64,000 bases of DNA from Laetmonice hystrix (GCA_965235115.1 OZ249436.1:2482001-2546000), one strand, 5' to 3'. Positions 1-64,000 are shown, numbered from the stretch's first letter. Made by a program: numbers and translations. Notes: a model not told the origin generated them from the letters alone.

Positions 1-3000
1 AACACCAGGGTGCAGCACAACTGCACTGAAGCGGAGGGGCGGGGGTCCCCGACTGCACTGCTACCTTCCGGCTAGCGGTGGAATCACCACGTACTGGCAG
101 GCACCTGTGGCTCTGAGGCGAGACACAGGTTAAGGCAATGATAAGCGAAAAATGGCTACATTTTTGATACGTCAAATTGAAACTAAGCCTCCCAAAACTA
201 TGATTCTTAGGCCAGATGTACGACTGTCAAACATATAGGTCTCGTACGTTCGCTACAGCTATATGGTTGTGATGTGTACACTTCCCATTTGAGCATGTTC
301 TCCAGATTTTAACATTAGATGCTCCTCGCCTGTACCTTTCATTTCCACTTCCTCACTGTAGTGTTTGCACCTTTCATTAGGCCAGTCGGTAAGATTTAAG
401 GATTTCTCACTCTACTGGTTGGCCTTCCCCACTGCTTGGCCCCACAGTGTACTGTTTGGCCTCACTGTAGGCCTACTCTTAGGCCTCACTGTAGTGTTCG
501 CTTTGGTACTAGGCCAGACAGTATACCTTGTAGCCATTCCTCCCTGTACTGTTTGGTCTTCCTCTACCGTTTGCTTGTATACAAGAGTAGCCAGTAGTAT
601 AGGGACGCCTCATGTTTCATGTTTCCATGCCTTTATTGTCCAGGAGGAAGGCCATCCATTTCGTCTATCATCTACTCCCATCTAATCTATGTCCCCTACA
701 GACCATCTGTAAGCGTCCGACAACGTTGTCAGGTCGTCCCAATGACTGTTTGCCGAAAAGCTTTAGTTAACAATGGAAAATGACGTTGTACGCCTTTTCT
801 ATATCAGATATCCCATCCCCAAGTAACAAACAAACAAAGGAAGGTTACCGAGATTTTGCAGGCAAGAAACACCAGGGTGCAGCACAACTGCACTGAAGGG
901 GGGGGGGGGGGACTCCGACTGCACTGCTACCTTCCGGCTAGCGGTGGAATCACCACGTACTGGCAGGCACCTGTGGCTCTGAGGCGAGAGACAGGTTAGG
1001 GCAATGATAAGCGAAAAATGGCTACATTTTTGATGCGTCAAATTGAAACTAAGCCTCCCAAAACTATGATTCTTAGGCCAGATGTACGACTGTCAAACAT
1101 ATAGGTCTCGTACGTTCGCTACAGCTATATGGTTGTGATGTGTACACTTCCCATTTGAGCATGTTCTCCAGATTTTAACATTAGATGCTCCTCGCCTGTA
1201 CCTTTCATTTCCACTACCTCACTGTAGTGTTTGCACCTTTCATTAGGCCAGTCGGTAAGATTTAAGGATTTCTCACTCTACTGGTTGGCCTTCCCCACTG
1301 CTTGGCCCCACAGTGTACTGTTTGGCCTCACTGTAGGCCTACTCTTAGGCCTCACTGTAGTGTTCGCTTTGGTACTAGGCCAGACAGTATACCTTGTAGC
1401 CATTCCTCCCTGTACTGTTTGGTCTTCCTCTACCGTTTGCTTGTATACAAGAGTAGCCAGTAGTATAGGGACGCCTCATGTTTCATGTTTCCATGCCTTT
1501 ATTGTCCAGGAGGAAGGCCATCCATTTCGTCTATCATCTACTCCCATCTAATCTATGTCCCCTACAGACCATCTGTAAGCGTCCGACAACGTTGTCAGGT
1601 CGTCCCAATGACTGTTTGCCGAAAAGCTTTAGTTAACAATGGAAAATGACGTTGTACGCCTTTTCTATATCAGATATCCCATCCCCAAGTAACAAACAAA
1701 CAAAGGAAGGTTACCGAGATTTTGCAGGCAAGAAACACCAGGGTGCAGCACAACTCCACTGAAGCGGAGGGGCGGGGGTCCCCGACTGCACTGCTACCTT
1801 GCGGCTAGCGGTGGAATCACCACGTACTGGCAGGCACCTGTGGCTCTGAGGCGAGAGACAGGTTAGGGCAATGATAAGCGAAAAATGGCTACATTTTTGA
1901 TGCGTCAAATTGAAACTAAGCCTCCCAAAATTATGATTCTTAGGCCAGATGTACGACTGTCAAACGTATAGGTCTCGTACGTTCGCTACAGCTATATGGT
2001 TGTGATGTGTACACTTCCCATTTGAGCATGTTCTCCAGATTTTAAGATTAGATGCTCCTCGCCTGTACCTTTCATTTCCACTACCTCACTGTAGTGTTTG
2101 CACCTTTCATTAGTCCAGTCGGTAAGATTTAAGGATTTCTCACTCTACTAGTTGGGCTTCCACACTGCTTGGCCCCACAGTGTACTGTTTGGCCTCACTG
2201 TAGGCCTACTCTTAGGCCTCACTGTAGTGTTCGCTTGGGTGCTAGGCCAGACAGTATACCTTGTAGCCATTCCTCCCTGTACTGTTTGGACTTCCTCTAC
2301 CGTTTGCTTGTATACAAGAGTAGCCAGTAGTATAGGGACGCCTCATGTTTCATGTTTCCATGCCTTTATTGTCCCGGAGGAAGGCCATCCGTTTCGTCTA
2401 TCATCTACTCCCATGTAATCTATGTCCCCTACAGACCATCTGTAAGCGTCCGACAACGTTGTCAGGTCGTCCCACTGACTGTTTGCCGAAAAGCTTTAGT
2501 TAACAATGGAAAATGACGTTGTACGCCTTTTCTATATCAGATATCCCATCCCAAAGTAACAAACAAACAAAGGAAGGTTACCGAGATTTTGCAGGCAAGA
2601 AACACCAGGGTGCAGCACAACTGCACTGAAGCGGGGGGGGGGGACTCCGACTGCACTGCTACCTTCCGGCTAGCGGTGGAATCACCACGTACTGGCAGGC
2701 ACCTGTGGCTCTGAGGCGAGAGACAGGTTAGGGCAATGATAAGCGAAAAATGGCTACATTTTTGATGCGTCAAATTGAAACTAAGCCTCCCAAAATTATG
2801 ATTCTTAGGCCAGATGTACGACTGTCAAACGTATAGGTCTCGTACTTTCGCTACAGATATATGGTTGTGATGTGTACACTTCCCATTTGAGCATGTTCTC
2901 CAGATTTTAACATTAGATGCTCCTCGCCTGTACCTTTCATTTCCACTACCTCACTGTAGTGTTTGCACCTTTCATTAGGCCAGCCGGTAAGATTTAACGA

Positions 3001-6000
3001 TTTTCCACTCTACTGGTTGGCCTTCCCCACTGCTTGGCCCCACAGCATACTGTTTGGCCTCACTGTAGGCCTACTCTTTGGCCTCACTGTAGTGTTCGCT
3101 TGGGTGCTAGGCCAGACGGTATACCTTGTAGCCATTCCTCCCTGTACTGTTTGGTCTTCCTCTACCGTTTGCTTGTATACAAGAGTAGCCAGTGGTATAG
3201 GGACGCCTCATGTTTCATGTTTCCATGCCTTTATTGTCCAGGAGGAAGGCCATCCGTTTCGTCTATCATCTACTCCCATCTAATCTATGTCCCCCACAGA
3301 CCATCTGTAGGCTAAGCGTCCGACAATGTTGTCAGGTCGTCCCAATGACTGTTTGCCGTAAGGCTTTAGTTAACAATGGAAAATGACGTTGTACGCCTTT
3401 TCTATATCAGATATCCCATCCCCAAGTAACAAACAAACAAAGGAAGGTTACCGAGATTTTGCAGGCAAGAAACACCAGGGTGCAGCACAACTGCACTGAA
3501 GCGGAGGGGCGGGGGTCCCCGACTGCACTGCTACCTTCCGGCTAGCGGTGGAATCACCACGTACTGGCAGGCACCTGTGGCTCTGAGGCGAGACACAGGT
3601 TAAGGCAATGATAAGCGAAAAATGGCTACATTTTTGATACGTCAAATTGAAACTAAGCCTCCCAAAACTATGATTCTTAGGCCAGATGTACGACTGTCAA
3701 ACATATAGGTCTCGTACGTTCGCTACAGCTATATGGTTGTGATGTGTACACTTCCCATTTGAGCATGTTCTCCAGATTTTAACATTAGATGCTCCTCGCC
3801 TGTACCTTTCATTTCCACTTCCTCACTGTAGTGTTTGCACCTTTCATTAGGCCAGTCGGTAAGATTTAAGGATTTCTCACTCTACTGGTTGGCCTTCCCC
3901 ACTGCTTGGCCCCACAGTGTACTGTTTGGCCTCACTGTAGGCCTACTCTTAGGCCTCACTGTAGTGTTCGCTTTGGTACTAGGCCAGACAGTATACCTTG
4001 TAGCCATTCCTCCCTGTACTGTTTGGTCTTCCTCTACCGTTTGCTTGTATACAAGAGTAGCCAGTAGTATAGGGACGCCTCATGTTTCATGTTTCCATGC
4101 CTTTATTGTCCAGGAGGAAGGCCATCCATTTCGTCTATCATCTACTCCCATCTAATCTATGTCCCCTACAGACCATCTGTAAGCGTCCGACAACGTTGTC
4201 AGGTCGTCCCAATGACTGTTTGCCGAAAAGCTTTAGTTAACAATGGAAAATGACGTTGTACGCCTTTTCTATATCAGATATCCCATCCCCAAGTAACAAA
4301 CAAACAAAGGAAGGTTACCGAGATTTTGCAGGCAAGAAACACCAGGGTGCAGCACAACTGCACTGAAGGGGGGGGGGACTCCGACTGCACTGCTACCTTC
4401 CGGCTAGCGGTGGAATCACCACGTACTGGCAGGCACCTGTGGCTCTGAGGCGAGAGACAGGTTAGGGCAATGATAAGCGAAAAATGGCTACATTTTTGAT
4501 GCGTCAAATTGAAACTAAGCCTCCCAAAACTATGATTCTTAGGCCAGATGTACGACTGTCAAACATATAGGTCTCGTACGTTCGCTACAGCTATATGGTT
4601 GTGATGTGTACACTTCCCATTTGAGCATGTTCTCCAGATTTTAACATTAGATGCTCCTCGCCTGTACCTTTCATTTCCACTACCTCACTGTAGTGTTTGC
4701 ACCTTTCATTAGGCCAGTCGGTAAGATTTAAGGATTTCTCACTCTACTGGTTGGCCTTCCCCACTGCTTGGCCCCACAGTGTACTGTTTGGCCTCACTGT
4801 AGGCCTACTCTTAGGCCTCACTGTAGTGTTCGCTTTGGTACTAGGCCAGACAGTATACCTTGTAGCCATTCCTCCCTGTACTGTTTGGTCTTCCTCTACC
4901 GTTTGCTTGTATACAAGAGTAGCCAGTAGTTTAGGGACGCCTCATGTTTCATGTTTCCATGCCTTTATTGTCCAGGAGGAAGGCCATCCGTTTCGTCTAT
5001 CATCTACTCCCATCTAATCTATGTCCCCTACAGACCATCTGTAAGCGTCCGACAACGTTGTCAGGTCGTCCCAATGACTGTTTGCCGTAAAGCTTTAGTT
5101 AACAATGGAAAATGACGTTGTACGCCTTTTCTATATCAGATATCCCATCCCCAAGTAACAAACAAACAAAGGAAGGTTACCGAGATTTTGCAGGCAAGAA
5201 ACACCAGGGTGCAGCACAACTGCACTGAAGCGGGGGGGGGGGGGGGTCCGACTGCACTGCTACCTTCCGGCTAGCGGTGGAATCACCACGTACTGGCAGG
5301 CACCTGTGGCTCTGAGGCGAGAGACAGGTTAGGGCAATGATAAGCGAAAAATGGCTACATTTTTGATGCGTCAAATTGAAACTAAGCCTCCCAAAATTAT
5401 GATTCTTAGGCCAGATGTACGACTGTCAAACGTATAGGTCTCGCACTTCGCATTTGAGTATCTTCTCCAGATTTTAACATTAGATGCTCCTCGCCTGTAC
5501 CTTTCATTTCCAGTACCTCACTGTAGTGTTTGCATGGGTACTAGGCCAGCCGGTAAGATTTAAGGATTTTCCACTCTACTGGTTGGCCTTCCCCACTGCT
5601 TGGCCCCACAGCATACTGTTTGGCCTCACTGTAGGCCTACTCTTTGGCCTCACTGTAGTGTTCGCTTGGGTGCTAGGCCAGACGGTATACCTTGTAGCCA
5701 TTCCTCCCTGTACTGTTTGGTCTTCCTCTACCGTTTGCTTGTATACAAGAGTAGCTAGTAGTATAGGGACGCCTCATGTTTCATGTTTCCATGCCTTTAT
5801 TGTCCAGGAGGAAGGCCATCCGTTTCGTCTATCATCTACTCCCATCTAATCTATGTCCCCCACAGACCATCTGTAAGCGTCCGACAACGTTGTCAGGTCG
5901 TCCCAATGACTGTTTGCCGTAAAGCTTTAGTTAACAATGGAAAATGACGTTGTACGCCTTTTCTATATCAGATATCCCATCCCCAAGTAACAAACAAACA

Positions 6001-6167
6001 AAGGAGGGTTACCGAGATTTTGCAGGCAAGAAACACCAGGGTGCAGCACAACTGCACTGAAGCGGGGGGGGGGGGGGTCTCCGACTGCACTGCTACCTTC
6101 CGGCTAGCGGTGGAATCACCACGTACTGGCAGGCACCTGTGGCTCTGAGGCGAGAGACAGGTTAAGG
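1..6167. repeat. ~865-bp tandem satellite array, block 1 (~7 monomers, continues beyond window start)
   Basis: Same monomer recurs every ~865 bp (identical spurious ORFs at 365, 1231, 2963, 3835, 4697). Monomers differ by a few substitutions and poly-G length. The last monomer is interrupted by the Merlin insertion. Confidence 0.98.
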
Positions 6168-6351
6168 GGCTCATGTCAGGGAACTGCCGTGACGTCACGC
6201 CCGGGAGAAAATGGTGGATATGCAGGAAATCCCGAAAATAGTTCCGTAAAATCATTTAAATAACAATAACGTTAGGCTGACAATAAAATGATTGGGTGGT
6301 AGGCCCTAGTAGACAGGTGCGTATGGCTACGTGGTCGATAAATTGGATAGA

Positions 6352-6702
6352 TCGGCAAGGTTTGCAGTTTGGCAGGTATAGGCAAAGTCGGAAGGTAGGC
6401 AAAGTCGGCAGGTAGGCAAAGTCGGCAGGTAGGCAGGGAGGCAAAGTCGGCAGGTAGGCAAAGTCGGCAGGTTGGCAAAGTCTGCAGGTAGCAGAAGGCA
6501 ATGTCGGCAGGGAGGCAAAGTCGGCAGGTAGGCAAGGTCGGCAGGTAGGCAAAGTCGGCAGGCAGGCAAAGTCGGCAGGTAGGCAAAGTCGGCAGGTAGG
6601 CAAAGTCGGCAGGTAGGCAAAGTCGGCAGTTTGGCAAAGAAGGCAGGTAGCAGAAGGCAAAGTCGGCAGGTAGGCAGACCGGCAAGGTTGGCAGGACGGC
6701 AG
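6352..6702. repeat. 17-bp subterminal minisatellite (GGCAAAGTCGGCAGGTA)n of the Merlin element, copy 1
   Basis: Roughly 18-20 perfect or degenerate units read directly. It explains the low-complexity LPADFAY/CRLC ORFs. Confidence 0.95.
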
Positions 6703-6957
6703 GAAGATAAGCTAGGAAAACGAAATGGGGAATGATTTTTTTGGCCAGACAGAAAGATTTGTATGCATGGAGTGTATTATACATGGACATTAATGTTAAA
6801 TGTTCATCATAATCGAATTACGAATGTTGAGGACTATGACTGCGAAGAAATCCATAATTAAAACCAGGTTAATACAATGGAATCATAAATAACTCGAAAT
6901 AAAATGTTATCCTTGTTATGTTTTATTTATTTTCATCACTTGAGCATCTTACAACGT

Positions 6958-7793
6958 GTCGATATGCAGGAATTCCGGAAAGTAGTTTGCGTCAGACATC
7001 ATTGGTGTGTATACCGTTGTAATACATGTGACTTCAGATGTTTTCACTGCACATTTAATTTATGAACATATTTTTGTTTACGGACCGGCTACACGCATTC
7101 CATTGTTGGAAGTGCAAGTGGTGTATCTCTTTGCCATGGACATCCAGATATATTAAGTTGAACGGCTCGTGCCAACCTTGTCTCGTGGCGTTATATGCGA
7201 CCTCTACACCAAGAGCCGCAGCGTCTGTTCTTCTGAAGTTATGAGGGAACCACTTCAGTTAGGAGGGCATGTAGAAGCAGTTGTGGAAATCGACGAAAAC
7301 TTATTTGGTAAAAAACGAAAATATCACCGCGGGGCAAAAACCACAGTGGGTACTCGGCTTGGTTGAAAAGCGCACTGGAAAGTTCGTGATACAAGTTGAG
7401 AATGACCGTAAGAAAGAAACATAGCAACCAATTATAAATGAGCATGTTAGGTCCGGTGCTACTATTTATTCTGATGGGTTCGTTGCTTATCAATCTATAG
7501 CTAAGGAGCAGGGTTATCATCACCGTCTTGTAAACCACAAGAAGGAATTCAAGTCTGCAGAAGGGATTTACACAAACACCATAGAGGGGTTATGGGGAAA
7601 CATCAAGTGGCGAATTAAGCGCATGAAAGGCATTTATCCAAGTCAACCGAGTGTCATTCTACACGAAGCCATGTCCCGCAAGAACAGGGGAGGCAAAGAT
7701 ATATATCATGTACTTCTGAAAGACTACGACATGATACAGAAGTCTTACCGTTTATGTGAAAAGAAAACGAAAGAGGAGCCCAGCTACAGTTAA
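6958..7793 (+). pseudogene. Merlin/IS1595-family DDE transposase, disrupted, copy 1
   Basis: Manual translation: WCVYRCNTC (Zn-ribbon-like) ... LGGHVEAVVEIDENLFGKKRKYHRG / frameshift ~7335 / QWVLGLVEKRTGK...KET*QPIINEHVRSGATIYSDGFVAY...VNHKKEF...YTNTIEGLWGNIK, TAA at 7791-7793. Catalytic D (EIDE), D (SDG) and E (TIEG) are present, with an in-frame TAG at 7422. The 5' limit is approximate. Confidence 0.92.
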
Positions 7794-7843
7794 CAATAAT
7801 AAGCGTACAGAACACTACAGTGGGGAGACTGAAATGCAGTTGG

Positions 7844-7859
7844 TTTATTGATCAATAAA
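7844..7859. terminator. Palindromic bidirectional polyadenylation signal candidate TTTATTGATCAATAAA
   Basis: Perfect 16-bp palindrome giving AATAAA on both strands, lying between the stop codons of the two convergent genes (7793 + and 8365 -). Also at 34467-34482. Confidence 0.5.
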
Positions 7860-9145
7860 AAGGCATGGATCGAATCTGTATTACACAAAGCTATTATCCA
7901 TGTGTACTTGACATAGGGAAATATACATAATTATGTTGAGGGCTAAAAAAGATCTGATGAATTATAGCTTACCCTTTTGAATGCATTCATTGCCAATTAA
8001 TAGCGTTAATGCACTATAACATTATTACTTTACGTATTTACTTTCTCTTTTTCCGCGTAACTTGCGATGATTTCGGTACAGAACGTTTTCCACTGTGACA
8101 CTCCTCCGTGACTGCAGGTTCACTACTTTGTGGTGTAGATACTACGCCTATTTGTGTGTCCTCTATCGGGTTGCTGTCGTCGCTGAAGATTTAATAGACA
8201 AGGGTAAGACATGTGTGGACAGACATATTAGGTCTATGACTAAAGTGGATTGTTTAATACTTGCCATGATGCCGCAAGAAGATGTTTACCTACCCATCCC
8301 CACTATTATACCATATATAATGGCATGTATAGATCTTAGTATGGCCGACATATAAGGACTTGACCTACATTGTGTCCGATGGGGAGGGTAGAATGGTGTT
8401 CATAAGCTCTGTGTGGGGGTGGACAAGACGAATGGCATGAAGCTCCTCCTCACTGAAGGCCGAGACGTTGTTGAATCGGGTCCTGTAGAACTCCAAGGAG
8501 GACCCCGTTTCACCTCGGTACCGATCCTCCTCAGACAGGGTGTCTGGGCGGGCCTTGAAGAAAGTGTCTGAATGAATGCCTTCCATCCTGTTCCTTCTTT
8601 TGAACCACCCTACTTTCAGGCGTTGTAAATGCTTCTAGCTCCGCTGAAATAAGCAGATAAATAGTAATTAGTTCCATATCGAAAGAGTATAGGTTATATG
8701 CAGTAGCGGCGAAGCAGACAATGTATATATATATATATATATATCGGTGGAGCCATTTTGCTTGAGGTCATTTGCGGGGGGGGGGGGGGCTTAACAAAAT
8801 TTACAAAAGCCATAGGATTATAGGGCCCCCGATAAAATCATGGCGGGCAGTGCCGCCTAACTTCCGCCGGCTATGATATGTAACACACGGAAATGGATAT
8901 ATTAGGGCTGCTGAATGTGTAGGGCTATATTATGTTAAATGCTTCTTTCTGATGGATACGGCTTTGGAGTTTTTCACATGTTTTTCCAGAACTCGCACTG
9001 TGACGATAGGGCGAATGGTAACCTCCCGTATACACTGGTAGTGCAGTCTACTGCTGTGCTAGTCATGAATGAAGGCAGTATCATTATCCCATCCCCTACA
9101 GGGGGATGGGATCTTCAGATTGTACGGTTTCGTCTTCCCTATTAT

Positions 9146-11415
9146 TATCCCATCCCCCGTCAGGGGATGGGATCTTGAAATTGTCTGGTTTCGTCTTCCC
9201 TATTATTATTATTCTTTGCGTTGTAGTAGTAGTAGTAGTAGTAGTAAACAGTGCCTCTATCTCAGTCAGTTTTCAAGATATCTCAATCAAACTTGGCTCA
9301 GATCTTGACCATGACAAAGTCAGGTCACACAATCAATCATGACGTCACGTCACGTCACGTCATGACGTCATGACGTCAAACGTGTCTTACACATTGGGGC
9401 CATAATTTTAAAGGTCATATTCGAAATTTTTAAAACCCATCATGGCGTCTTAATCAGGCAAGGATCCTGTCTCAAGTCGACCCTTCATTTGACCTTTGAC
9501 CTTTGACCTTAGGGAGAACTGGCTCCTGGGTCAGAATCGGGCTGAATCGCTACCCCTTCCCCATTTGTTGGTAAAATTTGACAATATCAGGTACTACCAC
9601 TCTACATCGAAAGGTTTAAAACATACAAAGAGGGATTAGCGATTTGACCTATATTTACTGAGCCACGTGACCTTAAAGTTTTCAACAGCGGTCAGTTGAG
9701 ACATTTATGGGTATAACTTGTAAAAGGTGCCAGATAGGGCCACAGTTACTATTGAACATGAATAGGAAGTCATATATCGTCTTTCATTTGACACCATTAT
9801 TTTGTAGGTCACGTGACCTATGACGTCATAACGACGTCACCTATATTTTCCCAGGGTTATAACTTGTAAATGGTTGAAGATAGAGCCATAGTTACTATTA
9901 AACACTTATAGAAAGTCATATATGCTCTTTCATTATACACCTTCATTTTCCAGGTCACGTGACCTATGACGTCATAGCAGTGTTGCCAATATGTCCCTAG
10001 GGCTATAACTCGTAAACGGTGCCAGATAGGGCGACAGTTACTATTGAACATGAATATGAAGTCATATATGGTCTTTCATTTGGCACCATTGTTTTGTAGG
10101 TCACGTGACCTATGACGTCATAACGACTTCACCTATATTTTCCCAGGGCTATAACTTGTAAATGGTTGAAGATAGAGCCATAGTTACTATTAAACACTAA
10201 TAGGAAGTCATATATGCTCTTTCATTATACACCTTCATTTTCCAGGTCACGTGACCTATGACGTCATAAGAATGTCATTGACATTTTCTCAGGGCTATAA
10301 CTTGTAAACTGTGCCAGATAGAGCCATAGTTACTCTTGAACACGAATAGGAAGTCATATATGGTCTTTCATTTGGCACCATTGTTTTATAAGCCACGTGA
10401 CCCATGACGTCTTAACGTCGTCACCTATATTTTCCCAGGCCCATAACTTGTAAATGGTTGAAGATAGAGCCATAGTTACTATTAAACACTAATAGGAAGT
10501 CATATATACTCTTTCATTATACACCTTCATTTTCCAGGTCACGTGACTTATGACGTCAGATCAAGGTCGCCAATATGTTCTCAGGGCCATAACTTGTAAA
10601 CGGTGCCAGATAGGGCCATAGTTGCTATTGAACACGAATAGGAAGTCATATATGGTCTTTCATTTGAGACCATTATTTTTCGGGTCACGTGACCTGTGAC
10701 GTCATAACGACGTCACCTATATTTGCCCAGCGTGATAACTTGTAAATGGATGAAGATAGAGCCATATTTACTATTAAACAGTAATAGGAAGTCATATGTA
10801 CCCTTTCATTATACACCTTCATTTTCCAGGTCACGTGACCTATGACATCATAAGAATGTCATTGGCATTTTCTAAGGGCTATAACTTGTAAATGGTTGAA
10901 GATTGAGCCTTAGTTACTAGTAAACCCTAATATGAAGTCTTATATACATGCTCTTTCATTATGCACCCATAGCTTTCCAGTCACGTGACCTATGACGTCA
11001 TAGCAAGGTCGCCAATATTTTCCCAGGGCTATAACTTGTAAATGGTGCCAGATAGGGCCATAGTTACTATTGAACACGAATAGGAAGTCATATATGCTAT
11101 TTCATTTGGCACCATTGTTTTGTACGTCACGTGACCTATGACGTCATAAGGAGGTCACCTATATATTCCCTGGGCTATAACTTGTAAATGGTTGAAGATG
11201 CAGCCATAGTTACTATGACGTCATAAGGATGTCATAAATATTCTCTCAGGGCTATAACTTGACACCTTTCCTGGCACTTCACAAACACCACTGCCTATCA
11301 CAGATGTGTCGGGAAGTGTCTGCCTTGAACGTAGCTCTTCTCAAACTCAATATCAGAAAGGACATGTCACCCCGGGGATGGGATCCATCGTGGTCTCGCC
11401 ACGACATGACTAGTT
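9146..11415 (+). mobile_element. Helentron-associated element (HINE/DINE-1-like), inner element nested in the outer one, copy 1
   Basis: Has its own 5' subTIR and inverted repeat (9146-9173), (GTA)n at 9222-9246, 146-bp core array, 3' subTIR (11374-11384), hairpin TCGTGG-TCTCG-CCACGA and CTAGTT end. Removing it restores CCCTATTATT|ATTCTTTGCG of the outer element. Confidence 0.82.
9660..11260. repeat. 146-bp tandem core array of inner HINE (~11 units, mostly alternating A/B), copy 1
   Basis: Anchor AGGTCACGTGAC (or close variant) at 9660, 9806, 9952, 10098, 10244, 10390, 10536, 10682, 10828, ~10978 and 11124. Confidence 0.93.
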
Positions 11416-11427
11416 ATTCTTTGCGTC

Positions 11428-11469
<42 letters not shown>

Positions 11470-12091
11470 AACAGTGGCGTCTATTTCAGTAAGTTTTCAA
11501 GATATCTCAATCAAATTTGGCACACATCTTGACCATGACAAGGACTGGTCAGACAATGAGTTGTGACATATCACGTGACGTGACGTATGACGTCACGTCA
11601 TGACGTTCATATTGGGAATTTCCAAACCCCATCATGGCGTTTTAATCAGGCAAGGGTCTAGTCTAACATGGACCCTTCATTTGTCATTTGACCTTGAACT
11701 TTGGGAGAACTGGGTCCTCAGTCACAAATCTCTTAAATCGCTACTCCTTCTTCATTTTTTGGTGAAATTCGACAATATTAGGCAGAAGGACTCTCTAACA
11801 TGAGCTTGTCTCAAATCATCAAAAGATAAGCGATTTGACTAATATTCGCTGAATCACGTGACTTTGAAATTTCGAAAAATTGTCAATTTTCTAGAACTTG
11901 TAAACGGTGCCAGATTTGGCATTGGTTACTATTAAACACAGATAAGAAGTCATTATGCTCTTTTATGATATTTTTTTTTTCAGGTCACGTGACCATTTTT
12001 AAAAATTAGAGGGAAAAAACAAAAAGAAAAAGAAACGTGACTCGGCCTGGGATTGAACGCGGGACCCTTCCGGTAGAAGTCCAAAAAAATA

Positions 12092-12168
12092 GGTGACTCG
12101 GCCTGGGATTGAACCGGCGACCCATAGCATGTGAGTCAAGACACTTATCGCCAGTGCTACGCCATCTG
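12092..12168 (-). pseudogene. tRNA-derived (SINE-head-like) fragment inside outer HINE, plus partial 3' duplicate at 12037-12082
   Basis: Minus strand reads TGGCGTAGCACTGG (A-box-like) ... GACTCACATG (CAC anticodon-like loop) ... GGTTCAATCCC (B-box) followed by a T run. Stems are too degenerate for a functional tRNA. Confidence 0.6.
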
Positions 12169-15100
12169 ACAAACTAATACTGGATTGAACTGGTACTGAT
12201 TACCACAGCCAGTGAACCTATATTTTGTGAGGGCTATAACTTGCTATCACTTGGTATCGTCATCCTTAAGGTCACGTGACCTGTGACGTCGTAAAGATGT
12301 CATCGATATTTTCTAAGGGATATAACTTGTTAATGCTTGAAGTTAGACCCATAGTTACTATTGAACACGAATAGGAAGTCATGTATACTCTTTCGTTTGG
12401 CATCATTATTTCTTAGGTCACGTGACCCATGACATAACGATGTCATCGATATTTTTTCAGGGTTTTAACTTGTAAATGGTAGGAGTTAGACCCATAGTTA
12501 GTATTGAATATAAACAGGAAGTCCTCATTATGTTCTTTCAATTGACACCAAGATTTATTCTGTTGTGTGATCTATTACATCCTTATGACGTAACTGAGCC
12601 CTTCTAAGGATTGTTAGAAGCCTGTAACTAGTAAACGGTGCTAGATACACCTATAGTTATTTTTGAACATGAATAGGAAGTCCATTGAGATCAATATTTA
12701 TGACGTAGCATAAGGTCATAATGACGTAACTTCCATCTTCTAAGGCTCATAAGTCGTCACGGGTGCAAGATAGTACCATAGTTATCGCTATTCAGAACAT
12801 GTTACATGGGACACCCCGGGGATGGGATCCATTGTGGTACTCCACAACGTATCTAGTTATAATATTGTTATTGAATACACTTAGGCCTAAAGGGAAAAAA
12901 ACAAAATGGCATGTTGTTTAGGTGCCGGTTCCGTGTTTTACGTCTCAGAATCTCTAATTGTATATCTGCTGCTTTCTGTATGCTACAACAAATTACAGTG
13001 CGCGATTGCTGATAGATAATGTGTAGAATGCAATGAATATAAAGTTTGACCTGGAGAAAAATCGCCTTCTGCTTCATCATCACTCCGTGAACAGCTTGCG
13101 ATGCCTGGAGAGAGTCACTGGAAACTACTTTTGGGATGTTCAGAGGCGGGATTTTAGCACTGTCACGAGGAATAAGCGTGTGTTCGATTGTTACGGATAT
13201 AACATTTCTCCCCGGTACCTCAGATGATGTGATCCATGCAGGTGTCATTTGCTGCGTCAATACAGAAGTCGGGTGATCTTCCTGTGAATCTGTTAAATGA
13301 TACACGGCATTATAGAAAGATGTTAGAAGTTGTGTTGGAACAGCTCCAGACTTCATGTTAGAGTTAATTTCCGCCGGCATTCAGAAGGGGAGAAAAGGTG
13401 TGATGGAAACATATATACTATACCAGATTCATCGCAGGTGCCAAACTGGCTATTGTAGTCTTGAATATAGTAGTCAAGATGTCCAGGAGAGTCTGGACAT
13501 CGTCACTGAAGCGGTATAGGTCGGTTTGATTTTTATGAAGCTCAAACACCAAGGTGACTGCCTACCGTTGTTCTCTTGGGTGAATAATGTTGGGAAAGTC
13601 TATCAGGAGAAGAAAACGATCCAGAAAACCATCGTCTCACGAACTCATATCGATAAGTTCATGTAGGAGAATATCCGGCTGTGTGTATATAGTGCAATGG
13701 ATAGAGCAGTCTTCGTAAATCCGCGCTCTTTGGACGCAAGTACAGCGGTCTCACCACGAGCTCCCCACATCTTGCACAGCAGTGCTCTTTCCCCCTTACC
13801 TTATACCTTGCTTGGCTGTTACGGTTGCTAGAAATCTCTGGCCTTCATCACTGGTAATTATGCCATAGCGGCCTGTCCTGCATTGGTGTGCCTGAAAAAG
13901 AATTGAGAAAGATATAAGTGAATGTATAAGAATAGCCGTTTGGGGGAAAATGAGGGGATTTATATAGGCTAAACGCAAGGCTTGTGGGGAAATAGGGTGC
14001 TGTATTAATAACCGCGTTTCATTCAACGTAGAAATGAATAATTGATGGCGTTAATATTAATGCATATGACTTTTTTTGGTGGAAAGTAAAGGTCTATCAC
14101 TATCCCTAGCCCTGACCTATTCCTAACCCCTACACTGGTCCCTAGACCTCCCAAAAACATTATCCCTAGCCCTGACCTTAACCCTAACCCTTCCCCAAAA
14201 ATTACCTGTACCTGTATACCGGCGGTGGTGTAGCTTTCCAATGCTACCATATGTCCAGTTTGTTCAGAACAGGGTCTATGATGTAATCATATGTGGTAGA
14301 TTTGCCGCCGCCCGGAGCTGATACCTGATTCAGTGAGGAGAAAAGGAACATTTAATTTTGGTACATGTATAGAGAACATAATGAGGACGTATAAAGCATA
14401 GAGAAAAGAATGAGGAATTAAGACTCGTCAAAATGAAGCCGGTGATTATTTATCACAAGACTTGTAAGTGTAGGCTACAATGTAACATCACTTTAACAAT
14501 CAGCAAATTATCATAATAGACAGTGTAGCTAATGCTATCATATGTACAGTTTTGTACAGTTATGTACAGTGTGGGGGGGGGGGCAAGTTAGCAAAAGAGA
14601 AAAATTCGCGCGGGGCAAACAATAATGAAAGCGTCACACATGCGCGTCTGTATAGTGTTAGTCCTCACCCCAATGCAAAATAGATTCAGGGGCATATATG
14701 TGTACCCTCAACATTGCCTAAAGGGCGCGTTTCCGGTCCGGATAGAGCTGCTTTAATAGGGTATAAGCCAGTCATTACCAATGTGGTAGTTGTGTTGTGG
14801 CATTCTGCGAAAATCCCAATGAAATCTGACGTGTCTTTCTTTAAGTAATTGTCCCAAACGAAGGCCTCCTTGAACGCCTGCTTATAAAGACGGTTGATAT
14901 CCTGACGGCAGTCTCTTCGGCTATTGCCGTGCAAATGGTACCTTCGCCGATGAAAATTTTGGAAAAGAATAAAGGATGCATGAATCATTATTGAACTACT
15001 ATGAACTACTAAAAGCACTATTATTGCTTTTCAAATGGACACGGGTGACTGGTTATGACCAGTGGACCGATACAGAAATAGTTACTCCTTGTGAAAGATC

Positions 15101-16166
15101 GAAACATTGTGAGATGGTGCAAGTTTCGTGAAATAGGTCAAGGCAAGTGGTCACGTTGAAACGACAGAAACGAGAGAATGGACAATGTCGACATCTCCTA
15201 GGCATAATTTCCCGTGTACACAAAAGATGCGCGAAATGCGCGAAGTCATAAACTAACAATGAATAGTCAACCACGATAATTTTAGTATTTTTTAAAAATA
15301 ACTTTTGGAGGAGGCGTAGAATATGTAGTTTAGATCTATCCGTTTTAAAAGCTTTTCGATGTTGTTTGCGACACTAGCAAAGAAAGAAGAAGCTTGTAAA
15401 CTTATATTAAATAAATCTGACAAATTCAGCCTGATTTCCGCAGGTAGGACCGATATGCTGAAGCCTACCTGAAAGATATTTTCAAATATCAAAATTACGG
15501 TTTTCAAATGCAACGAGAAATAGGCCTACATGTGGATATAATCACTTGGTATAATCACTGCTAATATATCATTGCTTGATTCTTTATATATTTAATTATC
15601 TCTCCCATTCATTCCTTGTATCATGATTAGTGAATTTCGTAATGACAGCAGGAGGCCTAAACAATTACAATATATATTGCGTAGGCCTATGCAGGTTGAC
15701 AGTCAGATGATGGCGAGCGGTCGGCACGGTCGGCAGGGTAGGCACAGTCGGCAGGGTCGGCCGGCAGTCAGACCAGGATGCTCAGCATTATAAATATTCA
15801 TTTTTTCGATGTACTAATTTGCCGGATATGACGTCATGTAAAGCGGTGGTGAAGTGGTTTTTGACCGAGGAAGTGAGGCCGCGCGCACTATTCGGCAGCC
15901 TGCTGACTTGTGCCGGTTAAGGCAATGATAAGCGAAAAATGGCTACATTTTTGATGCGTCAAATTGAAACTAAGCGTCCCAAAATTATGATTCTTAGGCC
16001 AGATGTACGACTGTCAAACATATAGGTCTCGTACGTTCGCTACAGCTATATGGTTCTGATGTGTACACTTCCCATTTGAGCATGTTCTCCAGATTTTAAC
16101 ATTAGATGCTCCTCGCCTGTACCTTTCATTTCCACTACCTCACTGTAGTGTTTGCACCTTTCATTA

Positions 16167-16696
16167 AGGGGCATATTATGAGGAAACGTTAAAAATCGGT
16201 ATTTCATAGAACTTTTGCTGTTTTCATAAAGAGATCCTTCATTAAAATTGCTTGGTAAAGAAAGACAGACTTATCAGTTTCATTTTGCGTGAGAAATCGA
16301 AGTTTATTAAGCTCCCTTGCCCGCTTCTCTGCTGATTTCGTAAAATATTTTTTGGGTGGCATTCTGATGCCGGGCAATCGAGTTCCACTGCTGAATTGTT
16401 TACAACTAAGCAAAGCACGTGACTAAGCACATGCAGAGAGTGCACACACACAGGATGTGACACAGTATGCAATTACACGGGTTGATGGGGGGTTGTCCGC
16501 CAAATTATGGCGGGAGATGTGCTATCGGGAGAAATCTATAGGTTTGGTCGTATAGAACCTACTTGTGCTGCATACGCAGCGAAAACACGTCGGAGGACAA
16601 AATGCTGTGGTAGGATTATTTACTTGAAACCCTAGTACACAGTCATGTTGGATAATTGCCGGAAATCCTCAAAAACGTGTTTCATAGCATGCCCCT
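16167..16696. mobile_element. 530-bp MITE with AGGGGCAT termini and TTA target duplication (PIF/Harbinger-like, Kolobok not excluded), copy 1
   Basis: TTA at 16164-16166 and 16697-16699, empty site CATTAGG in other monomers. Left AGGGGCATATTATGAGGAAACGTT vs revcomp right AGGGGCATGCTATGAAACACGTT. Confidence 0.85.
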
Positions 16697-18063
16697 TTAG
16701 GCCAGTCGGTAAGATTTAAGGATTTCTCACTCTACTGGTTGGCCTTCCCCACTGCTTGGCCCCACAGTGTACTGTTTGGCCTCACTGTAGGCCTACTCTT
16801 AGGCCTTACTGTAGTGTTTGCCGTAAAGCTTTAGTTAACAATGGAAAATGACGTTGTACGCCTTTTCTATATCAGATATCCCATCCCCAAGTAACAAACA
16901 AACAAAGGAAGGTTACCGAGATTTTGCAGGCAAGAAACACCAGGATGCAGCACAACTGCACTGAAGGGGGGGGGGGGGGTCTCCGACTGCACTGCTACCT
17001 TCCGGCTAGCGGTGGAATCACCACGTACTGGCAGGCACCTGTGGCTCTGAGGCGAGAGACAGGTTAAGGCAATGATAAGCGAAAAATGGCTACATTTTTG
17101 ATGCGTCAAATTGAAACTAAGCCTCCCAAAATTATTATTCTTAGGCCAGATGTACGACTGTCAAACGTATAGGTCTCGTACGTTCGCTACAGATATATGG
17201 TTGTGATGTGTACACTTCGCATTTGGGTATCTTCTCCAGATTTTAACATTAGATGCTCCTCGCCTGTACCTTTCATTTCCTCTACCTCACTGTAGTGTTT
17301 GCATGGGTACTAGGCCAGCCGGTAAGATTTAATGATTTCTCACTCTACTGGTTGGCCTTCCCCACTGCTTGGCCCCACAGCATACTGTTTGGCCTCACTG
17401 TAGGCCTACTCTTTGGCCTCACTGTAGTGTTCGCTTGGGTGCTAGGCCAGACGGTATACCTTGTAGCCATTCCTCCCTGTACTGTTTGGTCTTCCTCTAC
17501 CGTTTGCTTGTATACAAGAGTAGCCAGTAGTATAGGGACGCCTCATGTTTCATGTTTACATGCCTTTATTGTCCAGGAGGAAGGCCATCCGTTTCGTCTA
17601 TCATCTACTCCCATCTAATCTATGTCCCCCACAGACCATCTGTAAGCGTCCGACAACGTTGTCAGGTCGTCCCAATGACTGTTTGCCGTAAAGCTTTAGT
17701 TAACAATGGAAAATGACGTTGTACGCCTTTTCTATATCAGATATCCCATCCCCAAGTAACAAACAAACAAAGGAAGGTTACCGAGATTTTGCAGGCAAGA
17801 AACACCAGGGTGCAGCACAACTGCACTGAAGCGGGGGGGGGGGGTCTCCGACTGCACTGCTACCTTCCGGCTAGCGGTGGAATCACCACGTACTGGCAGG
17901 CACGTGTGGCTCTGAGGCGAGAGACAGGTTAAGGCAATGATAAGCGAAAAATGGCTACATTTTTGATGCGTCAAATTGAAACTAAGCGTCCCAAAATTAT
18001 GATTCTTAGGCCAGATGTACGACTGTCAAACATATAGGTCTCGTACGTTCGCTACAGCTATAT

Positions 18064-19439
18064 CAAAAATGGGGGATTGTAACACATCTGACAAAGTTGT
18101 CCCATTCAAATCGAACTTTTACTCAGTAGAATAGGGCTACAACAACAAACTAGGTATATTCTGAAAGCTTATCATGTCACCTTTCTACTGATGTCACATT
18201 TATCACAGTTTGATTCAATGCAACCAAGTTCTTGTGTTGTGAATGAAATGAGTACCTGGGGGGATCGGAGGAGGCGGTCGGAGGAGGCGGTGCATTTTCA
18301 ATACAGACTTCAATGTGTGGTTCTGTTATTAGCATATAGGTGTCTCTAGGTTTCCAAGAGGGTCAAAGATAGGCCAGTAGAAGGAAGCTATTTTAGTAGT
18401 GGACAGATCTTACTACAGGTAAGAACAAATTGGCCTTCCAATTCTACAATCTTGTCAACTAGTGATCGTGAGATTTTTAATCCCCTTGTTATGCTGCGCT
18501 TGTTGGTGTATTTAGATGTGTACATGGGAATGAGAAAATTGGAACAGGCACGTGGGTGTTTAGTTTGCATTGTGATCCCTATATATGAGGATTTTATGCA
18601 TAAATAGTCATGAAGGGTATACAGCTGGGACTGCCAATGGACTACGAGTTAGGAGTAGTACAACGATTTTGATTTAGGATGGTCAAGTTTACATAAAAAC
18701 GGAATTGTCATAAGGTTTTATGAATTTGAAAAACAAAAGATAAGGGTTATACTTTGACTTAAGTACCGTAGTTTTATACATATGGGCCCAGAATCGCCCG
18801 CTTCACCCCTTAGCACAACCCTTGGTAGTTGCCAGTATTATTAGGTTATTATTTCACTGTATTTGTACTAAGTCAGTACACTTTGTTGCGAGGTCCGAGG
18901 TGCAAGATGGTGCTAATTACAATTATTTAATAATTATTTATTATCTTAAGAGATTTATTTTCTCATTGTTGGCTTTTATTCAACTTTACACAGTCATGGA
19001 TTGCCCGAGGGCTCTAAATATAAAAGCTGATCATTTCCATTGCATTTTTCATGATTTTCACCCACCTGATTTTCAAAGTTCTTTTTTGTAGTCATTTTGG
19101 TGTGGGACATCAAAACATGAGGTCTCACTTGAAAGAACATTTTCTTGTCTGCATTTTGCCACCAGTTTGGTGAAATTCGGTTGATATAAGGGAAGTTAGG
19201 CTTATTTTTGTCAAACCATGTCCGTTTTGAGAAAATCAATAAAAAAGGTTGGAGTCCCAATGCATTATCCCATTGATTACGGTAATTCAATTGTACTTTA
19301 TTCATTAACGGATGGGAATAATAGAGTCAGTTTATGTGCAATTAAGAGACCTTCATTTGTTTATTTCACAGGATGAATATTGAAAAATTGACCATTTTGA
19401 CCCTGTTACACTTTTTGCCCCCAGTTCACTAATCACGAC
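18064..19439. mobile_element. 1,376-bp AT-rich insertion replacing ~48 bp of satellite, probable truncated DNA-transposon fragment, copy 1
   Basis: Satellite stops at ...CAGCTATAT (18063) and resumes at CATTAGATG (19440) with no TSD. Partial inverted motifs GGGGG..TGTAACA (left) and TGTTACA..CCCCCAGTTCACTA (right). Confidence 0.6.
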
Positions 19440-22400
19440 CATTAGATGCTCCTCGCCTGTACCTTTCATTTCCACTACCTCACTGTAGTGTTTGTACCTT
19501 TCATTAGGCCAGTCGGTAAGATTTAAGGATTTCTCACTCTACTGGTTGGCCTTCCCCACTGCTTGGCCCCACAGTGTACTGTTTGGCCTCACTGTAGGCC
19601 TACTCTTAGGCCTCACTGCAGTGTTCGCTTTGGTGCTAGGCCAGACAGTATACCTTGTAGCCATTCCTCCCTGTACTGTTTGGTCTTCCTCTACTGTTTG
19701 CTTGTATACAAGAGTAGCCAGTAGTATAGGGACGCCTCATGTTTCATGTTTCCATGCCTTTATTGTCCAGGAGGAAGGCCATCCGTTTCGTCTATCATCT
19801 ACTCCCATCTAATCTATGTCCCCTACAGACCATCTGTAAGCGTCCGACAACGTTGTCAGGTCGTCCCAATGACTGTTTGCCGTAAAGCTTTAGTTAACAA
19901 TGGAAAATGACGTTGTACGCCTTTTCTATATCAGATATCCCATCCCCAAGTAACAAACAAACAAAGGAAGGTTACCGAGATTTTGCAGGCAAGAAGCACC
20001 AGGGTGCAGCACAACTGCACTGAAGCGGGGGGGGGGGGCATTCCGACTGCACTGCTACCTTCCGGCTAGCGGTGGAATCACCACGTACTGGCAGGCACCT
20101 GTGGCTCTGAGGCGAGAGACAGGTTAGGGCAATGATAAGCGAAAAATGGCTACATTTTTGATGCGTCAAATTGAAACTAAGCCTCCCAAAATTATGATTC
20201 TTAGGCCAGATGTACGACTGTCAAACGTATAGGTCTCGTACGTTCGCTACAGATACATGGTTGTGATGTGTACACTTCCCATTTGAGCATGTTCTCCAGA
20301 TTTTAACATTAGATGCTCCTCGCCTGTACCTTTCATTTCCACTACCTCACTGTAGTGTTTGCACCTTTCATTAGGCCAGCCGGTAAGATTTAACGATTTT
20401 CCACTCTACTCATTGGCCTTCCCCACTGCTTGGCCCCACAGCATACTGTTTGGCCTCACTGTAGGCCTACTCTTTGGCCTCACTGTAGTGTTCGCTTGGG
20501 TGCTAGGCCAGACGGTATACCTTGTAGCCATTCCTCCCTGTACTGTTTGGTCTTCCTCTACCGTTTGCTTGTATACAAGGGTAGCCAGTAGTATAGGGAC
20601 GCCTCATGTTTCATGTTTCCATGCCTTTATTGTCCAGGACGAAGGCCATCCGTTTCGTCTATCATCTACTCCCATCTAATCTATGTCCCCCACAGACCAT
20701 CTGTAAGCGTCCGACAACGTTGTCAGGTCGTCCCAATGACTGTTTGCCGTAAAGCTTTAGTTACCAATGGAAAATGACGTTGTACGCCTTTTCTATATCA
20801 GATATCCCATCCCCAAGTAACAAACAAACAAAGGAAGGTTACCGAGATTTTGCAGGCAAGAAACACCAGGGTGCAGCACAACTGCACCGAAGCGGGGGGG
20901 GGGGTCTCCGACTGCACTGCTACCTTCCGGCTAGCGGTGGAATCACCACGTACTGGCAGGCACCTGTGGCTCTGAGGCGAGAGACAGGTTAAGGCAATGA
21001 TAAGCGAAAAATGGCTACATTTTTGATGCGTCAAATTGAAACTAAGCGTCCCAAAATTATGATTCTTAGGCCAGATGTACGACTGTCAAACATATAGGTC
21101 TCGTACGTTCGCTACAGCTATATGATTCTGATGTGTACACTTCCCATTTGAGCATGTTCTCCAGATTTTAACATTATATGCTCCTCGCCTGTACCTTTCA
21201 TTTCCACTACCTCACTGTAGTGTTTGCACCTTTCATTAGGCCAGTCGGTAAGATTTAAGGATTTCTCACTCTACTGGTTGGCCTTCCCCACTGCTTGGCC
21301 CCACAGTGTACTGTTTGGCCTCACTGTAGGCCTACTCTTAGGCCTCACTGTAGTGTTCGCTTTGGTGCTAGGCCAGACAGTATACCTTGTAGCCATTCCT
21401 CCCTGTACTGTTTGGTCTTCCTCTACTGTTTGCTTGTATACAAGAGTAGCCAGTAGTATAGGGACGCCTCATGTTTCATGTTTCCATGCCTTTATTGTCC
21501 AGGAGGAAGGCCATCCGTTTCGTCTATCATCTACTCCCATCTAATCTATGTCCCCTACAGACCATCTGTAAGCGTCCGACAACGTTGTCAGGTCGTCCCA
21601 ATGACTGTTTGCCGTAAAGCTTTAGTTAACAATGGAAAATGACGTTGTACGCCTTTTCTATATCAGATATCCCATCCCCAAGTAACAAACAAACAAAGGA
21701 AGGTTACCGAGATTTTGCAGGCAAGAAGCACCAGGGTGCAGCACAACTGCACTGAAGCGGGGGGGGGGCACTCCGACTGCACTGCTACCTTCCGGCTAGC
21801 GGTGGAATCACCACGTACTGGCAGGCACCTGTGGCTCTGAGGCGAGAGACAGGTTAGGGCAATGATAAGCGAAAAATGGCTACATTTTTGATGCGTCAAA
21901 TTGAAACTAAGCCTCCCAAAATTATGATTCTTAGGCCAGATGTACGACTGTCAAACGTATAGGTCTCGTACGTTCGCTACAGATACATGGTTGTGATGTG
22001 TACACTTCCCATTTGAGCATGTTCTCCAGATTTTAACATTAGATGCTCCTCGCCTGTACCTTTCATTTCCACTACCTCACTGTAGTGTTTGCACCTTTCA
22101 TTAGGCCAGCCGGTAAGATTTAACGATTTTCCACTCTACTCATTGGCCTTCCCCACTGCTTGGCCCCACAGCATACTGTTTGGCCTCACTGTAGGCCTAC
22201 TCTTTGGCCTCACTGTAGTGTTCGCTTGGGTACTAGGCCAGACGGTATACCTTGTAGCCATTCCTCCCTGTACTGTTTGGTCTTCCTCTACCGTTTGCTT
22301 GTATACAAGGGTAGCCAGTAGTATAGGGACGCCTCATGTTTCATGTTTCCATGCCTTTATTGTCCAGGACGAAGGCCATCCGTTTCGTGTATCATCTACT

Positions 22401-25400
22401 CCCATCTAATCTATGTCCCCCACAGACCATCTGTAAGCGTCCGACAACGTTGTCAGGTCGTCCCAATGACTGTTTGCCGTAAAGCTTTAGTTACCAATGG
22501 AAAATGACGTTGTACGCCTTTTCTATATCAGATATCCCATCCCCAAGTAACAAACAAACAAAGGAAGGTTACCGAGATTTTGCAGGCAAGAAACACCAGG
22601 GTGCAGCACAACTGCACCGAAGCGGGGGGGGGGGGTCTCCGACTGCACTGCTACCTTCCGGCTAGCGGTGGAATCACCACGTACTGGCAGGCACCTGTGG
22701 CTCTGAGGCGAGAGACAGGTTAAGGCAATGATAAGCGAAAAATGGCTACATTTTTGATGCCTCAAATTGAAACTAAGCGTCCCAAAATTATGATTCTTAG
22801 GCCAGATGTACGACTGTCAAACATATAGGTCTCGTACGTTCGCTACAGCTATATGATTCTGATGTGTACACTTCCCATTTGAGCATGTTCTCCAGATTTT
22901 AACATTAGATGCTCCTCGCCTGTACCTTTCATTTCCACTACCTCACTGTAGTGTTTGCACCTTTCATTAGGCCAGTCGGTAAGATTTAAGGATTTCTCAC
23001 TCTACTGGTTGGCCTTCCCCACTGCTTGGCCCCACAGTGTACTGTTTGGCCTCACTGTAGGCCTACTCTTAGGCCTTACTGTAGTGTTTGCCGTAAAGCT
23101 TTAGTTAACAATGGAAAATGACGTTGTACGCCTTTTCTATATCAGATATCCCATCCTCATGTAACAAACAAACAAAGGAAGGTTACCGAGATTTTGCAGG
23201 CAAGAAACACCAGGGTGCAGCACAACTGCACTGAAGGGGGGGGGGGTCTCCGACTGCACTGCTACCTTCCGGCTAGCGGTGGAATCACCACGTACTGGCA
23301 GGCACCTGTGGCTCTGAGGCGAGAGACAGGTTAAGGCAATGATAAGCGAAAAATGGCTACATTTTTGATGCGTCAAATTGAAACTAAGCCTCCCAAAATT
23401 ATTATTCTTAGGCCAGATGTACGACTGTCAAACGTATAGGTCTCGTACGTTCGCTACAGATATATGGTTGTGATGTGTACACTTCGCATTTGGGTATCTT
23501 CTCCAGATTTTAACATTAGATGCTCCTCGCCTGTACCTTTCATTTCCTCTACCTCACTGTAGTGTTTGCATGGGTACGAGGCCAGCCGGTAAGATTTAAG
23601 GATTTTCCACTCTACTGGTTGGCCTTCCCCAATGCTTGGCCCCACAGCATACTGTTTGGCCTCACTGTAGGCCTAGTCTTTGGCCTCACTGTAGTGTTCG
23701 CTTGGGTGCTAGGCCAGACAGTATACCTTGTAGCCATTCCTCCCTGTACTGTTTGGTCTTCCTCTACCGTTTGCTTGTATACAAGAGTAGCCAGTAGTAT
23801 AGGGACGCCTCATGTTTCATGTTTCCATGCCTTTATTGTCCAGGAGGAAGGCCATCCGTTTCGTCTATCAATTACTCCCATCTAATCTATGTCCCCTACA
23901 GACCATCTGTAAGCGTCCGATAATGTTGTCAGGTCGTCCCAATGACTGTTTGCCGTAAGGCTTTAGTTAACAATGGAAAATGACGTTGTACGCCTTTTCT
24001 ATATCAGCTATCACATTCCCAAGTAACAAACAAACAAAGGAAGGTTACCGAGATTTTGCAGGCAAGAAACACCAGGGTGCAGCACAACTGCACTGAAGCG
24101 GGGGGGGGGGCACTCCGACTGCACTGCTACCTTCCGGCTAGCGGTGGAATCACCACGTACTGGCAGGCACCTGTGGCTCTGAGGCGAGAGACAGGTTAGG
24201 GCAATGATAAGCGAAAAATGGCTACATTTTTGATGCGTCAAATTGAAACTAAGCCTCCCAAAATTATGATTCTTAGGCCAGATGTACGACTGTCAAACGT
24301 ATAGCTCTCGTACGTTCGCAACAGATATATGGTTGTGATGTGTACACTTCCCATTTGAGCATGTTCTCCAGATTTTAACATTAGATGCTCCTCGCCTGTA
24401 CCTTTCATTTCCACTACCTCACTGTAGTGTTTGCACCTTTCATTAGGCCAGCCGGTAAGATTTAAGGATTTCTCACTCTACTGGTTGGCCTTTCCCACTG
24501 CTTGGCCCCACAGTGTACTGTTTGGCCTCACTGTAGGCCTACTCTTAGGCCTTACTGTAGTGTTTGCCGTAAAGCTTTAGTTAACAATGGAAAATGACGT
24601 TGTACGCCTTTTCTATATCAGATATCCCATCCCCATGTAACAAACAAAACAAAGGAAGGTTACCGAGATTTTGCAGGCAAGAAACACCAGGGTGCAGCAC
24701 AACTGCACTGAAGGGGGGGGGGGTCTCCGACTGCACTGCTACCTTCCGGCTAGCGGTGGAATCACCACGTACTGGCAGGCACCTGTGGCTCTGAGGCGAG
24801 AGACAGGTTAAGGCAATGATAAGCGAAAAATGGCTACATTTTTTATGCGTCAAATTGAAACTAAGCCCCCCAAAATTATTATTCTTAGGCCAGATGTACG
24901 ACTGTCAAACGTATAGGTCTCGTACGTTCGCTACAGATATATGGTTGTGATGTGTACACTTCGTATTTGAGTATCTTCTCCAGATGTTAACATTAGATGC
25001 TCCTCGCCTGTACCTTTCATTTCCACTACCTCACTGTAGTGTTTGCATGGGTACTAGGCCAGCCGGTAAGATTTAATGATTTCTCACTCTACTGGTTGGC
25101 CTTCCCCACTGCTTGGCCCCACAGTGTACTGTTTGGCCTCACTGTAGGCCTACTCTTTGGCCTCACTGTAGTGTTCGCTTGGGTGCTAGGCCAGACAGTA
25201 TACTTTGTAGCGATTCCTCATTTACTGTTTGGTCTTCCTCTACCGTTTGCTTGTATACAAGAGTAATCAGTAGTATAGGGACGCCTCATGTTTCATGTTT
25301 CCATGCCTTTATTGTCCAGGAGGAAGGCCATCCGTTTCGTCTATCAATTACTCCCATCTAATCTATGTCCCCTGCAGACCATCTGTAAGCGTCCGACAAC

Positions 25401-27768
25401 GTTGTCAGGTCGTCCCAATGACTGTTTGCCGTAAAGCTTTAGTTAACAATGGAAAATGACGTTGTACGCCTTTTCTATATCAGAAATCCCATCCCCAAGT
25501 AACAAACAAACAAAGGAAGGTTACCGAGATTTTGCCGGCAAGAAACACCAGGGTGCAGCACAACTGCACGGAAGCGGAGGGGGGGGGGTCCCCGACTGCA
25601 CTGCTACCTTGCGGCTAGCGGTGGAATCACCACGTACTGGCAGGCACCTGCGGCTCTGAGGCGAGAGACAGGTTAAGGCAATGATAAGCGAAAAATGGCT
25701 ACATTTTTGATGCGTCAAATTGAAACTAAGCCTCCCAAAATTATGATTCTTAGGCCAGATGTACGACTGTCAAACGTATAGGTCTCGTACGTTCGCTACA
25801 CATATATGGTTGTGATGTGTACACTTCGCATTTGAATATCTTCTCCAGATTTTAACATTAGATGCTCCTCGCCTGTACCTTTCATTTCCAGTACCTCACT
25901 GTAGTGTTTGCATGGGTACTAGGCCAGCCGGTAAGATTTAAGGATTTTCCACTCTACTGGTTGGCCTTCCCCACTGTTTGGCCCCACCGCATACTGTTTG
26001 GCCTCACTGTAGGCCTACTCTTTGGCCTCACTGTAGTGTTCGCTTGGGTGCTAGGCCAGACGGTATACCTTGTAGGCATTCCTCCCTGTACTGTTTGGTC
26101 TTCCTCTACCGTTTGCTTGTATACAAGAGTAGCCAGTTTTATAGGGACGCCTCATGTTTCATGTTTCCATGCCTTTATCGTCCAGGAGGAAGGCCATCCG
26201 TTTCGTCTATCATCTACTCCCATCTAATCTATGTCCCCTACAGACCATCTGTAAGCGTCCGACAACGTTGTCAGGTCGTCCCAATGACTGTTTGCCGTAA
26301 AGCTTTAGTTAACAATGGAAAATGTCGTTGTACGCCTTTTCTATATCAGATATCCCATCCCCAAGTAACAAACAAACAAAGGAAGGTTACCGAGATTTTG
26401 CAGGCAAGAAACACCAGGGTGCAGCACAACTGCACTGAAGCGGGGGCGGGGGGTCTCCGACTGCACTGCTACCTTCCAGCTAGCGGTGGAATCACCACGT
26501 ACTGGCAGGCACCTGTGGCTCTGAGGCGAGAGACAGGTTAAGGCAATGATAAGCGAAAAATGGCTACATTTTTTATGCGTCAAATTGAAACTAAGCCCCC
26601 CAAAATTATTATTCTTAGGCCAGATGTACGACTGTCAAACGTATAGGTCTCGTACGTTCGCTACAGATATATGGTTGTGATGTGTACACTTCGCATTTGA
26701 GTATCTTCTCCAGATGTTAACATTAGATGCTCCTCGCCTGTACCTTTCATTTCCACTACCTCACTGTAGTGTTTGCATGGGTACTAGGCCAGCCGGTAAG
26801 ATTTAATGATTTCTCACTCTACTGGTTGGCCTTCCCCACTGCTTGGCCCCACAGTGTACTGTTTGGCCTCACTGTAGGCCTACTCTTTGGCCTCACTGTA
26901 GTGTTCGCTTGGGTGCTAGGCCAGACAGTATACTTTGTAGCGATTCCTCCCTTACTGTTTGGTCTTCCTCTACCGCTTGCTTGTATACAAAAGTAGCCAG
27001 TAGTATAGGGACGCCTCATGTTTCATGTTTCCATGCCTTTATTGTCCAGGAGGAAGGCCATCCGTTTCGTCTATCAATTACTCCCATCTAATCTATGTCC
27101 CCTGGAGACCATCTGTAAGCGTCCGACAACGTTGTCAGGTCGTCCCAATGACTGTTTGCCGTAAATCTTTAGTTAACAATGGAAAATGACGTTGTACGCC
27201 TTTTCTATATCAGAAATCCCATCCCCAAGTAACAAACAAACAAAGGAAGGTTACCGAGATTTTGCCGGCAAGAAACACCAGGGTGCAGCACAACTGCACT
27301 GAAGCGGAGGGGGGGGGGGGTCCCCGACTGCACTGTTACCTTGCGGCTAGCGGTGGAATCACCACGTACTGGCAGGCACCTGTGGCTCTGAGGCGAGAGA
27401 CAGGTTAAGGCAATGATAAGCGAAAAATGGCTACATTTTTGATGCGTCAAATTGAAACTAAGCGTCCCAAAATTATGATTCTTAGGCCAGATGTACGACT
27501 GTCAAACGTATAGGTCTCGTACGTTCGCTACACATATATGGTTGTGATGTGTACACTTCGCATTTGAATATCTTCTCCAGATTTTAACATTAGATGCTCC
27601 TCGCCTGTACCTTTCATTTCCAGTACCTCACTGTAGTGTTTGCACCTTTCATTAGGCCAGCCGGTAAGATTTAACGATTTTCCACTCTACTGGTTGGCCT
27701 TCCCCACTGCTTGGCCCCACAGCATACTGTTTGGCCTCACTGTAGGCCTACTCTTTGGCCTCACTGTA

Positions 27769-27976
27769 TTTTATTTGCGGTGGACAGAATAAATCCGTCC
27801 AAATGCACTGGCATCAGGTTTACCCGGATGTGCTTTTGAAAATGTTCTAATGGACTTAATTTATCTGAGTTTGCTGGACACTAATATGTCCGACAGATTT
27901 TTATTTCTTTGATAGCCAACGAGTAGCTCATCCCTGAAATGTCTGGGATATATGTTTTGTAAGCTTTGGTAGGTGA
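27769..27976. other. 208-bp non-satellite insertion in a monomer, copy 1
   Basis: Interrupts CCTCACTGTA|GTGTTCGC with no TSD or TIR. Copies at 54391 and 60404 look identical by eye. Confidence 0.9.
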
Positions 27977-30900
27977 GTGTTCGCTTGGGTGCTAGGCCAG
28001 ACGGTATACCTTGTAGCCATTCCTCCCTGTACTGTTTGGTCTTCCTCTACCGTTTGCTTGTATACAAGAGTAGCCAGTAGTATAGGGACGCCTCATGTTT
28101 CATGTTTCCATGCCTTTATTGTCCAGGAGGAAGGCCATCCATTTCGTCTATCATCTACTCCCATCTAATCTATGTCCCCTACAGACCATCTGTAAGCGTC
28201 CGACAACGTTGTCAGGTCGTCCCAATGACTGTTTGCCGAAAAGCTTTAGTTAACAATGGAAAATGACGTTGTACGCCTTTTCTATATCAGATATCCCATC
28301 CCCAAGTAACAAACAAACAAAGGAAGGTTACCGAGATTTTGCAGGCAAGAAACACCAGGGTGCAGCACAACTCCACTGAAGCGGAGGGGCGGGGGTCCCC
28401 GACTGCACTGCTACCTTGCGGCTAGCGGTGGAATCACCACGTACTGGCAGGCACCTGTGGCTCTGAGGCGAGAGACAGGTTAGGGCAATGATAAGCGAAA
28501 AATGGCTACATTTTTGATGCGTCAAATTGAAACTAAGCCTCCCAAAATTATGATTCTTAGGCCAGATGTACGACTGTCAAACGTATAGGTCTCGTACGTT
28601 CGCTACAGCTATATGGTTGTGATGTGTACACTTCCCATTTGAGCATGTTCTCCAGATTTTAACATTAGATGCTCCTCGCCTGTACCTTTCATTTCCACTA
28701 CCTCACTGTAGTGTTTGCACCTTTCATTAGTCCAGTCGGTAAGATTTAAGGATTTCTCACTCTACTAGTTGGGCTTCCACACTGCTTGGCCCCACAGTGT
28801 ACTGTTTGGCCTCACTGTAGGCCTACTCTTAGGCCTCACTGTAGTGTTCGCTTGGGTGCTAGGCCAGACAGTATACCTTGTAGCCATTCCTCCCTGTACT
28901 GTTTGGACTTCCTCTACCGTTTGCTTGTATACAAGAGTAGCCAGTAGTATAGGGACGCCTCATGTTTCATGTTTCCATGCCTTTATTGTCCCGGAGGAAG
29001 GCCATCCGTTTCGTCTATCATCTACTCCCATGTAATCTATGTCCCCTACAGACCATCTGTAAGCGTCCGACAACGTTGTCAGGTCGTCCCACTGACTGTT
29101 TGCCGAAAAGCTTTAGTTAACAATGGAAAATGACGTTGTACGCCTTTTCTATATCAGATATCCCATCCCAAAGTAACAAACAAACAAAGGAAGGTTACCG
29201 AGATTTTGCAGGCAAGAAACACCAGGGTGCAGCACAACTGCACTGAAGCGGGGGGGGGGGGGGGGACTCCGACTGCACTGCTACCTTCCGGCTAGCGGTG
29301 GAATCACCACGTACTGGCAGGCACCTGTGGCTCTGAGGCGAGAGACAGGTTAGGGCAATGATAAGCGAAAAATGGCTACATTTTTGATGCGTCAAATTGA
29401 AACTAAGCCTCCCAAAATTATGATTCTTAGGCCAGATGTACGACTGTCAAACGTATAGGTCTCGTACTTTCGCTACAGATATATGGTTGTGATGTGTACA
29501 CTTCCCATTTGAGCATGTTCTCCAGATTTTAACATTAGATGCTCCTCGCCTGTACCTTTCATTTCCACTACCTCACTGTAGTGTTTGCACCTTTCATTAG
29601 GCCAGCCGGTAAGATTTAACGATTTTCCACTCTACTGGTTGGCCTTCCCCACTGCTTGGCCCCACAGCATACTGTTTGGCCTCACTGTAGGCCTACTCTT
29701 TGGCCTCACTGTAGTGTTCGCTTGGGTGCTAGGCCAGACGGTATACCTTGTAGCCATTCCTCCCTGTACTGTTTGGTCTTCCTCTACCGTTTGCTTGTAT
29801 ACAAGAGTAGCCAGTGGTATAGGGACGCCTCATGTTTCATGTTTCCATGCCTTTATTGTCCAGGAGGAAGGCCATCCGTTTCGTCTATCATCTACTCCCA
29901 TCTAATCTATGTCCCCCACAGACCATCTGTAGGCTAAGCGTCCGACAATGTTGTCAGGTCGTCCCAATGACTGTTTGCCGTAAGGCTTTAGTTAACAATG
30001 GAAAATGACGTTGTACGCCTTTTCTATATCAGATATCCCATCCCCAAGTAACAAACAAACAAAGGAAGGTTACCGAGATTTTGCAGGCAAGAAACACCAG
30101 GGTGCAGCACAACTGCACTGAAGCGGAGGGGCGGGGGTCCCCGACTGCACTGCTACCTTCCGGCTAGCGGTGGAATCACCACGTACTGGCAGGCACCTGT
30201 GGCTCTGAGGCGAGACACAGGTTAAGGCAATGATAAGCGAAAAATGGCTACATTTTTGATACGTCAAATTGAAACTAAGCCTCCCAAAACTATGATTCTT
30301 AGGCCAGATGTACGACTGTCAAACATATAGGTCTCGTACGTTCGCTACAGCTATATGGTTGTGATGTGTACACTTCCCATTTGAGCATGTTCTCCAGATT
30401 TTAACATTAGATGCTCCTCGCCTGTACCTTTCATTTCCACTTCCTCACTGTAGTGTTTGCACCTTTCATTAGGCCAGTCGGTAAGATTTAAGGATTTCTC
30501 ACTCTACTGGTTGGCCTTCCCCACTGCTTGGCCCCACAGTGTACTGTTTGGCCTCACTGTAGGCCTACTCTTAGGCCTCACTGTAGTGTTCGCTTTGGTA
30601 CTAGGCCAGACAGTATACCTTGTAGCCATTCCTCCCTGTACTGTTTGGTCTTCCTCTACCGTTTGCTTGTATACAAGAGTAGCCAGTAGTATAGGGACGC
30701 CTCATGTTTCATGTTTCCATGCCTTTATTGTCCAGGAGGAAGGCCATCCATTTCGTCTATCATCTACTCCCATCTAATCTATGTCCCCTACAGACCATCT
30801 GTAAGCGTCCGACAACGTTGTCAGGTCGTCCCAATGACTGTTTGCCGAAAAGCTTTAGTTAACAATGGAAAATGACGTTGTACGCCTTTTCTATATCAGA

Positions 30901-32974
30901 TATCCCATCCCCAAGTAACAAACAAACAAAGGAAGGTTACCGAGATTTTGCAGGCAAGAAACACCAGGGTGCAGCACAACTGCACTGAAGGGGGGGGGGA
31001 CTCCGACTGCACTGCTACCTTCCGGCTAGCGGTGGAATCACCACGTACTGGCAGGCACCTGTGGCTCTGAGGCGAGAGACAGGTTAGGGCAATGATAAGC
31101 GAAAAATGGCTACATTTTTGATGCGTCAAATTGAAACTAAGCCTCCCAAAACTATGATTCTTAGGCCAGATGTACGACTGTCAAACATATAGGTCTCGTA
31201 CGTTCGCTACAGCTATATGGTTGTGATGTGTACACTTCCCATTTGAGCATGTTCTCCAGATTTTAACATTAGATGCTCCTCGCCTGTACCTTTCATTTCC
31301 ACTACCTCACTGTAGTGTTTGCACCTTTCATTAGGCCAGTCGGTAAGATTTAAGGATTTCTCACTCTACTGGTTGGCCTTCCCCACTGCTTGGCCCCACA
31401 GTGTACTGTTTGGCCTCACTGTAGGCCTACTCTTAGGCCTCACTGTAGTGTTCGCTTTGGTACTAGGCCAGACAGTATACCTTGTAGCCATTCCTCCCTG
31501 TACTGTTTGGTCTTCCTCTACCGTTTGCTTGTATACAAGAGTAGCCAGTAGTTTAGGGACGCCTCATGTTTCATGTTTCCATGCCTTTATTGTCCAGGAG
31601 GAAGGCCATCCGTTTCGTCTATCATCTACTCCCATCTAATCTATGTCCCCTACAGACCATCTGTAAGCGTCCGACAACGTTGTCAGGTCGTCCCAATGAC
31701 TGTTTGCCGTAAAGCTTTAGTTAACAATGGAAAATGACGTTGTACGCCTTTTCTATATCAGATATCCCATCCCCAAGTAACAAACAAACAAAGGAAGGTT
31801 ACCGAGATTTTGCAGGCAAGAAACACCAGGGTGCAGCACAACTGCACTGAAGCGGGGGGGGGGGGGGGGTCCGACTGCACTGCTACCTTCCGGCTAGCGG
31901 TGGAATCACCACGTACTGGCAGGCACCTGTGGCTCTGAGGCGAGAGACAGGTTAGGGCAATGATAAGCGAAAAATGGCTACATTTTTGATGCGTCAAATT
32001 GAAACTAAGCCTCCCAAAATTATGATTCTTAGGCCAGATGTACGACTGTCAAACGTATAGGTCTCGCACTTCGCATTTGAGTATCTTCTCCAGATTTTAA
32101 CATTAGATGCTCCTCGCCTGTACCTTTCATTTCCAGTACCTCACTGTAGTGTTTGCATGGGTACTAGGCCAGCCGGTAAGATTTAAGGATTTTCCACTCT
32201 ACTGGTTGGCCTTCCCCACTGCTTGGCCCCACAGCATACTGTTTGGCCTCACTGTAGGCCTACTCTTTGGCCTCACTGTAGTGTTCGCTTGGGTGCTAGG
32301 CCAGACGGTATACCTTGTAGCCATTCCTCCCTGTACTGTTTGGTCTTCCTCTACCGTTTGCTTGTATACAAGAGTAGCTAGTAGTATAGGGACGCCTCAT
32401 GTTTCATGTTTCCATGCCTTTATTGTCCAGGAGGAAGGCCATCCGTTTCGTCTATCATCTACTCCCATCTAATCTATGTCCCCCACAGACCATCTGTAAG
32501 CGTCCGACAACGTTGTCAGGTCGTCCCAATGACTGTTTGCCGTAAAGCTTTAGTTAACAATGGAAAATGACGTTGTACGCCTTTTCTATATCAGATATCC
32601 CATCCCCAAGTAACAAACAAACAAAGGAGGGTTACCGAGATTTTGCAGGCAAGAAACACCAGGGTGCAGCACAACTGCACTGAAGCGGGGGGGGGGGGGG
32701 TCTCCGACTGCACTGCTACCTTCCGGCTAGCGGTGGAATCACCACGTACTGGCAGGCACCTGTGGCTCTGAGGCGAGAGACAGGTTAAGGGGCTCATGTC
32801 AGGGAACTGCCGTGACGTCACGCCCGGGAGAAAATGGTGGATATGCAGGAAATCCCGAAAATAGTTCCGTAAAATCATTTAAATAACAATAACGTTAGGC
32901 TGACAATAAAATGATTGGGTGGTAGGCCCTAGTAGACAGGTGCGTATGGCTACGTGGTCGATAAATTGGATAGA

Positions 32975-33325
32975 TCGGCAAGGTTTGCAGTTTGGCAGGT
33001 ATAGGCAAAGTCGGAAGGTAGGCAAAGTCGGCAGGTAGGCAAAGTCGGCAGGTAGGCAGGGAGGCAAAGTCGGCAGGTAGGCAAAGTCGGCAGGTTGGCA
33101 AAGTCTGCAGGTAGCAGAAGGCAATGTCGGCAGGGAGGCAAAGTCGGCAGGTAGGCAAGGTCGGCAGGTAGGCAAAGTCGGCAGGCAGGCAAAGTCGGCA
33201 GGTAGGCAAAGTCGGCAGGTAGGCAAAGTCGGCAGGTAGGCAAAGTCGGCAGTTTGGCAAAGAAGGCAGGTAGCAGAAGGCAAAGTCGGCAGGTAGGCAG
33301 ACCGGCAAGGTTGGCAGGACGGCAG
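32975..33325. repeat. 17-bp subterminal minisatellite, copy 2
   Basis: Same as 6352-6702. Confidence 0.95.
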
Positions 33326-33580
33326 GAAGATAAGCTAGGAAAACGAAATGGGGAATGATTTTTTTGGCCAGACAGAAAGATTTGTATGCATGGAGTGTAT
33401 TATACATGGACATTAATGTTAAATGTTCATCATAATCGAATTACGAATGTTGAGGACTATGACTGCGAAGAAATCCATAATTAAAACCAGGTTAATACAA
33501 TGGAATCATAAATAACTCGAAATAAAATGTTATCCTTGTTATGTTTTATTTATTTTCATCACTTGAGCATCTTACAACGT

Positions 33581-34416
33581 GTCGATATGCAGGAATTCCG
33601 GAAAGTAGTTTGCGTCAGACATCATTGGTGTGTATACCGTTGTAATACATGTGACTTCAGATGTTTTCACTGCACATTTAATTTATGAACATATTTTTGT
33701 TTACGGACCGGCTACACGCATTCCATTGTTGGAAGTGCAAGTGGTGTATCTCTTTGCCATGGACATCCAGATATATTAAGTTGAACGGCTCGTGCCAACC
33801 TTGTCTCGTGGCGTTATATGCGACCTCTACACCAAGAGCCGCAGCGTCTGTTCTTCTGAAGTTATGAGGGAACCACTTCAGTTAGGAGGGCATGTAGAAG
33901 CAGTTGTGGAAATCGACGAAAACTTATTTGGTAAAAAACGAAAATATCACCGCGGGGCAAAAACCACAGTGGGTACTCGGCTTGGTTGAAAAGCGCACTG
34001 GAAAGTTCGTGATACAAGTTGAGAATGACCGTAAGAAAGAAACATAGCAACCAATTATAAATGAGCATGTTAGGTCCGGTGCTACTATTTATTCTGATGG
34101 GTTCGTTGCTTATCAATCTATAGCTAAGGAGCAGGGTTATCATCACCGTCTTGTAAACCACAAGAAGGAATTCAAGTCTGCAGAAGGGATTTACACAAAC
34201 ACCATAGAGGGGTTATGGGGAAACATCAAGTGGCGAATTAAGCGCATGAAAGGCATTTATCCAAGTCAACCGAGTGTCATTCTACACGAAGCCATGTCCC
34301 GCAAGAACAGGGGAGGCAAAGATATATATCATGTACTTCTGAAAGACTACGACATGATACAGAAGTCTTACCGTTTATGTGAAAAGAAAACGAAAGAGGA
34401 GCCCAGCTACAGTTAA
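33581..34416 (+). pseudogene. Merlin/IS1595-family DDE transposase, disrupted, copy 2
   Basis: Same motifs and lesions as copy 1 (ORF track 33792-33989 shows VVEIDENLFGKKRKYHRG). Confidence 0.92.
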
Positions 34417-35768
34417 CAATAATAAGCGTACAGAACACTACAGTGGGGAGACTGAAATGCAGTTGGTTTATTGATCAATAAAAAGGCATGGATCGAATCT
34501 GTATTACACAAAGCTATTATCCATGTGTACTTGACATAGGGAAATATACATAATTATGTTGAGGGCTAAAAAAGATCTGATGAATTATAGCTTACCCTTT
34601 TGAATGCATTCATTGCCAATTAATAGCGTTAATGCACTATAACATTATTACTTTACGTATTTACTTTCTCTTTTTCCGCGTAACTTGCGATGATTTCGGT
34701 ACAGAACGTTTTCCACTGTGACACTCCTCCGTGACTGCAGGTTCACTACTTTGTGGTGTAGATACTACGCCTATTTGTGTGTCCTCTATCGGGTTGCTGT
34801 CGTCGCTGAAGATTTAATAGACAAGGGTAAGACATGTGTGGACAGACATATTAGGTCTATGACTAAAGTGGATTGTTTAATACTTGCCATGATGCCGCAA
34901 GAAGATGTTTACCTACCCATCCCCACTATTATACCATATATAATGGCATGTATAGATCTTAGTATGGCCGACATATAAGGACTTGACCTACATTGTGTCC
35001 GATGGGGAGGGTAGAATGGTGTTCATAAGCTCTGTGTGGGGGTGGACAAGACGAATGGCATGAAGCTCCTCCTCACTGAAGGCCGAGACGTTGTTGAATC
35101 GGGTCCTGTAGAACTCCAAGGAGGACCCCGTTTCACCTCGGTACCGATCCTCCTCAGACAGGGTGTCTGGGCGGGCCTTGAAGAAAGTGTCTGAATGAAT
35201 GCCTTCCATCCTGTTCCTTCTTTTGAACCACCCTACTTTCAGGCGTTGTAAATGCTTCTAGCTCCGCTGAAATAAGCAGATAAATAGTAATTAGTTCCAT
35301 ATCGAAAGAGTATAGGTTATATGCAGTAGCGGCGAAGCAGACAATGTATATATATATATATATATATCGGTGGAGCCATTTTGCTTGAGGTCATTTGCGG
35401 GGGGGGGGGGGGCTTAACAAAATTTACAAAAGCCATAGGATTATAGGGCCCCCGATAAAATCATGGCGGGCAGTGCCGCCTAACTTCCGCCGGCTATGAT
35501 ATGTAACACACGGAAATGGATATATTAGGGCTGCTGAATGTGTAGGGCTATATTATGTTAAATGCTTCTTTCTGATGGATACGGCTTTGGAGTTTTTCAC
35601 ATGTTTTTCCAGAACTCGCACTGTGACGATAGGGCGAATGGTAACCTCCCGTATACACTGGTAGTGCAGTCTACTGCTGTGCTAGTCATGAATGAAGGCA
35701 GTATCATTATCCCATCCCCTACAGGGGGATGGGATCTTCAGATTGTACGGTTTCGTCTTCCCTATTAT

Positions 35769-38038
35769 TATCCCATCCCCCGTCAGGGGATGGGATCTTG
35801 AAATTGTCTGGTTTCGTCTTCCCTATTATTATTATTCTTTGCGTTGTAGTAGTAGTAGTAGTAGTAGTAAACAGTGCCTCTATCTCAGTCAGTTTTCAAG
35901 ATATCTCAATCAAACTTGGCTCAGATCTTGACCATGACAAAGTCAGGTCACACAATCAATCATGACGTCACGTCACGTCACGTCATGACGTCATGACGTC
36001 AAACGTGTCTTACACATTGGGGCCATAATTTTAAAGGTCATATTCGAAATTTTTAAAACCCATCATGGCGTCTTAATCAGGCAAGGATCCTGTCTCAAGT
36101 CGACCCTTCATTTGACCTTTGACCTTTGACCTTAGGGAGAACTGGCTCCTGGGTCAGAATCGGGCTGAATCGCTACCCCTTCCCCATTTGTTGGTAAAAT
36201 TTGACAATATCAGGTACTACCACTCTACATCGAAAGGTTTAAAACATACAAAGAGGGATTAGCGATTTGACCTATATTTACTGAGCCACGTGACCTTAAA
36301 GTTTTCAACAGCGGTCAGTTGAGACATTTATGGGTATAACTTGTAAAAGGTGCCAGATAGGGCCACAGTTACTATTGAACATGAATAGGAAGTCATATAT
36401 CGTCTTTCATTTGACACCATTATTTTGTAGGTCACGTGACCTATGACGTCATAACGACGTCACCTATATTTTCCCAGGGTTATAACTTGTAAATGGTTGA
36501 AGATAGAGCCATAGTTACTATTAAACACTTATAGAAAGTCATATATGCTCTTTCATTATACACCTTCATTTTCCAGGTCACGTGACCTATGACGTCATAG
36601 CAGTGTTGCCAATATGTCCCTAGGGCTATAACTCGTAAACGGTGCCAGATAGGGCGACAGTTACTATTGAACATGAATATGAAGTCATATATGGTCTTTC
36701 ATTTGGCACCATTGTTTTGTAGGTCACGTGACCTATGACGTCATAACGACTTCACCTATATTTTCCCAGGGCTATAACTTGTAAATGGTTGAAGATAGAG
36801 CCATAGTTACTATTAAACACTAATAGGAAGTCATATATGCTCTTTCATTATACACCTTCATTTTCCAGGTCACGTGACCTATGACGTCATAAGAATGTCA
36901 TTGACATTTTCTCAGGGCTATAACTTGTAAACTGTGCCAGATAGAGCCATAGTTACTCTTGAACACGAATAGGAAGTCATATATGGTCTTTCATTTGGCA
37001 CCATTGTTTTATAAGCCACGTGACCCATGACGTCTTAACGTCGTCACCTATATTTTCCCAGGCCCATAACTTGTAAATGGTTGAAGATAGAGCCATAGTT
37101 ACTATTAAACACTAATAGGAAGTCATATATACTCTTTCATTATACACCTTCATTTTCCAGGTCACGTGACTTATGACGTCAGATCAAGGTCGCCAATATG
37201 TTCTCAGGGCCATAACTTGTAAACGGTGCCAGATAGGGCCATAGTTGCTATTGAACACGAATAGGAAGTCATATATGGTCTTTCATTTGAGACCATTATT
37301 TTTCGGGTCACGTGACCTGTGACGTCATAACGACGTCACCTATATTTGCCCAGCGTGATAACTTGTAAATGGATGAAGATAGAGCCATATTTACTATTAA
37401 ACAGTAATAGGAAGTCATATGTACCCTTTCATTATACACCTTCATTTTCCAGGTCACGTGACCTATGACATCATAAGAATGTCATTGGCATTTTCTAAGG
37501 GCTATAACTTGTAAATGGTTGAAGATTGAGCCTTAGTTACTAGTAAACCCTAATATGAAGTCTTATATACATGCTCTTTCATTATGCACCCATAGCTTTC
37601 CAGTCACGTGACCTATGACGTCATAGCAAGGTCGCCAATATTTTCCCAGGGCTATAACTTGTAAATGGTGCCAGATAGGGCCATAGTTACTATTGAACAC
37701 GAATAGGAAGTCATATATGCTATTTCATTTGGCACCATTGTTTTGTACGTCACGTGACCTATGACGTCATAAGGAGGTCACCTATATATTCCCTGGGCTA
37801 TAACTTGTAAATGGTTGAAGATGCAGCCATAGTTACTATGACGTCATAAGGATGTCATAAATATTCTCTCAGGGCTATAACTTGACACCTTTCCTGGCAC
37901 TTCACAAACACCACTGCCTATCACAGATGTGTCGGGAAGTGTCTGCCTTGAACGTAGCTCTTCTCAAACTCAATATCAGAAAGGACATGTCACCCCGGGG
38001 ATGGGATCCATCGTGGTCTCGCCACGACATGACTAGTT
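35769..38038 (+). mobile_element. Inner nested HINE/DINE-1-like element, copy 2
   Basis: Same as 9146-11415. Confidence 0.82.
36283..37883. repeat. 146-bp tandem core array, copy 2
   Basis: Same as 9660-11260. Confidence 0.93.
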
Positions 38039-38050
38039 ATTCTTTGCGTC

Positions 38051-38092
<42 letters not shown>

Positions 38093-38714
38093 AACAGTGG
38101 CGTCTATTTCAGTAAGTTTTCAAGATATCTCAATCAAATTTGGCACACATCTTGACCATGACAAGGACTGGTCAGACAATGAGTTGTGACATATCACGTG
38201 ACGTGACGTATGACGTCACGTCATGACGTTCATATTGGGAATTTCCAAACCCCATCATGGCGTTTTAATCAGGCAAGGGTCTAGTCTAACATGGACCCTT
38301 CATTTGTCATTTGACCTTGAACTTTGGGAGAACTGGGTCCTCAGTCACAAATCTCTTAAATCGCTACTCCTTCTTCATTTTTTGGTGAAATTCGACAATA
38401 TTAGGCAGAAGGACTCTCTAACATGAGCTTGTCTCAAATCATCAAAAGATAAGCGATTTGACTAATATTCGCTGAATCACGTGACTTTGAAATTTCGAAA
38501 AATTGTCAATTTTCTAGAACTTGTAAACGGTGCCAGATTTGGCATTGGTTACTATTAAACACAGATAAGAAGTCATTATGCTCTTTTATGATATTTTTTT
38601 TTTCAGGTCACGTGACCATTTTTAAAAATTAGAGGGAAAAAACAAAAAGAAAAAGAAACGTGACTCGGCCTGGGATTGAACGCGGGACCCTTCCGGTAGA
38701 AGTCCAAAAAAATA

Positions 38715-38791
38715 GGTGACTCGGCCTGGGATTGAACCGGCGACCCATAGCATGTGAGTCAAGACACTTATCGCCAGTGCTACGCCATCTG
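38715..38791 (-). pseudogene. tRNA-derived fragment, copy 2
   Basis: Same as 12092-12168. Confidence 0.6.
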
Positions 38792-41700
38792 ACAAACTAA
38801 TACTGGATTGAACTGGTACTGATTACCACAGCCAGTGAACCTATATTTTGTGAGGGCTATAACTTGCTATCACTTGGTATCGTCATCCTTAAGGTCACGT
38901 GACCTGTGACGTCGTAAAGATGTCATCGATATTTTCTAAGGGATATAACTTGTTAATGCTTGAAGTTAGACCCATAGTTACTATTGAACACGAATAGGAA
39001 GTCATGTATACTCTTTCGTTTGGCATCATTATTTCTTAGGTCACGTGACCCATGACATAACGATGTCATCGATATTTTTTCAGGGTTTTAACTTGTAAAT
39101 GGTAGGAGTTAGACCCATAGTTAGTATTGAATATAAACAGGAAGTCCTCATTATGTTCTTTCAATTGACACCAAGATTTATTCTGTTGTGTGATCTATTA
39201 CATCCTTATGACGTAACTGAGCCCTTCTAAGGATTGTTAGAAGCCTGTAACTAGTAAACGGTGCTAGATACACCTATAGTTATTTTTGAACATGAATAGG
39301 AAGTCCATTGAGATCAATATTTATGACGTAGCATAAGGTCATAATGACGTAACTTCCATCTTCTAAGGCTCATAAGTCGTCACGGGTGCAAGATAGTACC
39401 ATAGTTATCGCTATTCAGAACATGTTACATGGGACACCCCGGGGATGGGATCCATTGTGGTACTCCACAACGTATCTAGTTATAATATTGTTATTGAATA
39501 CACTTAGGCCTAAAGGGAAAAAAACAAAATGGCATGTTGTTTAGGTGCCGGTTCCGTGTTTTACGTCTCAGAATCTCTAATTGTATATCTGCTGCTTTCT
39601 GTATGCTACAACAAATTACAGTGCGCGATTGCTGATAGATAATGTGTAGAATGCAATGAATATAAAGTTTGACCTGGAGAAAAATCGCCTTCTGCTTCAT
39701 CATCACTCCGTGAACAGCTTGCGATGCCTGGAGAGAGTCACTGGAAACTACTTTTGGGATGTTCAGAGGCGGGATTTTAGCACTGTCACGAGGAATAAGC
39801 GTGTGTTCGATTGTTACGGATATAACATTTCTCCCCGGTACCTCAGATGATGTGATCCATGCAGGTGTCATTTGCTGCGTCAATACAGAAGTCGGGTGAT
39901 CTTCCTGTGAATCTGTTAAATGATACACGGCATTATAGAAAGATGTTAGAAGTTGTGTTGGAACAGCTCCAGACTTCATGTTAGAGTTAATTTCCGCCGG
40001 CATTCAGAAGGGGAGAAAAGGTGTGATGGAAACATATATACTATACCAGATTCATCGCAGGTGCCAAACTGGCTATTGTAGTCTTGAATATAGTAGTCAA
40101 GATGTCCAGGAGAGTCTGGACATCGTCACTGAAGCGGTATAGGTCGGTTTGATTTTTATGAAGCTCAAACACCAAGGTGACTGCCTACCGTTGTTCTCTT
40201 GGGTGAATAATGTTGGGAAAGTCTATCAGGAGAAGAAAACGATCCAGAAAACCATCGTCTCACGAACTCATATCGATAAGTTCATGTAGGAGAATATCCG
40301 GCTGTGTGTATATAGTGCAATGGATAGAGCAGTCTTCGTAAATCCGCGCTCTTTGGACGCAAGTACAGCGGTCTCACCACGAGCTCCCCACATCTTGCAC
40401 AGCAGTGCTCTTTCCCCCTTACCTTATACCTTGCTTGGCTGTTACGGTTGCTAGAAATCTCTGGCCTTCATCACTGGTAATTATGCCATAGCGGCCTGTC
40501 CTGCATTGGTGTGCCTGAAAAAGAATTGAGAAAGATATAAGTGAATGTATAAGAATAGCCGTTTGGGGGAAAATGAGGGGATTTATATAGGCTAAACGCA
40601 AGGCTTGTGGGGAAATAGGGTGCTGTATTAATAACCGCGTTTCATTCAACGTAGAAATGAATAATTGATGGCGTTAATATTAATGCATATGACTTTTTTT
40701 GGTGGAAAGTAAAGGTCTATCACTATCCCTAGCCCTGACCTATTCCTAACCCCTACACTGGTCCCTAGACCTCCCAAAAACATTATCCCTAGCCCTGACC
40801 TTAACCCTAACCCTTCCCCAAAAATTACCTGTACCTGTATACCGGCGGTGGTGTAGCTTTCCAATGCTACCATATGTCCAGTTTGTTCAGAACAGGGTCT
40901 ATGATGTAATCATATGTGGTAGATTTGCCGCCGCCCGGAGCTGATACCTGATTCAGTGAGGAGAAAAGGAACATTTAATTTTGGTACATGTATAGAGAAC
41001 ATAATGAGGACGTATAAAGCATAGAGAAAAGAATGAGGAATTAAGACTCGTCAAAATGAAGCCGGTGATTATTTATCACAAGACTTGTAAGTGTAGGCTA
41101 CAATGTAACATCACTTTAACAATCAGCAAATTATCATAATAGACAGTGTAGCTAATGCTATCATATGTACAGTTTTGTACAGTTATGTACAGTGTGGGGG
41201 GGGGGGCAAGTTAGCAAAAGAGAAAAATTCGCGCGGGGCAAACAATAATGAAAGCGTCACACATGCGCGTCTGTATAGTGTTAGTCCTCACCCCAATGCA
41301 AAATAGATTCAGGGGCATATATGTGTACCCTCAACATTGCCTAAAGGGCGCGTTTCCGGTCCGGATAGAGCTGCTTTAATAGGGTATAAGCCAGTCATTA
41401 CCAATGTGGTAGTTGTGTTGTGGCATTCTGCGAAAATCCCAATGAAATCTGACGTGTCTTTCTTTAAGTAATTGTCCCAAACGAAGGCCTCCTTGAACGC
41501 CTGCTTATAAAGACGGTTGATATCCTGACGGCAGTCTCTTCGGCTATTGCCGTGCAAATGGTACCTTCGCCGATGAAAATTTTGGAAAAGAATAAAGGAT
41601 GCATGAATCATTATTGAACTACTATGAACTACTAAAAGCACTATTATTGCTTTTCAAATGGACACGGGTGACTGGTTATGACCAGTGGACCGATACAGAA

Positions 41701-42789
41701 ATAGTTACTCCTTGTGAAAGATCGAAACATTGTGAGATGGTGCAAGTTTCGTGAAATAGGTCAAGGCAAGTGGTCACGTTGAAACGACAGAAACGAGAGA
41801 ATGGACAATGTCGACATCTCCTAGGCATAATTTCCCGTGTACACAAAAGATGCGCGAAATGCGCGAAGTCATAAACTAACAATGAATAGTCAACCACGAT
41901 AATTTTAGTATTTTTTAAAAATAACTTTTGGAGGAGGCGTAGAATATGTAGTTTAGATCTATCCGTTTTAAAAGCTTTTCGATGTTGTTTGCGACACTAG
42001 CAAAGAAAGAAGAAGCTTGTAAACTTATATTAAATAAATCTGACAAATTCAGCCTGATTTCCGCAGGTAGGACCGATATGCTGAAGCCTACCTGAAAGAT
42101 ATTTTCAAATATCAAAATTACGGTTTTCAAATGCAACGAGAAATAGGCCTACATGTGGATATAATCACTTGGTATAATCACTGCTAATATATCATTGCTT
42201 GATTCTTTATATATTTAATTATCTCTCCCATTCATTCCTTGTATCATGATTAGTGAATTTCGTAATGACAGCAGGAGGCCTAAACAATTACAATATATAT
42301 TGCGTAGGCCTATGCAGGTTGACAGTCAGATGATGGCGAGCGGTCGGCACGGTCGGCAGGGTAGGCACAGTCGGCAGGGTCGGCCGGCAGTCAGACCAGG
42401 ATGCTCAGCATTATAAATATTCATTTTTTCGATGTACTAATTTGCCGGATATGACGTCATGTAAAGCGGTGGTGAAGTGGTTTTTGACCGAGGAAGTGAG
42501 GCCGCGCGCACTATTCGGCAGCCTGCTGACTTGTGCCGGTTAAGGCAATGATAAGCGAAAAATGGCTACATTTTTGATGCGTCAAATTGAAACTAAGCGT
42601 CCCAAAATTATGATTCTTAGGCCAGATGTACGACTGTCAAACATATAGGTCTCGTACGTTCGCTACAGCTATATGGTTCTGATGTGTACACTTCCCATTT
42701 GAGCATGTTCTCCAGATTTTAACATTAGATGCTCCTCGCCTGTACCTTTCATTTCCACTACCTCACTGTAGTGTTTGCACCTTTCATTA

Positions 42790-43319
42790 AGGGGCATATT
42801 ATGAGGAAACGTTAAAAATCGGTATTTCATAGAACTTTTGCTGTTTTCATAAAGAGATCCTTCATTAAAATTGCTTGGTAAAGAAAGACAGACTTATCAG
42901 TTTCATTTTGCGTGAGAAATCGAAGTTTATTAAGCTCCCTTGCCCGCTTCTCTGCTGATTTCGTAAAATATTTTTTGGGTGGCATTCTGATGCCGGGCAA
43001 TCGAGTTCCACTGCTGAATTGTTTACAACTAAGCAAAGCACGTGACTAAGCACATGCAGAGAGTGCACACACACAGGATGTGACACAGTATGCAATTACA
43101 CGGGTTGATGGGGGGTTGTCCGCCAAATTATGGCGGGAGATGTGCTATCGGGAGAAATCTATAGGTTTGGTCGTATAGAACCTACTTGTGCTGCATACGC
43201 AGCGAAAACACGTCGGAGGACAAAATGCTGTGGTAGGATTATTTACTTGAAACCCTAGTACACAGTCATGTTGGATAATTGCCGGAAATCCTCAAAAACG
43301 TGTTTCATAGCATGCCCCT
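42790..43319. mobile_element. 530-bp MITE, copy 2
   Basis: Same as 16167-16696, flanked by TTA. Confidence 0.85.
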
Positions 43320-44686
43320 TTAGGCCAGTCGGTAAGATTTAAGGATTTCTCACTCTACTGGTTGGCCTTCCCCACTGCTTGGCCCCACAGTGTACTGTTT
43401 GGCCTCACTGTAGGCCTACTCTTAGGCCTTACTGTAGTGTTTGCCGTAAAGCTTTAGTTAACAATGGAAAATGACGTTGTACGCCTTTTCTATATCAGAT
43501 ATCCCATCCCCAAGTAACAAACAAACAAAGGAAGGTTACCGAGATTTTGCAGGCAAGAAACACCAGGATGCAGCACAACTGCACTGAAGGGGGGGGGGGG
43601 GGTCTCCGACTGCACTGCTACCTTCCGGCTAGCGGTGGAATCACCACGTACTGGCAGGCACCTGTGGCTCTGAGGCGAGAGACAGGTTAAGGCAATGATA
43701 AGCGAAAAATGGCTACATTTTTGATGCGTCAAATTGAAACTAAGCCTCCCAAAATTATTATTCTTAGGCCAGATGTACGACTGTCAAACGTATAGGTCTC
43801 GTACGTTCGCTACAGATATATGGTTGTGATGTGTACACTTCGCATTTGGGTATCTTCTCCAGATTTTAACATTAGATGCTCCTCGCCTGTACCTTTCATT
43901 TCCTCTACCTCACTGTAGTGTTTGCATGGGTACTAGGCCAGCCGGTAAGATTTAATGATTTCTCACTCTACTGGTTGGCCTTCCCCACTGCTTGGCCCCA
44001 CAGCATACTGTTTGGCCTCACTGTAGGCCTACTCTTTGGCCTCACTGTAGTGTTCGCTTGGGTGCTAGGCCAGACGGTATACCTTGTAGCCATTCCTCCC
44101 TGTACTGTTTGGTCTTCCTCTACCGTTTGCTTGTATACAAGAGTAGCCAGTAGTATAGGGACGCCTCATGTTTCATGTTTACATGCCTTTATTGTCCAGG
44201 AGGAAGGCCATCCGTTTCGTCTATCATCTACTCCCATCTAATCTATGTCCCCCACAGACCATCTGTAAGCGTCCGACAACGTTGTCAGGTCGTCCCAATG
44301 ACTGTTTGCCGTAAAGCTTTAGTTAACAATGGAAAATGACGTTGTACGCCTTTTCTATATCAGATATCCCATCCCCAAGTAACAAACAAACAAAGGAAGG
44401 TTACCGAGATTTTGCAGGCAAGAAACACCAGGGTGCAGCACAACTGCACTGAAGCGGGGGGGGGGGGTCTCCGACTGCACTGCTACCTTCCGGCTAGCGG
44501 TGGAATCACCACGTACTGGCAGGCACGTGTGGCTCTGAGGCGAGAGACAGGTTAAGGCAATGATAAGCGAAAAATGGCTACATTTTTGATGCGTCAAATT
44601 GAAACTAAGCGTCCCAAAATTATGATTCTTAGGCCAGATGTACGACTGTCAAACATATAGGTCTCGTACGTTCGCTACAGCTATAT

Positions 44687-46062
44687 CAAAAATGGGGGAT
44701 TGTAACACATCTGACAAAGTTGTCCCATTCAAATCGAACTTTTACTCAGTAGAATAGGGCTACAACAACAAACTAGGTATATTCTGAAAGCTTATCATGT
44801 CACCTTTCTACTGATGTCACATTTATCACAGTTTGATTCAATGCAACCAAGTTCTTGTGTTGTGAATGAAATGAGTACCTGGGGGGATCGGAGGAGGCGG
44901 TCGGAGGAGGCGGTGCATTTTCAATACAGACTTCAATGTGTGGTTCTGTTATTAGCATATAGGTGTCTCTAGGTTTCCAAGAGGGTCAAAGATAGGCCAG
45001 TAGAAGGAAGCTATTTTAGTAGTGGACAGATCTTACTACAGGTAAGAACAAATTGGCCTTCCAATTCTACAATCTTGTCAACTAGTGATCGTGAGATTTT
45101 TAATCCCCTTGTTATGCTGCGCTTGTTGGTGTATTTAGATGTGTACATGGGAATGAGAAAATTGGAACAGGCACGTGGGTGTTTAGTTTGCATTGTGATC
45201 CCTATATATGAGGATTTTATGCATAAATAGTCATGAAGGGTATACAGCTGGGACTGCCAATGGACTACGAGTTAGGAGTAGTACAACGATTTTGATTTAG
45301 GATGGTCAAGTTTACATAAAAACGGAATTGTCATAAGGTTTTATGAATTTGAAAAACAAAAGATAAGGGTTATACTTTGACTTAAGTACCGTAGTTTTAT
45401 ACATATGGGCCCAGAATCGCCCGCTTCACCCCTTAGCACAACCCTTGGTAGTTGCCAGTATTATTAGGTTATTATTTCACTGTATTTGTACTAAGTCAGT
45501 ACACTTTGTTGCGAGGTCCGAGGTGCAAGATGGTGCTAATTACAATTATTTAATAATTATTTATTATCTTAAGAGATTTATTTTCTCATTGTTGGCTTTT
45601 ATTCAACTTTACACAGTCATGGATTGCCCGAGGGCTCTAAATATAAAAGCTGATCATTTCCATTGCATTTTTCATGATTTTCACCCACCTGATTTTCAAA
45701 GTTCTTTTTTGTAGTCATTTTGGTGTGGGACATCAAAACATGAGGTCTCACTTGAAAGAACATTTTCTTGTCTGCATTTTGCCACCAGTTTGGTGAAATT
45801 CGGTTGATATAAGGGAAGTTAGGCTTATTTTTGTCAAACCATGTCCGTTTTGAGAAAATCAATAAAAAAGGTTGGAGTCCCAATGCATTATCCCATTGAT
45901 TACGGTAATTCAATTGTACTTTATTCATTAACGGATGGGAATAATAGAGTCAGTTTATGTGCAATTAAGAGACCTTCATTTGTTTATTTCACAGGATGAA
46001 TATTGAAAAATTGACCATTTTGACCCTGTTACACTTTTTGCCCCCAGTTCACTAATCACGAC
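44687..46062. mobile_element. 1,376-bp insertion, copy 2
   Basis: Same as 18064-19439. Confidence 0.6.
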
Positions 46063-49000
46063 CATTAGATGCTCCTCGCCTGTACCTTTCATTTCCACTA
46101 CCTCACTGTAGTGTTTGTACCTTTCATTAGGCCAGTCGGTAAGATTTAAGGATTTCTCACTCTACTGGTTGGCCTTCCCCACTGCTTGGCCCCACAGTGT
46201 ACTGTTTGGCCTCACTGTAGGCCTACTCTTAGGCCTCACTGCAGTGTTCGCTTTGGTGCTAGGCCAGACAGTATACCTTGTAGCCATTCCTCCCTGTACT
46301 GTTTGGTCTTCCTCTACTGTTTGCTTGTATACAAGAGTAGCCAGTAGTATAGGGACGCCTCATGTTTCATGTTTCCATGCCTTTATTGTCCAGGAGGAAG
46401 GCCATCCGTTTCGTCTATCATCTACTCCCATCTAATCTATGTCCCCTACAGACCATCTGTAAGCGTCCGACAACGTTGTCAGGTCGTCCCAATGACTGTT
46501 TGCCGTAAAGCTTTAGTTAACAATGGAAAATGACGTTGTACGCCTTTTCTATATCAGATATCCCATCCCCAAGTAACAAACAAACAAAGGAAGGTTACCG
46601 AGATTTTGCAGGCAAGAAGCACCAGGGTGCAGCACAACTGCACTGAAGCGGGGGGGGGGGGCATTCCGACTGCACTGCTACCTTCCGGCTAGCGGTGGAA
46701 TCACCACGTACTGGCAGGCACCTGTGGCTCTGAGGCGAGAGACAGGTTAGGGCAATGATAAGCGAAAAATGGCTACATTTTTGATGCGTCAAATTGAAAC
46801 TAAGCCTCCCAAAATTATGATTCTTAGGCCAGATGTACGACTGTCAAACGTATAGGTCTCGTACGTTCGCTACAGATACATGGTTGTGATGTGTACACTT
46901 CCCATTTGAGCATGTTCTCCAGATTTTAACATTAGATGCTCCTCGCCTGTACCTTTCATTTCCACTACCTCACTGTAGTGTTTGCACCTTTCATTAGGCC
47001 AGCCGGTAAGATTTAACGATTTTCCACTCTACTCATTGGCCTTCCCCACTGCTTGGCCCCACAGCATACTGTTTGGCCTCACTGTAGGCCTACTCTTTGG
47101 CCTCACTGTAGTGTTCGCTTGGGTGCTAGGCCAGACGGTATACCTTGTAGCCATTCCTCCCTGTACTGTTTGGTCTTCCTCTACCGTTTGCTTGTATACA
47201 AGGGTAGCCAGTAGTATAGGGACGCCTCATGTTTCATGTTTCCATGCCTTTATTGTCCAGGACGAAGGCCATCCGTTTCGTCTATCATCTACTCCCATCT
47301 AATCTATGTCCCCCACAGACCATCTGTAAGCGTCCGACAACGTTGTCAGGTCGTCCCAATGACTGTTTGCCGTAAAGCTTTAGTTACCAATGGAAAATGA
47401 CGTTGTACGCCTTTTCTATATCAGATATCCCATCCCCAAGTAACAAACAAACAAAGGAAGGTTACCGAGATTTTGCAGGCAAGAAACACCAGGGTGCAGC
47501 ACAACTGCACCGAAGCGGGGGGGGGGGTCTCCGACTGCACTGCTACCTTCCGGCTAGCGGTGGAATCACCACGTACTGGCAGGCACCTGTGGCTCTGAGG
47601 CGAGAGACAGGTTAAGGCAATGATAAGCGAAAAATGGCTACATTTTTGATGCGTCAAATTGAAACTAAGCGTCCCAAAATTATGATTCTTAGGCCAGATG
47701 TACGACTGTCAAACATATAGGTCTCGTACGTTCGCTACAGCTATATGATTCTGATGTGTACACTTCCCATTTGAGCATGTTCTCCAGATTTTAACATTAT
47801 ATGCTCCTCGCCTGTACCTTTCATTTCCACTACCTCACTGTAGTGTTTGCACCTTTCATTAGGCCAGTCGGTAAGATTTAAGGATTTCTCACTCTACTGG
47901 TTGGCCTTCCCCACTGCTTGGCCCCACAGTGTACTGTTTGGCCTCACTGTAGGCCTACTCTTAGGCCTCACTGTAGTGTTCGCTTTGGTGCTAGGCCAGA
48001 CAGTATACCTTGTAGCCATTCCTCCCTGTACTGTTTGGTCTTCCTCTACTGTTTGCTTGTATACAAGAGTAGCCAGTAGTATAGGGACGCCTCATGTTTC
48101 ATGTTTCCATGCCTTTATTGTCCAGGAGGAAGGCCATCCGTTTCGTCTATCATCTACTCCCATCTAATCTATGTCCCCTACAGACCATCTGTAAGCGTCC
48201 GACAACGTTGTCAGGTCGTCCCAATGACTGTTTGCCGTAAAGCTTTAGTTAACAATGGAAAATGACGTTGTACGCCTTTTCTATATCAGATATCCCATCC
48301 CCAAGTAACAAACAAACAAAGGAAGGTTACCGAGATTTTGCAGGCAAGAAGCACCAGGGTGCAGCACAACTGCACTGAAGCGGGGGGGGGGCACTCCGAC
48401 TGCACTGCTACCTTCCGGCTAGCGGTGGAATCACCACGTACTGGCAGGCACCTGTGGCTCTGAGGCGAGAGACAGGTTAGGGCAATGATAAGCGAAAAAT
48501 GGCTACATTTTTGATGCGTCAAATTGAAACTAAGCCTCCCAAAATTATGATTCTTAGGCCAGATGTACGACTGTCAAACGTATAGGTCTCGTACGTTCGC
48601 TACAGATACATGGTTGTGATGTGTACACTTCCCATTTGAGCATGTTCTCCAGATTTTAACATTAGATGCTCCTCGCCTGTACCTTTCATTTCCACTACCT
48701 CACTGTAGTGTTTGCACCTTTCATTAGGCCAGCCGGTAAGATTTAACGATTTTCCACTCTACTCATTGGCCTTCCCCACTGCTTGGCCCCACAGCATACT
48801 GTTTGGCCTCACTGTAGGCCTACTCTTTGGCCTCACTGTAGTGTTCGCTTGGGTACTAGGCCAGACGGTATACCTTGTAGCCATTCCTCCCTGTACTGTT
48901 TGGTCTTCCTCTACCGTTTGCTTGTATACAAGGGTAGCCAGTAGTATAGGGACGCCTCATGTTTCATGTTTCCATGCCTTTATTGTCCAGGACGAAGGCC

Positions 49001-52000
49001 ATCCGTTTCGTGTATCATCTACTCCCATCTAATCTATGTCCCCCACAGACCATCTGTAAGCGTCCGACAACGTTGTCAGGTCGTCCCAATGACTGTTTGC
49101 CGTAAAGCTTTAGTTACCAATGGAAAATGACGTTGTACGCCTTTTCTATATCAGATATCCCATCCCCAAGTAACAAACAAACAAAGGAAGGTTACCGAGA
49201 TTTTGCAGGCAAGAAACACCAGGGTGCAGCACAACTGCACCGAAGCGGGGGGGGGGGGTCTCCGACTGCACTGCTACCTTCCGGCTAGCGGTGGAATCAC
49301 CACGTACTGGCAGGCACCTGTGGCTCTGAGGCGAGAGACAGGTTAAGGCAATGATAAGCGAAAAATGGCTACATTTTTGATGCCTCAAATTGAAACTAAG
49401 CGTCCCAAAATTATGATTCTTAGGCCAGATGTACGACTGTCAAACATATAGGTCTCGTACGTTCGCTACAGCTATATGATTCTGATGTGTACACTTCCCA
49501 TTTGAGCATGTTCTCCAGATTTTAACATTAGATGCTCCTCGCCTGTACCTTTCATTTCCACTACCTCACTGTAGTGTTTGCACCTTTCATTAGGCCAGTC
49601 GGTAAGATTTAAGGATTTCTCACTCTACTGGTTGGCCTTCCCCACTGCTTGGCCCCACAGTGTACTGTTTGGCCTCACTGTAGGCCTACTCTTAGGCCTT
49701 ACTGTAGTGTTTGCCGTAAAGCTTTAGTTAACAATGGAAAATGACGTTGTACGCCTTTTCTATATCAGATATCCCATCCTCATGTAACAAACAAACAAAG
49801 GAAGGTTACCGAGATTTTGCAGGCAAGAAACACCAGGGTGCAGCACAACTGCACTGAAGGGGGGGGGGGTCTCCGACTGCACTGCTACCTTCCGGCTAGC
49901 GGTGGAATCACCACGTACTGGCAGGCACCTGTGGCTCTGAGGCGAGAGACAGGTTAAGGCAATGATAAGCGAAAAATGGCTACATTTTTGATGCGTCAAA
50001 TTGAAACTAAGCCTCCCAAAATTATTATTCTTAGGCCAGATGTACGACTGTCAAACGTATAGGTCTCGTACGTTCGCTACAGATATATGGTTGTGATGTG
50101 TACACTTCGCATTTGGGTATCTTCTCCAGATTTTAACATTAGATGCTCCTCGCCTGTACCTTTCATTTCCTCTACCTCACTGTAGTGTTTGCATGGGTAC
50201 GAGGCCAGCCGGTAAGATTTAAGGATTTTCCACTCTACTGGTTGGCCTTCCCCAATGCTTGGCCCCACAGCATACTGTTTGGCCTCACTGTAGGCCTAGT
50301 CTTTGGCCTCACTGTAGTGTTCGCTTGGGTGCTAGGCCAGACAGTATACCTTGTAGCCATTCCTCCCTGTACTGTTTGGTCTTCCTCTACCGTTTGCTTG
50401 TATACAAGAGTAGCCAGTAGTATAGGGACGCCTCATGTTTCATGTTTCCATGCCTTTATTGTCCAGGAGGAAGGCCATCCGTTTCGTCTATCAATTACTC
50501 CCATCTAATCTATGTCCCCTACAGACCATCTGTAAGCGTCCGATAATGTTGTCAGGTCGTCCCAATGACTGTTTGCCGTAAGGCTTTAGTTAACAATGGA
50601 AAATGACGTTGTACGCCTTTTCTATATCAGCTATCACATTCCCAAGTAACAAACAAACAAAGGAAGGTTACCGAGATTTTGCAGGCAAGAAACACCAGGG
50701 TGCAGCACAACTGCACTGAAGCGGGGGGGGGGCACTCCGACTGCACTGCTACCTTCCGGCTAGCGGTGGAATCACCACGTACTGGCAGGCACCTGTGGCT
50801 CTGAGGCGAGAGACAGGTTAGGGCAATGATAAGCGAAAAATGGCTACATTTTTGATGCGTCAAATTGAAACTAAGCCTCCCAAAATTATGATTCTTAGGC
50901 CAGATGTACGACTGTCAAACGTATAGCTCTCGTACGTTCGCAACAGATATATGGTTGTGATGTGTACACTTCCCATTTGAGCATGTTCTCCAGATTTTAA
51001 CATTAGATGCTCCTCGCCTGTACCTTTCATTTCCACTACCTCACTGTAGTGTTTGCACCTTTCATTAGGCCAGCCGGTAAGATTTAAGGATTTCTCACTC
51101 TACTGGTTGGCCTTTCCCACTGCTTGGCCCCACAGTGTACTGTTTGGCCTCACTGTAGGCCTACTCTTAGGCCTTACTGTAGTGTTTGCCGTAAAGCTTT
51201 AGTTAACAATGGAAAATGACGTTGTACGCCTTTTCTATATCAGATATCCCATCCCCATGTAACAAACAAAACAAAGGAAGGTTACCGAGATTTTGCAGGC
51301 AAGAAACACCAGGGTGCAGCACAACTGCACTGAAGGGGGGGGGGGTCTCCGACTGCACTGCTACCTTCCGGCTAGCGGTGGAATCACCACGTACTGGCAG
51401 GCACCTGTGGCTCTGAGGCGAGAGACAGGTTAAGGCAATGATAAGCGAAAAATGGCTACATTTTTTATGCGTCAAATTGAAACTAAGCCCCCCAAAATTA
51501 TTATTCTTAGGCCAGATGTACGACTGTCAAACGTATAGGTCTCGTACGTTCGCTACAGATATATGGTTGTGATGTGTACACTTCGTATTTGAGTATCTTC
51601 TCCAGATGTTAACATTAGATGCTCCTCGCCTGTACCTTTCATTTCCACTACCTCACTGTAGTGTTTGCATGGGTACTAGGCCAGCCGGTAAGATTTAATG
51701 ATTTCTCACTCTACTGGTTGGCCTTCCCCACTGCTTGGCCCCACAGTGTACTGTTTGGCCTCACTGTAGGCCTACTCTTTGGCCTCACTGTAGTGTTCGC
51801 TTGGGTGCTAGGCCAGACAGTATACTTTGTAGCGATTCCTCATTTACTGTTTGGTCTTCCTCTACCGTTTGCTTGTATACAAGAGTAATCAGTAGTATAG
51901 GGACGCCTCATGTTTCATGTTTCCATGCCTTTATTGTCCAGGAGGAAGGCCATCCGTTTCGTCTATCAATTACTCCCATCTAATCTATGTCCCCTGCAGA

Positions 52001-54390
52001 CCATCTGTAAGCGTCCGACAACGTTGTCAGGTCGTCCCAATGACTGTTTGCCGTAAAGCTTTAGTTAACAATGGAAAATGACGTTGTACGCCTTTTCTAT
52101 ATCAGAAATCCCATCCCCAAGTAACAAACAAACAAAGGAAGGTTACCGAGATTTTGCCGGCAAGAAACACCAGGGTGCAGCACAACTGCACGGAAGCGGA
52201 GGGGGGGGGGGTCCCCGACTGCACTGCTACCTTGCGGCTAGCGGTGGAATCACCACGTACTGGCAGGCACCTGCGGCTCTGAGGCGAGAGACAGGTTAAG
52301 GCAATGATAAGCGAAAAATGGCTACATTTTTGATGCGTCAAATTGAAACTAAGCCTCCCAAAATTATGATTCTTAGGCCAGATGTACGACTGTCAAACGT
52401 ATAGGTCTCGTACGTTCGCTACACATATATGGTTGTGATGTGTACACTTCGCATTTGAATATCTTCTCCAGATTTTAACATTAGATGCTCCTCGCCTGTA
52501 CCTTTCATTTCCAGTACCTCACTGTAGTGTTTGCATGGGTACTAGGCCAGCCGGTAAGATTTAAGGATTTTCCACTCTACTGGTTGGCCTTCCCCACTGT
52601 TTGGCCCCACCGCATACTGTTTGGCCTCACTGTAGGCCTACTCTTTGGCCTCACTGTAGTGTTCGCTTGGGTGCTAGGCCAGACGGTATACCTTGTAGGC
52701 ATTCCTCCCTGTACTGTTTGGTCTTCCTCTACCGTTTGCTTGTATACAAGAGTAGCCAGTTTTATAGGGACGCCTCATGTTTCATGTTTCCATGCCTTTA
52801 TCGTCCAGGAGGAAGGCCATCCGTTTCGTCTATCATCTACTCCCATCTAATCTATGTCCCCTACAGACCATCTGTAAGCGTCCGACAACGTTGTCAGGTC
52901 GTCCCAATGACTGTTTGCCGTAAAGCTTTAGTTAACAATGGAAAATGTCGTTGTACGCCTTTTCTATATCAGATATCCCATCCCCAAGTAACAAACAAAC
53001 AAAGGAAGGTTACCGAGATTTTGCAGGCAAGAAACACCAGGGTGCAGCACAACTGCACTGAAGCGGGGGCGGGGGGTCTCCGACTGCACTGCTACCTTCC
53101 AGCTAGCGGTGGAATCACCACGTACTGGCAGGCACCTGTGGCTCTGAGGCGAGAGACAGGTTAAGGCAATGATAAGCGAAAAATGGCTACATTTTTTATG
53201 CGTCAAATTGAAACTAAGCCCCCCAAAATTATTATTCTTAGGCCAGATGTACGACTGTCAAACGTATAGGTCTCGTACGTTCGCTACAGATATATGGTTG
53301 TGATGTGTACACTTCGCATTTGAGTATCTTCTCCAGATGTTAACATTAGATGCTCCTCGCCTGTACCTTTCATTTCCACTACCTCACTGTAGTGTTTGCA
53401 TGGGTACTAGGCCAGCCGGTAAGATTTAATGATTTCTCACTCTACTGGTTGGCCTTCCCCACTGCTTGGCCCCACAGTGTACTGTTTGGCCTCACTGTAG
53501 GCCTACTCTTTGGCCTCACTGTAGTGTTCGCTTGGGTGCTAGGCCAGACAGTATACTTTGTAGCGATTCCTCCCTTACTGTTTGGTCTTCCTCTACCGCT
53601 TGCTTGTATACAAAAGTAGCCAGTAGTATAGGGACGCCTCATGTTTCATGTTTCCATGCCTTTATTGTCCAGGAGGAAGGCCATCCGTTTCGTCTATCAA
53701 TTACTCCCATCTAATCTATGTCCCCTGGAGACCATCTGTAAGCGTCCGACAACGTTGTCAGGTCGTCCCAATGACTGTTTGCCGTAAATCTTTAGTTAAC
53801 AATGGAAAATGACGTTGTACGCCTTTTCTATATCAGAAATCCCATCCCCAAGTAACAAACAAACAAAGGAAGGTTACCGAGATTTTGCCGGCAAGAAACA
53901 CCAGGGTGCAGCACAACTGCACTGAAGCGGAGGGGGGGGGGGTCCCCGACTGCACTGTTACCTTGCGGCTAGCGGTGGAATCACCACGTACTGGCAGGCA
54001 CCTGTGGCTCTGAGGCGAGAGACAGGTTAAGGCAATGATAAGCGAAAAATGGCTACATTTTTGATGCGTCAAATTGAAACTAAGCGTCCCAAAATTATGA
54101 TTCTTAGGCCAGATGTACGACTGTCAAACGTATAGGTCTCGTACGTTCGCTACACATATATGGTTGTGATGTGTACACTTCGCATTTGAATATCTTCTCC
54201 AGATTTTAACATTAGATGCTCCTCGCCTGTACCTTTCATTTCCAGTACCTCACTGTAGTGTTTGCACCTTTCATTAGGCCAGCCGGTAAGATTTAACGAT
54301 TTTCCACTCTACTGGTTGGCCTTCCCCACTGCTTGGCCCCACAGCATACTGTTTGGCCTCACTGTAGGCCTACTCTTTGGCCTCACTGTA

Positions 54391-54598
54391 TTTTATTTGC
54401 GGTGGACAGAATAAATCCGTCCAAATGCACTGGCATCAGGTTTACCCGGATGTGCTTTTGAAAATGTTCTAATGGACTTAATTTATCTGAGTTTGCTGGA
54501 CACTAATATGTCCGACAGATTTTTATTTCTTTGATAGCCAACGAGTAGCTCATCCCTGAAATGTCTGGGATATATGTTTTGTAAGCTTTGGTAGGTGA
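54391..54598. other. 208-bp insertion, copy 2
   Basis: Same sequence and monomer position as 27769-27976. Confidence 0.9.
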
Positions 54599-56429
54599 GT
54601 GTTCGCTTGGGTGCTAGGCCAGACGGTATACCTTGTAGGCATTCCTCCCTGTACTGTTTGGTCTTCCTCTACCGTTTGCTTGTATACAAGAGTAGCCAGT
54701 AGTATAGGGACGCCTCATGTTTCATGTTTCCATGCCTTTATTGTCCAGGAGGAAGGCCATCCGTTTCGTCTATCAATTACTCCCATCTAATCTATGTCCC
54801 CTGCAGACCATCTGTAAGCGTCCGACAACGTTGTCAGGTCGTCCCAATGACTGTTTGCCGTAAAGCTTTAGTTAACAATGGAAAATGACGTTGTACGCCT
54901 TTTCTATATCAGATATCCCATCCCCATGTAACAAACAAACAAAGGAAGGTTACCGAGATTTTGCAGGCAAGAAACACCAGGGTGCAGCACAACTGCACTG
55001 AAGGGGGGGGGGTCTCCGACTGCACTGCTACCTTCCGGCTAGCGGTGGAATCACCACGTACTGGCAGGCACCTGTGGCTCTGAGGCGAGAGACAGGTTAA
55101 GGCAATGATAAGCGAAAAATGGCTACATTTTTTATGCGTCAAATTGAAACTAAGCCCCCCAAAATTATTATTCTTAGGCCAGATGTACGACTGTCAAACG
55201 TATAGGTCTCGTACGTTCGCTACAGATATATGGTTGTGATGTGTACACTTCGCATTTGAGTATCTTCTCCAGATGTTAACATTAGATGCTCCTCGCCTGT
55301 ACCTTTCATTTCCACTACCTCACTGTAGTGTTTGCATGGGTACTAGGCCAGCCGGTAAGATTTAATGATTTCTCACTCTACTGGTTGGCCTTCCCCACTG
55401 CTTGGCCCCACAGTGTACTGTTTGGCCTCACTGAAGGCCTACTCTTTGGCCTCACTGTAGTGTTCGCTTGGGTGCTAGGCCAGACAGTATACTTTGTAGC
55501 GATTCCTCCCTTACTGTTTGGTCTTCCTCTACCGTTTGCTTGTATACAAGAGTAGCCAGTAGTATAGGGACGCCTCATGTTTCATGTTTCCATGCCTTTA
55601 TTGTCCAGGAGGAAGGCCATCCGTTTCGTCTATCAATTACTCCCATCTAATCTATGTCCCCTCCAGACCATCTGTAAGCGTCCGACAACGTTGTCAGGTC
55701 GTCCCAATGACTGTTTGCCGTAAAGCTTTAGTTAACAATGGAAAATGACGCTGTACGCCTTTTCTATATCAGAAATCCCATCCCCAAGTAACAAACAAAC
55801 AAAGGAAGGTTACCGAGATTTTGCCGGCAAGAAACACCAGGGTGCAGCACAACTGCACTGAAGCGGAGGGGGGGGGGGGGTCCCCGACTGCACTGCTACC
55901 TTGCGGCTAGCGGTGGAATCACCACGTACTGGCAGGCACCTGCGGCTCTGAGGCGAGAGACAGGTTAAGGCAATGATAAGCGAAAAATGGCTACATTTTT
56001 GATGCGTCAAATTGAAACTAAGCGTCCCAAAATTATGATTCTTAGGCCAGATGTACGACTGTCAAACGTATAGGTCTCGTACGTTCGCTACAGGTATACG
56101 GTTGTGATGTGTACACTTCGCATTTGAGTATCTTCTCCAGATGTTAACATTAGATGCTCCTCGCCTGTACCTTTCATTTCCACTACCTCACTGTAGTGTT
56201 TGCACCTTTCATTAGGCCAGCCGGTAAGATTTAACGATTTTCCACTCTACTGGTTGGCCTTCCCCACTGCTTGGCCCCACAGCATACTGTTTGGCCTCAC
56301 TGTAGGCCTACTCTTTGGCCTCACTGTAGTGTTCGCTTGGGTGCTAGGCCAGACGGTATACCTTGTAGCCATTCCTCCCTGTACTGTTTGGTCTTCCTCT
56401 ACCGTTTGCTTGTATACAAGGGTAGCCAG

Positions 56430-59400
56430 TAGTATAGGGACGCCTCATGTTTCATGTTTCCATGCCTTTATTGTCCAGGAGGAAGGCCATCCGTTTCGTC
56501 TATCAATTACTCCCATCTAATCTATGTCCCCTACAGACCATCTGTAAGCGTCCGATAATGTTGTCAGGTCGTCCCAATGACTGTTTGCCGTAAGGCTTTA
56601 GTTAACAATGGAAAATGACGTTGTACGCCTTTTCTATATCAGCTATCACATTCCCAAGTAACAAACAAACAAAGGAAGGTTACCGAGATTTTGCAGGCAA
56701 GAAACACCAGGGTGCAGCACAACTGCACTGAAGCGGGGGGGGGGCACTCCGACTGCACTGCTACCTTCCGGCTAGCGGTGGAATCACCACGTACTGGCAG
56801 GCACCTGTGGCTCTGAGGCGAGAGACAGGTTAGGGCAATGATAAGCGAAAAATGGCTACATTTTTGATGCGTCAAATTGAAACTAAGCCTCCCAAAATTA
56901 TGATTCTTAGGCCAGATGTACGACTGTCAAACGTATAGCTCTCGTACGTTCGCAACAGATATATGGTTGTGATGTGTACACTTCCCATTTGAGCATGTTC
57001 TCCAGATTTTAACATTAGATGCTCCTCGCCTGTACCTTTCATTTCCACTACCTCACTGTAGTGTTTGCACCTTTCATTAGGCCAGCCGGTAAGATTTAAG
57101 GATTTCTCACTCTACTGGTTGGCCTTTCCCACTGCTTGGCCCCACAGTGTACTGTTTGGCCTCACTGTAGGCCTACTCTTAGGCCTTACTGTAGTGTTTG
57201 CCGTAAAGCTTTAGTTAACAATGGAAAATGACGTTGTACGCCTTTTCTATATCAGATATCCCATCCCCATGTAACAAACAAAACAAAGGAAGGTTACCGA
57301 GATTTTGCAGGCAAGAAACACCAGGGTGCAGCACAACTGCACTGAAGGGGGGGGGGGTCTCCGACTGCACTGCTACCTTCCGGCTAGCGGTGGAATCACC
57401 ACGTACTGGCAGGCACCTGTGGCTCTGAGGCGAGAGACAGGTTAAGGCAATGATAAGCGAAAAATGGCTACATTTTTTATGCGTCAAATTGAAACTAAGC
57501 CCCCCAAAATTATTATTCTTAGGCCAGATGTACGACTGTCAAACGTATAGGTCTCGTACGTTCGCTACAGATATATGGTTGTGATGTGTACACTTCGTAT
57601 TTGAGTATCTTCTCCAGATGTTAACATTAGATGCTCCTCGCCTGTACCTTTCATTTCCACTACCTCACTGTAGTGTTTGCATGGGTACTAGGCCAGCCGG
57701 TAAGATTTAATGATTTCTCACTCTACTGGTTGGCCTTCCCCACTGCTTGGCCCCACAGTGTACTGTTTGGCCTCACTGTAGGCCTACTCTTTGGCCTCAC
57801 TGTAGTGTTCGCTTGGGTGCTAGGCCAGACAGTATACTTTGTAGCGATTCCTCATTTACTGTTTGGTCTTCCTCTACCGTTTGCTTGTATACAAGAGTAA
57901 TCAGTAGTATAGGGACGCCTCATGTTTCATGTTTCCATGCCTTTATTGTCCAGGAGGAAGGCCATCCGTTTCGTCTATCAATTACTCCCATCTAATCTAT
58001 GTCCCCTGCAGACCATCTGTAAGCGTCCGACAACGTTGTCAGGTCGTCCCAATGACTGTTTGCCGTAAAGCTTTAGTTAACAATGGAAAATGACGTTGTA
58101 CGCCTTTTCTATATCAGAAATCCCATCCCCAAGTAACAAACAAACAAAGGAAGGTTACCGAGATTTTGCCGGCAAGAAACACCAGGGTGCAGCACAACTG
58201 CACGGAAGCGGAGGGGGGGGGGGGTCCCCGACTGCACTGCTACCTTGCGGCTAGCGGTGGAATCACCACGTACTGGCAGGCACCTGCGGCTCTGAGGCGA
58301 GAGACAGGTTAAGGCAATGATAAGCGAAAAATGGCTACATTTTTGATGCGTCAAATTGAAACTAAGCCTCCCAAAATTATGATTCTTAGGCCAGATGTAC
58401 GACTGTCAAACGTATAGGTCTCGTACGTTCGCTACACATATATGGTTGTGATGTGTACACTTCGCATTTGAATATCTTCTCCAGATTTTAACATTAGATG
58501 CTCCTCGCCTGTACCTTTCATTTCCAGTACCTCACTGTAGTGTTTGCATGGGTACTAGGCCAGCCGGTAAGATTTAAGGATTTTCCACTCTACTGGTTGG
58601 CCTTCCCCACTGTTTGGCCCCACCGCATACTGTTTGGCCTCACTGTAGGCCTACTCTTTGGCCTCACTGTAGTGTTCGCTTGGGTGCTAGGCAAGACGGT
58701 ATACCTTGTAGGCATTCCTCCCTGTACTGTTTGGTCTTCCTCTACCGTTTGCTTGTATACAAGAGTAGCCAGTTTTATAGGGACGCCTCATGTTTCATGT
58801 TTCCATGCCTTTATCGTCCAGGAGGAAGGCCATCCGTTTCGTCTATCATCTACTCCCATCTAATCTATGTCCCCTACAGACCATCTGTAAGCGTCCGACA
58901 ACGTTGTCAGGTCGTCCCAATGACTGTTTGCCGTAAAGCTTTAGTTAACAATGGAAAATGTCGTTGTACGCCTTTTCTATATCAGATATCCCATCCCCAA
59001 GTAACAAACAAACAAAGGAAGGTTACCGAGATTTTGCAGGCAAGAAACACCAGGGTGCAGCACAACTGCACTGAAGCGGGGGCGGGGGGTCTCCGACTGG
59101 ACTGCTACCTTCCAGCTAGCGGTGGAATCACCACGTACTGGCAGGCACCTGTGGCTCTGAGGCGAGAGACAGGTTAAGGCAATGATAAGCGAAAAATGGC
59201 TACATTTTTTATGCGTCAAATTGAAACTAAGCCCCCCAAAATTATTATTCTTAGGCCAGATGTACGACTGTCAAACGTATAGGTCTCGTACGTTCGCTAC
59301 AGATATATGGTTGTGATGTGTACACTTCGCATTTGAGTATCTTCTCCAGATGTTAACATTAGATGCTCCTCGCCTGTACCTTTCATTTCCACTACCTCAC

Positions 59401-61497
59401 TGTAGTGTTTGCATGGGTACTAGGCCAGCCGGTAAGATTTAATGATTTCTCACTCTACTGGTTGGCCTTCCCCACTGCTTGGCCCCACAGTGTACTGTTT
59501 GGCCTCACTGTAGGCCTACTCTTTGGCCTCACTGTAGTGTTCGCTTGGGTGCTAGGCCAGACAGTATACTTTGTAGCGATTCCTCCCTTACTGTTTGGTC
59601 TTCCTCTACCGCTTGCTTGTATACAAAAGTAGCCAGTAGTATAGGGACGCCTCATGTTTCATGTTTCCATGCCTTTATTGTCCAGGAGGAAGGCCATCCG
59701 TTTCGTCTATCAATTACTCCCATCTAATCTATGTCCCCTGGAGACCATCTGTAAGCGTCCGACAACGTTGTCAGGTCGTCCCAATGACTGTTTGCCGTAA
59801 ATCTTTAGTTAACAATGGAAAATGACGTTGTACGCCTTTTCTATATCAGAAATCCCATCCCCAAGTAACAAACAAACAAAGGAAGGTTACCGAGATTTTG
59901 CCGGCAAGAAACACCAGGGTGCAGCACAACTGCACTGAAGCGGAGGGGGGGGGGGTCCCCGACTGCACTGTTACCTTGCGGCTAGCGGTGGAATCACCAC
60001 GTACTGGCAGGCACCTGTGGCTCTGAGGCGAGAGACAGGTTAAGGCAATGATAAGCGAAAAATGGCTACATTTTTGATGCGTCAAATTGAAACTAAGCGT
60101 CCCAAAATTATGATTCTTAGGCCAGATGTACGACTGTCAAACGTATAGGTCTCGTACGTTCGCTACACATATATGGTTGTGATGTGTACACTTCGCATTT
60201 GAATATCTTCTCCAGATTTTAACATTAGATGCTCCTCGCCTGTACCTTTCATTTCCAGTACCTCACTGTAGTGTTTGCACCTTTCATTAGGCCAGCCGGT
60301 AAGATTTAACGATTTTCCACTCTACTGGTTGGCCTTCCCCACTGCTTGGCCCCACAGCATACTGTTTGGCCTCACTGTAGGCCTACTCTTTGGCCTCACT
60401 GTATTTTATTTGCGGTGGACAGAATAAATCCGTCCAAATGCACTGGCATCAGGTTTACCCGGATGTGCTTTTGAAAATGTTCTAATGGACTTAATTTATC
60501 TGAGTTTGCTGGACACTAATATGTCCGACAGATTTTTATTTCTTTGATAGCCAACGAGTAGCTCATCCCTGAAATGTCTGGGATATATGTTTTGTAAGCT
60601 TTGGTAGGTGAGTGTTCGCTTGGGTGCTAGGCCAGACGGTATACCTTGTAGGCATTCCTCCCTGTACTGTTTGGTCTTCCTCTACCGTTTGCTTGTATAC
60701 AAGAGGAGCCAGTAGTATAGGGACGCCTCATGTTTCATGTTTCCATGCCTTTATTGTCCAGGAGGAAGGCCATCCGTTTCGTCTATCAATTACTCCCATC
60801 TAATCTATGTCCCCTGCAGACCATCTGTAAGCGTCCGACAACGTTGTCAGGTCGTCCCAATGACTGTTTGCCGTAAAGCTTTAGTTAACAATGGAAAATG
60901 ACGTTGTACGCCTTTTCTATATCAGATATCCCATCCCCATGTAACAAACAAACAAAGGAAGGTTACCGAGATTTTGCAGGCAAGAAACACCAGGGTGCAG
61001 CACAACTGCACTGAAGGGGGGGGGGTCTCCGACTGCACTGCTACCTTCCGGCTAGCGGTGGAATCACCACGTACTGGCAGGCACCTGTGGCTCTGAGGCG
61101 AGAGACAGGTTAAGGCAATGATAAGCGAAAAATGGCTACATTTTTTATGCGTCAAATTGAAACTAAGCCCCCCAAAATTATTATTCTTAGGCCAGATGTA
61201 CGACTGTCAAACGTATAGGTCTCGTACGTTCGCTACAGATATATGGTTGTGATGTGTACACTTCGCATTTGAGTATCTTCTCCAGATGTTAACATTAGAT
61301 GCTCCTCGCCTGTACCTTTCATTTCCACTACCTCACTGTAGTGTTTGCATGGGTACTAGGCCAGCCGGTAAGATTTAATGATTTCTCACTCTACTGGTTG
61401 GCCTTCCCCACTGCTTGGCCCCACAGTGTACTGTTTGGCCTCACTGAAGGCCTACTCTTTGGCCTCACTGTAGTGTTCGCTTGGGTGCTAGGCCAGA
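56430..61497. repeat. Copy of ~50420-55485 at a 6,012-6,013-bp offset (7-monomer higher-order repeat)
   Basis: Diagnostic variants recur at +6,012/3 (CAGCTATCACATT 50628/56640, deleted monomer, 208-bp insert, CACTGAAGG 55429/61442). Confidence 0.9.
60404..60611. other. 208-bp insertion, copy 3
   Basis: 6,013 bp after copy 2, part of the 7-mer higher-order repeat. Confidence 0.9.
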
Positions 61498-64000
61498 CGG
61501 TATACCTTGTAGCCATTCCTCCCTGTACTGTTTGGTCTTCCTCTACCGTTTGCTTGTATACAAGGGTAGCCAGTAGTATAGGGACGCCTCATGTTTCATG
61601 TTTCCATGCCTTTATTGTCCAGGACGAAGGCCATCCGTTTCGTCTATCATCTACTCCCATCTAATCTATGTCCCCCACAGACCATCTGTAAGCATCCGAC
61701 AACGTTGTCAGGTCGTCCCAATGACTGTTTGCCGTAAAGCTTTAGTTAACAATGGAAAATGACGTTGTACGCCTTTTCTATATCAGATATCCCATCCCCA
61801 AGTAACAAACAAACAAAGGAAGGTTACCGAGATTTTGCAGGCAAGAAACACCAGGGTGCAGCACAACTGCACCGAAGCGGGGGGGGGGGTCTCCGACTGC
61901 ACTGCTACCTTCCGGCTAGCGGTGGAATCACCACGTACTGGCAGGCACCTATGGCTCTGAGGCGAGAGACAGGTTAAGGCAATGATAAGCGAAAAATGGC
62001 TACATTTTTGATGCGTCAAATTGAAACTAAGCCTCCCAAAATTATGATTCTTAGGCCAGATGTACGACTGTCAAACGTATAGGTCTCGTACGTTCGCTAC
62101 AGATATATGGTTGTGATGTGTACACTTCCCATTTGAGCATGTTCTCCAGATTTTAACATTAGATGCTCCTCGCCTGTACCTTTCATTTCCACTACCTCAC
62201 TGTAGTGTTTGCACCTTTCATTAGGCCAGCCGGTAAGATTTAACGATTTTCCACTCTACTGGTTGGCCTTCCCCACTGCTTGGCCCCACAGCATACTGTT
62301 TGGCCTCACTGTAGGCCTACTCTTTGGCCTCACTGTAGTGTTCGCTTGGGTGCTAGGCCAGACAGTATACCTTGTAGCCATTCCTCCCTGTACTGTTTGG
62401 TCTTCCTCTACCGTTTGCTTGTATACAAGAGTAGCCAGTAGTATAGGGACGCCTCATGTTTCATGTTTCCATGCCTTTATTGTCCAGGAGGAAGGCCATC
62501 CGTTTCGTCTATCAATTACTCCCATCTAATCTATGTCCCCTACAGACCATCTGTAAACGTCCGACAATGTTGTCAGGTCGTCCCAATGACTGTTTGCCGT
62601 AAGGCTTTAGTTAACAATGGAAAATGACGTTGTACGCCTTTTCTATATCAGATATCCCATCCCCAAGTAACAAACAAACAAAGGAAGGTTACCGAGATTT
62701 TGCAGGCAAGAAACACCAGGGTGCAGCACAACTGCACTGAAGCGGGGGGGGGGGGGCACTCCGACTGCACTGCTACCTTCCGGCTAGCGGTGGAATCACC
62801 ACGTACTGGCAGGCACCTGTGGCTCTGAGGCGAGAGACAGGTTAGGGCAATGATAAGCGAAAAATGGCTACATTTTTGATGCGTCAAATTTAAACTAAGC
62901 GTCCCAAAATTATGATTCTTAAGCCAGATGTACGACTGTCAAACATATAGGTCTCGTACGTTCGCTACAGCTATATGGTTCTGATGTGTACACTTCCCAT
63001 TTGAGCATGTTCTCCAGATTTTAACATTAAATGCTCCTCGCCTGTACCTTTCATTTCCACTACCTCACTGTAGTGTTTGCACCTTTCATTAGGCCAGTCG
63101 GTAAGATTTAAGGATTTCTCACTCTACTGGTTGGCCTTCCCCACTGCTTGGCCCCACAGTGTACTGTTTGGCCTCACTGTAGGCCTACTCTTAGGCCTTA
63201 CTGTAGTGTTTGCCGTAAAGCTTTAGTTAACAATGGAAAATGACGTTGTACGCCTTTTCTATATCAGATATCCCATCCCCATGTAACAAACAAACAAAGG
63301 AAGGTTACCGAGATTTTGCAGGCAAGAAACACCAGGGTGCAGCACAACTGCACTGAAGGGGGGGGGGGGGTCTCCGACTGCACTGCTACCTTGCGGCTAG
63401 CGGTGGAATCACCACGTACTGGCAGGCACCTGTGGCTCTGAGGCGAGAGACAGGTTAAGGCAATGATAAGCGAAAAATGGCTACATTTTTTATGCGTCAA
63501 ATTGAAACTAAGCCCCCCAAAATTATTATTCTTAGGCCAGATGTACGACTGTCAAACGTATAGGTCTCGTACGTTCGCTACAGATATATGGTTGTGATGT
63601 GTACACTTCGCATTTGAGTATCTTCTCCAGATGTTAACATTAGATGCTCCTCGCCTGTACCTTTCATTTCCACTACCTCACTGTAGTGTTTGCATGGGTA
63701 CTAGGCCAGCCGGTAAGATTTAATGATTTCTCACTCTACTGGTTGGCCTTCCCCACTGCTTGGCCCCACAGTGTACTGTTTGGCCTCACTGTAGGCCTAC
63801 TCTTTGGCCTCACTGTAGTGTTCGCTTGGGTGCTAGGCCAGACAGTATACTTTGTAGCGATTCCTCCCTTACTGTTTGGTCTTCCTCTACCGTTTGCTTG
63901 TATACAAGAGTAGCCAGTAGTATAGGGACGCCTCATGTTTCATGTTTCCATGCCTTTATTGTCCAGGAGGAAGGCCATCCGTTTCGTCTATCAATTACTC

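Follow-up and report, generated by a model that had tools for sequence, protein, structure and literature searches.

We examined a window of 64,000 nucleotides from Laetmonice hystrix (GCA_965235115.1 OZ249436.1:2482001-2546000), in which positions 6168–15914 form a clean insertion in an 865-bp satellite. The satellite sequence breaks off at 6167 and picks up again at 15915, and the 8-bp target site duplication (TSD) GGTTAAGG stands on both sides (6160–6167 and 15915–15922), where sister satellite monomers have a single copy. An empty site rebuilt from the left flank, one TSD and the right flank matched all four uninterrupted monomers in a 3-kb reference stretch, twice at 56/56 positions and twice at 55/56. 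Terminal inverted repeats (TIRs) of the form 5′-GG...CC-3′ close the unit: the left TIR (6168–6189, + strand) starts with GG, the right TIR (15893–15914, − strand) ends with CC, and once the right is reverse-complemented the two agree at 16 of 22 positions. A subterminal 17-bp tandem repeat (6379–6650, 16.2 copies) is present in all sister copies, although its copy number varies. Within this single pair of ends lie a + strand transposase gene and, convergent with it, a multi-exon ATPase gene on the − strand; no primase was found between the ends, which enclose only these two genes and repeats. Both the TSD- and TIR-bounded unit and the convergent gene layout described in the first-pass annotation are thus borne out, the latter in the window and in sister copies alike.

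The transposase pseudogene spans 6903–7793 (+ strand). Its segment 7425–7793 matches PF12762 (DDE_Tnp_IS1595) with an E-value of 5.4e-11 and 43.2 bits (cut-off 27), and in a sister copy the longest ORF, of 233 aa, matches it with 1.4e-19 and 71 bits. Compared by eye on translations, the contexts of the catalytic D, D and E (EIDEN, YSDGF and NTIEG) align with EIDES, ISDCW and NTIES in an intact Merlin transposase (437 aa) encoded in the same genome. An in-frame TAA at 7154–7156, where the relative P0023 has L, is common to all five full-length copies, and the window copy has in addition a private frameshift near 7340–7366 and a private TAG at 7422–7424. By its transposase domain, 8-bp TSD, TIRs and DDE contexts, the unit is a Merlin-superfamily (IS1595-like DDE) cut-and-paste transposon.

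The ATPase gene comprises at least six exons, which run from about residue 5 of intact relatives to their C-terminal HPH region. Exon 1 (14669–14946, donor GTGAGG at 14668) encodes the N-terminal domain; residues 5–71 of the intact relative P0034 match 14946–14725 in tblastn (E 9.8e-9), and no start codon of the gene was found. Exon 2 (14212–14324), flanked on both sides by phase-0 GT..AG introns, holds Walker A (APGGGKST, 14318–14295) together with ESYTTAGIQ. Exon 3 (13424–13891) holds Walker B, LLCKMWG, QP and DDGFLDRF, with IITSDEG at 13861–13841 and DDGFLDRFL from 13636 by a hand count of motif positions, and is matched by residues 143–242 of the relative P0006 (tblastn, E 5.6e-14). Exon 4 lies in an ORF at 13051–13380, bounds that are those of the ORF and not of the exon, with a donor GT at 13050–13049; its end, KQKAIFLQ, resembles the exon end KQKSIFLE in a metagenome relative (L050). 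The conserved HPH region is encoded at 8369–8643 (acceptor at 8643 or 8634), where 8505–8407 is matched by residues 475–507 of P0006, and a putative last exon at 8038–8182 (ORF 8038–8190, acceptor AG at 8184–8183) would end in KKRK before a stop at 8040–8038, with an acidic tail similar to the end of L050. The GT..AG introns preserve phase and interrupt sequence that is continuous in paralogues, and one intron position is common to this gene and L050. Taken together, the tblastn matches of P0034 and P0006 are collinear from 14946 to 8407.

The reading frame is disrupted at several points, and some of these lesions recur in sister copies. In exon 1, a frame break near 14690 leads into an in-frame TGA at 14688–14686 in four of five copies; one copy (L010) stays open through the break by means of four extra bases in a TA run. 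Exon 3 carries a 7-bp insertion near 13807–13801 and a 2-bp (CA) insertion within 13687–13680, both frameshifting and both present in 4/4 full copies retaining the region, as well as a TGA at 13639–13637, immediately ahead of DDGFLDRF, that recurs at all eight loci covering the site, and one further frameshift near 13480. A 1-bp deletion in the Walker A exon is private to the window copy, and the HPH exon possibly contains one more frameshift. All five ATPase motifs named at the outset occur on the − strand, with the correction that T/QP (near 13687–13680) is the frameshifting CA insertion. Transposase and ATPase gene are both pseudogenes, and both are broken in every copy in this genome.

To which family the ATPase belongs is indicated by its intact relatives. 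None of ten window pieces matches PF13148 (DUF3987; curated cut-off 27 bits), and among read-through pieces from a sister copy the best (P0001, 116 aa) reaches 13.2 bits (E 0.052), below that cut-off, at the expected profile positions 200–242. A phmmer search with this piece against 1.84 billion proteins gave five matches at E ≤ 1e-3 (1.2e-8 to 2.6e-4), and its nearest intact relatives, found as multi-copy proteins in Mytilus and Mercenaria, match PF13148 with an E-value of 1.7e-23 and 83.9 bits. The DUF3987-like P-loop ATPase originally proposed is supported by way of these relatives (83.9 bits), its own pieces reaching only E 0.05. PF13148 is the sole domain in 17/17 relatives, Walker A and Walker B are conserved in an alignment of 23 relatives (A3), and the Mytilus relatives fall into a cluster at ≥90% identity whose 22 members are spread on many contigs. 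As judged from its sequence, the second gene is complete, retains Walker A and Walker B, and probably belongs to the DUF3987 family. One could suspect that the motifs merely arose by chance in non-coding DNA, given that no window piece attains the Pfam threshold and the frame is broken in several places; that suspicion is refuted by a phmmer E-value of 1.2e-8 among so many proteins, by collinear tblastn matches to full-length relatives with E down to 5.6e-14, and by the intron position held in common with L050.

The fold was modelled on the intact relative P0034 and not on the broken element gene. The AF2 model has a mean pLDDT of 75.1, and every match that Foldseek lists from the PDB is an MCM chain, with E-values between 4.5e-8 and 1e-5 and TM-scores of only 0.29–0.36; this relative is accordingly predicted to adopt an MCM-like AAA+ fold. 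The DUF3987 family has been placed in the MCM-related SF6, and a C-terminal winged helix domain is a feature of SF6 MCM-like helicases (PMC4889955). In the model, the C-terminal residues 455–561, where such a domain was sought, have pLDDT < 50. A DUF3987 protein, AgaPH, is reported as a 5′–3′ helicase dependent on ATP or dATP (PMC11724360).

An intron of the ATPase gene hosts a nested insertion of 3,761 bp (9088–12848), close to the 3.77 kb first estimated, that consists of two related units and includes a 146/292-bp tandem array at 9712–11216. Removing it leaves an element of 5,986 bp, as the earlier figure of ~6 kb had it. The insert is missing from the four other full-length copies (L009, L010, L011 and L012), in which 9087 abuts 12849 across a ~10-bp duplicated site. 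The whole unit, together with its nested insert, is present a second time at 32791–42537 (+ strand); we rejected this copy as a second transposition, as it belongs to a 26.6-kb segmental duplication (offset 26,623 bp) with 99.6% identity and 100% identical stretches. The order of events is insertion into the satellite, then the 3.76-kb nested insertion in the intron, then the 26.6-kb duplication of the unit with its surroundings.

Full-length copies with the same two-gene layout occur at five loci with different flanks and are 93.3–96.8% identical to one another. Verifiable and mutually different 8-bp TSDs are present at two of the five, GGTTAAGG in the window and GCAATGAT at L012; the other three have an end or flank lost or rearranged. 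Co-occurrence of the two genes inside GG...CC ends at independent loci, the check proposed in the first-pass annotation, therefore holds in this genome at five full-length loci, two of them with verifiable TSDs. No intact copy of the element was found in the genome. The left-end 31-mer has 347 genomic matches at ≤3 mismatches (control, 0), and both matches sampled proved to be MITEs, 142 bp long and flanked by perfect 8-bp TSDs; these MITEs also have the element's right end. Two ordinary Merlins of 2.6–2.8 kb coexist with the element, and each has just one gene, an ORF of 437 or 409 aa. Insertion sites are clustered in satellite, a clustering that arose in copies with the ATPase already broken.

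A genome search with P0034 returned 18 matches at ten loci, all ten inside copies of the element. Elsewhere the genome has a second, separate family of DUF3987-like repeats along with further DUF3987 loci, none adjoining any of 19 PF12762 matches. A CACTA/KDZ-like ORF lies near a DUF3987 locus (L042) and is absent at that locus's 99% identical copy.

The element copies also speak to whether the ATPase might belong to a different element, one bounded by ends of its own and either nested in the Merlin or fused to it. Nesting is indeed frequent here (3.76 kb in the window copy, 458 bp in L011, 910 bp in L009), and truncated copies on C30 retain the ATPase part but lack the transposase part. Those truncated copies, however, extend to the right end of the Merlin and break off at the position of the nested insert, and because their mutual flanks are 98–99.6% identical they represent one copy duplicated. 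The two halves are joined in the same way in 5/5 full copies, with no second ends or target duplication, and an ATPase-only locus of this clade was not found in the genome. We consider two separate elements very improbable.

The reading we favor, and regard as probable, is a dead Merlin element of ~6.0 kb carrying two convergent genes, in which the ATPase is an element-borne, helicase-like accessory gene. The ATPase gene would then have belonged to the autonomous ancestor and would not be a recently acquired host gene. Its chief rival, which we hold to be unlikely but worth weighing, is cargo: a Merlin captured the ATPase once, from a DUF3987-bearing mobile element or a since-lost host gene, and the gene decayed with no role in transposition. 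Cargo fits ATPase lesions that are shared and older than the spread of all copies, and it fits the other Merlins of this genome, which are single-gene and lack the ATPase. The separate DUF3987-like repeat family and the DUF3987 loci away from the 19 PF12762 matches indicate that donors of such a kind exist, and since all copies form one 93–97% identical family, only one evolutionary event is documented. Yet the gene is complete from its N- to its C-terminal region and has its own introns, unlike a fragment; no donor locus of its clade lies outside the element (10/10 loci are in copies); and the other DUF3987 family here is a distant clade, with ~33–58% identity over short stretches. The transposase also has a shared nonsense codon, so decay is not specific to the ATPase, and the bivalve relatives resemble multi-copy mobile genes, unlike single host genes. 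The bolder initial claim of a dedicated accessory gene rather than cargo was nonetheless not upheld, given a single 93–97% identical family with shared lesions in both ATPase and transposase.

As an accessory gene of the Merlin element, the ATPase may have served as a ring helicase-type motor on element DNA, an analogy drawn from the DUF3987 helicases that bacterial mobile elements carry. Possible roles would include unwinding at the ends or the target, and replication or repair coupled to transposition. The disabling lesions are common to all copies, and it follows that no extant copy had a working ATPase gene of its own when it spread; since no intact copy was found, the observed copies did not depend on the ATPase in cis for their spread. 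These copies probably derive from a master with both genes already broken, in which case they were either mobilized by proteins acting in trans or spread after the ATPase had become dispensable.

A broader proposal, which we regard as doubtful, is that MCM-like DUF3987 helicases are an unrecognized functional accessory module of eukaryotic DDE transposons, represented here by a Merlin lineage, with bivalves still having it in intact, active form. If true, a helicase module would point to replication-coupled or helicase-assisted transposition, or to helicase-guided target choice, and the broken copies in this genome would be relics of an autonomous two-gene element that also drove the ~350 MITE-type ends.

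The pairing of a Merlin transposase with a DUF3987 gene, for which the first-pass annotation could name no description, was not found in the literature searched; the founding Merlin paper is that of Feschotte (2004). Separate ATPase partners of DDE transposases exist in IS21 (IstB), Tn7 (TnsC) and Mu (MuB), all AAA+ proteins that bind target DNA. A similar two-protein logic may apply here, in which a nucleotide-dependent partner could choose or prepare the target, although the partners in those systems are not DUF3987 proteins.

Among eukaryotic elements, the unit resembles the Merlin superfamily as characterized in PMC8101967 in its DDE_Tnp_IS1595 domain, 8-bp TSD (Merlin TSDs being 8–9 bp), GG...CC ends (CC being the expected 3′ end), subterminal tandem repeats and MITEs. 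Described Merlins have one gene, whereas the element here is ~6.0 kb long and has an additional DUF3987 gene, which contains introns and converges on the transposase. The mean length of curated bivalve Merlins is 1,635 bp (PMC10294476), and the available text of the 2021 Merlin survey, supplements aside, has no occurrence of 'helicase' or 'ATPase' (PMC8101967). KolobokH and Kolobok-1_CCri carry a RecQ helicase and are reported from intact families (PMC9587614). Like the present element, they are cut-and-paste DDE transposons with a helicase gene, which in Kolobok-1_CCri is likewise on the complementary strand; unlike it, they belong to another transposase superfamily and their helicase is RecQ (SF2) rather than DUF3987 (SF6/MCM-like), and all copies here are dead.

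The ATPase itself is closest to DUF3987 helicases such as AgaPH (PMC11724360) and the phage SF6 helicases (Kazlauskas et al. 2016, PMC4889955), with which it has in common Walker A and B, a family placement reached by way of its intact relatives, and an MCM-like fold modelled on one of those relatives. Those helicases are prokaryotic or phage proteins, usually beside or fused with a primase, that serve replication, and SF6 helicases of this kind are reported as not found in eukaryotic viruses (PMC4889955). In contrast, the DUF3987 gene described here resides in an animal nuclear genome, is split by spliceosomal-type introns, has no primase nearby, and lies inside a DDE transposon.

The window is made up of a satellite array with a period of ~865 bp, broken by a few insertions. 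A Merlin-type transposon (6168–15914) interrupts the array cleanly: the left satellite flank stops at 6167, the right flank begins at 15915, and in sister monomers both flanks map to one and the same 8-bp stretch (17927–17934 in one of them). This stretch is the target-site duplication (TSD) GGTTAAGG, present on both sides of the element (6160–6167 and 15915–15922). A 3-kb reference stretch contains four monomers without interruption, and the rebuilt empty site matched all four, two of them at 56/56 bases and two at 55/56. The element ends, 5'-GGCTCATG...CAAGTGCC-3', are inverted repeats matching at 16 of 22 positions. Because the window contains a 26.6-kb segmental (higher-order) duplication (1359–30590 versus 27976–57198, 99.62% over 29,239 columns), inserts of the first duplication copy reappear 26,623 bp further on; the second copy of the whole unit, at 32791–42537, is therefore a copied locus and no second transposition. 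The satellite is also interrupted at 16157–16700 and 18064–19439, by sequence matching nothing else in the window except its segmental duplicate. Derivation of the satellite from the element was considered and rejected, as no similarity was found, element ends included (best match 11 bp, E 0.049).

Within these boundaries lie two genes. On the + strand, open reading frames at ~6903–7793 match the IS1595-type transposase domain DDE_Tnp_IS1595 (PF12762), with 43.2 bits for the window's own piece and 71 bits (E 1.4e-19) for a 233-aa frame from another genomic copy, L009. By eye, the sequence around each of the three catalytic residues is similar to its counterpart in a Merlin transposase of 437 aa that is encoded intact elsewhere in the genome. 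Nine related proteins, all from short contigs, share 41–49% identity with the transposase. An in-frame TAA at 7154–7156 is common to all five full-length copies, and one relative, P0023, has leucine at that position; the window transposase has two further lesions of its own, a frameshift and a TAG.

The − strand holds a multi-exon ATPase gene, whose exon boundaries and motif coordinates were inferred from sequence and counted by hand. Predicted exon 1 (~14946–14669) ends at the donor GTGAGG. Predicted exon 2 (14324–14212) bears Walker A at 14318–14295, and predicted exon 3 (13891–13424) bears Walker B at 13861–13841 followed by LLCKMWG, QP and DDGFLDRF. Predicted exon 4, for which an acceptor was not placed, ends at 13051, where the metagenome relative L050 also has the end of an exon. 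Intron 4 contains a nested insert, and beyond it predicted exons 5 (~8643–8369) and 6 (8182–8041) lead to a stop at 8040–8038. Introns 1 and 2 are GT..AG introns in phase 0, and the sequence they split, which includes the strand preceding the P-loop, is continuous in paralogues. No ATPase start codon was found in the element sequence. The two genes end with their stop codons ~250 bp apart and are thus convergent. The first-pass annotation, which had described a TSD-bounded unit with a transposase and a convergent ATPase gene bearing the named motifs, is confirmed here with corrections.

We searched the assembly (627 Mb, 35 contigs) at the DNA level with three parts of the unit. Four further full-length copies were recovered: L009 on contig C3, L010 on C4, and L011 and L012, both on C2. 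Part order and orientation are as in the window copy, and mutual identity is 93.3–96.8%. L012 has its own 8-bp TSD, GCAATGAT; the remaining three have a truncated end or a rearranged flank. Fragments lie on C30 (three loci), C19, C5, C18 and C20, and two of the C30 loci represent one truncated copy that was duplicated along with its flanks. In all four other full-length copies 9088–12848 is absent, with 9087 joined to 12849 over a ~10-bp duplicated site, identifying this 3,761-bp segment as a later nested insertion. Without it, the element proper measures 5,986 bp.

Two related units, with a break near 11413, make up the nested insert. A (GTA)n run opens each unit, and ~40 bp of similar sequence close it; the first contains a 146/292-bp tandem array (9712–11216), and ARAGORN found no tRNA in the insert. 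The truncated C30 copy breaks exactly at the nested-insert site, which suggests an insertion hot spot. Private nested insertions also occur in the ATPase genes of L011 (458 bp in exon 1, MITE-like with inverted ends) and L009 (910 bp near exon 5). At locus L015 (G000:C30:12584000-12593000, ~2967–2971), two partial copies meet tail to head, with just 3 bp (AAC) separating the right end of the first from the left end of the second; this junction, the sole one of its kind in the genome, could reflect tandem insertion or a joined-ends (circle-type) form that left its trace here.

Each of the five full-length copies is located in or directly beside the 865-bp satellite. Their insertion points fall within ~105 bp of the monomer, at reference positions ~899, 902, 976 (inverted), 988–995 and 996–1003, those of the window copy and L012 being 8 bp apart. 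This clustering of long copies could reflect target preference or survival in heterochromatin. The left-end 31-mer of the element has 347 genomic matches at ≤3 mismatches versus 0 for a control. Both sampled matches proved to be 142-bp miniature derivatives (MITEs; L051 87–228 and L052 75–216), each with both ends, the asymmetry of the long element's ends and a perfect 8-bp TSD (GACTTACC and GACGACGC); both are sited in non-satellite sequence. Some 31-mer matches on C7 (27.28–27.53 Mb) seemingly form tandem arrays with ~7.5 kb spacing. The ends of the element were clearly once active.

The − strand ORF pieces in the window carry the motifs named in the first-pass annotation, and Pfam searches with single-exon translations from the window gave no match to DUF3987 (PF13148). 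P0001, a natural 116-aa read-through piece from L011 with its TGA written as X, aligned to PF13148 at the expected profile positions with E 0.052. A PF13148 profile search of the genome missed the element and recovered other DUF3987 loci. A word-based search with P0001 returned no protein of greater length; a phmmer search with P0001 of 1.84 billion representative proteins returned five at E ≤ 1e-3 (best 1.2e-8). Among these is P0006, an intact 513-aa Mytilus edulis protein; it represents 22 Mytilus sequences that cluster at ≥90% identity, some of which bear the name 'RAD54' in their source records. P0006 and its kin match PF13148 (E 1.7e-23, 83.9 bits) and no other domain above threshold, and a further search listed 17 family members, including proteins from Mytilus edulis and Mercenaria mercenaria, all 17 with PF13148 alone. 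The assignment to DUF3987 is thus made via relatives, among them a repeat family of the same genome (family A, below), since the gene's own pieces hit nothing in Pfam or score E 0.052.

Aligned back to the window by tblastn, full-length relatives gave collinear − strand matches: residues 5–71 of the intact relative P0034 to 14946–14725 (E 9.8e-9), the Walker A exon and the block 13897–13592 (E 5.6e-14), and P0006 residues 475–507 to 8505–8407. Because the collinear matches run from near the N terminus to near the C terminus of the relatives, the gene is complete in extent and does not represent a captured piece. With 23 relatives aligned, AlphaFold2 modeled P0034 at a mean pLDDT of 75.1, and every PDB match listed by Foldseek was an MCM chain (E 4.5e-8 to 1e-5, TM 0.29–0.36). 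This MCM-like fold agrees with two published accounts, one describing DUF3987 as a divergent, MCM-related SF6 helicase (PMC4889955) and the other measuring 5'-3' helicase activity in one member (PMC11724360). In public records, several Mytilus edulis members (P0006, P0012, P0019, P0031) are source-named 'RAD54' or 'RAD54L', which looks like mis-annotation, since Pfam gave only DUF3987 in the three proteins scanned; multi-copy 'uncharacterized' or 'RAD54' proteins of mussel genomes are probably transposon genes.

Comparison with these relatives exposed several lesions in the ATPase gene. A frameshifting 7-bp insertion near 13807–13801 occurs in all four full copies that keep the region (the window copy, L010, L011 and L012); the region is deleted from L009, and the C19 fragment reads through there. 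At the T/QP point 4/4 copies carry an inserted CA (2 bp), and a TGA occurs at 13639–13637 in all eight loci covering the position. The frame breaks at the end of exon 1 in four of five copies, L010 being open owing to four extra bases in a TA run, and an additional frameshift near 13480 affects the five full-length copies and is absent from the C30 copy. The assembly yielded no intact copy. DNA-read contigs over 13420–13900 (three runs, one sample) showed no variants at the TGA or at the 2-bp or 7-bp insertion; assembled read contigs drop rare variants, and an intact copy could escape them. Since the lesions are shared, both the ATPase and the transposase were already broken in the copy from which the present ones descend. 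The element is a fossil in this genome, and locally it acts like any other dead repeat within a satellite.

The first-pass annotation had further read the unit as a two-gene Merlin with a dedicated accessory ATPase. The five full-length copies bear out the two-gene unit; the accessory function is not borne out, given lesions shared by the copies. The main rival reading is that the ATPase gene was cargo, simply carried by a Merlin element. All long copies belong to one family with shared lesions, the genome's 19 PF12762 matches include ordinary one-ORF Merlins of 2.6–2.8 kb, and the genome's other DUF3987 loci adjoin no IS1595-type transposase, all of which count against the ATPase being the element's own gene. 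Yet a search of the genome with P0034 gave 18 matches at 10 loci, every one a copy or fragment of the element, and those loci revealed no donor for this ATPase clade outside it. The bivalve relatives, moreover, are multi-copy and nearly identical, like transposon genes, and the past activity of the element's ends counts on the same side. We regard cargo as the less likely explanation and favor, with moderate confidence, the reading that the element is a relic: its Merlin lineage would once have had an autonomous form encoding an MCM-like, helicase-type ATPase. A metagenome scan for ATPase relatives returned two contigs only (1.3 and 1.8 kb, too short for a transposase), and a viral-contig scan returned none. 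The transposase relative P0027 and the ATPase relative P0039 each lie on a 2,087-bp Logan contig, and may lie on one and the same; with ~150 protein pairs compared, chance coincidence is plausible.

Among the other DUF3987 loci, a second, distant repeat family, family A (L040, C12:18.03 Mb; L041, C3:0.5 Mb; L044, C8:30.84 Mb), matches PF13148 (34 bits, E 2.4e-8) and aligns in order with the element's ATPase exons (tblastn E 1e-6 to 9e-5 in a 42.5-kb database). Its ~5-kb unit, in which no transposase was seen, exists in copies 92–98% alike that carry stop codons, and the L040 unit is flanked by repeats of ~450 bp. Elsewhere, L046 (G000:C8:6.2 Mb, 4218–6560) holds an open 781-aa frame with the C-terminal half of DUF3987 (41.1 bits), a seemingly degenerate P-loop region and a long low-complexity tail; judged from its sequence, it may be a domesticated, non-catalytic relative. 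At L042 (G000:C5:34.63 Mb, 1–2605 and 4616–5113), a DUF3987-like gene has large KDZ/CACTA-like transposase-like ORFs 2 kb upstream. These ORFs belong to an abundant family with at least 63 genomic matches, many of them open frames of 800–900 aa, and no Pfam match. A pairing there was rejected because a 99% identical copy on C11 lacks a DUF3987 neighbor, and the adjacency may be chance.

Merlin elements are regarded as minimal transposons with a single gene, and helicases of the DUF3987/SF6 type are assigned to phages and to mobile elements of bacteria. The portions of the literature searched place DUF3987 in phages or bacterial and archaeal elements only and, in combination with 'transposon', in bacteria only. 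The main text of a 2021 survey of eukaryotic Merlin elements contains neither 'helicase' nor 'ATPase' and mentions only a chance antisense ORF (PMC8101967), and a bivalve transposon study lists three curated Merlins with a mean length of 1,635 bp (PMC10294476). Neither a Merlin with a helicase nor DUF3987 in a eukaryotic transposon was found in the published literature searched. An animal Merlin with a complete, intron-bearing DUF3987 gene inside its ends links these single-gene transposons to phage and bacterial helicases; if intact pairs are present in bivalves, the role of a ring helicase for a DDE transposon would be directly testable. A helicase partner of a cut-and-paste transposon is not new in kind. 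The precedent is Kolobok, a different superfamily from Merlin, in which an accessory RecQ helicase is described, once on the complementary strand (PMC9587614), and the Merlin unit would lengthen the short list of cut-and-paste transposons with such partners.
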